Shown here: one piece after another, positions 1 to 64,000 of the stretch
Layout: each line of letters begins with the position of its first letter
Position numbering within the stretch: position 1 is the stretch's first letter
From: a virus
Taxonomy: Duplodnaviria > Caudoviricetes
Reading direction: 5' to 3' (one strand)
DNA: 64,000 nucleotides
Virus record (IMG/VR): IMGVR_UViG_2623620477_000001
Location: 1-64,000 of that record
Notes under the pieces: generated by a model
Databases searched by the model: none
What the model was told of the DNA's origin: nothing
The model's input: the letters and a program-made list of their open reading frames with translations, nothing else
Program-made: the position numbers and the translations under genes

Positions 1-1113
1 ATGAGAGTTACAGAACCTTATACAATATTTCCTCGAACTCTTTCCTCTGGTAAAACTGTTTATTACTACCAATTCCGTGATGATAAAGGACATCGTTCTT
101 CCGCTAAGTCTACTGGCTGTACTACCATATCTTCTGCAAAAAGATTCTGTCAAAAACTGTACAACGAAGGTGCTTTCAAAAAGGATTCTTCATTATCTTT
201 CTCTGTATATACACAGGATTTCTTTTCTGAACATTCTCGCTACTACAAGTGGAAGGTTGCGAACAAAGAACGGATCTCGCGCGAAACAATGTTGGCTTAT
301 GATAAGTTCTTGCGGAATCAACTTATTCCTTTTTTTTCTGATTATAAAATTACCGCCATTAAGCGTTCTGATGTAAAAGAATGGGTAATTTGGGCTAATG
401 ATAAATGGTCTCCAAAAACAGTAAACTCTGCACAGACTGTACTGAACCTAATATTCAAGCAAGCCATAGATGAAGAAATAATCGAGAACAATCCTTGCTA
501 CAATCTGTCATTCCGCACAATTCAGAAGAAACATCGTGAATTACTTACTATCGAAGAAGTAAGAGATTTGTACAACAATGGAAAATGGTGGTATGACAAC
601 AAACTTATATTTCTGCTAGATATAATTACAGGAATGAGAATATCAGAAGTAGTCGCTCTTCAGTCAGAAGACATCCATGATAACTACATTGACGTAAAAC
701 ACTCATACTCAAGACAGTTCGGTTTAGGCTCAACAAAGACTAATGAGTGCCGTTTCGTACCAATTCCTACCGAACTTGCGAAAACACTACGGTTACGCAG
801 AGGATTTTTGTTCATAAATCACGAAGGTCAGAACATTGGTAAGCCTCTAAATATAAACTCGTTCTACACTAACCTAACAGAAAATTACACTTATTGCGGA
901 ATCGATTATAAATCTCGCGGACTAACAGTACATACTAATAGAGATTTTTACAATACTTATTTGGAATCGGAAAATGTGCCCGAACCAAAAATACGTGCCG
1001 TTATTGGACACAAAGACAGTTCAATGACTAACCTTTACACATATTGGAAACCCGATATGTTCTCGGAAGTTTACTCTGCACAAGAGAAACTATACCGAAT
1101 AATCACGGAGTAA
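1..1113 (+). CDS. int: Tyrosine recombinase / phage integrase
   Basis: TGMRISE (catalytic R), HTNR (HxxR), IGH...LY C-terminal motifs; SAM-like N-terminal region. Confidence 0.95.
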   Translation: MRVTEPYTIFPRTLSSGKTVYYYQFRDDKGHRSSAKSTGCTTISSAKRFCQKLYNEGAFKKDSSLSFSVYTQDFFSEHSRYYKWKVANKERISRETMLAYDKFLRNQLIPFFSDYKITAIKRSDVKEWVIWANDKWSPKTVNSAQTVLNLIFKQAIDEEIIENNPCYNLSFRTIQKKHRELLTIEEVRDLYNNGKWWYDNKLIFLLDIITGMRISEVVALQSEDIHDNYIDVKHSYSRQFGLGSTKTNECRFVPIPTELAKTLRLRRGFLFINHEGQNIGKPLNINSFYTNLTENYTYCGIDYKSRGLTVHTNRDFYNTYLESENVPEPKIRAVIGHKDSSMTNLYTYWKPDMFSEVYSAQEKLYRIITE

Positions 1114-1116
1114 TTT

Positions 1117-1890
1117 ATGCCAAGGACTAACAAAATTATCGACGCATCTCTTGATGAAGTACAGACTGCAAAAGAGTCTGCAATCGCTCTAGTACAAGGA
1201 AGTGTTGTTCAGCAGACTGCAGAAGATTTGTTCTACACAGACAACCTTGAGGAAGTAGAAAACGGTCTTAAGAGCCTAAACGAGTTCTCAAACAAGGCTT
1301 GGTTGCTATCGTCTATTATTTTATACACAGTTATCTATAACAAGGAATTATACACAGATTCAGGATTGTTTTGGGATGAATACGCAAAACAGGCTCAAGA
1401 ACGCATCGGAATCGACCCGCGCGATGTTTCAGAACAGTTATCTTCCGCAAGGTTCTTTATTCAGCATCACGCAGAATTGGAGAGACAGGGATTTGACCCA
1501 AGTGGAAACAACCGTAAACTTGCAAGAGCAGAACTTGCTACTGAATTATCTGGTGATGTACACGCTGTAATTAAACACTTAGTAAATGATTCATGGCGTG
1601 ACTTCAAGGCTTGGTATTCTTCATTTAAGACAAAAGCAATTGAAGCACCAAATGATATTAAACGACCTGACATTGAAGTAAAAGGCAAGAAAGTTTACAT
1701 ACAAGGTGTAGAGGCTATAAAAGTTTCTGAAAAGATTCCGCAGCAAGATAAGGAGCGTTTGGAAAAATATATAAGTCAGATCTTCGAGGCTATGAGAAAA
1801 GGTCTTGAACCTGCTATTGTTCAGTGTTACGATGAAAAAGAAGCTCGAGTCCTCACAAAACTTCGTGATAAATATAGACAAGGAAAATAA
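1117..1890 (+). CDS. Hypothetical protein, possibly helical DNA-binding
   Basis: 257-aa ORF starting 3 nt after int; segment IYNKELY...WDEYAK..ERIGIDPRDV loosely resembles DUF3102/Borrelia PF49-like helical motifs (judged by eye). Confidence 0.5.
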   Translation: MPRTNKIIDASLDEVQTAKESAIALVQGSVVQQTAEDLFYTDNLEEVENGLKSLNEFSNKAWLLSSIILYTVIYNKELYTDSGLFWDEYAKQAQERIGIDPRDVSEQLSSARFFIQHHAELERQGFDPSGNNRKLARAELATELSGDVHAVIKHLVNDSWRDFKAWYSSFKTKAIEAPNDIKRPDIEVKGKKVYIQGVEAIKVSEKIPQQDKERLEKYISQIFEAMRKGLEPAIVQCYDEKEARVLTKLRDKYRQGK

Positions 1891-1899
1891 GGAGCATTT

Positions 1900-2430
1900 A
1901 TGAAAAAACTATTTATCGGAATACTGTGTATCTCTCTGTTATCGTGTAAATCTCCACATAATAGCACTGTAGAGCCTCCGTCAGAAGAACAAACAGCAAT
2001 CCCTAGAAGTGAATGGGATTCAGACAATATTGCGTTTGAAAACACATCTAAAATTACTACAACAAATAGTTTTTATCCTAGAACAGAAGGCACTTCGGGA
2101 ATTATAGGTAGTTATTATTTATCAGAAGAACGCTATGAAGGAATGACTGGTGCAGAGTTTACATATCAATACGACTTTTATGATAACGGTTATTGCCATA
2201 TTAAAAAGACAGGATGGAATACAAAAGCGTTTACAACACCATTCTCAAGCGAAGGTACTCACAGATATAAAATTATAAAGTTCGCAGATGATTATTACAA
2301 AGTATCATACCTTTCTGATAATGGTGTCGTAAAATCAAGTGAGTTTTTCCAAGTGTCTAATGACGGTTTGCACCTAACCTATGCAATAAACAGAGACGGT
2401 GTTCTGATTTACGCAAATCAGAACGATTAA
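1900..2430 (+). CDS. Lipoprotein (moron / possible superinfection exclusion)
   Basis: MKKLFIGILCISLLS-C signal peptide with lipobox; AAGGAG RBS. Confidence 0.7.
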   Translation: MKKLFIGILCISLLSCKSPHNSTVEPPSEEQTAIPRSEWDSDNIAFENTSKITTTNSFYPRTEGTSGIIGSYYLSEERYEGMTGAEFTYQYDFYDNGYCHIKKTGWNTKAFTTPFSSEGTHRYKIIKFADDYYKVSYLSDNGVVKSSEFFQVSNDGLHLTYAINRDGVLIYANQND

Positions 2431-2431
2431 A

Positions 2432-2845
2432 TTACTTCCACAAGCAACCACGGAGATTTTCTCTACTTCTAAAAGCAAACTTAACTCCGTCTTGCTTGAA
2501 ACCGTCTTGTTCCAATACGATAAAATACTTAGTATTGTAAATTGCAATAAGAATTGCTACGTGCCCGTACTTGTTGGTTTTACTGCTATTCCAAATTAAA
2601 ATATCCCCACGGCTGTAATCGGCAAGTGCGGAATCTACAGTAACATTCAAATTGGTGCATTTATCGAAAATATCCTTTGCACCACCATCAGCACCAAGAG
2701 CAGGAAATTGCTCAACACCGTAAACATCGTGAATATACTGGCGAGCCAAATCAACACATTGAAATGAACCGTCTCCCTTAAAATCCTTATCCTTATAATC
2801 TACTTTCTTCCCAAGATAAGTGTTAATAAATGTGGTCAATGTCAT
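2432..2845 (-). CDS. Endolysin, CHAP domain
   Basis: QCVDLA and YGHVAI catalytic Cys/His motifs, LEQD; end of lysis cluster. Confidence 0.9.
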   Translation of the reverse strand: MTLTTFINTYLGKKVDYKDKDFKGDGSFQCVDLARQYIHDVYGVEQFPALGADGGAKDIFDKCTNLNVTVDSALADYSRGDILIWNSSKTNKYGHVAILIAIYNTKYFIVLEQDGFKQDGVKFAFRSRENLRGCLWK

Positions 2846-3102
2846 TCTTCTACCTTTCCATACAATTCTTTATCGTGTTTAATTGTTGCCTCGAGTTTTG
2901 AATACTCTAAATAGAACTCTGCAAGCAAATCAACAGACTCTTTCGGGATGTTCCAAGACTCATCTTCGTTGATTGTTCTTTCAAGAGCAGGGAATTTTGG
3001 ACAGTCGTAATTAGGAATTACATATTTATAAACGACCTTAACGCTTTGGCAAGATGTCATCAGCAGACAACTTACCACTGTGCAAATCATCAATTTTTTC
3101 AT
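2842..3102 (-). CDS. o-spanin-like lipoprotein (Rz1-like)
   Basis: Lipobox LLMTS-C; overlaps 3' end of upstream TM/coiled-coil gene in another frame. Confidence 0.7.
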   Translation of the reverse strand: MKKLMICTVVSCLLMTSCQSVKVVYKYVIPNYDCPKFPALERTINEDESWNIPKESVDLLAEFYLEYSKLEATIKHDKELYGKVEE

Positions 3103-3304
3103 TGGTTTCTTCCTCTTTCTGATGCTTAAACTGTTCTGATTTCCGATAAAGGTCGAACTCTTCTAACAGTCCATTATAGGCTTCTGTTTTTCTGTCCAAT
3201 CGGTCTTTCAATTCTTTATTCTTGTTTCTCTGACAAATAAATAATATCAACACTACAAGAAACAAACCTAATAAAACCAATATAGCAATAACAGATGCAG
3301 ACAT
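3038..3304 (-). CDS. i-spanin-like protein (Rz-like)
   Basis: N-terminal TM helix followed by coiled coil; ATG at 3304 after GGGGGT. Confidence 0.7.
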   Translation of the reverse strand: MSASVIAILVLLGLFLVVLILFICQRNKNKELKDRLDRKTEAYNGLLEEFDLYRKSEQFKHQKEEETNEKIDDLHSGKLSADDILPKR

Positions 3305-3315
3305 AAGCACCCCCT

Positions 3316-3606
3316 TTATTTCTTTTCTTTTTCTTCCAATTTGGTCTCAACTCTTACCAACGATTTCTGAATATCAGTAAGAGTGAGCATAATTGCATCG
3401 ATACTTTTATCGGTAGACTTTCTTTCTTCTTCGATTTTTGCCTGTAATGTTTTATGGTCGTTGCAAAACTTAGATGTCTTTTCTTCCACGTCTTTTTCCA
3501 ATTGTTCAAGTTTTGAAGTGAGTTTTGCCCCTTTCCAAACAAGGGCTAAAACTGGAAGTAAATAAATGACAGTACCAATTACATTGGTTAATACTTCACC
3601 GTTCAT
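3316..3606 (-). CDS. Single-TM coiled-coil lysis-cluster protein (holin/antiholin-like)
   Basis: N-terminal TM plus coiled coil; ATGA overlap with upstream holin. Confidence 0.6.
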   Translation of the reverse strand: MNGEVLTNVIGTVIYLLPVLALVWKGAKLTSKLEQLEKDVEEKTSKFCNDHKTLQAKIEEERKSTDKSIDAIMLTLTDIQKSLVRVETKLEEKEKK

Positions 3607-3881
3607 TTTTCGCCCCCGTCACTTTCACTACTCTCATTCTTGGTAAATAACTTTTGGAAGGTCTTAAATACAGTATCGTAGAAAATCGTTGCTCCCGATA
3701 CTCCGATAATTCCATAAAGAATCTTCTCTGGCAAATAAAAAGCGATAAGCACCATACAGACACCAACCAAAATGGTTACAAGTGTCCAAACACGCTTACC
3801 GCCTTTCTGTATAAGATTCTTAATGATTTCTGTTACACCTACTGTCGCAAGTGCGATTAAAAGTAACTCTGAATAATTGCT
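3603..3881 (-). CDS. Holin, 92 aa, AGC start (absent from ORF track)
   Basis: GAGGT-gggtaa-AGC then NYSELLLIALATVGVTEIIKNLIQKGGKRVWTLVTILVGVCMVLIAFYLPEKILYGIIGVSGATIFYDTVFK...; three hydrophobic segments, charged C-terminus; in-frame TAA immediately before AGC. Confidence 0.85.
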   Translation of the reverse strand, partial: SNYSELLLIALATVGVTEIIKNLIQKGGKRVWTLVTILVGVCMVLIAFYLPEKILYGIIGVSGATIFYDTVFKTFQKLFTKNESSESDGGEK

Positions 3882-3920
3882 TTACCCACCTCTGCAATTA
3901 TTCTACATCATAATCTTTTA

Positions 3921-4295
3921 CTACGCAACCGAAACTGGTTCGTTTGAAAGATATGATATAATTTTATCAACATCAGCAGATGTAATTTTAATCACACAAT
4001 CTTTCGGAGCAAACATAGGAATTTTCGGAATTGTAATTGAATATGAATCATATTCGTTCAGCACATTTTTTAATGTCTTTGCGAAAACATCAATATCATA
4101 CATTCCGTCTTGTTCTTTGATTACACTTGAAACAACAGGACTTTCAAGAAAATAATCGAGAATATCTTGATTCTCTCTCAATGCTTTCTTTGCCATACAT
4201 AGTGAAAACTTAGAATGTTTATCATCAATGTCATTTATCAAATCGTTGTGAATAAACTTTACAAGTGCATCTGCTATCTGTTTCTTAGTATACAT
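3921..4295 (-). CDS. Hypothetical protein (last gene of 7-gene cassette)
   Basis: 124-aa ORF with GGAGGT RBS, tightly packed. Confidence 0.6.
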   Translation of the reverse strand: MYTKKQIADALVKFIHNDLINDIDDKHSKFSLCMAKKALRENQDILDYFLESPVVSSVIKEQDGMYDIDVFAKTLKNVLNEYDSYSITIPKIPMFAPKDCVIKITSADVDKIISYLSNEPVSVA

Positions 4296-4296
4296 A

Positions 4297-4668
4297 CTAC
4301 ACCTCCGTCTTTACAAGTTTAAGCATCTTCTGACGTTCTTCTTCAAGTCTGTTCAGATGCTCTCTCTCGCTTTCATCAGCCTTTACAAGATGTTTTTTTA
4401 TAAGGATTCCTGCGTGTCGCAATTCGTCATGTGCCATTTCTTTGTACTGCACATCGTTTGTCTGCTGATACAGTTCCCAATAATTTCTTGCTCCGTCAAG
4501 TTCTTCCTCAACATCATCTTCAAGTTCTTCGCAAGCCATAAGCAACTGACCGATAAACAGCGCTTTCATAAAAGTCCTTGAATATGGGTCATATGCGTTT
4601 TCGAAGTCTATTTGAGATAATGCTTCTTTGAAATCTTCTTTCAGAACCTCAACGCATTTCATACGCAA
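4297..4668 (-). CDS. Ferritin-like helical protein
   Basis: EELDGA..Y and DELRHA (ExxH) motifs. Confidence 0.55.
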   Translation of the reverse strand: MRMKCVEVLKEDFKEALSQIDFENAYDPYSRTFMKALFIGQLLMACEELEDDVEEELDGARNYWELYQQTNDVQYKEMAHDELRHAGILIKKHLVKADESEREHLNRLEEERQKMLKLVKTEV

Positions 4669-4991
4669 ACTCTCCTAAACTTTCTTCCGAAAAATTGGAT
4701 AATCTGAAAATGGCTTGGATCAGATAAATACTGACAGCGAATTACTGTTCTTGATGTCAGCGGATAAGGTCTAAGATAGTTACCGTTACCGTTCATCAAA
4801 TCGCCCGTCACTGTTCCGTTTGTAATTGTAATCTGCGTTCCGTCTGTTCCGTCTGGAATTGCAGTCGCAAGAAGTACATCAATAATCTGTCCGTTTTCAA
4901 TTTCAGCAGTTGCAGGAAGTGTGATAGTAGTTACTCCACCTGTGGTTGCAACTGTTGTCGCTCTGTATCTTGGAATACAAGGGTCTATCAT
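4659..4991 (-). CDS. Hypothetical beta-rich protein
   Basis: GGAGGG RBS then ATG at 4991; Thr/Gly-rich. Confidence 0.55.
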   Translation of the reverse strand: MIDPCIPRYRATTVATTGGVTTITLPATAEIENGQIIDVLLATAIPDGTDGTQITITNGTVTGDLMNGNGNYLRPYPLTSRTVIRCQYLSDPSHFQIIQFFGRKFRRVCV

Positions 4992-5008
4992 AAGCCCTCC
5001 CAAAAAAT

Positions 5009-5045
5009 AAGGGAAGTTTACCTCTAATTTCAGCAAACTTCCCTT
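5009..5045 (-). terminator. Intrinsic terminator-like hairpin
   Basis: AAGGGAAGTTT...AAACTTCCCTT inverted repeat followed by T-run on - strand. Confidence 0.6.
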
Positions 5046-5120
5046 AATGTATATGTCTACGCTTATACAAGCGGAATCGTCACCTTTAAGGGAATTGAAC
5101 TATTTCCAAAATGGGAACAG

Positions 5121-5741
5121 TTAGTTGTAAAGCGGATAACCGTTGCATCCGCAATTGTTGCAGAATGGACTACCACCTGCCGAGTAAGTTGTTGCATTTG
5201 GATAGCGTACTACGTTACAGAGTGCGTTCTGCATTTCCAACTGGTTTACTCTGCCCTGTAATGCTTCAATCTTGTTCTGTGCAAGAACATCAAGAATCTT
5301 CTGGGTCTGTGCGGTTGTTACAGCGTTGATACTTGCTGTGTTCATAGCACCGTCATAGCGATTCTGTCCGAATCCTTCTGACATCTGCAATTTCAAGTCA
5401 CCGTTCAACTGGCACTGATTTGCGATTGCCTGTGATACACCTGCGTTTACACCTGCGATGTCTCTTGCAAGTTCAGAATACTTGTCTCCAAGATTTGTAA
5501 CTACATCGTGGTAAACGTTGTTGGTTGCTGACAGGATTTCTCTCTGATTTGCGGTTGTATTCTGTGCATCAAAACCTCTCTGCATATCAGCACTTAGAGC
5601 ATTGGTGTTACCATTTCCACCGAAACCGAAACCACCGTTACCCATAAGCAAAGCAAAGATAAGGAAAGCCCAAATAAATCCAGAGCCACCGAATCCGTCA
5701 CCTCCGAACATCATTGGTGAGCCATTGTCACTTACTGTCAT
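5121..5741 (-). CDS. Gly-rich hydrophobic N-terminus plus long coiled coil, Cys-rich tail; unknown function
   Basis: FGGDGFGGSGFIWAFLIFALLMGNGGFGFGG; TQKILD...KIEALQ; C-terminal CNNCGC. Confidence 0.75.
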   Translation of the reverse strand: MTVSDNGSPMMFGGDGFGGSGFIWAFLIFALLMGNGGFGFGGNGNTNALSADMQRGFDAQNTTANQREILSATNNVYHDVVTNLGDKYSELARDIAGVNAGVSQAIANQCQLNGDLKLQMSEGFGQNRYDGAMNTASINAVTTAQTQKILDVLAQNKIEALQGRVNQLEMQNALCNVVRYPNATTYSAGGSPFCNNCGCNGYPLYN

Positions 5742-5926
5742 AAGCACCTCCTTTTATATTAAGTTTTTATTTGACCGTCATTTGACTGTAACTTGCTTGT
5801 ACTGTCAAAATGGGGCAAAAATACCGTGTTTTCGGGGCATTTTAGGGCAAAATACAGTAAATCTTATTTGACTGTCATTTGCTTTTCCAACGTAAAATAT
5901 GACTTTTTCAGTTGTAAAGGATTTCT

Positions 5927-6163
5927 TTACAACTGAATTCCGAAGTTACTTGCAAACTGCTTCAAGTCGATTCCTCGCTCTTTTGCAAGGTTCATACAAG
6001 TCTGTTTCATATCATTCTCACTTTTTCCGCCAACCATTTCCTGCATCTTTTGGAAAGCCTGTGGATTTTGCTTCATCATTTGGTTCATTCGGTTTTGCAA
6101 CTGTTGAGTAAGGAACTGGTTCGGATTTTGCATAGCCGACATCATTTGAAACGGATTTATCAT
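5927..6163 (-). CDS. Small Met/Gln/Asn-rich protein
   Basis: MINPFQMM...NLAKERGIDL; GGAGG RBS. Confidence 0.7.
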   Translation of the reverse strand: MINPFQMMSAMQNPNQFLTQQLQNRMNQMMKQNPQAFQKMQEMVGGKSENDMKQTCMNLAKERGIDLKQFASNFGIQL

Positions 6164-6449
6164 TTAGTCCTCCAATAAAGTTTTCTATTTTTGTCAGTCG
6201 TGTATTGATTTCTTCAAGTGGGTCTTTTGGTGGTTTCTGTTCTTCGATTGCATATACAAAGAAATCAGCCTGTCCATTGTTGTTCAATTTCTTCAAGTAG
6301 ATTTTTCCTGTACTTGTATCTACGAACAGATTTGTAGATACTGCATCAATCATAGATGCTTTTGCTTCTTCGATATTCGTAACGAAACGAGAATTAAGTT
6401 GTGGTTGTGGTGGCGGAAACGGTAACCACTGTTGCTGATATGGGTACAT
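6018..6449 (-). CDS. Hypothetical protein of cassette
   Basis: Pro/Gln-rich N-terminus, VTNIEEAKA...KIYLK core; GAGGTG RBS. Confidence 0.7.
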   Translation of the reverse strand: MYPYQQQWLPFPPPQPQLNSRFVTNIEEAKASMIDAVSTNLFVDTSTGKIYLKKLNNNGQADFFVYAIEEQKPPKDPLEEINTRLTKIENFIGGLNDKSVSNDVGYAKSEPVPYSTVAKPNEPNDEAKSTGFPKDAGNGWRKK

Positions 6450-6575
6450 AATCACCTCTCGATGATTATGCTATCACTATTGAGTTATTAAGAAATGCTG
6501 AATAACTGCTTAAATTATGCCGATAAATTACTGTCTTAGGTTTGAATTGGGTTTTCATTTTCCAAAGACATTGGG

Positions 6576-6815
6576 CTATGCAGTTTGTATAGCCCTTTCT
6601 ATTTTATCACGAATCAAATACAGTTCTTCGCATATAACCCTTTCACTGAATCCAAGTGTATCTGCAATAAAACCAATGTTCTGCCTTTTCAGATAAAACA
6701 TTTCAAAGATTCGTGTCTGCCTATCTGACAAAACAATCTTTTCTAACAAGTCATTTACATCTGCTCTTGTAGCAGTCTTAAACCAAACATTTATTTTCCT
6801 AACTGTTGCACTCAT
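6576..6815 (-). CDS. Small HTH protein (sigma region-4/LuxR-like)
   Basis: LSDRQTRIFEMFY...IADTLGFSERVI. Confidence 0.7.
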   Translation of the reverse strand: MSATVRKINVWFKTATRADVNDLLEKIVLSDRQTRIFEMFYLKRQNIGFIADTLGFSERVICEELYLIRDKIERAIQTA

Positions 6816-6942
6816 TTACAACACCTCCCATTATAACAGTAAATCAAAACTGATTAGGAAGGTAGTTGAATTGACTTGAATCGCAACTTGAATTGTTATT
6901 TAAGCAAGATGTTTAATATAAAATAACTAACAGCCTTTAAGA

Positions 6943-7185
6943 TTATTGGGTATTATCGTTATTTTCAACGGTTTGTTCAGATTCAGAATTACTACTTTCT
7001 TGATGAATAACACTTCCCTGCTCATCAATAACCATTGTGAGTGAATAAGTTACTTTAGGATTTGCAAGAACACTCGCTCTTATCTGATGAAACAGCATAA
7101 GAGCATCCTCATACTTTTCTTTCACAGTAATAGCGTTTGCTCTTTGTCCTTCTACTGTTGCAGTTTCAAAAACAAAATAGGTCAT
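6943..7185 (-). CDS. Hypothetical protein
   Basis: 80-aa ORF with GGAGG RBS. Confidence 0.6.
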   Translation of the reverse strand: MTYFVFETATVEGQRANAITVKEKYEDALMLFHQIRASVLANPKVTYSLTMVIDEQGSVIHQESSNSESEQTVENNDNTQ

Positions 7186-7225
7186 AGTTTATTCCTCCTA
7201 ATATTTTATTATGCTCTCCACTGTA

Positions 7226-7768
7226 CTATGGAGATACACTGCTCGTAAGTATTATATAATCAGTTACACTACTATCAAAAGTTCTTTGTATAGTTTTAGT
7301 GTATGAAGTTCCATCAATTGTAAGTGTAATGTTTGCTTCTGCTGAAACGGTTGATGGAGTCTCAATTCCACTCGATGTGATTGACTGATTTATTGTATGT
7401 GAACCAAACGTACCTACTATATTTAGAGGTTGTTGAAATGTTACTCCGCCAACTATGTATAGTCCCAATTTATAGTAGGCAAAAAAACCTGTCTTAGTAA
7501 CACTCATTCGTACACAACCAACCGTTGAGTAAATATTATTCTTTGTAGTCTTGAAATCTCTCAAACTGCTTAACTGTAAACCTGTTAAGTTAAGGTCAGG
7601 TTGTGTAGCACTTACATCAACTGCATTGAAATATCTGATACCGTCACTCGTTTTAACAGCCAATGCTCTTGACGTATCAGTCAATTCTGATTTAGCAGTA
7701 TGACCGAATATTTTATGAGTAGTTCCACTTTTCCGATAGCATAAAGGATGTAAAAAATCAACTGCCAT
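7226..7768 (-). CDS. Tail-associated hypothetical protein
   Basis: Follows tail tip gene; beta-rich composition; GAGGTG RBS. Confidence 0.55.
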   Translation of the reverse strand: MAVDFLHPLCYRKSGTTHKIFGHTAKSELTDTSRALAVKTSDGIRYFNAVDVSATQPDLNLTGLQLSSLRDFKTTKNNIYSTVGCVRMSVTKTGFFAYYKLGLYIVGGVTFQQPLNIVGTFGSHTINQSITSSGIETPSTVSAEANITLTIDGTSYTKTIQRTFDSSVTDYIILTSSVSP

Positions 7769-7780
7769 ATTTTCACCTCT

Positions 7781-10700
7781 CTACTCAATCCAAATATCGC
7801 CATTAGCAGGAGAACTTGGTGCGGATGTTCTGATTTTGTTTGCAGTTGTAGCAGTTGCAACTGTCTGTGAACCAATATTATCTGCCGTGATAAAGTTCTT
7901 CCAAGCAGTCCAAGTTCCACCTGCTTCAGCTCTATATTGAGGAACTCCTGTTGCTGAGTCTGGTAAAAACATCTGTGCTCCCCAACCACCATTATTATCC
8001 CAAGACATATGAATAATATGACCATCAGTTGCTGGTTTTTCTGTAGTCATTGTGCTGGTTGCCAAAAAATGTGTAAGAGAACCATTTGTTGATTTTGGAT
8101 AAAGGTTTGCGGTTGTGGGTCGCATTGTTTCACCTTTTGTCCAAGTTGATGTTGCAGCATTTCTAGCATTGGTTACAAAATATTCTGTATCAATGTAATA
8201 ATAAGAACCATTATATCTGCACAGATAAGTTCCTGCTGGAAGCGTCTTATTTGATGAACTAGAAACAAGATTGTTTATGTAAATATTCTTTGCACCTGTT
8301 GAGTTTACATTAAGCGTAATTACTCCGTTATAAGAGTTAGCGTTAGTAAATGTAATAGGGAATGTTGCACCACTTGCTAATACGAAACCACGCATACTTG
8401 CAACCTTTGCTTGTTCTGTACTTGCAGTTGTACAATATGCAGTTCCTCTTGTAAAATCTGCACTTGAAGAGTTACCTGAACACGAACCCGAAGAACCTGT
8501 TATATTGCCAGCATAATTTACATTTTTGGTAATAGATGTACCTACAACAGCTGTGACATAAGTATTAGGAAAGGTTACAGTTCTGTTTGAAGCTCTGTCT
8601 GATACGTCTCCTGTAGACGCATATTTTATAACAGTATTATATCTATGATAATTTCCTGTAATTTTGCCATAAAGTCTTATTCTGAACTTATTTGTATCAA
8701 AAACTTCATAAGTTGCAGTAAGGTCTGCATTTGAATATCTTCCTACACAGTTAAATATTGCTGTGCTAACAGTAGCGTTACTTCCTCGAACAAAGACATA
8801 GAAATCTGATATTGTAACTGTTCCTATTTTATCTGAAATAACTGTACCTTCCATACTTATACTATGATTTCCACTTGCAGCAGCTCCTTCAAGCCTTGCA
8901 ATTTCATAATAACCACTGCTGTATGTATTACTTGAATATACAGTTCCAAAATAGGGAACATTTGAACCAAGAATATCACCACTTATTGTTGCACTTGAAC
9001 CTGTAATTGCCCCTGCCTGCGAAATACTTGCAGTTGTTGTTCCACTGCTATTTTTTACTGTAAAAGAGCCATATAAAGTTTCTGCAATTGCAGAAGCAGT
9101 TGAACCAATTGTCAATGCAATAGACTGTATCTTTGATTTGATGTAGTTCCATAAAGCACTCATAGGTCTACGGTGATATGTTGTTATAGTAGTACCACCG
9201 TTAACATATTGTGAAACATAGTAATCATTATCTGTTGGAGTAGAACTACCTGTATCAAGAGCGTTGATAAAAGCATTGCAAGCGTCTTTTGCAGTAGTCT
9301 GTCCTGTGCCACCATTCGCAACAGGAAGTGTACCGCTTACACCGATACTCTCTGCATTTGCAGAGCCGTCAAAACTCTGTGCACTAGTTGAGCCAAGTGC
9401 TACTTTAAGGTTTCTAGCAGTTTCAAGTTTCTCTGCGGTTTCTGATCCTGCACCAGACTGCCCTTTGAGATAATCAAATGTAAATACTGGTGCTTCGGCT
9501 GTTCCGCTTTGAGTTACTGTTGGAGTTCCAACTTCGTTAATATGAGCACCTGCTACTGCAGTAATTTGAGGAGTTGCACCTGCATCTCCTTTGTCACCTT
9601 TGTCTCCTTTGTCACCTTTTGCACCTTGCGAACTTGACGTAATAAGGTTGCCATATTCATCAAACTCCAAAGTAGCACCAGATTCAAGAACGTACCTGTA
9701 TGTTCTAAATTCAGAATCATATAAGATTTTTGTAAATCCTATTCCTGTTCCGTAAGTGTTTCTTCCTGTAACAGTTTCGTAAGGATAGAGATATGCTTTT
9801 AAGAACTCCACCGAATACAAAGTATAATAATCATAATAAACAACTTGACTATTATGATTTACATAAGCATTTAAGTAAATCATACTAATATACTGATACA
9901 CAGAAACCATAGGATTACTTGGTTTAGGAATAGTTATATTTCTTGAACCTTCAAAAACAACATTACCTATAACTGTATACCAAGTATGTATTTCTGGAGT
10001 TGTATTTTCAAAATCTATACTTGCTACAATAATGTTATTTACATCGATAAGTTCTTGATTAAGATATATTGCATTTATTTGAAATTTAAGCCAAGCAACA
10101 CAATCAATTGAATTAGAATGGAAAGGAACTGCAAAAGTCTTATCAGAAATAAAAGAATTGATGTCAATATTTATTGCACTGTCAAAAGGTGTTTTGTATA
10201 CGTCAAGATGTATAATGCTTGCTGAATAATGCTCATCATTCCAATACTGCCAACTATTCCAAGTTACATCACTTAGCGTTATTACACCAACAACAACTGC
10301 ATATGTATCAGAATATACCTCATTTTCTTCTTCAAGAAGTTTACAATCTCCATAAATATATAATTTTCCAGAATCCCCAATAATTGTACATGGGTGAGTC
10401 ATTTCACTTTCACTAAAGAATGCTTCTCTTCCATTAAAAACTGCATAATAACCACTCCAAGTAGTAGTTCCAGAAGTAGATATTCTTATTATATATTGCA
10501 TCGTTAAACTACTACTTCCAGAAACAAGAATATAAAAATATCCATCATAAGCCCCTACAGAATTTACTGTTAGATTGGAAAAGTCGTTTTCTAAGTCAAT
10601 ATCTGTTACAAAAACAGAAGATGGATTTAATATATTAACTACACATAGTTTATCTTGATTGTTACGAGCTAAAACATAATTATCAAGTTCAAATGGTAAT

Positions 10701-13700
10701 GGGAAAGTTATTGACTGATTTAAACCTTGTAAAGTTTCTATTCTTTGAGTAGAAATGTTAAACAAAAGCCAAGTAACTTCTGTTGACAAATCAAAGCCTA
10801 TATACACTTTAGAAGAAGTTCCGTAAATTTTATGGAAATATAATTCTTCTGTATCGTGTAATTGGTATTCATCAACAACAGATTCATTTTTATAAACTTT
10901 GAGTTTTTTTGAAGAACCAATACTTACTCTATATACATCAGAAGAATTAGGAAGGCTAAAATAGTAAGCATGGCTAAGTGTTTCAGAACTAATTGTTTTT
11001 GACTGTCCAGACTTATATGTTCCTTCCTCAACCATAATCGAGTTACCTTCGCTCGATGTTTGGAAGATTATGTTTTCATCTTCATCGTATACTGTAAAAG
11101 CGTTTCCGTTTACTGTAACATCACCTGTCGCACTTACTCGGAAATCGTTAATTACGAAGTCGATGTCATATTCTCCTGTCGGAACTCCGTTTTCAATTTG
11201 TGGTGTAACTTGAATATACTGATGTTCACCACCAACACGGAAAGAACCTTTTCTTAAGAGCGTGTGTTCATCTATTACTGTATCATTTACAGCCCAATAG
11301 TTGTACTGGTCGCCTTGCATAGCACCGTCAGTAATATATCCAAGGTTTGCTGATAAGGCGGCGAGTTCTTCAACGAAAATCTGCTGAACTCCTAATGCAC
11401 CGTCTAAGCGGACTTTTTCTCCTTGATTATTAAGTTCCCAAGCCTTTACAACGTCTTGTGCAGAAGTTGCTCTTGCTTCAATGTAAGTAATAGAACTCCA
11501 AGAACTTTCAGCGAGAATTGTCTTTGCTTTAATGCGGTAAGCATAAAGAGTGTGAACACTTGCGTTTGGCTGTCCGTAAAGTGGTACGCTGAATGAAACG
11601 GTAGTTCCTGTTGCAACATTAAGTTTTTCACCTTCGTTTCCTTGCTTGTAGTTATCCAAACTTTCATAAGGATTCAAGCCAAGTGCAGGTGCATACCAAA
11701 CCAATTCTGACGGATCTGTGATAGGTGTATAAACATTGTTCACTAATTTATACGCTTTTGCAACTTGTATGAGAACTCCTTGACTTCCGTAGATATTATT
11801 CTGTTCTGTCCAACGAAGTGTAACACTTCTGCCCGAAGATGTGATATTCAATGTAGGAGTTGTCGGAGTGTAACCAAGATAGCCTGTAACATCTGGGTGT
11901 ACAACAGCACTGTCAGAATAGCCTGCTTCATTTTTCTCTCTTACTTTTATGCTAAGAGCCTGTACTGTTGCGGTAAGCATTGGCTGAATAGCATACTGAT
12001 ACGATTCGAGAGTTACATCTGATGCTACTAAAGTGTTATCTACATAAATATCGAAGAACTTAGTGCCGTAACTTTCTGTGTCTGCAACAAGAGGAATCTC
12101 AATATATTTTTCATAAGCCTTTGGAGCGATTACAGGAGTTGCAATCTCCCAAGTCTTATAATAAGTATCATCAAGAGTATAAGTATTCTGTGTCTGCGTA
12201 TACGCTTCGGATGTTGCGGTTACAGAGAATATCCAATCATCTTCGATGTCATCAATCTCTGGATAGCCGTCATTTTCTCTATCGAAGTAATAGTAATATG
12301 TAAGACTGCGAGTTCCTGTAATTTTCTGTGTTCCGTTTACACTTGCGCTGAATGAAGGTGTTCCGTAGAAATCTCCACTTAAAGACCACTTCAATTCGAT
12401 GTAATCTTCGAACGGAGTTGCTGTAAGTGTTGGAGCATTAAAGTGCCAAGTTTTATAATGAGTCTTATCATAAGTTGCATTTGCAGAAGTTGCAGACAAT
12501 CCCGACTGATTAGACACAGTAACAGTAAAGTTCCAAGCACTTGTATCAAAATCGCTCTTTTCTGGATATTCGTTATTCTCTCTGTTGAAATTATAACGAT
12601 ATGAGAATCCTCCAATGCCCTGTGCGATTACAACACCGTTTCTTTTTATTGTGTACAGATTTACACCGAATACACTACTTGTATCACAACTCCAAGTGAT
12701 ATTGATATAATCTCTATACGGAGTTGCTGTAACATTTATCGGTGCGGTCGGTTGCCAAGTAAGATAGTGAGTAAGGTCGAGAGTAACATTTACCCAATCA
12801 GAATAATGTCCGTACACATTCATTGTTCTGATTCTTATTGACCAATTCGAGAGTTGAGAGGTTGTAGGATAACCGTCTGTGCTTCGGTCAAAAATATAAT
12901 CATAGAATGTTTCAGAAGTTACAAAAGTCTGAACTACATTATTCGGTTTTGTTATTTCAACGAGGTAATTCTTTACACTATCATTAAGAGTAGCACCGCC
13001 ATTTTCCCATTTAACAGAGATTCCGCTTTCCTTTGCAACGGCAGTAGCATTTGACGGAGCAACTGGTGTAGCAGTTCCACCATTTTCGATTATTCCAATG
13101 GTTTCTCCAATGGCATTTGCAAGGTCTGATTGTGAAGCAGGAGTACTTACATCTCCGTAATTTATAGGAAGTCCGCTCTGATTTGGGAGAGTGGTTTTCG
13201 GATCAAAGTCGTCTACAACAATACTATCTGCATCATAAATCTGTTCATTATAAGGAATGAGCGTTAATTCATAAGTTCCGTCACCATTTTCTTTCTTTCC
13301 GAAACAGAGAGTTTCAATTGTTTCTGTTCCATAGAGTCCGAATGATAATACTGCTCCTTCTTCTATAATGCTATTTGCAGTTTCAGCACTATCGAACATA
13401 AGTACATTGTGCTCTCCCGATGCAGAGAATCTAGCAAGTTTTTTCTTTATGATTACAGGTTCTCCGTTTGTGTTTACACCGTTTATTTGAACACCATAAT
13501 TTTCGTTTACATGAGCAACTGTGAACTTTACATCGGTTTTAATACCTGTAATGAGGTTGTTATCGTTCTTGATAAGTTCTACAACTTCTCCACCCTCTCC
13601 GATACCAACGCTGATTATAGGGCTTTGAATTGTTATAAGACTACCAATTTCAGCAAGTGAACCTTCGGTAGTTACCTTTGCTTGAAGGGTTTCTGGTCTT

Positions 13701-15733
13701 AATTTCTTACAAGCCTGCTGATATAAACTTAATGCCTTTGCGTGATATGGGTCTGAAATATATGGCATTTCTACATTCTCAAGAACATCAGAACTTGACA
13801 AGGCAGGACTTCCGTAAGGTTTTACTGCAATTGTATCTTGCTGATAATAATTCAACGCAGAAATGTACTTTACACTCTGACCGTCTGGAAGTACATCAAA
13901 ACTCTTTGTCAGTGTAAGCGATAACAAGTTGTTATTATTCAAAGTAAGCAGAGGTATAGACTGTGGCTTATCGGTATAAATACCGTACTTCTTTCCGTTG
14001 AGGATAATAAAACTCTTTGCGGTCTGTAAAATAGTGTTTACAAGGTCGATTGTTTTTGTACTATTTAATACAGCACCGTCACAATAATGACGTTTATCGG
14101 AAATGCCTCCTGCAAATGTCCTTGTTTCTTCACAGAGTTCATACAGTTCTCCAAACTGCTGTAAGTCGATTTTGTTTGACTCCATATAATCAATACCTTC
14201 TGTGAGATTGTATCTGTATATAGGGTCTTTATAATCTCCTGTCATTACCATTAAAGAAAGTGATGCTGGGTTTCGTGTCGGCGCTAGAGTTTTGCTCCAC
14301 CCTGTTCCATCGAATGTTCTTGCCTTTGAAGTAGCGACGAGATTTATTTTATCAAAATTACTCTGTAAATCATCAGTTACCTTAATAGAGAATCCAAGTC
14401 TTGCAGTCTTGTTTCTTTCTCTTTCATTCATAGGTGCTTGTCTTTCATAACTTGTTGATTGACCTTCCCAATCTGTTTTTGAATAATCATAGCACCAACT
14501 TCGAATTGCAGTAAAATAACACTTGTCTATTATCTGTGCAGAATCTGTAGTTGAAGGATTACAACGAGAGATTCTGAACTCGATTACCTTCGATTCACAA
14601 GTCTTTATATCACTCTTTGGGAACGCAATACGGTAAACATATCTTAAGGTTTTTGCCTTTTGGTTTTTGAATACCATATATCCGTGTTCTTGGTCGTAGA
14701 TACCTCTGTTTGTAGATTCTGACATCTTCCACTTCTGACCCACGTTATCACCTACAATCCAAGTGTTCCCGTTATCAAGAGAATACTCGATTTTTACATC
14801 AACTTCTGCATCCTGTTTTTCACCCTTATCGTTATATCCGATAAGACCTGCAAAAGACACTTCGAGTTCTACTATATTTGCATATCGGGCAGAGAACGCA
14901 TAAACATAATTTGCATTTCCTTCTACATTCTTAAGTTCTGCATTAAAGTTCTCTTGTACAACTTTCTGATTATACAAAGATACTTCGTTCGCTCCCTGCT
15001 GTATTTCAAGTTGAGTGTAACTTGATTTTTCTGGGTCTACTTCGCCTGTAACTGGATCAATGTATTCATAAGGATATTTTTCTGATGTAATTTCAAGAGC
15101 ACCGTTCTCAACATTTCCTATATTACTTGCAAGAACTTCGTTTCCTATACTTACATCTTTTATATCGAGGTTGTTATATCCGATTAAATACAGACAGTGA
15201 TATATCATATTTTCACCGTCTTCTCCACTTATTGTTGTGTAAGGCTTTCCAATTACATAAGGAACAAAATAAGTCTTTCCTAAAATAAGAGGTATACACT
15301 TTCCTAAAGCACTCTGATTCTTCGAGCCTTGTATTGAAGGAAGATTTTCTATTTCTTCTTGATTGTTAGCAGTATCTACATCTGGAGTAAGCCATTTTTT
15401 CAATCCTTCTTTAAGTAATTCAGCGAACCCCTTGCCTGTTACCATTCTAACAACAAGTTCACTAACACCAAGAACAGCAACTCCAATAAGTGTAGCATAA
15501 ATAAGCGAAGCAACAGAAATAGTTCCGACTGCACTTGGGTACTGTCTTATAACACAAGTATCACCGTCTTTAAGTTTATAGTCTTTTTCCTTGCGGATTC
15601 CGTTTACAAAGATTACAGAGTTTTCAAGATCAACGTCTGTAATTGCTTCACAAAGACAGAGAGGTGTGCTGATTTTTACGACTTCTGATTTAGGCTCAAA
15701 TGGATTCTTAATTACTTCAACAATTGCTTGGCT
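7781..15733 (-). CDS. Tail tip / host-specificity protein (lambda I+J-like) fused to fibre; AGC start, 2650 aa
   Basis: IPLILGK, TRNPASL, YCDGAV tail-tip motifs; FN3-like repeats; collagen GxY; fibre C-terminus; frame stays open 96 codons upstream of track ATG 15445 (VIFVNG..DYKLKDGDTCVIRQYP) to GAGGGG-tactaca-AGC. Confidence 0.88.
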   Translation of the reverse strand, partial: SQAIVEVIKNPFEPKSEVVKISTPLCLCEAITDVDLENSVIFVNGIRKEKDYKLKDGDTCVIRQYPSAVGTISVASLIYATLIGVAVLGVSELVVRMVTGKGFAELLKEGLKKWLTPDVDTANNQEEIENLPSIQGSKNQSALGKCIPLILGKTYFVPYVIGKPYTTISGEDGENMIYHCLYLIGYNNLDIKDVSIGNEVLASNIGNVENGALEITSEKYPYEYIDPVTGEVDPEKSSYTQLEIQQGANEVSLYNQKVVQENFNAELKNVEGNANYVYAFSARYANIVELEVSFAGLIGYNDKGEKQDAEVDVKIEYSLDNGNTWIVGDNVGQKWKMSESTNRGIYDQEHGYMVFKNQKAKTLRYVYRIAFPKSDIKTCESKVIEFRISRCNPSTTDSAQIIDKCYFTAIRSWCYDYSKTDWEGQSTSYERQAPMNERERNKTARLGFSIKVTDDLQSNFDKINLVATSKARTFDGTGWSKTLAPTRNPASLSLMVMTGDYKDPIYRYNLTEGIDYMESNKIDLQQFGELYELCEETRTFAGGISDKRHYCDGAVLNSTKTIDLVNTILQTAKSFIILNGKKYGIYTDKPQSIPLLTLNNNNLLSLTLTKSFDVLPDGQSVKYISALNYYQQDTIAVKPYGSPALSSSDVLENVEMPYISDPYHAKALSLYQQACKKLRPETLQAKVTTEGSLAEIGSLITIQSPIISVGIGEGGEVVELIKNDNNLITGIKTDVKFTVAHVNENYGVQINGVNTNGEPVIIKKKLARFSASGEHNVLMFDSAETANSIIEEGAVLSFGLYGTETIETLCFGKKENGDGTYELTLIPYNEQIYDADSIVVDDFDPKTTLPNQSGLPINYGDVSTPASQSDLANAIGETIGIIENGGTATPVAPSNATAVAKESGISVKWENGGATLNDSVKNYLVEITKPNNVVQTFVTSETFYDYIFDRSTDGYPTTSQLSNWSIRIRTMNVYGHYSDWVNVTLDLTHYLTWQPTAPINVTATPYRDYINITWSCDTSSVFGVNLYTIKRNGVVIAQGIGGFSYRYNFNRENNEYPEKSDFDTSAWNFTVTVSNQSGLSATSANATYDKTHYKTWHFNAPTLTATPFEDYIELKWSLSGDFYGTPSFSASVNGTQKITGTRSLTYYYYFDRENDGYPEIDDIEDDWIFSVTATSEAYTQTQNTYTLDDTYYKTWEIATPVIAPKAYEKYIEIPLVADTESYGTKFFDIYVDNTLVASDVTLESYQYAIQPMLTATVQALSIKVREKNEAGYSDSAVVHPDVTGYLGYTPTTPTLNITSSGRSVTLRWTEQNNIYGSQGVLIQVAKAYKLVNNVYTPITDPSELVWYAPALGLNPYESLDNYKQGNEGEKLNVATGTTVSFSVPLYGQPNASVHTLYAYRIKAKTILAESSWSSITYIEARATSAQDVVKAWELNNQGEKVRLDGALGVQQIFVEELAALSANLGYITDGAMQGDQYNYWAVNDTVIDEHTLLRKGSFRVGGEHQYIQVTPQIENGVPTGEYDIDFVINDFRVSATGDVTVNGNAFTVYDEDENIIFQTSSEGNSIMVEEGTYKSGQSKTISSETLSHAYYFSLPNSSDVYRVSIGSSKKLKVYKNESVVDEYQLHDTEELYFHKIYGTSSKVYIGFDLSTEVTWLLFNISTQRIETLQGLNQSITFPLPFELDNYVLARNNQDKLCVVNILNPSSVFVTDIDLENDFSNLTVNSVGAYDGYFYILVSGSSSLTMQYIIRISTSGTTTWSGYYAVFNGREAFFSESEMTHPCTIIGDSGKLYIYGDCKLLEEENEVYSDTYAVVVGVITLSDVTWNSWQYWNDEHYSASIIHLDVYKTPFDSAINIDINSFISDKTFAVPFHSNSIDCVAWLKFQINAIYLNQELIDVNNIIVASIDFENTTPEIHTWYTVIGNVVFEGSRNITIPKPSNPMVSVYQYISMIYLNAYVNHNSQVVYYDYYTLYSVEFLKAYLYPYETVTGRNTYGTGIGFTKILYDSEFRTYRYVLESGATLEFDEYGNLITSSSQGAKGDKGDKGDKGDAGATPQITAVAGAHINEVGTPTVTQSGTAEAPVFTFDYLKGQSGAGSETAEKLETARNLKVALGSTSAQSFDGSANAESIGVSGTLPVANGGTGQTTAKDACNAFINALDTGSSTPTDNDYYVSQYVNGGTTITTYHRRPMSALWNYIKSKIQSIALTIGSTASAIAETLYGSFTVKNSSGTTTASISQAGAITGSSATISGDILGSNVPYFGTVYSSNTYSSGYYEIARLEGAAASGNHSISMEGTVISDKIGTVTISDFYVFVRGSNATVSTAIFNCVGRYSNADLTATYEVFDTNKFRIRLYGKITGNYHRYNTVIKYASTGDVSDRASNRTVTFPNTYVTAVVGTSITKNVNYAGNITGSSGSCSGNSSSADFTRGTAYCTTASTEQAKVASMRGFVLASGATFPITFTNANSYNGVITLNVNSTGAKNIYINNLVSSSSNKTLPAGTYLCRYNGSYYYIDTEYFVTNARNAATSTWTKGETMRPTTANLYPKSTNGSLTHFLATSTMTTEKPATDGHIIHMSWDNNGGWGAQMFLPDSATGVPQYRAEAGGTWTAWKNFITADNIGSQTVATATTANKIRTSAPSSPANGDIWIE
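9581..9626 (-). repeat. Collagen-like GxY repeat in tail protein
   Basis: GAKGDKGDKGDKGDA encoded by 9-nt tandem units. Confidence 0.8.
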
Positions 15734-16112
15734 TGTAGTACCCCTCTATTCTGTTTTCCCACCTATGCAACGGTTCAATTTTTACACCCTCTTTAGTAGC
15801 GTGGATAAATAAACCGTGTTCAAGGTAAACTCCCGTATGTGTGGGTTCGTTTATTATTTTGATTACTATTATACACAATTCTTGCGGATAAGCCAACTTT
15901 TCATATTTAACTTTTTGTATCATTTCAAGAAAAACTGATTCGTACTGTTCTGGATTGTCATAGTCTACATCTGGAAGATACATTCCGTGTATTTTGTAAA
16001 CTTCAATATCAATTCCATAACAATCAAAACCTTCTTTGGTTCTTCCGTGGATTTTATAAGGACATCCAACTAATTCTTTTATTTTTTCGTAATTTATACT
16101 AGTCCTGGACAT
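15717..16112 (-). CDS. NlpC/P60 tail-tip protein (lambda K-like)
   Basis: GFDCYG and HTGVY...FIHA motifs. Confidence 0.9.
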   Translation of the reverse strand: MSRTSINYEKIKELVGCPYKIHGRTKEGFDCYGIDIEVYKIHGMYLPDVDYDNPEQYESVFLEMIQKVKYEKLAYPQELCIIVIKIINEPTHTGVYLEHGLFIHATKEGVKIEPLHRWENRIEGYYKPSNC

Positions 16113-16573
16113 ACTCTATCATTACAAACATCATAAGGAACTTTAATGTCGAATAAATCATCAAACTTCATAGTCCACTGAATAATTGTTTCATTCAAAA
16201 CTGCATTTGTAAGAATGAACTCCATATCTTCAATCGGTTCGATAACATCAGAACCATTATTATATTCAATTGTGGCTACAAATCTAATTGTTGCTCTTAC
16301 TTTTGCAGAACGGATCTTATCAACCCAAAACTGGTCTACGGAAGAAATACTGATAGAAGCATCTGTAAATCCTGTGCTTGTCTGTTCTGGCAAACTTATT
16401 TTGAAAAATCCTGCCAAGAACGTATGTTCCTCAAAGACTACATCTTCATCAGTGTTTGCGTAGCGATATATTACTACATTTCCTTCATTGTCAGTATAAG
16501 TAATCTCAATGAGATACGGAAACTTAGCCTGTATCACCATCTTTTCCATTAAAAGTTTTGCAGTTCTTGTCAT
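16094..16573 (-). CDS. Minor tail protein (DUF1833 / lambda L-like position)
   Basis: Position between distal tail and NlpC genes; FKISLPEQ, ISISSVD pattern; ATG after GGAGG. Confidence 0.7.
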   Translation of the reverse strand: MTRTAKLLMEKMVIQAKFPYLIEITYTDNEGNVVIYRYANTDEDVVFEEHTFLAGFFKISLPEQTSTGFTDASISISSVDQFWVDKIRSAKVRATIRFVATIEYNNGSDVIEPIEDMEFILTNAVLNETIIQWTMKFDDLFDIKVPYDVCNDRVCPGLV

Positions 16574-16923
16574 ACTTCCTCCCAATCCATAGTACAAGTT
16601 ATAAGTTTTCCACTTGTTTGAGAATACTGCGGTGCTCCGTCAGAAGTGAATCTGTATTCAGCATTTCCACTTCCGTCAATCTTAGGAAACTCAAAAGACA
16701 GAGTTCCGAACTTAATTGTATTCTTATACCAATAACTAAAATACAGATATTCGTCATAGGTAAAAATCATCGTTACGCTAAAAGGTCTTTTGGCAAGGCT
16801 GTGAGCCATTCGTCTTTTTGTTTTACCACTTAATGTTTCATCAGAGATAAAACCTGTTATTTCAGACCAAGTTGTATCTCTTCTTGCCAACTGATTTACA
16901 TGAGAATCCCAAGCCTGTGCCAT
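16570..16923 (-). CDS. Distal tail protein (lambda M-like)
   Basis: Directly after tape measure; SGKTKRR, FSYWY...GTLSFEFP. Confidence 0.7.
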   Translation of the reverse strand: MAQAWDSHVNQLARRDTTWSEITGFISDETLSGKTKRRMAHSLAKRPFSVTMIFTYDEYLYFSYWYKNTIKFGTLSFEFPKIDGSGNAEYRFTSDGAPQYSQTSGKLITCTMDWEEV

Positions 16924-19900
16924 TATAACCTCCTACCGTCTACTCTCTGTTTCTGCATTGCAAAAGCGTTATCCCAACCATTAAAACCATTTGCAACATC
17001 ACTCGCAATCTTCTTGCTGATTGTAATGAGCATTTCATTTACGCCATTATTATTTCTCTGCTGAACATCAACATCGGTATTTGCATAGTTGTTTACCACA
17101 ACTTTTACTGCACCTTTGCCGAGTCCTTCAGGATTCTTTGTTGCAATAATAGTATCTTCGGGATGAGTACTGAAATTACCTTTTGGTGTAATTATCATAT
17201 CATTTACAGGTGTTGCTCTTGATACATAATCTTTAAGAGTAAATGCGTTAATTTCAGATTTCTTCTTAAGATAATACTCTTCCTGTTCCTTAATTGCCTT
17301 TGCAAGGTCTTTATACTGCTGATTAAGTTCTTTGAGAAGTTCAAGTTGTTTCTCTTGTTCATTTGCCTCTGATGACCCCTCTGCAAGAGAACTTATAAAT
17401 CCCGATGCAATACCACTTGCTCCACCAAGAGCAAATAAAGCGAGAGCGCCTGGCACTCCTGCCCAACCAGACTGTGCAATTAAGTTGACACCTGCTTGAA
17501 TACAGGTAATTGCGAGGCTCTTTGTTATCTGTGAAACGAGTTGTGCAAACTGTTTCTTTAATGCGTCTCCTACGCTTGCTCCTTTTGCGAGAGCATCGCC
17601 GATTGCTGTAAATCCGTCTATCAAGGCATTTGGAATCTGTGTCTTTGCAATGTCCATAAGAGTACTTGCAAATAAATCAGCATTAGTTTTTGATATACCG
17701 ATTTTCTCAAAGTATTCAGAAACCTGTCCTTCAAGATAACCCCAAATATCAGACTGTTTTTTCTTCTCATCAGTTAATTGCTTTTCCCAATAAAGAAGTG
17801 CTTCGGCTTGGTTTTCTGTGTACCCTTCCGACATAAGAGCCTTTATTTCAGCCTGTTTCTTTAACTCACCTGTCTGGTCTTTGAGGATTGCAAGTTCTTC
17901 TCTATATGATTCCAATTGAGCAATAGTAGCCTCTTGTTGTGCGCTATACTGCAAATCTTTCATCTTGTTTGTAGTACCCTCATCAGCACCCCACAATCCC
18001 GAATCACGCATAGCTTTGATTACAGAGTTTATCTTCTCAAGTTTCTGTTCTGCGAGATCCAATTTGCTTATATTGATAAGTCCTGCGTCAGAGAATGACT
18101 TCATATTTGTCATTTCCTTTTCAAGTTTTTCCTTGAATTTAGCAACAGCAGTAGCACCTTTTTCAATAGCACCATCATATACTTCTTCGTTAGTGAATCC
18201 CATCGCATTTTGCAATACTTTCTGCCATTCAGAGAGATTTTCAAGCTTAATTTTAATCTTTACTTCTTTAAGTTGCTTATTGAGATATTCAATCGTCTTG
18301 TCAATTTCTGGCTTATTCTTTGCATAACTGATTACATTTCCATCATTATCAAATTGTCCATTGAGTTCTTTTAATTTCTTCTCATAAGCCTGTACAGTTT
18401 TAACGTTATCTTCAAGAGCAATTTTCTCTTTTTCGTGTTTAGAGATAGTTCCATTAAACAATTCATCAACTTGGTCTTTAAGTTCGGTGATATTGAACTT
18501 CTCAACTTGAGATTCCCAAAATGAAACAACACGAGCCTGTTCTTCTATCGACCTATTTGTATGTGCAACGGCTTCTTGCCATTTATTTACTTCTTCTTGT
18601 GCTTTCTTTAATTTCTTTTCATATCCTGTAAGTCCGCCACCACCATCTTTTCTCATTTTTTCTTCAAGCAAACTTACATTCTTGTGTGCCTCTTGTAGTT
18701 TTTCATTAAAAGTAGCAAGATTGCTCTTATACCCATCAAGAATAGCAGTTTCATTTTGAAGATTCTGTTTGCGATTATTCTTATTAACTCCAACATTCAG
18801 TAAGTTATAATCTGTTCCCATTGCCTTTTTTGCATCTTCTACAGCCTTCGCCATTTTTGCGGTTTCTTCTGCAGCCTCCGCAGTACTCTTTTTATAAGAC
18901 TTTACAGCAACGGCTATTCCTGCAATTACACCTGCTCCAACAGCCAACGCTAAAGTTGCAGGGTTGAGAATTGCCTTAAGAACTACAGTTTTCTTTAACT
19001 CGGTATTTAATTTGATTATTGCACCAACAAGTCCAACTCCGATTACGGTTACAAGGGAAGAAATAACCGCAACAAGTCCACCTTGTAGAAGTGCTTTCAT
19101 TACAGGATTGCTATTCCACTCAAGTAATTTATCAGAGAGGTTTCCTATCTTTTCTTTGAGGACATCGAGGATAGCCTTGTAAGCATCTGCAATTCCCGAT
19201 ACTTCGGCAAAGTTTACAGTCATTTCCTTAAAGTAGTCAGAAATGAACCCTTCCTTACCTTCGATAGTTTTATTGATGTTGTCCATAGCATTATAGAACT
19301 GACCTGCTTTTCCTGTGGTTTCATCTACGGCAGAAGTCATATTCTTAAATGCCTTGGTAATATCCTTTGCGGTGGCAGTTCCCGTAACGCCCATTTTCTT
19401 CAACATATCATAGATAGGAACGCCACGCATAGCCAACTGTTGCAACTGCATAGCAGATGCCTTTCCTGTACTGTTGATTTTAGAATAGATAGTTACGAGA
19501 TCCGCGAACTTGTTTTTGTCTCCCTGTACAACGTTTCCGAGCATTACCAACTTATCTTTAATGGTGTCTACATCTACACCGACGTTAGCCATCTGTGTAA
19601 ACGCACCTGTAAGTTCATCAACACCGAAAGTTGTTTCATTAGAGAGTTTTCGAAGTTCCTCGAACTTTGCTTTACCTACATCTGCATCGTGGAAGAATGT
19701 AGTAAGACCCATTTCAAGTTCTTCGAAGTGTGAGAAGTTACCAATAGCGGTCTTAAACGCACTAGTCATTCCTTTAATAGTTGCAACAAGTGAAGTAACA
19801 CCTGCAACTGCCGCGAGAGTAGACGGGCTAAGCGCCCTCATCGCATCATCAAGATTACCCGTAACCTTTTCAGAGTTACTTGCAGTCTTGTTGAACATAT

Positions 19901-19973
19901 CTAAATCGCCTGTAGCCTTTACTACTCCCTTAGAATCTATCTCAAGAACTAATCTACTGATGTCATTTGCGCT
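16923..19973 (-). CDS. Tape measure protein; AGC start, 1016 aa
   Basis: Tape-measure domain (ETTFGVDEL, LQQLAMRGVPIY), helical/TM segments; N-terminus ANDISRLVLEIDSKGV follows GAGGAGG-aagccaa-AGC. Confidence 0.9.
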   Translation of the reverse strand, partial: SANDISRLVLEIDSKGVVKATGDLDMFNKTASNSEKVTGNLDDAMRALSPSTLAAVAGVTSLVATIKGMTSAFKTAIGNFSHFEELEMGLTTFFHDADVGKAKFEELRKLSNETTFGVDELTGAFTQMANVGVDVDTIKDKLVMLGNVVQGDKNKFADLVTIYSKINSTGKASAMQLQQLAMRGVPIYDMLKKMGVTGTATAKDITKAFKNMTSAVDETTGKAGQFYNAMDNINKTIEGKEGFISDYFKEMTVNFAEVSGIADAYKAILDVLKEKIGNLSDKLLEWNSNPVMKALLQGGLVAVISSLVTVIGVGLVGAIIKLNTELKKTVVLKAILNPATLALAVGAGVIAGIAVAVKSYKKSTAEAAEETAKMAKAVEDAKKAMGTDYNLLNVGVNKNNRKQNLQNETAILDGYKSNLATFNEKLQEAHKNVSLLEEKMRKDGGGGLTGYEKKLKKAQEEVNKWQEAVAHTNRSIEEQARVVSFWESQVEKFNITELKDQVDELFNGTISKHEKEKIALEDNVKTVQAYEKKLKELNGQFDNDGNVISYAKNKPEIDKTIEYLNKQLKEVKIKIKLENLSEWQKVLQNAMGFTNEEVYDGAIEKGATAVAKFKEKLEKEMTNMKSFSDAGLINISKLDLAEQKLEKINSVIKAMRDSGLWGADEGTTNKMKDLQYSAQQEATIAQLESYREELAILKDQTGELKKQAEIKALMSEGYTENQAEALLYWEKQLTDEKKKQSDIWGYLEGQVSEYFEKIGISKTNADLFASTLMDIAKTQIPNALIDGFTAIGDALAKGASVGDALKKQFAQLVSQITKSLAITCIQAGVNLIAQSGWAGVPGALALFALGGASGIASGFISSLAEGSSEANEQEKQLELLKELNQQYKDLAKAIKEQEEYYLKKKSEINAFTLKDYVSRATPVNDMIITPKGNFSTHPEDTIIATKNPEGLGKGAVKVVVNNYANTDVDVQQRNNNGVNEMLITISKKIASDVANGFNGWDNAFAMQKQRVDGRRL

Positions 19974-20398
19974 TTGGCTTCCTCCTCAACACGAATGTCT
20001 TCTTCGGCTTCATCTTCCATTTGCTTGATTTTTGCGTCCGCCCAATTGTTACACTTCAAGATGAAGTCTATTTCTATCTGCCTAAACTTTATATTCCTAA
20101 TTATAGCATACGAGTTAATATCTGTCCAAGTCATTACTTCGTGACAATGGTTGTATATCTCAAGAAACGAATTATATATGAACAAAAAATAAACAGGAAC
20201 ATTTGGCTCTCTCAAGTAATCGAAGTCACTAGATTCGTCAAAACATTCCTGTCCTATATCTCGTATTAAGTCGTTTCTATCTTCCGCATTGGTTCTAAAA
20301 ACAGTTCTATTACTCGCTGTTCGATGTGCTGTCGGATAATGTAGGAAGAAAAACTGCTCAATTGCCTCTTTTAGTTCTCCTTCCCTTCCGATAAAAAA
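19949..20398 (-). CDS. Tail assembly chaperone GT extension (-1 frameshift product)
   Basis: -1 frame from T TTT TTA (20398-20392) is open through to the stop at 19949. Confidence 0.8.
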   Translation of the reverse strand, partial: FFIGREGELKEAIEQFFFLHYPTAHRTASNRTVFRTNAEDRNDLIRDIGQECFDESSDFDYLREPNVPVYFLFIYNSFLEIYNHCHEVMTWTDINSYAIIRNIKFRQIEIDFILKCNNWADAKIKQMEDEAEEDIRVEEEAKAQMTSVD

Positions 20399-20808
20399 TT
20401 AGAACGTTCGTTAGAAGTCTTGATTACCCATTCTTTAAGAGCAGGAATCTTTTCAAGAAGATATGTATACGATTTTTTATCACAACCAATTGTTTTTCCA
20501 TTGAGAACAATTGGTTCATCAGTTACGTCTTTCTTATCCCAATCGTATGTCCAAACTCCGCCAATACGAATAAGAGCACCTTCAATGCTGGTCAAAAGTT
20601 CAGTTACATCGTCATCATCAAGTCCGTCTTTATCTTTTTTGCCAAATCCGAACTTTCTAAGTTTTGCGTTTTCATACTCCTGTACTACATCCGAATCTCC
20701 GCCGTAAACTTTTACTGCAATAGGAAGTTTTCTTCCTTCGAGTTTTACGGGAATTACTACACCTTCATCAGCATTGTCTTTTGTTGCAAATGCGCTTAAA
20801 TCTGCCAT
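20371..20808 (-). CDS. Tail assembly chaperone G
   Basis: MADLSAFATKDNADEG...; between major tail and tape measure; slippery site near 3' end. Confidence 0.8.
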   Translation of the reverse strand: MADLSAFATKDNADEGVVIPVKLEGRKLPIAVKVYGGDSDVVQEYENAKLRKFGFGKKDKDGLDDDDVTELLTSIEGALIRIGGVWTYDWDKKDVTDEPIVLNGKTIGCDKKSYTYLLEKIPALKEWVIKTSNERSNFLSEGKEN

Positions 20809-20893
20809 ATACGCTTGTTTCCTCCAATTTAATGATTTTACATTATACTCGCCCATAAGATGCGTTATACACAAGATATGGGCTTATACAGAC

Positions 20894-21109
20894 TTATTTC
20901 TTTTCAAGTTTTTTCTGCTCACCGTCTGGAATAAAGCGAGCACAAATACCAAGTACAGCACCACCAAGAATGGTTACTGAACCTGCAATTGCTGTTGATG
21001 TCTTTGGGTCAAGTTTTCCTGTTACTCCAAGATAAGCAAAGATACCGTCAGAGATAACTTCAAGACCTGTTACAATTGCTGTAATCAAATCAAATACATT
21101 CTTTGTCAT
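20894..21109 (-). CDS. Small two-TM membrane protein
   Basis: 71 aa, two hydrophobic segments, GGAGGAG RBS. Confidence 0.65.
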   Translation of the reverse strand: MTKNVFDLITAIVTGLEVISDGIFAYLGVTGKLDPKTSTAIAGSVTILGGAVLGICARFIPDGEQKKLEKK

Positions 21110-21207
21110 TTTAATCTCCTCCTAAAATGAGATTCTGTCTGTCCAATGCCAACCGTCTTTCCGATTTGCCATTATGAGTTTTATATGACCAGAACCTTGT
21201 GGTTCTA

Positions 21208-21273
21208 TGGAAGTTCTCGGACTTAGCACCGAGCATCGAGGATAGAGAGCCTCGACTACACTATGCACTTCCA
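21208..21273 (-). ncRNA. Degenerate tRNA-like element
   Basis: GGAAGT/ACTTCC-A acceptor-like stem, TCGAGG-CTCTCTAT-CCTCGA arm, CTCGG-TGCTAAGT-CCGAG arm; D-arm truncated; both loops 8 nt. Confidence 0.5.
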
Positions 21274-21299
21274 CCTACAGAACTTGAAAACTGTAGAAA

Positions 21300-21372
21300 T
21301 AGCGGAGGAGGGATTCGAACCCCCGACATTGTGGCAAGCGCCCACCTAAGCTACCAACTGCTTCACTCCGCG
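21300..21372 (-). tRNA. Initiator-type tRNA with GCU anticodon (would read AGC)
   Basis: CGCGGAG TG AAGC AGTTGGTA GCTT A GGTGG GCGCTTG CCACA ATGTC GGGGG TTCGAAT CCCTC CTCCGCT A: full cloverleaf, C1xU72 mismatch, A11-U24, A73, short variable loop, no encoded CCA. Confidence 0.88.
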
Positions 21373-21491
21373 ATGTAGGAGAGTTTTTATATAGACTGCA
21401 CTCACAAAAGCCATTCGGTTTAATCAGCCGATAGATTCGACATATCAAACTTGCTACGACCCATTCGGATTTTCACAAATCAAGTCTTAGA

Positions 21492-21515
21492 AACGGCTCA
21501 TTAAGGCGAGCCGTT
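21492..21515 (-). terminator. Hairpin after major tail gene
   Basis: AACGGCTC-8nt-GAGCCGTT; short U tail, probably leaky or a processing/stability stem. Confidence 0.5.
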
Positions 21516-21521
21516 CAACCT

Positions 21522-22778
21522 TTATTCAATAGTTACTGTACAACTCTGGTTTGCACTTGCTGTTGTACTTCCTGTAGCAGAAGCATTTGTATTTGTAGCA
21601 ACAACCTTGTAAACACCGCTTTCTGTTGCTGTGTAAGTAGCATCGTCTGCTTCGCTGATTGCAACATTATCCTTGTACCACTGATAACTGATTGTTCCAC
21701 CGTCTGTTACTGTTGCAGTACCGTCAAGTGTTACTGATGTTTCATCAGTAGTATCTTCCAACTCATTTGTGAAAGTTGGTGTTTCAGCATCTACTGGTGT
21801 TTCAGCAGTCACAACGTCTTTCTCAAGTTTCAAGTCAGTAGCACTGTTTACCTTGAATGGAACAGAGAACTGCAATTTGTTTCCGTTCTTGCTTTCTGTT
21901 GGAGCACCAAGGTGAACGTTCAAAGTAAGTGTGTAAGAGTAAGTTATTTCTCCAACTGTTCTTTCTACCTTTACCTGTAATACCTTGTCCTTTCCGTCTA
22001 CTGCATCGTTGTAAATCTCATGTCCGAGTTCATCAACGTTATAAACATCGAATGTTCCTTCAATTACGAAGTCTCCAAGAGAGTTCTCAATTGATTCTTC
22101 TTCAAACAGAGCAGGTGTTCTTTCGAGGTTGTTGTTGATTGTGATATTCATACTTGGTGACTGACGAACAGCCACAAGTGATGATGTAGTATCACCGTAT
22201 TTCAACCAACCTTTCTTTGTAAGGAATGATTTTCCTGTATTTGCACTTCCATAAGTAACAGTTCTGTTATCATAAGAAGTAGGCTCGGAAAATACTTTCT
22301 TAGGGTTATTAGAACCCATAAGATTCCAAGTCAGTTTTACAAAGGCATCAGTCGCAAAGTCCATTGTGAGTTGGTTTACATACATTTTTGTGTACATCTG
22401 CCAAGCAAGCGGTGTCTGTGGATATTTCTTAACCATTAAGAAAGCCTTTACAGCATCACCAAGAGTAAGTGAACTTTTTCCGTTGTTTGGTGTTGTCCAA
22501 TCGTTACAGAAAGCACCCGCGAACAAATCATCCTGTTCACCGTCTACATTCCATTCTGTTCCAATATCACCAGCATTTGATTCTGTGCCGACTTCTGGGG
22601 TTGAAGGAATACGTGAATCAGGCAGAATAATATCTGATGCGATTTCTTCCGATGTTCCTGCAACCGAATTGTCTGATACACGTCTTGGAGTAAGTGCAAT
22701 TGCACCACTTCCCGAAGTAATCAAACCAAGATAGGTTGTAAAATAAGTCTTAATTTTGTTTGTAATAGCGTTACTGCT
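21522..22778 (-). CDS. Major tail (tube) protein with C-terminal Ig-like domain; AGC start, 418 aa
   Basis: Tail-tube pattern (AGDIGTEW, INNNLE, IEGTF); GGTISYQWYKD Ig-like domain; AAGGAG-tagcaa-AGC with in-frame TAG two codons upstream. Confidence 0.88.
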   Translation of the reverse strand, partial: SSNAITNKIKTYFTTYLGLITSGSGAIALTPRRVSDNSVAGTSEEIASDIILPDSRIPSTPEVGTESNAGDIGTEWNVDGEQDDLFAGAFCNDWTTPNNGKSSLTLGDAVKAFLMVKKYPQTPLAWQMYTKMYVNQLTMDFATDAFVKLTWNLMGSNNPKKVFSEPTSYDNRTVTYGSANTGKSFLTKKGWLKYGDTTSSLVAVRQSPSMNITINNNLERTPALFEEESIENSLGDFVIEGTFDVYNVDELGHEIYNDAVDGKDKVLQVKVERTVGEITYSYTLTLNVHLGAPTESKNGNKLQFSVPFKVNSATDLKLEKDVVTAETPVDAETPTFTNELEDTTDETSVTLDGTATVTDGGTISYQWYKDNVAISEADDATYTATESGVYKVVATNTNASATGSTTASANQSCTVTIE

Positions 22779-22781
22779 TTG

Positions 22782-23231
22782 CTACTCCTTATCAATATCG
22801 GCTTCCCAATCAATTGCAACTTGCAACCGATAACTGTCGCCAACACTTCCTTTTGTTGATATGTAAACCCTCATTATGTCTACATACTCTATTTCAGCAT
22901 CATTGAATAACTTTGCTATCCAACGGTACTTTTCAGATACTTCGTATTCCTTAACATCTTCTGGCGAATAAATATCGACATACATAACTCCTGTAAACCG
23001 ATACTGTGATCCGCCAATAGCAACGATTGAAGAGTCAGACGGTTCGTTGCTTAAGAAGGTTAAGTCAAACCAACGTTTATCTTCTGGCTCTGAAAACACT
23101 CCATTTGGGAAATGTACGTTCTCGTAATCTCCACTGTTGTCGTTTTTCAAAACCAAGTATTCAATACCGCTAAAAGCATTAAGAGTTTTGAAATGGTCAA
23201 ATAACTTTTCTTGTATATCTAACTCTGTCAT
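22782..23231 (-). CDS. Tail terminator-like protein
   Basis: Position before major tail gene; FPN..F.EP...WF, GVMYVDIYSP pattern. Confidence 0.7.
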   Translation of the reverse strand: MTELDIQEKLFDHFKTLNAFSGIEYLVLKNDNSGDYENVHFPNGVFSEPEDKRWFDLTFLSNEPSDSSIVAIGGSQYRFTGVMYVDIYSPEDVKEYEVSEKYRWIAKLFNDAEIEYVDIMRVYISTKGSVGDSYRLQVAIDWEADIDKE

Positions 23232-23662
23232 TTCTTCACGCTCCTAACCGCGGCATTAAATATATTCTCGTTATTCGCAAGGGTAACACCAATCATTCCG
23301 TTTGGAGCTTGCTTCGAATAACCTCCCACAGTCTTTCCACTTCCATTTTTAGGTGGATTTGGATAACCGCCGTATTCCAACTTCTCGATATACTCAAGAT
23401 TGTTGGTTATAAATATAGATTCATCTCCTTGCGGATCTGGCATCTGACTCTTTGGTTTTGGACTTTTTCTTTTCTCCTCAACCTTTCCACTCGCAGGACT
23501 TCCGACAGTTACCTGCCAATTTCCCCTTGCACGACCAGTATCAACTGGTGTCTTTCGGACTATGGAACTGTACAGAGCAAACGCATAAGACTTGCGGACT
23601 TCTTTTATTTCCACTTCTTTCGCCTTTGCATATTTTTTCAAATCCATAGACCAACTACCCAT
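23228..23662 (-). CDS. HK97 gp10-like neck/tail completion protein
   Basis: TPVDTGRARGNW, NNLEYIEKLEYG, SKQAPNGM motifs. Confidence 0.9.
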   Translation of the reverse strand: MGSWSMDLKKYAKAKEVEIKEVRKSYAFALYSSIVRKTPVDTGRARGNWQVTVGSPASGKVEEKRKSPKPKSQMPDPQGDESIFITNNLEYIEKLEYGGYPNPPKNGSGKTVGGYSKQAPNGMIGVTLANNENIFNAAVRSVKK

Positions 23663-23835
23663 TATTTCTTTCTCCTATGAAATAATATCTTCATAGCAAA
23701 TAAGAATCGGTATTTGAACGAACTGTTCAGAAGTTCTCTTGCCAAATCTTCGGCAACCTTCTTCTTGCTGACTGCATAATTACTTGCAATCTCGTTCATC
23801 TACTTTCTTACTTGTCTAGCCTGTTTGCCACTCAT
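23662..23835 (-). pseudogene. Small basic gene interrupted by in-frame TAG at codon 12
   Basis: GAGGT RBS, MSGKQARQVRK*MNEIASNY...FHRRKK; fills the gap exactly. Confidence 0.5.
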
Positions 23836-23836
23836 A

Positions 23837-24184
23837 TTACCTCGCGTGAATCATCACGAATATATCTACAGAACCGTCTACATTCATAGGGTCTGCATTA
23901 AGTACTGTATAATTTCTGCCACCAAAATTTACTGTATCATTTGTTACAGGTCTTTTTGGTAACTGCGCCATAAACAGAGCATCACCGTATTTTACGTTTG
24001 TTCCGTCTATGTCTTTAATAGAGAAACTTCTCTGAATCGCTACTCCCGAAAACTCTTCTCCGCCGTCTGTATATGTGTTCGTAGTCTTGTCGTATATTTT
24101 ATTACCCGAACGCTTTATTTTTATGGCACTTCCGTACTTATCAAGTTTGGAATATGCCTTGTTTGCATACTTGGTATAGTCCAT
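23837..24184 (-). CDS. Head closure / head-tail joining protein
   Basis: IDGTNVKYGD motif; position in neck cluster. Confidence 0.75.
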   Translation of the reverse strand: MDYTKYANKAYSKLDKYGSAIKIKRSGNKIYDKTTNTYTDGGEEFSGVAIQRSFSIKDIDGTNVKYGDALFMAQLPKRPVTNDTVNFGGRNYTVLNADPMNVDGSVDIFVMIHAR

Positions 24185-24187
24185 AGG

Positions 24188-24631
24188 CTATTTCTTTCCC
24201 TTGAACTTTCTGTCATGGTCGAACATAACACTTCTAATATCAGTAACATCTTTTACTGTAAGGTTAGCATTGTTTGGAATGAGAAGATATTTCTTACCAA
24301 CTTTTGCCATTGTTCCATATTCGGTTTTAGAAGTATACTCTTTCAAACGAGTTGTTCTTCCGTTTACAACTACTAAACTTCCTTTAGTAGAACTTTCTCT
24401 ATTTACAAAGTCATACTTTGCACTCAAGTCTGGAAGTTTTGAAATCACATTCTCTACCTGTGCCTGGCTTTTTATTTTCCCCTGTTTGTATTGTTCAACG
24501 ATTTCACTTGCTGTTGGAGCTTTGTTTCCTTCGTTAATATCCTTACCAGTTTCTCTGTGGAAAGCCTGTGCTACTGATTCACCATCTTTTATATATACGT
24601 GAGTACCTTTTACGGTTATCCATCTTCCCAT
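24188..24631 (-). CDS. Hypothetical basic protein with N-terminal WITVKGTHV motif
   Basis: 147-aa ORF inserted between neck genes. Confidence 0.6.
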   Translation of the reverse strand: MGRWITVKGTHVYIKDGESVAQAFHRETGKDINEGNKAPTASEIVEQYKQGKIKSQAQVENVISKLPDLSAKYDFVNRESSTKGSLVVVNGRTTRLKEYTSKTEYGTMAKVGKKYLLIPNNANLTVKDVTDIRSVMFDHDRKFKGKK

Positions 24632-24633
24632 AT

Positions 24634-25152
24634 CTATACCCTCTGTACCTTACCACTAATAATAGAATGTTTAGAACCGTCTCTAAACAAGCCTCTTAAT
24701 TTTGTATTGATTGAATCATAGAGTGTGGTACTTGCAATCGCTTCGGATTTATCACTCTTTGCGTAAGTAAATGAAAGTGTGGTGATTGTTTCTGATGTAA
24801 CATCACCATTCTCATTCTTTGTTTGAAATAATTCAGTACCTTTTGATACAAGAATTGCGGCGTCACATACTGCCTGTTTAAGACAAGTTGGAACTCCAAC
24901 AACATCCTGCCCTTCATAATCTTTAAGTTCAATTCTTGGGAATCTTAAAGACTGTTCTGTGTGAGCCTTTTTTCCGTACCACTGATAGATGTTATCTATG
25001 AAGTCAGTAGCACGGATTAAAGACTGTTCTTTCTTACTGTTTGTAAGAGAATCCCACCCTGTAACGCCACGGTCTGAAAAATAATCATTTGCAAACTCGA
25101 CAGTTACATAACTATCTGCGTTATATTTTCCTGTTCCATCTTCAACAATCAT
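24634..25152 (-). CDS. Head-tail adaptor (DnaT-like phage family)
   Basis: MIVEDGTG..NADSYV, LIRATDFID, QSLRFPR. Confidence 0.85.
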   Translation of the reverse strand: MIVEDGTGKYNADSYVTVEFANDYFSDRGVTGWDSLTNSKKEQSLIRATDFIDNIYQWYGKKAHTEQSLRFPRIELKDYEGQDVVGVPTCLKQAVCDAAILVSKGTELFQTKNENGDVTSETITTLSFTYAKSDKSEAIASTTLYDSINTKLRGLFRDGSKHSIISGKVQRV

Positions 25153-25381
25153 TTTTCAGTCCTCTTTCTACTGGCGTTTTGTTTTAGCCTGTGATTTTGA
25201 TTCACCTTCTGCTTCGTCTTTCTTTGCCTTTGGTTCATCTTCTACGAAGTTGTACCCCTGTGCTTTAGCCGTTGCGATAGTTTCAGGTGAATCATAAATG
25301 TCGGCAATAATATTGCCTTTGAACATCTTTACTGTTGCCATTAAAAACTCCTAGACCGCCTCTTTCGAGACGGTCGGAAAG

Positions 25382-26521
25382 CTAGCCGAGAAGTGCGATA
25401 GAGTTCTCTGGCTTAATATTCTTGAATCCCCAAGCAGTACCGATTGTAACGGTTGTCTGATATGGAGCACCCCAAACAGCAAGTTCGTATGGAATACCTG
25501 TAAGTGGGTCTGTGATAATTGCACGGTCAAGTGCATTATCTCCCTTACTTGGTACGAATGGAACACGGCTTGCCATAATGATAGAACCACGAGAGAATAC
25601 GCTGTTTGGAGCGTAATTCTGTACAGTGATTGCAGCATCATTAGCAACGTCTGCTTTAAGAGCAGTCTGCAGTTTAAGAGTTGTTCCACCTGTAGCAACA
25701 TCTTCTGCAACAGCATAGAGAGTTGTGTCAGAACCGAACTTAACAAGGTCACCCTTCTTGAATGTACCTTCACCTGTGTCCATTGTAACCTGTGTTGCAC
25801 CTTCTGATGCTCCACCGTTTACAAGGTAGCCACTTGCAGTACCCTTTGCGTGACGCATACCTGCTGATTCGCGGATTGTGAATCCGAACAAATCACCAAG
25901 AATACCACGGCGGAGAAGGTCTCCTGTACCTGCTTCATTAACCTTCTGCAAGTGTTCAATATTGCGGAGGTTACGACCAGATGTTGTATTAAGGATAGCC
26001 TGTAATTCTCCAAGAGGAGCACCAACATCTTCGAGGTTCTTAAGAGCATCTGTAAGAATGCTTGTGTTTGATGCAAATGGATTTGTACCAATTGTACCAA
26101 GTACACTTCCCTCGTTTACAGCAGAGATAACTGCCTCTTCACAAGCGTCTGCTTCCATTTCATTACGAAGTCCGCGGATTCTCTGTGCATACTGTTCAAC
26201 CTGAATTGGGTCAAGCATACCAGAACCACTAACGCCAGCCTCGCCTTCTCCTGTCCAAACGATAGGCTTACCACGACGGATCTTCTGGATTGTTACACCT
26301 ACTGTCTCGATTGTATCGAGGTCTGCTGTAGGAGTTACACCTTCTCTGATATCCTCGTTATCTCCCATAGGAGTAATTGGGATTTCAACCATCTGTCCTT
26401 TCTTAACAGAACTTGCCTTTGCACTGATGATAGTTGCAGGAATCATACCGATTGGCTCTGCATTTACCTTATTCAATGCTTCATAAAATACTGGAATTAC
26501 CGAGTCTAATTCGTGTGCGCT
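25382..26521 (-). CDS. Major capsid protein (P22 coat-like); AGC start, 379 aa
   Basis: Follows scaffold; LRRGILGDLFGFTIRES, ITDPLTGIPY; N-terminus AHELDSVIPVFYEALNKVNAE follows AAGGAG-acgcta-AGC. Confidence 0.88.
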   Translation of the reverse strand, partial: SAHELDSVIPVFYEALNKVNAEPIGMIPATIISAKASSVKKGQMVEIPITPMGDNEDIREGVTPTADLDTIETVGVTIQKIRRGKPIVWTGEGEAGVSGSGMLDPIQVEQYAQRIRGLRNEMEADACEEAVISAVNEGSVLGTIGTNPFASNTSILTDALKNLEDVGAPLGELQAILNTTSGRNLRNIEHLQKVNEAGTGDLLRRGILGDLFGFTIRESAGMRHAKGTASGYLVNGGASEGATQVTMDTGEGTFKKGDLVKFGSDTTLYAVAEDVATGGTTLKLQTALKADVANDAAITVQNYAPNSVFSRGSIIMASRVPFVPSKGDNALDRAIITDPLTGIPYELAVWGAPYQTTVTIGTAWGFKNIKPENSIALLG

Positions 26522-26544
26522 TAGCGTCTCCTTTTATTGAAGGT

Positions 26545-27279
26545 TTACCCTTCGATTTTTCCACCCTTTCTAAAGAAGTCCTGTACTGCGGTTGGATTTT
26601 CAGCCTGCATCTTACTGAACTCTTCACGGGTCATTGTTTTAGCACCCGACTGAACGCCTGTATCACCCCTTGCTCCGCCTCCTGTAGAAGTGTTTGCAAT
26701 ATAGGCTTTACCTTCTGGTGTCATACTGAATGCCTTAATAACATCCTCAACAGAACGATTGTCCTTGTTAAGGAACTTAATACCACCGTCTACTTCTGTC
26801 GGTTCGAAGCTGTTCAACATTCGAATACGAGCAATGAAACCTTCTTTGAGACCAGGGACGAACTCAAGTCCTTCAAGCCCTTTCTCAAATGCCTTTTCCT
26901 CAAGTGATGAAATGTGCTGTGCCAAGTAGTAATCACGCTGTTTTGTAATTTCCTCGATGTCACCATCGAACTTGGTCTGCATTTCAGCAAGTTTAGTGTT
27001 GTAATACTCCTCTGCTTTCTTGTCGCCTGCAGTTGCTTTTTCAAGCAATCCATTCAGTTCGGCAATCTTAGATTCGTACCCACTCTTCTCTGTTTCGAAA
27101 CTAGCAATCTGTTCTTTGAACTTCTGCTCTTTTCCCAACAATTCATCACGCTTTTTTACCAATCCGACTGTAGCCGCATTAGTATCAGCCTCGTGTTCGG
27201 CAAGAATCTGCTTAATTTTATCTTCAGCAGACACTTCCTCGTTTCCCAACAATCCCGTCAGAAACTCTTCATTTAACAT
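26545..27279 (-). CDS. Capsid scaffolding protein
   Basis: Acidic coiled coil; TGGGARG and MTREEF...GGKIEG C-terminus; directly upstream of capsid. Confidence 0.8.
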   Translation of the reverse strand: MLNEEFLTGLLGNEEVSAEDKIKQILAEHEADTNAATVGLVKKRDELLGKEQKFKEQIASFETEKSGYESKIAELNGLLEKATAGDKKAEEYYNTKLAEMQTKFDGDIEEITKQRDYYLAQHISSLEEKAFEKGLEGLEFVPGLKEGFIARIRMLNSFEPTEVDGGIKFLNKDNRSVEDVIKAFSMTPEGKAYIANTSTGGGARGDTGVQSGAKTMTREEFSKMQAENPTAVQDFFRKGGKIEG

Positions 27280-27358
27280 AGATTTTTTCTCCCATTAGGA
27301 TAAGATATGATTTTTCGGCTTTGCCTATGCCTGTGGCAATTCTTCATTTCTACCTACA

Positions 27359-27387
27359 ATAATAAATCCACATATTTCATTTGTCAA
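27359..27387 (-). promoter_or_regulatory. Sigma70-type promoter for scaffold/capsid
   Basis: TTGACA-17-TATTAT. Confidence 0.75.
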
Positions 27388-27390
27388 TAG

Positions 27391-27404
27391 TTCGCACGTG
27401 CGAA
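27391..27404. promoter_or_regulatory. Palindrome TTCGCACGTGCGAA, copy 1
   Basis: Perfect 14-bp palindrome, 3 nt upstream of -35. Confidence 0.85.
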
Positions 27405-27413
27405 GAATAAAAG

Positions 27414-27435
27414 AGGCGGACTTTTACATCCGCCT
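27414..27435. terminator. Intrinsic terminator
   Basis: AGGCGGA-8nt-TCCGCCT with A/T-rich flanks, after the 27453 gene. Confidence 0.7.
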
Positions 27436-27452
27436 TTAAATAGTTTTTTCTC

Positions 27453-36025: not shown

Positions 36026-36617
36026 TTTGTGCCTCCACATCATCAATAAAAAACTTACTCTGCCTGTTTGTTGGTCGTGGACCGAGAGTAGATTTGAAAT
36101 CCAAATGCTGTACCAAGAACGGTACTTGCATCCAATATTTGAGTTTCATTTTACCAAGAACGTAGCCAATATAAGTATCAGAAGGATATGTCCATACTGA
36201 ATACTTAGTTTTATACCATTCACGGAATTGTGCAACATTTTCTGGCTTGATAATTTCATCACATACTGCCTTTGGGAAGTAATTGCACTGATTCCATTGA
36301 TAACGGCTTCCTGCGCGATATTCTGAATGCAGTGCAGTGCGTGAACAAGCTGATTCGAACATAGAGATTACTTCATTCGGGCGAGATGCAATAAGTTCTT
36401 CACAGCGTGTCTGAAAGTTCTTACACAACTGTACGTCATCTTCGAGTAATACTACTCCGTCAGCATCAGTTTTGAAGATGTTTACAAAACGCTCAAACAA
36501 CCCTTCTCTGCCACTCATAATAACATTCAGCGGAGGCAACTGTGATTTCATAATAGCCACATTGTCGATTCTCTGCTGATTGTTTTCAGTACATAATACT
36601 TTATATTCGATATTCAT
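36018..36617 (-). CDS. Glycosyltransferase-like protein (GT-A, LEDD)
   Basis: VVLLEDDV, PFLVQH. Confidence 0.65.
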   Translation of the reverse strand: MNIEYKVLCTENNQQRIDNVAIMKSQLPPLNVIMSGREGLFERFVNIFKTDADGVVLLEDDVQLCKNFQTRCEELIASRPNEVISMFESACSRTALHSEYRAGSRYQWNQCNYFPKAVCDEIIKPENVAQFREWYKTKYSVWTYPSDTYIGYVLGKMKLKYWMQVPFLVQHLDFKSTLGPRPTNRQSKFFIDDVEAQND

Positions 36618-36619
36618 AC

Positions 36620-37303
36620 TTACTTCCTTCCTGTCCACTTGTATTCATCTGTGTTCTCATAGATTTCGCCATAGTGCTTTTCCTCTTGGATCTGTTTTTC
36701 TGTTTTCCAAGACTGTCCGTACTGTGCTTTTTCGAAGAGTTTTGCAAAGCCTGTTACATACTTAAGTTTTACAATCTCCTCTTTCTCCATTCCAAGTTCT
36801 TTACAGATATCTGCGTCAGACCATCCATTCTGTAACATATTGAATACAAGGTTACTCATACCTGTTACGGCGTGGCTTCCTCTTGCTCTATTATGGCGGA
36901 CTGTGGCAGCCATACGTTCGTTCATTGTTTTATTGAGAACTACGATAGGCAAACAACCGTGATTGCGCTCGAGGATGTCCTTCTGTGTTTTACAAACGAA
37001 ATAGCGGTGGAATCCGTCAACAATTACATACTTATCCTTTTCTTTATCGTATACGGTAACTACTGGCTGTGTATACCCATCTTCTTTAATTGAGATATAC
37101 AATAACTGCATTTCCTTCTTTGCAACAGAGTTAGGATTGTAGTCATTTGGAGTTACCTTTTCGATTGGCACCCATATTACGTTATCAATAGGCTGTGATT
37201 TGTATTCTGACAGTTCAGCACAAACCTTGCGGATCTCGTTGATTACGGCAACCTTGTCCTTACTTCCATTTACAAGTTTAGTAATATCATCTTTTACACT
37301 CAT
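36620..37303 (-). CDS. ParB/Srx-domain protein, IbrB-like
   Basis: NDYNPNSVA, GYTQPVV, IVDGFHR, ATVRHNRARG. Confidence 0.9.
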   Translation of the reverse strand: MSVKDDITKLVNGSKDKVAVINEIRKVCAELSEYKSQPIDNVIWVPIEKVTPNDYNPNSVAKKEMQLLYISIKEDGYTQPVVTVYDKEKDKYVIVDGFHRYFVCKTQKDILERNHGCLPIVVLNKTMNERMAATVRHNRARGSHAVTGMSNLVFNMLQNGWSDADICKELGMEKEEIVKLKYVTGFAKLFEKAQYGQSWKTEKQIQEEKHYGEIYENTDEYKWTGRK

Positions 37304-37305
37304 TC

Positions 37306-38439
37306 TTATTCTCCTTTCTTATTTTCGTTTATGATTACCTTATGTTTTTCACGCAACCAAGCACGATACTTAGGGTTTGTATAAACATTCTCAATTGTTG
37401 TGAAATAGTAATCATCAAGAAGTATGCACTTTACGAAAGTCTGTGCAAAACCGTCAATCTCTGGGTGTCCTTCAAAATCAAGCATAAGTTTAAGGTACTT
37501 GTTTCTGAAAGCAAGTCGATGTTCTTCTTTTACGAGGTGGTCGATAAGATAAAGTACATATTCATTCCAACCACTGAACATAGAAGGATAAGTTTCGGGA
37601 ACACATCGTGCGATAGAACAGTGTTTTTCAGTGTTTACTCCGTGAAGTCTTTCTACTGCCTTGTTCCAAGTGTCAGGCTCAAGTTCCTGTAAATACGAAA
37701 GCGATTTAAGTGCGGTTTCGTGGTTGAGGTTAGAAACACGCATTTTTGGCATCGGTACACCTTTTGCATACATAAAATTATAGATTCCGTTATAGTCGCA
37801 CTTGTTGTCAAAAATAAACTTCCAAATATCTCGGTAAGACCAATCGTACAGAGGATAGAACGTTACTTTTGCACAGTTCTCTTCCCACTTGTCGATATGT
37901 CCATATGTGATGTCTTTCCAACATCTGCGTGATGTACAAGCCAATACACGCTTTGGAGTTTCTTCTCCGCGGACACCACCGATATTGGCACAGTCTTTAC
38001 CCTCAAACATTTTTGCTTGTACAGCACCAAATATTTCGTGGAATCGCATAGTACCAAAGGTATTTTCCTTAATAGCACAAGGCTCTTTTTCACGCATCCA
38101 TTTTCCGCCCTCTTCCCAACACCAAAGCCATTCAGAATCGTGACTTGTAGCATTGAAGATTTTCATAGGCATCTGCAACCAAATAGGCTCTACTTCTGGT
38201 CTGCTCATAACACGACGGACATAATCTACGGTGTGTTGCCACTCGATTTCCTGGTCTATGAACAGTACTTTGAGAGGAAGTCTGTTTCTCTGTCTTGCTA
38301 CGGCAAGGCACAATTCGAGAACTACAGTTGAATCCTTTCCGCCAGAAAACGATACAACAATATTTTCGAAATCATCGAAGATTCTATTGATGCGTTTAAT
38401 GGCAGCGTCAAAAACGTTCTCTTCCATATAGATTTTCAT
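37306..38439 (-). CDS. PAPS-reductase-family protein, IbrA-like
   Basis: SFSGGKDS PP-loop, FIDQE, YPLYDW, MRVS. Confidence 0.9.
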   Translation of the reverse strand: MKIYMEENVFDAAIKRINRIFDDFENIVVSFSGGKDSTVVLELCLAVARQRNRLPLKVLFIDQEIEWQHTVDYVRRVMSRPEVEPIWLQMPMKIFNATSHDSEWLWCWEEGGKWMREKEPCAIKENTFGTMRFHEIFGAVQAKMFEGKDCANIGGVRGEETPKRVLACTSRRCWKDITYGHIDKWEENCAKVTFYPLYDWSYRDIWKFIFDNKCDYNGIYNFMYAKGVPMPKMRVSNLNHETALKSLSYLQELEPDTWNKAVERLHGVNTEKHCSIARCVPETYPSMFSGWNEYVLYLIDHLVKEEHRLAFRNKYLKLMLDFEGHPEIDGFAQTFVKCILLDDYYFTTIENVYTNPKYRAWLREKHKVIINENKKGE

Positions 38440-38996
38440 AATTTGCCACTCACTATTACATAATTATTAAACTCCTCATAAGAGAAGTTCTTAGATAATT
38501 TGCGGAGATACTTCTTATATGCAGAAAATCCGTAAATCTTAATCTTATTGTGTCCAAGCGAATGTGCAATTGGTGTATAGCCATCTTTGGCAAACATCAA
38601 AAACACTTCCGCGCCATTATTTGCTATATTCTTAATTTTGGTTATTGCTCTTGGTTTGATATAAGATGGACTGTTGTAAAGGCTTACGATAGTGTCATAT
38701 TTTTCAGACATATCCATTTCTTCAAACTTACAACACTGACATTTTTTATCACCATATTTAAGAATAAGTTTTTTCAACATCTTAAAACAAGGGTCTACAC
38801 CATTGTAATCATAGGCGAACTCTGGAACTTTTTTGTATTTATACAAATCAATCAAAAGTCCTGTTCCGCAACCAATGTCAAGAACCTTTCCATTTGCAGG
38901 AACTTTTTTTGCAACTTCATAATCCTCTTCTCTGTACTTTGCAGATGAAAAAAAGTTGTCGTAGTTATCTGCTATTTCGTCATAATCTGCTTTCAC
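38436..38996 (-). CDS. Class I SAM-dependent methyltransferase
   Basis: VLDIGCGTG, GVDP motifs. Confidence 0.85.
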   Translation of the reverse strand: MKADYDEIADNYDNFFSSAKYREEDYEVAKKVPANGKVLDIGCGTGLLIDLYKYKKVPEFAYDYNGVDPCFKMLKKLILKYGDKKCQCCKFEEMDMSEKYDTIVSLYNSPSYIKPRAITKIKNIANNGAEVFLMFAKDGYTPIAHSLGHNKIKIYGFSAYKKYLRKLSKNFSYEEFNNYVIVSGKL

Positions 38997-39856
38997 TGTG
39001 CTAAAATCTCCTGTATCTGTTCCATTGTAAGTTCAAACTGTGAATAGCAGAATGGACAAGTGAATGGCACTTTGTCTGTTGTTGGTGTAGAAGGATTTTG
39101 AACGGTTGTTACTTCTTCTGATGTCACACCTTCTTCTGGCTCAAAAATCTCAAATGGTGATGGCTCTGCGGTTTCAGAAGCGGTTTCGAATGATTCTCCG
39201 AACTGTGGTGTTTCCATGCTCTGCTGTGAATCAGCCCAAGTTTGTTCTACGCTACCGTCATTTCCTTTGAATATATCTTCTGTTGGATGTTGAGAAACAC
39301 TTCCACCAATCTGCAGAGATGATGAAGGCATACTTGGCTGAATTGGTGGTACAGATGTCTGCGGTGCAGATCCGCCAATAACCATTGCATTACCCTTGCG
39401 AACCAAATCTCCCTTGGATTCAAAAGAGAAGTTAATTTTATCCATATGAATATTAAGGTCGTTCAAGTTAATTTTACAGTCTTTTGCGAAGAAGTTCAGA
39501 GAACCTTCGGTAATCTTTCCATAACGAGAGTTTACCTGTAAAACCTTCTCTTTTGCCTCTTCTTCATCTTTTGCATCAACAAAAACAACTGGAATGTTAT
39601 CAAGGATAAATCCTTCATCTTTCAACTGCTTAAGAGCAAGATAACGAGCCTTTCCATCAAGAATAACATTGTGGTTTTTCCAAACAAAAATCGGAAAAAG
39701 GAATCCATTCTCTTTCATTGAATCCTTAAGTCGCTCAATATCGTGGCTTGTTCTGTTTTTTATATCTGATGCAAACGCTGTAATTTCAGCCAATGTCAAT
39801 GTATCTTTTGTTTTACACTTATTAAGAATAGGTTTCATTCTACCAACCTCCACCAA
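38993..39856 (-). CDS. ParB-like N-terminal domain protein with C-terminal CxxC
   Basis: GFLFPIFVW, ILDGKAR, CPFC; paralog of next gene. Confidence 0.75.
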   Translation of the reverse strand: MVEVGRMKPILNKCKTKDTLTLAEITAFASDIKNRTSHDIERLKDSMKENGFLFPIFVWKNHNVILDGKARYLALKQLKDEGFILDNIPVVFVDAKDEEEAKEKVLQVNSRYGKITEGSLNFFAKDCKINLNDLNIHMDKINFSFESKGDLVRKGNAMVIGGSAPQTSVPPIQPSMPSSSLQIGGSVSQHPTEDIFKGNDGSVEQTWADSQQSMETPQFGESFETASETAEPSPFEIFEPEEGVTSEEVTTVQNPSTPTTDKVPFTCPFCYSQFELTMEQIQEILAQ

Positions 39857-40496
39857 TCTTCATTAAAAGGTCATCCCTTTTTATACTCATTGTCTTGCCA
39901 CAACAAGGACACTTAAATGAACACAACTGACTTGCAATTGCCTTGCGGTCGTTTTCAACCTTTTCTTGAATCCAATCATTGTACTCGTTGATTGTAGCCT
40001 CTGACGGAGAAGAATCTGCAAATGTAGGCATATGGTCGATAGTTGTCTTAATAGGCTCTTTGACAACTACTGGCTTAATTTCCTTAAGTTCCTGTTCAAA
40101 ACGGATATCGATTGATTTGAAATCAAAGTTCATACCCTTAGAGAACTGAACAAAAGAATTGTTTGTAATATCACCAAAACGCGAGTTAATACGAAGCAAT
40201 TTTTCTTTTGCATCATTGTCATTTTCGGCTGTGATATAAACTACTGGAAGCGGTGGGATTTCATATCCTTCTTTTTCGAGTTCATTTAATGCCAACTCTC
40301 TTCCGTGTCCATCAAGAATGTAATTCCAATTCTTATTCTTCCAAACGAAGAACGGGAAACTGAATCCATACTTAATAATTGATTTCTTTACTTTATCAAC
40401 ATCCTGTTCATCACGGAACTTCAACTTTCCCTGAAACTTAGTAAGTTGATGAAGGTCAAGAAAATCGCCTGTACTACAAGTAATTGCTATTTTCAT
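39840..40496 (-). CDS. ParB-like N-terminal domain protein with C-terminal CxxC
   Basis: GFSFPFFVW, ILDGHGR, CPCCG. Confidence 0.8.
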   Translation of the reverse strand: MKIAITCSTGDFLDLHQLTKFQGKLKFRDEQDVDKVKKSIIKYGFSFPFFVWKNKNWNYILDGHGRELALNELEKEGYEIPPLPVVYITAENDNDAKEKLLRINSRFGDITNNSFVQFSKGMNFDFKSIDIRFEQELKEIKPVVVKEPIKTTIDHMPTFADSSPSEATINEYNDWIQEKVENDRKAIASQLCSFKCPCCGKTMSIKRDDLLMKIGGGW

Positions 40497-41113
40497 TTTT
40501 CATGCTCCCTTTTCTTTTCTGCATTATCATAATCAAACATTGGACTAATTCGTATTGGGCGACTTCCACAAACTACGCTCTTGTTTTCTTCGTGCCCCGC
40601 AAGATTAGGAACAGTAACAAATATACTGTCATAGCCGTAACGTTCAAGAAATCTTCTAAAGAACAAATCATCGGCTTGCATTTTCATATATTTGTTATAA
40701 GCACTTACTGTTTTACATTCATCAGTAAGAAAGAACTCCAAAAAACCTTGCGAAATCTTTTTTGGAATGTATGTACACAACATCCACCCCGCCTCTTTTG
40801 CAGGGTAAAAACCTTCTTTATCAATTATTTTATCACCATTGTACTCTGTTTTCCCTTTAAGGAATGGCGTTGAAAATACGATTACATTGTCGGGGTGTTG
40901 TTTCACCACGGCTCTGCACTTTCCCATAAAATCTTTGCAAAGGAGAATATCGTCTTGAATATATACGGCATCATCGTCCGCCAATTCAATTGCTTTCAGA
41001 AAACTCCAAATGCAACCATTATGATTTACGTCATTTACAATAATTGGTTGATATAACAATCGTTCAAGGTATGACGTATTTCTTTCTGGAACTTTGCGAA
41101 TTACAAACTTCAT
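40493..41113 (-). CDS. Glycosyltransferase-like protein
   Basis: VYIQDDILLC, VPNLAGH; similar to the 36018 gene. Confidence 0.6.
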   Translation of the reverse strand: MKFVIRKVPERNTSYLERLLYQPIIVNDVNHNGCIWSFLKAIELADDDAVYIQDDILLCKDFMGKCRAVVKQHPDNVIVFSTPFLKGKTEYNGDKIIDKEGFYPAKEAGWMLCTYIPKKISQGFLEFFLTDECKTVSAYNKYMKMQADDLFFRRFLERYGYDSIFVTVPNLAGHEENKSVVCGSRPIRISPMFDYDNAEKKREHEK

Positions 41114-41159
41114 TTTCCACCCGAAATACTTAGTTTGGTAGTAGTTTTTGGCAAAAAAA

Positions 41160-41189
41160 ATGCTACACTAGATATATTTAGTGTAGCAT
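41160..41189 (-). terminator. Intrinsic terminator overlapping next promoter
   Basis: ATGCTACACTA-8nt-TAGTGTAGCAT followed by T-run on - strand. Confidence 0.75.
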
Positions 41190-41208
41190 CGGTATAAAAA
41201 ATTGTCAA
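41180..41208 (-). promoter_or_regulatory. Sigma70-type promoter for modification/packaging genes
   Basis: TTGACA-17-TACACT. Confidence 0.65.
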
Positions 41209-41212
41209 ATAG

Positions 41213-41226
41213 TTCGCACGTGCGAA
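41213..41226. promoter_or_regulatory. Palindrome TTCGCACGTGCGAA, copy 2
   Basis: Perfect palindrome 4 nt upstream of -35. Confidence 0.85.
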
Positions 41227-41229
41227 ATG

Positions 41230-41910
41230 CTAGATTCTGTCAAGCCAATAGATTTTTGGCATTCGTTTTGGGTCATCGATAAGACCTCTATTCATCACCC
41301 AAGTTGTATTCATAGGATCTCCCATTGTCCAATACTGCATATCATCAACACATAATACAGTATAAACAGTCTTGAGCATCTTCTGACGTTCACCATACTT
41401 TCTGATAAACATAGCCCAACGTTCAAACTCTGCTCTATTCTTTTTGCAAGAATCACAGAATCCACTGCACTTTCCATCTTCTTTCTTTTTCCAACAAGGA
41501 TAATTGATGATGTACTGATGTGGACAAAAATCTTTCATTGTAGAAGAAGACTTCCAATAATTTCGCGCAATATACGCCTTAAACTCACTCATTTCTGCCA
41601 TCGAAGGTCTTGGATGGTCGGGAGGCAATTCACCCCTTACATTTGGTTGAGGTAAACAAGAAGTTGCTAATTCTTCCTGTGTTTGTTTTACCTCAAATAC
41701 ATATTCCTCACAATAACTCTGCTCTTGAAATCCACCAATAATTACTCTCTCAACATCTTCCTTTTGATTGACGAAGAGCACTTGGCAAACGAGACCTTTC
41801 TTTTCATATGCTGGCTTTAATCGCTGACTGTGTTCTACATTCATATTACCTTCTACGATTGTAGGAATACCGTCATCAAATAAGTCAGGTGTCAGATCCT
41901 TAAGTTTCAT
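41230..41910 (-). CDS. Hypothetical protein
   Basis: 226 aa; PHQYI...YWTMGDP C-terminal domain. Confidence 0.6.
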   Translation of the reverse strand: MKLKDLTPDLFDDGIPTIVEGNMNVEHSQRLKPAYEKKGLVCQVLFVNQKEDVERVIIGGFQEQSYCEEYVFEVKQTQEELATSCLPQPNVRGELPPDHPRPSMAEMSEFKAYIARNYWKSSSTMKDFCPHQYIINYPCWKKKEDGKCSGFCDSCKKNRAEFERWAMFIRKYGERQKMLKTVYTVLCVDDMQYWTMGDPMNTTWVMNRGLIDDPKRMPKIYWLDRI

Positions 41911-42618
41911 TTACGCTCCTTTCTTTTTATTATCGTCATGTTTTGCAGTAAAGATTTCAACATAATCTTTATAAAGACCACTTTTTTCAAGATAATTCAT
42001 TACATCTTTTATTCGCTTTTCAAGAACCCACAAGTTTTCTTCCTGTCTCATTTCGAACTCTACTTCGTGGACATCGCGAGGAATCCTTGACTCTTTATAA
42101 TCAGCAACGAGATATTCAAAAGTGTTTATTCCCGTACAAAGAGAATACATATAATGCTGACTACGTTTTACATAATGATAACCACCTTTGTACTTTCCTG
42201 TAGTCTTAATATCGATAATTTTATTTGGGAACATAATATCTGCATAGCCAAATAAATGGAACTCTTTGTCTCCGAATTGAACGTCTTTCATAACGGGAAC
42301 TTGCTGTTGCCCATTACGACATTTCTGCGCAATTTTTAATGTCGGATAAACAGCAATGTCGACATCATAGCCTTTTACTCCTCTCGCCTCGTACCACTGT
42401 CTTGCATACATTTTGAACTGTTCGTCATTTAAATTATTGCAGTTCTGACAGACAAGATTTTCAAAATCAATTCCTCTCTGACACGCTTCGGAAGTTGGTC
42501 GCTCCTCTCGTTTTATCATTGCGATAAACTCTTGAACCGCTCTGTCCTTCCAATCTTTTGGACAAGATATAAGCCAATCATAACTGTCCAATAAACTACT
42601 TGTGATTAAATATTTCAT
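41911..42618 (-). CDS. PD-(D/E)XK nuclease-like protein
   Basis: GYAD...IIDIKTT, QHYMY motifs. Confidence 0.75.
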   Translation of the reverse strand: MKYLITSSLLDSYDWLISCPKDWKDRAVQEFIAMIKREERPTSEACQRGIDFENLVCQNCNNLNDEQFKMYARQWYEARGVKGYDVDIAVYPTLKIAQKCRNGQQQVPVMKDVQFGDKEFHLFGYADIMFPNKIIDIKTTGKYKGGYHYVKRSQHYMYSLCTGINTFEYLVADYKESRIPRDVHEVEFEMRQEENLWVLEKRIKDVMNYLEKSGLYKDYVEIFTAKHDDNKKKGA

Positions 42619-43102
42619 TCAGCCTCCTCACCTATTTCTTGCAAATCATAATAATTTCTTGAATAATTTTTACCGATAAGCCAATATAGTTTTTCTTTTG
42701 CTTCATCTTCGTCTTTCGCCCAAAACTCGATAACCATTCCTTTTTTTGTAACTTCATCAGAAATATCTGCTTTATACTTTTTTAAGTCTAACAACTTGCC
42801 CCTCCATTTTCTACATTACAGAAGATTCCATATCTACATCGCAGTAGTTTCCGTAGAATAAAATATTGAACTCGTCTTCGTCTGTCCAAACTCCATTTTC
42901 ATCACAAACCTGTGCACATTCATAAAGTTTATCAACAATAGAATCCTCAAGTTCTCTTACTTTATCTACGGTTATATCAAATCGTTCTGCAATTCCCTTG
43001 AAAGTAAAAATACGATTTCCCGAAGTTGTTCCTGCACAACCTTTTACAACCATATAATTTGCTATGGCTTCAACAAAAAGTTCTTCTTTAATTGCATAAG
43101 GC

Positions 43103-43591
43103 TTATTCATATTCTGCTCCTATCAACACAGACAAGATATGAGTCTTATCCTCATCATCAACCATAGCAGTACAGAACCTTTTCTTGAGATCCTCAATCT
43201 GCTCATCAGTGAGAGAACTAAGATTATCTTCTTCATCGTGATTACAAATCAAAGCATTTCCGACCAACATTGGCTGGTGATTACTGTCAAAAACACTTGG
43301 AATTGCAGGTTGTCTGTACAATCCTTCGTCATCTACGACGAAATCATACCAATTGTCTCCGACCTTTCTCTCTGTAACGTCGATAAGCTCACAATCGCAT
43401 AATTTATACAGATTATCAAGAGTGTCTTCGAACTCAACAACATTTACCCCTTTCATTTTGTAAACATCTATCAACAGTCCTTTGATAACAGGTTTTCCTG
43501 TGCCTGTTTCAAGTTCATAATAATCTTGAAGGACAATATTTTCTGCCTCAGAAAGTTTTTCTTTTACCTTTTCACAAGTTTCTTCTTTCAT
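43103..43591 (-). CDS. DUF3846-like protein
   Basis: VVDDEGL...LVGNALIC...SLTDEQI. Confidence 0.6.
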   Translation of the reverse strand: MKEETCEKVKEKLSEAENIVLQDYYELETGTGKPVIKGLLIDVYKMKGVNVVEFEDTLDNLYKLCDCELIDVTERKVGDNWYDFVVDDEGLYRQPAIPSVFDSNHQPMLVGNALICNHDEEDNLSSLTDEQIEDLKKRFCTAMVDDEDKTHILSVLIGAEYE

Positions 43592-43753
43592 TACAAACCT
43601 CCTATTTTCCTATAAAATAATAAGCATCTGACACAGCCTGTTCTTCTTTTCTGTTCATTACCATACAGAACATACAAGCATCACCTTCTCCGTAAAAATC
43701 TGCTACCAAAGTAACATCGCCACCGTGCCTTACATACACCTTGTATTTCTTCA

Positions 43754-44590
43754 TTACTTTCCTCCTTTCTTTTCAAGTAATATTCCTTTTTCCAAAGCCA
43801 ACTTTTCTGCATCAAATCCACATCGCTTACAGTCATAATAAGTGATGTAAACTGAACCTTTTTCGTTCATCTTGAACTTATCTCTGAACGCATTTTCCAT
43901 AGCACCTGCCTGTAATGCGTATCCATACCCTTTGCTAAATCTTTTTTCTGTACACTTAGGAAATGTTTCCAACCACTTAAACCCTTGTCGTCTAAACATA
44001 GCAGTATGCGCAATCGGATAAGCCATTTTCTGCAGATTGAACGGTTGCTGATAATCTTTTATCTCTATCCCACAGCCATAAACTGAATTATTGCAATGAG
44101 ATACAATAGGCATTATATCAATCTTTACTCTGATTCCTATTTTCTCAAGCAATATGCACAACTTCAAAACTGCCATTCCAGACTTCATCAATTCCTCACT
44201 TGTCTGATTGCAATTTCCTGTGTTATTGAAGTAGATGTGCATAAACTTCTTTTCAATCTTCTTTCTTGGAGTATTTGCCCACATCGCTTTCGGAACTCCT
44301 TTTATTGCAGCGGGTACTATCGGTGCAAATCCTGCCATATTTGGTTTATGTTTTACACATATCCTTTCTACTTGTTTGGAATACTTCTGCAATTCAGTTT
44401 TCATATCATCTACTTTCGCAGACCAACCTTTTGCAAGTAAATCTTCTGCAATTTCAAATGTTTTAGTTCCACTCCAAGAACTGATTTGTTGACTTGAATG
44501 ATTATAACGCATAACTTCATTGGTTTTTCTGCTGTTTATTATATTGTCAAACTCATAAATGCTCTTAAACTTCTCAAACTGCAAATCCAT
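43754..44590 (-). CDS. VWA-like partner of MoxR-type ATPase
   Basis: VPAAIKGVPKAM, HTAMFRR; directly downstream of AAA gene. Confidence 0.6.
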   Translation of the reverse strand: MDLQFEKFKSIYEFDNIINSRKTNEVMRYNHSSQQISSWSGTKTFEIAEDLLAKGWSAKVDDMKTELQKYSKQVERICVKHKPNMAGFAPIVPAAIKGVPKAMWANTPRKKIEKKFMHIYFNNTGNCNQTSEELMKSGMAVLKLCILLEKIGIRVKIDIMPIVSHCNNSVYGCGIEIKDYQQPFNLQKMAYPIAHTAMFRRQGFKWLETFPKCTEKRFSKGYGYALQAGAMENAFRDKFKMNEKGSVYITYYDCKRCGFDAEKLALEKGILLEKKGGK

Positions 44591-44600
44591 GACCTACCTC

Positions 44601-45719
44601 CTACGCTGTAAGTTCGAACTCCTGCTGTTCTGGAATCTTCCACTTTACATTCTCACCTTTGCACGCTCTGTAGTACAAGTTATTTTTATCAATCATATTG
44701 TTCAGAATGTTCTGCAAGTCATCATCTGCCATTGTTCGAATCAAGCAATCTCTCATAACTTCTTTCAGCGTCAATTCACCTTTCATACTAACAATCTGCT
44801 TTAAGTTTCGATAACTTACTATAACCAAGATTCCGTTCTTTTCTGTCTGTCTGCGGAACGCATCAATGAAATCGACCAATTCTTCATCACCTTCCGCAAT
44901 ACTCATTTCAACCTGTCTGTTGTAATCAACACGGATTGGAACGAATCGGTTCAGTGTTGAAGCATCCAACTGCTCACCAAGATACTGTTCGTCAGAACCT
45001 GTTCCTATTGTGTTAGTTGCACTCATAAACACAAGTGCCTTAAACTCAAGGTGTTCGTCGTTCGGGAACGTGAACTCTTTCTTATCCAACGCTTCATTGA
45101 ATATCTTCAAAACCTCACCGTCTGAACAATCCATTTCATCAAACAAGAACACCGCTTTACGACCCTCGGCTACTGCCTTACAAGCATCATAAAACGGTGT
45201 TTTCACAAACCTCGAATTGGCATCTACAAACCCTGTCAGTCCGTACTCATTCTTTACGGCATTGACTTCATAGAACTCTGCATCGAATAACTCGGCAACC
45301 TTTCTTGCCAAGAAACCTTTTCCTGTTCCCGCAGGACCAACCATTTGAACATTGTTTCCTTTCTTTGCATACGAAACAATCTTGTTGAACACTGGCGGTA
45401 ACGTTACATTTGACTTTTGCTTATCAGCAAGCATCATCTTTGGCTTTGGCTTCAAGTCATAATCATCAGCCAATCTCTTCACCACTGAATCTGCAATCCT
45501 TTTTGCAATCTGTTCATCTTCCATTTCATTCCCCTTGTATTCGATTGGATAAGATATAAACCTACCCATAGATTTGCCGAAGTAGATAGAACCTTCCTTC
45601 TGAAGTTCCCTCAAAACATCCCATACTTTGTGAGATGTTGTTCCAAGCCTATCTGCAATCTCTGCAGCCGTGATTCCGTTTCCCTTGTCTCTTACGACTT
45701 CCAATACATCTTCTTTCAT
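44601..45719 (-). CDS. MoxR/CbbQ-like AAA+ ATPase with N-terminal HTH
   Basis: GPAGTGKG Walker A, FLFDEMD Walker B, ATNT, LDASTLNRF; ITAAEIADRLG HTH. Confidence 0.88.
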   Translation of the reverse strand: MKEDVLEVVRDKGNGITAAEIADRLGTTSHKVWDVLRELQKEGSIYFGKSMGRFISYPIEYKGNEMEDEQIAKRIADSVVKRLADDYDLKPKPKMMLADKQKSNVTLPPVFNKIVSYAKKGNNVQMVGPAGTGKGFLARKVAELFDAEFYEVNAVKNEYGLTGFVDANSRFVKTPFYDACKAVAEGRKAVFLFDEMDCSDGEVLKIFNEALDKKEFTFPNDEHLEFKALVFMSATNTIGTGSDEQYLGEQLDASTLNRFVPIRVDYNRQVEMSIAEGDEELVDFIDAFRRQTEKNGILVIVSYRNLKQIVSMKGELTLKEVMRDCLIRTMADDDLQNILNNMIDKNNLYYRACKGENVKWKIPEQQEFELTA

Positions 45720-45988
45720 TACCAACCTCCTTAGCAATAAACAACCACACACCAAGAGTTAGAGTCATTTTCATCACCTTGCCAAATCATAAAGTCGATT
45801 ACGTGTTCAGTGAGAACTTTTCGAATACTCTCAAGATAACCTTCTAAAATAACCTTTGCTTTTTCAGAAAGCATACAGAAGTGCAATTCACCGCCGTAAT
45901 TTACGGACTCCCATTCTTCTCCAAGTACTGACAATGTGTTTTGCATTGCTTCGAACAACTCGTTATCTTTCATTCCTTACCACCTTAC

Positions 45989-46002
45989 TTCGCACGTGCG
46001 AA
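45989..46002. promoter_or_regulatory. Palindrome TTCGCACGTGCGAA, copy 3
   Basis: Perfect palindrome between promoter and RBS of the 45973 gene. Confidence 0.85.
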
Positions 46003-46037
46003 GATTTTTTATAAGTTATAATTTAGTTTATGATTCT

Positions 46038-46066
46038 ATTATAACGTGTCGGTGGTCTTCTGTCAA
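46038..46066 (-). promoter_or_regulatory. Consensus sigma70 promoter
   Basis: TTGACA-17-TATAAT. Confidence 0.85.
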
Positions 46067-47216
46067 GCGAAAGAAGAAAATATAATTCTGTTATAACTGT
46101 ATTGCACGAAGGTTACGCAGTTTGTATTTTGAAGGATTTTTCTGTAATTTTCTTATCAAGAGAGTCAAAGAAGTAATCAATATAATTCGTCATAACCTCA
46201 AGTTTCGCTTGATTAGAAACAAGGGTTTCTAAGGCACTTAAAGCAGATCCCGATAGCCTGGTCTTTACTTCAAGTATTTCATTCCACTGTTCTTCAGAAA
46301 GTGAATAAAGTGGCATCGCTTTTTGTAATAACTCACGGTTCGTCATTTCTTCACTTCCTTGCTAAGTTCTTCAATCAGTATTTGCTTTGCTTCTTCGTAT
46401 AACTTAGAACCTTTTGGAAGTGTTTCTGCGTATTCCCAGAGTGCTTTTAATTCCTGCTTATCCATAATAGACCTCCTTTGTCACAAGGTCTATTATCGGG
46501 TCAGTTTACTACGGTAGCAACTTGAAGTCGCTTGAATTGCACTTGAATCGTGTCTTTAATCGAGGTTTTCACCACCGTTGTAAGGTAGTGCACGCAATTT
46601 TCCTAGAATCTTCTGATGTGCTTCATCGCCATAAGCACCTTCAAGAATATGTTTAGCTTGTCTTTCAGTGAACGGCAAAGCCTTTTCTAAATCATCAACA
46701 TCACAATAATCTCCAACAGTTACAGAAAATGGTTCTACGCTATCAGTTCTGCGAAGAGTTCGTGCTTCACCTATATAATATTCGCCACCGTCATATTTAA
46801 GAATAAACAGTTTCTCTTTCATTGTTCCTTCTCCCATAATTCCCATTTGCTCTTTGTTTTCAAACATTCAAACTCGTCATCATAACTCATAAGATTACAC
46901 TTTAATTCGTCACCCCAAAAACTATGATGTTTACAGTTTTCACAGCATTTTAATTTCTGAACCAATATTTCGAGTTCGACATTTCTTTGACAAAGAATCA
47001 TAGACTGGTTAGCCAAGTTCTCATTACTTTTTTCGAGTTCTTTAATGCGTTCTTTCAGAAGTTTTATTGCTTCGGTTTCTGGAAGGTCACATACTACAGG
47101 ATTGCAAGTAGCGTGTAACATCTGTTCCATAACTTTATTTGCTTCTTCCTGTCCTTTAATAAAACCGTCTCTTAGACCTTCTTCATAAGTCTTTAGTCTT
47201 TCAATAGCGTCACTCA

Positions 47217-47864
47217 TTACTCGCTCTCCTTTTCTTTTGCGTATTTTGCCATTAACTCCTCTGTCGTTTCACAGAGATTTCTTTCTCTTGCTGACTTCAT
47301 CTTTGCGGTGATAGTCTGCGGTGAGTACAAGTCGATTTCTTTCTGCATTTTGCCCTGTAACTTCAAGTCGAGAATCTGTCTTTCAGAATCAGTCAGATTT
47401 AGTTTCTCTGGCTTATGGATTGCAAAGACATAGTTCATCTTGGTATAAAACATCACGCAGTAAATCAAGTGAATCGCAAACGGAGTTATACCAAGTCGCT
47501 TCATCGTGTAAGCAACGAATACGTTTACAAGATAAATCCACGGTGCTACTTTTCTCAACTTAGGGTCTGCACCCATAGCAACTAACATAAAGAATATCGT
47601 TGCGTAGTTGTAGAAGTTGTTGATATAGACAAGAGTACAGGCAAAGATTACCAAACTCCAAGCAAGCCCTTTTCTTCCAAACAGAAAGATAAACAGAGCA
47701 ATTAGTCCGCATCCACCTGCTCTAAGATACCAGTAATATTCAATATCTCCTACCTTCCATTCGTAAACGTGTAAGCCGATTAGAACGATATGAAGTAACA
47801 TTATCAGAGCAAGTTGCTTATCGTTCTTTAATAATTCTATTCTGTTGCGTAACCACTTAAACAT
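47217..47864 (-). CDS. Multi-TM membrane protein with C-terminal LuxR-like HTH remnant
   Basis: Several hydrophobic segments then LTDSERQILDLKLQGKMQKEI. Confidence 0.65.
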   Translation of the reverse strand: MFKWLRNRIELLKNDKQLALIMLLHIVLIGLHVYEWKVGDIEYYWYLRAGGCGLIALFIFLFGRKGLAWSLVIFACTLVYINNFYNYATIFFMLVAMGADPKLRKVAPWIYLVNVFVAYTMKRLGITPFAIHLIYCVMFYTKMNYVFAIHKPEKLNLTDSERQILDLKLQGKMQKEIDLYSPQTITAKMKSARERNLCETTEELMAKYAKEKESE

Positions 47865-50183
47865 TACTTAGTCTCCTTATGACTTTAATATTCTTTTAAT
47901 CTGTTTTAATAGTTCTTCTAACTGTTCTTCATCCCAGTTTGTAGCACCGTCTAATGCTAAGTCACAAACATTATCTATTTGTTTTACTTTTTCCATTATT
48001 TTTTTATTTTCTTCTTGTAAATTGTGTATTATGTTTTTTTCTTCCTCTGTCATAAAACACCTCAATTATTTATCGGCAGGTTCTTCTTTCCAAAATATTC
48101 TTTTTATAAATGATATATCCACCTCTTACAGAGTTCTCACTACAAGAGTAAGATTGTGCAAGGATAAGATAATCAGCAGATTCTTCAAGAAGGAATCCAA
48201 CTGTTTCAATCGGCTTGATTTCGTCTTTAAGATTTTTTACATCTTCAACATCCTGCCACCTGTCTGCAAGTAATGAATAACCAGAATCAATCCATTTTAC
48301 ATAAACAATATGGTCTGTCATTTACTTTGTCTCCATTCTAAAATAATCATAAGGAAGTTCTTTTAGAATCTTTACATTTCGTAACAAAGGTTCATTATCA
48401 GCACCTTTTCCAACCTCGTCACCAGTTACAACAAATATCTTTGTATTTTTATCGCATCCGCAACAATCATCTGGAAATGCTGAACTTGAAAAATCTCCGT
48501 GAGTACAGGAATTAGCGTGTAATGGTGCTACCAAGTGATAACCGTCTGAAAGTTTTATAGCGTTCCAAACCGAAACCCCTTCCTCGTAACCAATACATTT
48601 ATATCCGTCTCCAACAATACCATTACCGATTTTACTTTTCTCATTTTCTGGGATTTTTCCAAATCGTATATATAACCCATTCATTTACTTTTCCTCCTTC
48701 CATTTTTCAAACATCTTTTCAGCCTGTATATAAGCACAGTTCGGAACACACATTTCTGAATCTGGATTTACTGTGTAATAGATTGCGTAAGCGATAGCAT
48801 CTACCATATCGTGTTTTAGATACAAAAAGTTCGGTTTCTTATTTTCCTTCTTACCCAATTCCGCTTCGATTTCATCTCTACCAAAGTTACCTTGTGACAA
48901 GATGTTTTCGAGTTCTACTTCATAATCTTCTGCAAGTCGTAGGTTCTGCATAATCTCACGGTGGGATTTCATTGTAGGGTGATTATCTGCAATATGTCGC
49001 ATACCTTTGGTTAGTTTAGTAAGAACTCCGAGCGATTTATAAAGATAACTGATTGCATTTGTCAGTTGCTTATGTGTAATTAAAAGTTCTTCATCAATAA
49101 CTTTGTTGCGTTCTTTTTCAAAATCTAAATCTGTCATTCTTAATCTCCTACCTCAAACTTACTGTCATAGTACCAACAACACATCTTGCAGGAATTACTG
49201 TCATCCCATTGTCCGTCACTGTCAAAATGTCCTGTATCATAACCACCTTTTGCCTTGTAAATCTTACACATCTTACAAGGGTCTATTACTAAAGGAATAT
49301 CATTTATATATCCTTCATAACTTTCTAATTGATTTTTTAGTTCTGTCTTTGCCATTTCTATTCAACCTCTTAATACACAATCTCGATATAACTTTCCTGT
49401 CCATTTTTACTGAACTCTGTTTGAAAAGTTGCTGATTCAGTTTCGTATTGTGTACGTTTATTTCTTTGTCGCAGATAAATCTTACAATCTGGTGAACCAA
49501 ACTTTTCAGCCATTTCAACTGCTTTCTTCAAATCTTCTAAAGTCATTTATTCACTCTCCTTTAGTTCTGGAAGTACAATTTCTTTCCAAGCGATAACATC
49601 AGTAATGGAACACCAAGAACCTCTACTGACCCATTCATTATGATTTGTAAGACGTTTTACATCGCAGTCTCCTCTCGGAAAAACAACCAAAACATCTTTA
49701 TAAAGTTCTGGTAATTCGTCTTTCACATAATGCCATTCATTAGCCTTGTTAAAGCCGAATTCTGCACCTTTTAGAAAACCGTCATACCGACCACATTTTA
49801 AGACTTCAATCTGCTCTTTAGTTAATAATTTTTTTTCATATCCTGTTGTCGCATATTCTTCTGCTTCTTTCTCAAACATAGTTACTCCTTCTTTACAAAA
49901 TCCACTAAATACTTACAACCAAATTGTGAATGTCCTTTACTTCGATTACACTCTGCACACTTGTGAGTATGTTCATAACAACAATCTTCGCAATTCTGCC
50001 AAACATCAACCATACATTTAATGCAATCTCTTTTTAGTTTTCTTCCGTCTTTTGTATTATTGCAATAAACCATAATTTACTCCTTCATAAAATCAATAAA
50101 ACAGGTTATCCACATATAGACACCCAATACTATTACAATAATTGGAAATAAAGCAATCGAAAGAACTGCGTATAATATCTTTA

Positions 50184-51539
50184 TCATTTTTCCACCTCGC
50201 TATCTATAACGCAACTTAATTTCACATTTCTTCGGGTATATTTTTTTCGTATTGTTTTGCAACCTTCCTTGAACTTTAGATACAAGTAATGGCTATCTTC
50301 CCAATAACGTACAACATCCTTGTTTTCTTCTTCTCCACCTGTTCGGTAATCAACTATTACTGTCATTTTTCCACCTCGCTATCTTTAAGGAATTGCTCTG
50401 CCTTGTCTTGTATGCTCTTAAAACTCGGACATTTGCTATTACCTTGCCAATTCGCCCACTTTACAAACTCTTTAATAATTTCTTTTGCTTTGGTGAGTTG
50501 TTGCGTTTTTAAATTTGACGCTTTTTGAAGTTCAGGAGTAAGCAAATTGATAGCATTAAGTCTTGCCCTCAATCCTGCGTTTTCTTCTTGCAATTCCTTA
50601 ATATACTGTATCTTTTGTGTAAGGCATTTATTCTCGTATTCCTTCTGACAGATAAAACCACCTTTGTTTTCGGGACAATTTTTACAAGAGAGCAAAACGC
50701 TGATTTTTTCTTCAAGTTCGGCATTTTCCTTGTAGATTTCACATTCTGACTTATAGCCACAATGTTTGCAATTATTATATTTACAACTCATTTTTCTTTT
50801 ATCTCCTCGGTTCTTCATAATATTTCATTCCATTTGAAACGAGATAAAACATTACTGCTTCTTTATTTTCAAACCACTTGATTGTATTACACTTTGGTAA
50901 CGCACCTTGTACTGAATAATCAATCTTCCATTCAGTATCGAAAAGATTTTTATATGCAAACCATTTATGGTCGCTATCTCTTTCATCAACAGGAAGATAA
51001 CACTTCATTTTCTCAATCTGTGCTTGCAGATTAGATATTATTTCGTTCTTCTGCCAAAACATTTTGTCATAGTCTGTCTCTGCCTGTGACAATTTTTTAT
51101 TAAGTTCCTTTAATTCAAGTTCACGACCTTCTAACTGATAAGAAACATTTTCAAGTTTGTTTTCAAGGTCTGAATAACAGTCAATATAACCGTCATAAAA
51201 TGAACCATACGATAAACCTTGATTTCTTTTTGAACATACTGAATATCTATTATCTATATGCAATTTCAATTCTTCTTTATTCATTTTTCTTTTATCTCCT
51301 TAAAACTATTTCAATAAATCTTTCAAAACTTCTTTATCGTCTATACAAACCTTAATCAAGAAATCTTCATACCTTGCTAAAGACTGATACTTGTTGCCTA
51401 ATACGTCTGTAATTATTGCTCGCTCAAAACAGAAATCTTCCTTTCTTTTTTCTACTTTAAGTATAAGAGAAACATTCAAGTCTACAATTTCATCGTCTTT
51501 ATCAAAAACTTTAACAAACGTCATTTTTCTTTTATCTCC
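50184..51539 (-). repeat. Repeated gene-junction sequences in small-ORF array
   Basis: 22-bp exact repeat at 50184 and 50363; 19-bp exact repeat at 50788, 51281, 51521. Confidence 0.8.
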
Positions 51540-52753
51540 CATTTTTTACAGTTACGACAACATTCAGAAGGTTTCATTCCTTTACCTTGCTCTGCTAGTT
51601 CTATTAAGCACTGCTGATAATTCTTGCAGTTACACCAATTTTTCATTTTCTCAATCTGTGCTTCTAACTCTCGCACTTTTTCATCGTGCTTTCTTTTTTC
51701 CATTTCTTCACAATAATCAAACTCTTTGTCTGTCATCTTCCTAACTCCTTTGTTTAAGTCTGACCAAGTTGGTAAATCTTTCATTACCTACCTCCTAATC
51801 TGGTTCAAACTCGTGCTCTTTGAACTCAACGTCATACAACTTTTCCCTAACCTGTTTTTTCATTTCATCAGTAATTTCTACTGGATCTTTTGAATAATCG
51901 TCATACGCTTTTACATATTCAACTTCATCAATTGTGAAGTCTCCGTCGGGTGGTTCGCATCCGTAACCCCAAGAATCTCCGCTACTGTACCACCCTGTTG
52001 CTTCTGCTCTGACATCAACATCAATGTCACCTTCATCGGTGTACAGTGTAACAGTTCCGTAATAATACATATTACTCATTTCTGCTCTCCTTCCAAAACC
52101 AGATATTCAATGAACTTCACATCCTGTGCTGTCAAACGCTGTTTCTTCTGCATTTCTTCAATTTCTGCTCGTTCAAGTGCCAACCGATTTTCAATTTCAT
52201 CAAGTCTGTTTTTTACACATATAAAAGTTCCAACGAAGAATGTTATCAACAAGAACGTAAGAACTATCATTACCTTTTCTGCCAAGTTTCCCCTCCATCT
52301 AATGAACACAGTTTTGTTTTTTCTGTATCGGTAATCATAATCGTATCACCGTAGAAACATACATCGAGATAGTGAATACCACTTTCTTTTATGATGTTCA
52401 AAATCTCTGTAGTTTTCTCTTTCAGCAAATCTTCGTTCATTTCAACACCCCATATTTCGTTTTATTACCAACATCTATTTCATAGAGCAATACTCCGTGA
52501 TTTTCGCACTTAATTAAAAATGCGTTAGTAAGGCTATACCCCATTTTTGATGCTTCACTCTTCGTCATTTCCTTCTGTTTCAGAACTTCCACAAGTTCCA
52601 GCTCTTTCTTCGTCAGATAATGTTCCCACATCATTCTTACCTTTTTTGAAAAACGCTTCCATTCCAAACTCTACTCCAACTGCAACAGAGATAACAATTG
52701 CACACACAAAGAATAGAAACAAAACTAACACCAAAAATGTTTTGATAATAACA

Positions 52754-53422
52754 CTAAGCATACTTCCTCCTTGATTTACGTTTGCTTTCCCAATCAAAAG
52801 TCAACGTTGTACACACTTCTGTAAATCTGTCGAAAACAGCAGTTCCCAAAAAGTTTACAAACGATTTTTTCGATGCGTTAGTTACAAGAACTGTCGGTTT
52901 ATTGTTTTCATATCTCATACAGATTATCTGCATCAACACAAACTTTTCTGTCGTATCATTTACAAAGTATTTGCAGCACTCATCAATTACAAGCATATCT
53001 ACTTTAGAATAATGTCTGATAAGTTCCTCTCGGTTCATATCAACCTTATAACCTGTCGCCGAATCATACTTCATACACAGCATTGACGATGTGATATATT
53101 CACCACCACATTCTCGAATAATGGAACAAGCAAGATGCGACTTTCCCGTTCCATTATTCCCACACAAAACTAACATTCTATTGTACGGATTCTTCGCAAA
53201 ATCCATTACTGTTTTCAACGCACTTCCATTAAGTGCCGTTTCTTCATAAGTAGCAAAACTTTCACAAAAAAACTTCTCGGGAACTCCACTCTCCTTATAT
53301 TTCTTATATCTATCTTCATTTCGAAACTTCTCTTGCATCGCATCGTATGCACATATCTTTTCTTCTGTTTCTTCTTGAGGCAAGATTGTATCCAACCCCT
53401 TAAACATTGGAAATGTTTTCAT
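52754..53422 (-). CDS. DnaC/IstB-like helicase loader
   Basis: GNNGTGKSHLA, MLVIDE, RYENNKPTVLVTN, DRF. Confidence 0.9.
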   Translation of the reverse strand: MKTFPMFKGLDTILPQEETEEKICAYDAMQEKFRNEDRYKKYKESGVPEKFFCESFATYEETALNGSALKTVMDFAKNPYNRMLVLCGNNGTGKSHLACSIIRECGGEYITSSMLCMKYDSATGYKVDMNREELIRHYSKVDMLVIDECCKYFVNDTTEKFVLMQIICMRYENNKPTVLVTNASKKSFVNFLGTAVFDRFTEVCTTLTFDWESKRKSRRKYA

Positions 53423-53430
53423 AACAACTC

Positions 53431-54141
53431 CTAGAAATCAACCTCTCCGACATCTGAATCATTATCTATTCTTCCGTCAGTTGCATTTATCAATTGTGCC
53501 AACATACCTGCTGAAAGAATTGTTGTAAGCACATACCCTTTTGAAACAATAAACTTATTGTCTATGGATCTGCGAACAGCATCTAAAATCTTTTCAAGAC
53601 CATATTTTTCAATACAATCTTTTGTCAATTTTCTACTCTGTGCCCAATTCACTATTGGTTTTTCACTTTTTACAACTCCTCTTTCATAAAGTTGCTGATA
53701 GTTCAAAGCATACTCTTTTTCGACTCTTTCAATATCATTCTTTGGAACTCTCTCGGTTAATGGAACTCTCTGTGGCGTTTCTGCAACCTTTACTGGCTGA
53801 TTGCATTTATACGCGCCTGTTTTTTCAACCTCTAAAGTTGATTTTTCGTTCAGATACTTTGTTTCTGTGTATCTATCACTACGAAGATAATTGTTTATTC
53901 TCCAATGGCGAATAACAACAATTCCACTGTCGAACGGAATCAAGAAGAACTTTGCAATAAGAATCTTCAAATCATCTTCACTTGCCATACATTGTCGCAT
54001 TATCGCTTTTGGCGAATCGACAAAGCCATCATCATCTGCAACCATATTTAATGTAAAATACAGACATCTCGCTGTTGCTGGCATATCCAAAAATGCGTCA
54101 GACAACACAATCGACTTTGCAAACATACGTCTATTTGCCGT
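53431..54141 (-). CDS. Phage replication initiator (replisome organiser); start ACG 54141 or ATG 54126
   Basis: (ANRR)MFAKSIVLSDAFLDMP...LYF...ADDDGFV N-terminal domain; upstream of loader. Confidence 0.85.
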   Translation of the reverse strand, partial: TANRRMFAKSIVLSDAFLDMPATARCLYFTLNMVADDDGFVDSPKAIMRQCMASEDDLKILIAKFFLIPFDSGIVVIRHWRINNYLRSDRYTETKYLNEKSTLEVEKTGAYKCNQPVKVAETPQRVPLTERVPKNDIERVEKEYALNYQQLYERGVVKSEKPIVNWAQSRKLTKDCIEKYGLEKILDAVRRSIDNKFIVSKGYVLTTILSAGMLAQLINATDGRIDNDSDVGEVDF

Positions 54142-54182
54142 AGGTCATCTACCTCCCTGTCATTTTTGACATATTACTTTAT

Positions 54183-54321
54183 TAAAACAAAAATCCTTGA
54201 TTCAACAGACTGCGGTTGGTAATTCCGATAACTCCCAAAGAAACTAAAGAGTTAATTCAATCTGCTGAACCAAGGATTCTGCACAGTTTCTTTGTTTGTA
54301 TTTAAGGTTTACCAGACCTTA
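54183..54321 (-). ncRNA. C4-like antisense/attenuator RNA in leader of replication operon
   Basis: 18-bp closing stem with G-U pairs on - strand, two internal hairpins whose loops are complementary to two upstream sites, then a U-rich tail. Confidence 0.65.
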
Positions 54322-54326
54322 TCTGT

Positions 54327-54355
54327 AGTATATCACTTACTCATTATGGTGTATA
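54327..54355 (-). promoter_or_regulatory. Putative promoter for replication operon
   Basis: TATACA-17-TATACT with extended TG. Confidence 0.5.
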
Positions 54356-54356
54356 G

Positions 54357-54370
54357 TTCGCACGTGCGAA
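54357..54370. promoter_or_regulatory. Palindrome TTCGCACGTGCGAA, copy 4
   Basis: Perfect palindrome abutting the putative -35. Confidence 0.85.
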
Positions 54371-56604
54371 TTATTGCTTAAAATCCATTATTGATTGATA
54401 CAACTCATAAAGCATTTCTTCACACGCTTTCATATCGTTATAAACATCAATCATTTCGTATGGTGCTCCATTTTTTCCGTGTCCGTTATCATCAAGCCAT
54501 AAATACGCTTCATAACTTGGGTCGTAACTGTCGTAGTATTCACGCAACTTATCTTCAATTTCTCCAAGAGTTTTATATTCAAGTTCTACATTAAAATCTT
54601 GTCCTGCTGGAGAATACTGGCTGAACATTACTAACTTAGTTCCACCTTCGTTTTTATCCCAAGTTACAGTCCAGCCAAGTTCTTCTGCAATCTTTTCAAT
54701 TTTTGCTTTTGTCATTATAAATCTCCTTACCAAGCAATTCTTATTGAACTATGCTTTGGACAATTGGCTTCAAATCCGTTCTGTTCAAAATATTTAAGCA
54801 CTTCTTCAATTTCAATTTTAGAAGGACAAGGACACTCGTGTTTCCAACAATTGCAAGATACATCACTCCACCATTTGTGAATAAATCTAACTCCGCCATT
54901 AGATGCTGTTTCTTTAACCAATCTTTCACAATTTTCAATCACCTTACTTACAACATCTTTTCTTATTGTAGATGCTTGTAAGTTTCTAATTTCATCTGCT
55001 GTCATTATTTTTTCTCCTTTGCTTTGTATCTGCACTTTTTCTTGTCACCATAACAACTTGCATATTTATATTCCACTTTACAAATTGAACAAGTCGAATA
55101 AGTAGGTGGTTCATAATACTTACAAGGTTTCTTTTTGTTCATCTTTATTGTCCTCTATCTTTCTTTCCCAATATAACTTCGATATAATCGAATCCAACCT
55201 TACTCCAAGTGGTGAATATGAAATGACGTGTCGCTTTCGTTCAGACAGTATCATAAGCACCAAATCTACATCTGATTTTTCTTCGAGTTCTTTTTTAGTC
55301 ATTTAGTCCTCCCAAACTTCCAACATTCCGTATTCGAGAATGTCATGCAAATCTGAATGCCTACACCCGATGTAATTACCATTAAGCCAATCTTTGAACA
55401 TTCGTTCATTTCCAATTTTCATATTACCTTTCTTAACCTGTTCTTTTACTTCTTTACGGAGTTTCCTAATAGAAGTGGTAACAAGAATGATGTCTCTTGA
55501 ACTGTACTCTTTCCAAGCATTACAACTCGAAAGGACATAAATGTTTTTCATTTTCCCTCCCTCTTCTTAAGCCAATCACTGTACTTAAGAGGTTTGAGTT
55601 TCATTCCTCTCATAATTTTCTCATACGCGCAATATTCTTTTAATGTCTGGCTAATATAACTCTTTTCTTCTCTCTTCATAACAACCACTTATGGATATGT
55701 ATATCCGTATGCTTTACGAACCTTCTTATAACGGCTTTTGTTTCGTTTTCTTAATTCTGTGTTTTCATTTAGTCTATCCTCAATCCAGGTTGCCAAGAAC
55801 CAAAGACTGTTTACACCATCTTCTAGTGCAGAACCAACTCCAACAACACCTTCATAATCAAGATGTTGTTCGTCTTTACAGTATTCATTGATTGCTAACA
55901 CAACGTTCATTCGGATCTTCTGAACTTCTGACAACTGTGTAGTCAAAACGTCTCTTAATTGTTCTGTATTCATTTAATCTCCTCAAATGTAATGCAATCT
56001 ACACAATCAACTGTCATTGTTACTTCCGCAATTTCTGATGCTGTATTTGCTTTTTCGACGTCAGTGAATACTGTTGCATCATAATCGTGTACATACCAAC
56101 CTTTGCTACTGGCATTCCAATAAGCCTTGTCGCCATTCATATACCTTCCAACTACTCTGTACTTCATTACTAACTCCTTAAACAGCGTACTTAATTTCCT
56201 GCTTGCTACTCCACTTTTCCATCATTGGTTTAACAAGTGTCTCAATACAGGTATTTGTTACAACAACTGTTTCTTTATCATTCTTATCCCATTCGCGATT
56301 AAGAATACACAGCCCATCGACATCGATACGACTGATTGTTTTTTTGTACACACCGAAGTGGTCGAATGTGCTAATATCGAAACTAAAATCGTCATTCTGC
56401 TCTCTATCAGTCTCTTTTAGAACACTACCTACATCGTGACTGTAACTATTTTTAACCGTGTAATAAGTCTTACCCTTTGTGAAAGTATGATAAAAGTATC
56501 TCCACTGTTCTGACAAAAGCCAATTTATAAGTTCATTCATCGAGCCAAACATTTCGTTATACTTTTCATATCTGTTTCCATAGATATGATTTGTTACATA
56601 AACC

Positions 56605-56946
56605 TTAATCATTATTTTTCTCCTTCATAATTTTATACTCAATATGTTCTGCAATAATCACAACCTTTGAATGAGACTTACCAGTGCTGTCTCTCCAACA
56701 CTCCTGTTTCATTCTTCCAACAACTCTGATTTCACGATTAAGAATCGCGTTCCTTTTTACATTTTCTGCCATATTCCCATAGCATAAGATTTCAAAGTGA
56801 CTTACCTCTGTCTGCATCTGGTTGTTTCTGTCTCTGTACTGACGAGCCACTCCAATCTCGAAATCTGCACTTGGAACTCCAAGCTCATGAAATGCTACTT
56901 CTCTTGTAACATTTCCTTCAATAATCAAACTATTCATCTGGTCCAT
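56605..56946 (-). CDS. ssb: Single-stranded DNA-binding protein
   Basis: NSLIIEGNVTR, IRVVGRMKQ..W, IIAEHIEY; lacks acidic tail. Confidence 0.85.
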   Translation of the reverse strand: MDQMNSLIIEGNVTREVAFHELGVPSADFEIGVARQYRDRNNQMQTEVSHFEILCYGNMAENVKRNAILNREIRVVGRMKQECWRDSTGKSHSKVVIIAEHIEYKIMKEKNND

Positions 56947-56955
56947 ATTTACCTC

Positions 56956-57264
56956 CTATGAAACCTGTAAAACATAATCTGCTATAAACATCATCTTTGG
57001 ATTCTTGCTTGTACCTTTCTGCCAAGACTCAAGATGACCCGATAGAGACACTTCCTTATTCATTGCAATACCCTTTTTCTTTGCTTCTTCCCAAACATTC
57101 TTCTGCATTATGCAGGAAAACTTTAAGATACTTGAAGAATATGTGTTATCAATACGATTTGCTTTTCCTTCAATCTTCACACTACCAGCGAACTCCCCAC
57201 TTAATTCTTTCAAGTAATAAACTCTTCCTGTAACTGACCAATCATTCATTGACATATAATTCAT
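56956..57264 (-). CDS. Second OB-fold / SSB-like protein
   Basis: NDWSVTGRV, VSLSGHLESW, FIADYV parallel the SSB motifs. Confidence 0.55.
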   Translation of the reverse strand: MNYMSMNDWSVTGRVYYLKELSGEFAGSVKIEGKANRIDNTYSSSILKFSCIMQKNVWEEAKKKGIAMNKEVSLSGHLESWQKGTSKNPKMMFIADYVLQVS

Positions 57265-58547
57265 TTAACAACCTCCTCTGAAAGTATTCGCATAAGTTTC
57301 AATATTGAATCAGAAGAACCATATACGATTTTTACGCCGCACTCATCATCTTCTTCAGTTATATCAGTAACAGCCATTACGATTCCAAATCTTGCAAGTT
57401 TCAACTCATCGTGGTACTCATCTACAAGATTTTTTATTTTGTTTGCAAATTCAATTGCAATTTCATCTTTTACTTTTATAGATTTCATTATTCTCGAGAT
57501 AATCATATCTTTATCTATTTCATCATAAGTTCCGTCTTCAATCTTTTTTCTTAACGATTCTTCCATCTTATTCCTCCTCTACTTTAATGATGTGATACTC
57601 GCAGTTATCCAATCCATAAATCTTTATACATTCTTCGACAGAACTAACGATACATTCCTGTTTATGAAACTTGCCATCGAAACAATACTCATCACGATAC
57701 TCAAACCATACATGAACCATTATTTTGCCTCCAAGTATATGAAGAAGTCTGAATTATCTTCAAAACGGATCATAAATTGCATCCTATAACATTCAGATTT
57801 TTCGCGTTTATCAACAGACATCAGTCTTATTTCGTTTATCTGATATATCCAATACTCCTTAAAAACTTTTGTGAACACTTCTGCTTTCACCGTTTCGCCA
57901 AAACCAAGTTCAGCAAGTTTCTTTTTTCCTTCTTTTACTTCTTCTGCAATTTCCTTGCTTTTTGTTTCATAACTTTCTTCAAGTGATTCCATTCTAGTCA
58001 TTAGAAATCCTCCTCATCTTCAAGTTCATATTCATCTTCAATTGTGTCATCATCCATTTCGATTTCGTAATCATCGTCATCATCGTCGTCATCGCAACGT
58101 TCATTACACTTATCAATCATATCTGCTGACACACACAACAAGTGGTTGTAATCTGAACTCATCGCATCCTTAAGATATGCGTCAATTTCTTCTTTTGTGA
58201 AGTTACACTCTTTCATTGCTCTCTGTGTGTACCCCATAACGCTATATGCGTTTCCGTCAATTCCTACTAAACAATAACTCATTATTCTTCCTCCTCGGCT
58301 AATCGTTTGTAATATTCGTTTTCTGCTTCAATATCTCTAGTGTCATATGTTCTATACATTGTTTCTGCTTCAAAATATTCTTTCACTAAAGATTCCAACT
58401 TTTGCTCGAACTCACCAAGAATCTTATTCTCGATTAGATGTTCTGACATATTTTCATCAAGTTCAACTTTGACTGTGATAATCGGCATCATTCCAACTGA
58501 CCTATCACCAATATCTTCAATAAAGATTGTGAACTTATCATCACCCA

Positions 58548-59021
58548 TTACGACACCTCCTTTTCCTTCACAACTTCAACTCCCCACTTGGCGCGGATGT
58601 CATTCATCTTATTGTGAGAGTAAATGTGCTTTTTCTTTGTGCCACTGTAAACCCAAGCCTTTTTGCTTGCAGAGAACCAAAATCCAAGTTCTTTCAGTTG
58701 GTCTTTGTACTCTTTAGATTCAAAACACCAAATCCACTGACCGATTATTTCAATACGCATATTGAAGTCGATTACCTTATTAAGAACATCTTTGAACGTA
58801 TCTTTACTGAAGTCATAATGGATTTTCTGTTTCTCTACTGGAAGTTCCTTGTTTTCCTCATCAATTCTCTTGTTGAGTTCTACTCCAAATCTTTCAAGCA
58901 ATTCCACATACTGCTCATCAATTTCTTTCTTGATGTCAGCATCAGACTTCCAACGCTTAAGAAGATTAAGGTATTCGCCTTTCAACTGTTCAATTGATTC
59001 TGCACTTCCAAACCATTCCAT
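58548..59021 (-). CDS. J-domain-like phage protein lacking HPD
   Basis: WF....SIEQLKGEY N-terminus; IEIIGQWIW, LKELGFWFSASKKAW C-terminal domain. Confidence 0.55.
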   Translation of the reverse strand: MEWFGSAESIEQLKGEYLNLLKRWKSDADIKKEIDEQYVELLERFGVELNKRIDEENKELPVEKQKIHYDFSKDTFKDVLNKVIDFNMRIEIIGQWIWCFESKEYKDQLKELGFWFSASKKAWVYSGTKKKHIYSHNKMNDIRAKWGVEVVKEKEVS

Positions 59022-59024
59022 TGT

Positions 59025-64000: not shown

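What the first reader, a model, noticed from the sequence alone, without database searches (positions are those of the whole stretch)
21300..21372. Initiator-bodied tRNA with GCU anticodon and a non-canonical loop; charging enzyme unknown
Seen: C1xU72 mismatch, G2-C71, C3-G70, A73 and A11-U24, which are established formylation/initiator determinants, and a 5' end CGCGGAGTGAAGCAGTTGGTAGCT close to bacterial tRNA-fMet. The loop is GCGCUUG: C33 instead of U33, U37 instead of a purine, only two of the three anticodon-stem G-C pairs, and a 27x43 mismatch. It has no long variable arm, so it is not a normal tRNA-Ser, and no CAU, so MetRS recognition is doubtful. A scanner would probably label it Ser or pseudo. 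Which amino acid it carries, and whether it is formylated, is open.
Basis: partly seen in the sequence, partly recalled or inferred. Interest (0 to 1): 0.9.

Follow-up and report, generated by a model that had tools for sequence, protein, structure and literature searches.

The report
Phage initiator tRNA reads AGC starts
This prophage carries its own initiator-type tRNA whose anticodon matches an unorthodox start codon (AGC here, AGG in relatives) that replaces ATG at the head of its capsid, portal, tail and holin genes, which looks like a natural private start codon for virus-particle genes.

Summary
Window 21300-21372 (-) is a 73-nt tRNA with a C1xU72 mismatch, G2:C71, C3:G70, A73, A11:U24 and the loop GCGCUUG (anticodon GCU, C33, U37). 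It is not a decayed gene. It belongs to a family of 16 phage tRNAs, always placed between the major-tail and tail-chaperone genes. All 16 have an unpaired 1:72 and A73, and C35-U36 is invariant: 14 have anticodon CCU and 2 have GCU.

The new result is what the tRNA reads. In this prophage the major capsid, portal, major tail, tape-measure and holin-like genes have no ATG/GTG/TTG at their conserved N-termini. Each has a Shine-Dalgarno sequence, 5-7 nt, then A-AGC. Relatives with a CCU tRNA have A-AGG at the same aligned positions. Relatives without the tRNA have ATG there. A second GCU lineage (L031), apparently independent, also uses AGC.

The SD-defined start census gives AGC 6 / AGG 0 here, and AGG 11 and AGG 5 in two CCU phages. 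U37 can pair with the A at -1, which is present at 16 of 16 AGG starts.

Best reading: a phage-encoded orthogonal initiator tRNA for late genes. The amino acid it carries, formylation and expression are untested. I found no published natural precedent.

The parts
21300..21372 (-). Initiator-type tRNA gene, 73 nt. Anticodon GCU at 21337-21339; anticodon loop GCGCUUG at 21335-21341. C1xU72, A73, no encoded CCA.
   Evidence: Sequence. Rfam RF00005 38.2 bits. Family model R1 45 bits. Coordinates verified.
21522..22778 (-). Major tail protein gene with a C-terminal Ig-like domain, directly upstream of the tRNA. The start is AGC at 22776-22778, preceded by SD AAGGAG at 22785-22790 and a 6-nt spacer. 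An in-frame TAG lies two codons upstream. The first canonical start (TTG at 22724) lies 18 codons inside the conserved N-terminus.
   Evidence: PHROG 290 match. The N-terminus X-S-N-A-I-T-N-K-I-K-T is conserved with L003, L036 and L031, and ATG sits at X in L036 and L031. Coordinates.
25382..26521 (-). Major capsid protein gene. The start is AGC at 26519-26521, preceded by SD AAAGGAG at 26528-26534 and a 6-nt spacer.
   Evidence: Context. phrog_283 aligns protein residue 1 (the residue after X) to profile position 2. Close homologs P0003, P0005, P0007 and P0008 begin M-A-(H/N)-E-L-D at X, whereas the public gene call for this locus (P0001) is cut to 354 aa.
16923..19973 (-). Tape measure protein gene. 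The start is AGC at 19971-19973, preceded by SD AGGAGG at 19981-19986 and a 7-nt spacer. An in-frame TGA lies four codons upstream.
   Evidence: The N-terminus X-A-(N)-D-I-S-R-L-V-L-E-I-D-S is conserved in the 9 loci, and L047, which lacks the tRNA, has ATG at the aligned position.
32305..33723 (-). Portal protein gene. The start is AGC at 33721-33723, preceded by SD AGGAGG at 33730-33735 and a 6-nt spacer.
   Evidence: phrog_145, E = 6e-124. The G003 portal starts with AGG and shares X-S-I... from residue 2.
3603..3881 (-). Holin-like 92-residue membrane protein gene. The start is AGC at 3879-3881, with an in-frame TAA immediately before it and SD GAGGTG 5 nt upstream. The next canonical start lies more than 40 codons inside the gene.
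   Evidence: Weak match to phrog_1299 (holin), E = 9e-4.
7781..15733 (-). Tail fibre J-like giant protein gene of about 2650 codons. A possible AGC start at 15731-15733 has only a weak SD (GAGG, 9 nt upstream). The first ATG is about 96 codons downstream.
   Evidence: This one is less certain than the other five.
20371..20808 (-). Tail assembly chaperone gene downstream of the tRNA. It has an ATG start and a canonical -1 slip site T_TTT_TTA within AATTTTTTATCG at 20389-20400. It marks the conserved 3' neighbour of the tRNA.

Best explanation
The gene encodes a phage-borne initiator tRNA whose anticodon has been changed from CAU to GCU. It is probably cut out of the late transcript, given a CCA end and charged by host enzymes. 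It then binds the 30S P site at AGC codons that lie 5-7 nt downstream of a Shine-Dalgarno sequence.

In this prophage those AGC codons are the start codons of the portal, major capsid, major tail, tape-measure and holin-like genes, and perhaps the giant tail-fibre gene. U37 extends the pairing to four bases with the A that always precedes the start codon (A-AGC with GCUU). The unpaired 1:72 keeps the tRNA out of elongation, so internal AGC codons stay serine.

Most relatives run the same system with anticodon CCU and A-AGG starts.

Shown here by sequence comparison: the tRNA family and its conserved initiator-type features; the non-canonical starts; and the covariation of start codon with anticodon.

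Inferred: expression and processing, P-site use, exclusion from EF-Tu, and the purpose of the system. The most likely purpose is a translational lock or timer that makes virion and lysis proteins depend on the phage's own tRNA.

Unknown: which amino acid the tRNA carries and whether it is formylated.
For: 1. The family is real and under selection. There are 16 distinct members: 15 in alignment A5 plus L065. In A5, 93.7% of cells are paired, 13 of 21 pairs show compensatory double changes, and 0 of 500 shuffles reach the observed values.

2. Initiator features are conserved.
- 1:72 is unpaired in 15 of 15 (C.U 10, U.U 3, U.C 1, A.C 1), and in L065 (C.U).
- G2:C71, C3:G70 and G30:C40 are invariant in 15 of 15; A73 is present in every row.
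- G31:C39 is kept in 13 of 15.
- The best host match to the family model is the initiator tRNA-Met(CAU): 53.1 bits in G002 and 43.1 bits in G001. The G002 host initiator itself has C1xU72.

3. The position is conserved. Every member lies on the coding strand between the major-tail and chaperone genes. In the metagenome scan seeded with the chaperone, 10 of 11 loci carry it. In the 11th the contig ends 533 nt upstream of the chaperone.

4. Start codons covary with the anticodon at alignment-defined start positions.
- Tape measure (TMP): AGC in the window and L031 (both GCU). AGG in L003, L019, L028, L030, L036, L037 and L043 (all CCU) and in L027 (tRNA site off the contig). ATG in L047 (no tRNA). 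Several loci have an in-frame stop directly before the AGG.
- Major tail protein (MTP): AGC in the window; AGG in L003, L006, L037 and L043; AGG preceded by an in-frame TGA in L004 and L005.
- Major capsid protein (MCP): AGC in the window; AGG in L005, L006, L038, L064 and L065.
- Portal: AGC in the window, AGG in G003.

5. Unbiased census of codons at SD-defined start positions, in ORFs without a canonical start.
- G000 (GCU): AGC 6, AGG 0.
- G002 prophage (CCU): AGG 11, AGC 1. That one AGC sits two codons before an A-AGG.
- G003 (CCU): AGG 5, AGC 0.
- Unrelated viral contigs, 107 kb: AGG 0, AGC 0.

6. X is the true start position. Homologs put ATG exactly there.
- MCP: P0003, P0005, P0007 and P0008. 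Among 62 IMG/VR relatives with an N-terminal hit, X is ATG in 49, GTG in 5 and AGG in 3.
- MTP: L036 and L031.
- TMP: L047.

7. The GCU type probably arose twice. On the chaperone tree the window sits in a 97/96-supported clade with CCU phages, and L031 lies outside a 92/98 clade.

8. The base at -1 is A at 16 of 16 AGG starts and 5 of 6 AGC starts, against 27 of 50 ATG starts. It is complementary to U37. Pairing between position 37 of tRNAfMet and mRNA position -1 has been shown experimentally, including for an A37U variant (PMC10018350, passages).

9. The mechanism is feasible. In E. coli an engineered initiator tRNA with CCU, paired with an AGG start, was the best of 12 orthogonal pairs in all strains tested (preprint 10.64898/2026.04.16.719103, passages).

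10. There is no sign of sense-codon reassignment. Internal AGG codons align with K, K, R, D and E. Internal AGC codons align mostly with S and A.
Against: - Nothing here shows that the RNA is made, processed, charged or used.
- This copy is the most deviant member of the family. It has C33, G32/G38, G27xA43 and the lowest model score (45 bits), and ARAGORN rejects it at default settings. It could therefore be a poor tRNA.
- Not all bacterial initiator hallmarks are present. Pair 29:41 is not G:C here or in most relatives, and 11:24 is U:A in 12 of 15.
- Covariation is not universal. My prediction that the L031 major tail gene would start with AGC failed: it starts with ATG, as does L036's.
- Some starts are ambiguous. 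L019/L032 MTP has an ATG abutting the SD two codons before the AGG. P0002 begins M-L-S-A-H, which implies an ATG two codons upstream in a close relative. Window candidates 39002 and 71714 have in-frame GTGs nearby. L045 has ATA at the TMP position and no tRNA was found there.
- Charging is unexplained. G34 and C35 conflict with the known MetRS reading of CAU. A20, an ArgRS element, is absent. None of the 20 larger G000 ORFs scanned against Pfam matched an aminoacyl-tRNA synthetase or formyltransferase family.
- No sigma-70-type promoter or intrinsic terminator was found around the gene, so its transcription is inferred.
Confidence: 0.85

Rival explanations
1. It is a decaying tRNA pseudogene, a relic of a phage tRNA-fMet or tRNA-Arg with no function. 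The odd loop is mutational debris.
For: This copy has C33, U37, G27xA43 and a 1:72 mismatch. ARAGORN rejects it at default settings. Its model score is the lowest in the family.
Against: The family shows strong structural covariation (13 of 21 pairs with double changes). C35-U36 is invariant in 16 of 16 members. The genomic position is conserved across phages whose tail proteins are only 38% identical. The anticodon matches the start codons of at least five essential genes in the same genome. Loss of the tRNA would leave those genes without a decodable start.
Confidence: 0.03
2. It is an ordinary elongator tRNA that supplements rare codons: Ser AGC/AGU here, Arg AGG in relatives, as ARAGORN labels them. 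On this view the AGG/AGC 'starts' are read weakly by the host tRNAfMet or are mis-inferred.
For: ARAGORN calls the relatives tRNA-Arg(cct) and L031 tRNA-Ser(gct). Phages often carry tRNAs for rare AGR codons (general knowledge). AGG is rare in these genomes, at 4.3-6.1 per 1000 codons.
Against: The 1:72 mismatch is kept in 16 of 16 members, which is not an elongator trait. There is no long variable arm or G73 for serine, and no A20 for arginine (identity elements as cited in PMC8629427). AGC differs from AUG at two positions, so tRNAfMet should not read it, yet it sits at SD-defined starts of six ORFs here and none in the CCU phages. The start codon switches together with the anticodon in two lineages.
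Confidence: 0.04
3. It is a tRNA-shaped RNA that does not decode at all. It could be an RNase P/Z processing signal separating the abundant tail-tube message from downstream genes. It could be a decoy or inhibitor for host anticodon nucleases, or an anti-Shine-Dalgarno mimic. The CUCCUUU loop of relatives equals the 3' end of Firmicute 16S rRNA as I recall it.
For: It lies in an intergenic region of a polycistronic late operon with no promoter of its own detected. A defence nuclease that senses a phage tail assembly chaperone and then cuts tRNA anticodon arms is known (PMC13056530, passages), and this gene adjoins the chaperone gene. The loop CUCCUUU is complementary to AAAGGAG.
Against: A processing signal would not need an invariant C35-U36. 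The anti-SD idea fails for the GCU loops of the window and L031. None of these roles explains why the loop triplet matches the start codons genome-wide and changes with them. Processing could still be a secondary effect.
Confidence: 0.06
4. The host uses a deviant genetic code in which AGG (or AGC) is a methionine-type sense codon, as in the AGG-to-Met gut Bacilli. On this view the phage tRNA is simply an elongator or initiator for that code.
For: A Met-identity tRNA(CCU) with A73, G2:C71, C3:G70 and no A20 exists in AGG-to-Met Bacilli, and two phages there appear to have adapted to that code (PMC8629427, passages).
Against: Internal AGG codons in the CCU phages are rare, 5 in about 2240 codons of four genes, and align with K, K, R, D and E rather than hydrophobic residues. 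Internal AGC codons in the window align mostly with S and A. The deviant codons are concentrated at SD-defined starts. The sample is small.
Confidence: 0.02

Closest known systems
Bacterial initiator tRNA-fMet (anticodon CAU)
   Same: Unpaired 1:72, G2:C71, C3:G70, A73, and G:C pairs at 30:40 and 31:39. In this copy also A11:U24 and a near-identical 5' half. It is the best host match to the family model. The G002 host initiator also has C1xU72.
   Different: The anticodon is GCU (CCU in relatives) instead of CAU. Position 37 is U instead of A. This copy has C33. Pair 29:41 is not G:C. It is encoded by a phage inside its tail operon.
Engineered orthogonal initiator tRNAs in E. coli (i-tRNA with a mutated anticodon plus a matching non-canonical start codon)
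   Same: The principle is the same: keep the initiator body, change the anticodon, and put the complementary codon behind an SD. The i-tRNA(CCU)/AGG pair was the strongest of 12 pairs in every strain tested (preprint 10.64898/2026.04.16.719103, passages read). That is the pair most members of this natural family use.
   Different: Those are laboratory constructs. Here the system is natural, is spread over many late genes of a virus, includes a U37/A(-1) fourth base pair, and has switched at least once to AGC/GCU.
Stop-codon recoding in gut phages by phage-encoded suppressor tRNAs
   Same: A phage-encoded tRNA changes the meaning of a codon that is concentrated in late (structural and lysis) genes, so late translation depends on the phage tRNA. 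This is the proposed regulatory logic, discussed in PMC10879173 (passages read). The Borges et al. 2022 proposal is recalled and was not seen here.
   Different: That system reassigns stop codons during elongation. This one reassigns the start codon. No in-frame stops are involved, and the standard code holds inside the genes.
Met-identity tRNA(CCU) of AGG-to-Met gut Bacilli (Shulgina and Eddy 2021, PMC8629427)
   Same: CCU anticodon combined with A73, G2:C71 and C3:G70, and no A20 (passages read).
   Different: That tRNA is a cellular elongator for a genome-wide sense-codon change and, according to the paper, derives from tRNA-Arg. Here the body is initiator-type with a 1:72 mismatch, and the codon is used at starts only.
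Phage tRNAs with anticodon-loop mutations that evade host anticodon nucleases (van den Berg et al. 2023, PMC10264068)
   Same: A phage tRNA with non-canonical anticodon-loop nucleotides. An initiator with an altered loop could also escape nucleases aimed at tRNAfMet.
   Different: Those tRNAs keep their anticodon and their codon meaning. I saw only the search listing and the start of the abstract. No nuclease link was tested here.

Membership tests
tRNA (Rfam RF00005) | Cloverleaf that scores above the curated gathering threshold | tested here: met
   38.2 bits against a gathering score of 29, full length 1-71.
Bacterial initiator tRNA | No Watson-Crick pair at 1:72 | tested here: met
   C1xU72 here. 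The pair is unpaired in 15 of 15 aligned members and in L065.
Bacterial initiator tRNA | G2:C71, C3:G70 and A73 (formylation and Met acceptor determinants, as listed in PMC8629427 and recalled from the E. coli literature) | tested here: met
   G2:C71 and C3:G70 are invariant in 15 of 15. A73 is present in all rows.
Bacterial initiator tRNA | Three consecutive G:C pairs at 29:41, 30:40 and 31:39 | tested here: not met
   Here 29:41 is U:A, so only two G:C pairs are present. Across the family, 30:40 is G:C in 15 of 15, 31:39 in 13 of 15, and 29:41 is G:C in only 2 of 15. Natural initiators with two G:C pairs that still function are recalled from the literature and were not checked here.
Bacterial initiator tRNA | A11:U24 instead of Y11:R24 | tested here: met
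   Met in this copy, but only 3 of 15 family members have A:U and 12 have U:A.
Bacterial initiator tRNA | Anticodon CAU, read by MetRS | tested here: not met
   The anticodon is GCU. The family has CCU in 14 of 16 and GCU in 2 of 16. The gene therefore works like an initiator but is not tRNA-fMet.
Bacterial initiator tRNA | Aminoacylation, formylation by Fmt, IF2-dependent P-site binding | not testable with these tools
   These need biochemistry. No RNA data were available.
tRNA-Ser(GCU) | Long variable arm and G73 (bacterial SerRS identity, recalled) | tested here: not met
   The variable loop has 5 nt and the discriminator is A.
tRNA-Arg(CCU) (label given to relatives by ARAGORN) | A20 in the D loop, with C35 and A/G73 (as cited in PMC8629427) | tested here: not met
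   C35 and A73 are present. The base before A21 is U or C in all 15 rows, never A. The 1:72 pair is unpaired.
Non-canonical start codon decoded by a matching initiator (orthogonal initiation) | Codon complementary to the anticodon at SD-defined, homology-defined start positions, changing together with the anticodon | tested here: met

The most novel reading that the evidence does not exclude
These phages run a private start code. Virion and lysis proteins can be initiated only by the phage's own initiator tRNA, so late translation is locked until that tRNA accumulates. Late translation is also insulated from anything that disables host tRNAfMet-dependent initiation.

The tRNA may not be charged by MetRS at all. 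C35, U36 and A73 are invariant while position 34 is free (C or G). That pattern fits ArgRS-type anticodon reading better than MetRS. If so, the capsid, portal and tail proteins would be primed with a non-methionine residue such as (formyl-)arginine.

The system can also be retargeted in evolution by switching the anticodon and many start codons in concert (AGG to AGC, probably twice).
Probability: 0.3. Interest if true: 0.97.

Novelty: categorically new. Interest (0 to 1): 0.93.

Why it matters
If confirmed, this would be the first natural case I know of in which the start codon, rather than a stop or sense codon, is reassigned through a dedicated initiator tRNA. It would also be a natural counterpart of the orthogonal initiation systems that synthetic biologists build. 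Five literature searches found none.

It would give phages a new layer of late-gene control, analogous to stop-codon recoding.

It has an immediate practical consequence for annotation. Gene callers truncate the main structural genes of this phage group. The window's own capsid protein is in the public collection as 354 aa instead of 379. In the capsid family, 101 of the 120 listed clusters begin 4 or more residues inside the conserved N-terminus. The tRNA itself is labelled tRNA-Arg or tRNA-Ser, or is missed altogether.

It makes several questions directly testable:
- which synthetase charges an initiator with a CCU or GCU anticodon;
- whether C33 and U37 are tolerated in the P site;
- how a genome can switch a start codon in many genes at once.

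It also offers ready-made, evolution-tested parts for orthogonal translation.

Tried and rejected
- **Frameshift-tRNA idea.** I asked whether a four-base anticodon SCUU might act on the chaperone G/GT shift. All 12 chaperone genes examined use a canonical -1 slip site, T_TTT_TTA (T_TTT_TTG in L006), unrelated to AAGG or AAGC. Dropped.
- **Anti-Shine-Dalgarno mimic.** The loop CUCCUUU is complementary to AAAGGAG, but this fails for the GCU loops, and the downstream SDs are ordinary. Kept only inside a low-probability rival.
- **Prediction that L031's major tail gene starts with AGC.** It starts with ATG. Its tape-measure gene does start with AGC.
- **Exact-match search for the 5' half of the tRNA in IMG/VR.** No hits.
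- **blastn of the locus against GenBank phages.** No match.
- **Single-protein search with the chaperone in IMG/VR.** Nothing found. The alignment-based searches worked.
- **The 71-aa membrane protein as a marker.** Its homologs L021-L024 lie in another gene context without the tRNA.
- **Expression.** No RNA holder was listed for window 21150-22850. This says nothing either way.
- **Read laying of four metagenome runs at 80% likeness.** It showed relatives of about 85% identity covering the tail gene and tRNA region. One joint skips 21207-21298. The tables were cut, and no row covered the anticodon or the start codons, so nothing could be concluded.
- **Promoter and terminator scan of 20850-21700.** No sites.
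- **MFE fold of the whole 412-nt intergenic region.** Not significant, z = -1.6.
- **Theta (HDV-like) ribozyme idea for the downstream motif.** The paper gives no sequence consensus in its text, and theta ribozymes lie within 5 nt of the tRNA end, whereas this motif lies 25 nt or more away. Not assigned.
- **Search for a phage-encoded synthetase or formyltransferase.** None of the 20 larger G000 ORFs scanned against Pfam matched such a family. Smaller ORFs were not scanned.
- **Supplementary files of papers.** Not opened. Those of the 2026 i-tRNA preprint and of PMC10018350 might bear on amino-acid identity and on position-37 effects.
Full report
**What is there.** Window 21300-21372 on the minus strand is a 73-nt cloverleaf.
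- The acceptor stem is CGCGGAG/CUCCGCU with C1xU72, and the discriminator is A73.
- The D arm is AAGC-AGUUGGUA-GCUU, which gives A11:U24.
- The anticodon stem is GGUGG/CCACA, with G27xA43 and U29:A41.
- The loop is GCGCUUG, the variable loop has 5 nt, and the T arm is normal.
- No CCA is encoded.

It is the only Rfam hit in the window (tRNA, 38.2 bits, gathering score 29). ARAGORN finds nothing at default settings and calls tRNA-Ser(gct) only with lowered thresholds.

**Setting.** The window is the first 64 kb of a 74-kb IMG/VR record classed as a provirus. The tRNA lies in a siphovirus tail module on the same strand. The gene order is tail completion, tail terminator, major tail protein with an Ig-like end, the tRNA, a 71-aa membrane protein, the tail assembly chaperone and the tape measure.

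**A family, not a relic.** Searches seeded with the neighbouring proteins recovered relatives from IMG/VR, metagenomes and two genome bins. I built a covariance model from three of them.
- The model finds a homologous tRNA in 10 of the 11 metagenome loci that encode the chaperone. The eleventh contig ends 533 nt upstream of the chaperone, and there is no hit there even with filters off.
- In all there are 16 distinct members: 15 in alignment A5 plus L065.
- Every member sits between the major tail gene and the chaperone gene.
- In A5, 93.7% of cells pair, 13 of 21 pairs carry compensatory double changes, and no shuffle of 500 reaches these values.
- Against that background the 1:72 position is unpaired in 15 of 15 (C.U 10, U.U 3, U.C 1, A.C 1).
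- G2:C71, C3:G70 and G30:C40 never vary in the 15, A73 is present in every row, and G31:C39 holds in 13 of 15.
- The loop is CUCCUUU in 12 of 16 members. It is CUCCUUA in L043, UUCCUGU in L036, GUGCUUU in L031 and GCGCUUG in the window.
- So C35 and U36 are invariant, U37 is present in 15 of 16, and the anticodon is CCU in 14 members and GCU in 2.

In the two host bins available, the host tRNA closest to the family model is the initiator tRNA-Met(CAU). In the Treponema-labelled bin that host initiator itself has C1xU72 and A73. ARAGORN labels the relatives tRNA-Arg(cct) or tRNA-Ser(gct).

**What it reads.** The major tail gene just upstream has no ATG, GTG or TTG at its conserved N-terminus.
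- The protein sequence X-S-N-A-I-T-N-K-I-K-T-Y-F-T-T is shared with relatives well upstream of the first canonical start.
- At X the window has AGC, 6 nt after AAGGAG. L003, L006, L037 and L043 have AGG. In L004 and L005 the AGG is directly preceded by an in-frame TGA. L036 and L031 have ATG, which shows that X is the start position.
- The major capsid gene follows the same rule. The window has AAAGGAG, 6 nt, then AGC. L005, L006, L038, L064 and L065 have AGG at the aligned position.
- Close capsid homologs begin M-A-H-E-L-D at exactly X. The PHROG profile aligns its position 2 to the residue after X.
- The tape measure starts with AGC in the window and in L031, the two phages with a GCU tRNA. 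It starts with AGG in L003, L019, L028, L030, L036, L037 and L043 (all CCU) and in L027. Several of these have an in-frame stop directly before the AGG.
- L047, a relative in which no such tRNA was found within 4.5 kb, has ATG at the same position.
- The portal starts with AGC here and with AGG in G003, with homology from residue 2.
- A holin-like gene starts with AGC directly after an in-frame TAA.

**Unbiased census.** I took all ORFs of at least 100 codons and asked which codon sits 5-8 nt behind a strong Shine-Dalgarno within the first 12 codons when no canonical start does.

| Record | tRNA anticodon | AGC | AGG |
|---|---|---|---|
| G000 (this prophage) | GCU | 6 | 0 |
| G002 prophage | CCU | 1 | 11 |
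| G003 | CCU | 0 | 5 |
| Unrelated viral contigs, 107 kb | none | 0 | 0 |

- The single AGC in G002 lies two codons before an A-AGG, so it is a neighbour effect.
- Many of those contigs use few strong SDs, so the control is only moderate. The one AGC hit in L047 is antisense to the gene cluster.
- The genes concerned are late genes. In G000 they are portal, capsid, tail tube, tape measure and holin-like. In G002 they are head morphogenesis, capsid, tail tube, tape measure, tail fibre, a virion protein, an esterase and unknowns. In G003 they are portal, scaffold, a capsid of a different family (phrog_247), tail tube and a minor tail protein.
- Early genes and several late genes (large terminase, connectors, chaperone) use ATG.
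- Two further AGC candidates in the window, at 39002 and 71714, have in-frame GTGs nearby and are ambiguous.

**A fourth base pair.** The base before the start codon is A at 16 of 16 AGG starts and 5 of 6 AGC starts. The exception is the ambiguous 39002. At ATG starts it is A in 27 of 50. A(-1) is complementary to U37, giving A-AGG with CCUU and A-AGC with GCUU. Pairing of initiator position 37 with mRNA position -1 has been demonstrated in E. coli, including with an A37U tRNAfMet (PMC10018350, passages read). This explains the otherwise strange pyrimidine at position 37.

**History.**
- Among 62 IMG/VR capsid relatives with a readable N-terminus, X is ATG in 49, GTG in 5 and AGG in 3. These come from the best 80 of 570 relatives found. 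The three AGG cases are the closest relatives. The other 5 are off by a codon or unclear.
- Of the 78 loci searched with the model, only L065 holds a family tRNA. The four other hits are ordinary elongator tRNAs.
- ATG is therefore probably ancestral, and AGG plus the tRNA mark a subgroup.
- In the larger protein collection, 101 of the 120 listed capsid clusters begin 4 or more residues inside the conserved N-terminus, at scattered positions. That is the signature of gene callers falling back on the first ATG, GTG or TTG. It suggests the subgroup is large, but I could not see the DNA behind those clusters.
- On a chaperone tree the window lies in a 97/96-supported clade with CCU phages, and L031 lies outside a 92/98 clade. 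The change from CCU/AGG to GCU/AGC therefore probably happened twice. One gene of a mosaic virus is limited evidence for this.

**Mechanism and its status.**
- Shown by comparison: the initiator-type body under selection, the non-canonical starts, and their covariation with the anticodon.
- Inferred from established knowledge: RNase P/Z excision from the late transcript, since no promoter or terminator was found; CCA addition; exclusion from EF-Tu by the 1:72 mismatch; P-site binding; and possibly formylation.
- Feasibility: an engineered E. coli initiator with a CCU anticodon and an AGG start was the best of 12 orthogonal pairs in all strains tested.
- Internal AGG and AGC codons behave as Arg and Ser, although the sample is small.
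- The amino acid is open. MetRS reads C34-A35-U36, and C35 is said to be the least critical of the three (PMC8629427). G34 in the window and L031 argues against MetRS.
- Invariant C35, U36 and A73 with a free position 34 fit ArgRS-type reading, but A20 is absent.
- None of the 20 larger G000 ORFs scanned against Pfam matched a synthetase or formyltransferase family.
- The purpose is also inferred. The most plausible one is a lock or timer that makes virion and lysis proteins depend on the phage tRNA, in parallel with the logic proposed for stop-codon recoding in gut phages (Borges et al. recalled). Insulation from attacks on host tRNAfMet is another possibility.

**Weak points.**
- There are no expression or charging data.
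- This copy is the most deviant member of the family (C33, G27xA43).
- Pair 29:41 is not G:C.
- L031 and L036 start their tail-tube genes with ATG, contrary to my prediction for L031.
- L019/L032 and P0002 have an ATG abutting the SD two codons upstream of the odd start codon.
- L045 has ATA at the tape-measure start position and no tRNA was found there.

**Novelty.** Five full-text searches found engineered orthogonal initiators, stop-codon recoding and sense-codon reassignment. None found a natural initiator tRNA with a reassigned anticodon serving non-AUG-family start codons. Subscription-only literature was not covered.

**Verdict.** This is most likely a phage-encoded orthogonal initiator tRNA for AGC start codons of late genes (confidence about 0.85). 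It is of high interest.

Noticed in passing
window 21195-21275 (-); also L025:822-902 and 914-994, L027:28-108, L028:290-370, L029:990-1070, L035:1130-1210: A conserved structured RNA motif lies 25 nt or more downstream of the tRNA in 6 phages, and twice in tandem in L025. It is a three-way junction with invariant GCAYAGUGYAG and CGGUGCUAAGUCCG. Of 22 predicted pairs, 15 show compensatory changes among 7 copies. There is no Rfam match. It is optional: it is absent from L003, L026, L030 and L033, and a metagenome relative skips 21207-21298. Its function is unknown; it could be a processing element or ribozyme for the tRNA.
   Followed up: partly
G000 67254-67317 (-), outside the window (L001:1501-1564): A second tRNA-like gene (Rfam tRNA 46.4 bits) has normal acceptor, D and T arms, but only about 14 nt where the anticodon arm and variable loop should be. 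It lies between PcfK-like and SSB genes in the early region.
   Followed up: partly
window 21373-21521 (-) and the equivalent regions of L003, L025, L031 and L035: A conserved stretch sits between the hairpin after the tail-gene stop and the tRNA. It reads roughly CCGAAUG-CUUUUGU-GUA-AGAC-AAAAA. It could be a promoter of a non-sigma-70 type or a processing site. It was not analysed.
   Followed up: no
window 20389-20400 (-): The tail chaperone has a canonical -1 slip site T_TTT_TTA inside a conserved N-F-L motif. The -1 frame is open from there in all 12 loci examined.
   Followed up: yes
window 20894-21109 (-); L021-L024: The 71-aa membrane protein between the tRNA and the chaperone has homologs of 71-87% identity in a different, lysis-like gene context in other phages. 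It looks like a mobile cassette. In L006 it lies upstream of the tRNA instead of downstream.
   Followed up: partly
window 25382-26521 (-) and public protein P0001: The public gene call for this capsid gene is 354 aa, starting at an internal ATG 25 residues into the conserved N-terminus. Many homolog clusters are truncated in the same way at scattered positions. This is a systematic annotation error for this phage group.
   Followed up: partly
L032/L019 tail-gene start; protein P0002: In two relatives an ATG directly abuts the Shine-Dalgarno sequence, two codons upstream of the AGG (or the AGC-equivalent) start. It may be a second, weak start or a transitional state. This is unexplained.
   Followed up: no
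L045 about 4900-4930: This is a relative with no family tRNA within 4.5 kb. It has ATA at the aligned tape-measure start, with the frame open upstream. The start of that gene is unresolved.
   Followed up: no
G002:C54:172-244 (L057): The host initiator tRNA-Met of the Treponema-labelled bin has C1xU72 rather than the textbook C1xA72, the same mismatch as most of the phage tRNAs.
   Followed up: no
window 38439-39002 (-): A SAM-dependent methyltransferase gene has a weak PHROG label 'tRNA methyltransferase' (E = 3.5e-5). Its possible starts are AGC after AGGAG plus 5 nt, or GTG two codons later. Any link to modification of the phage tRNA is untested.
   Followed up: partly
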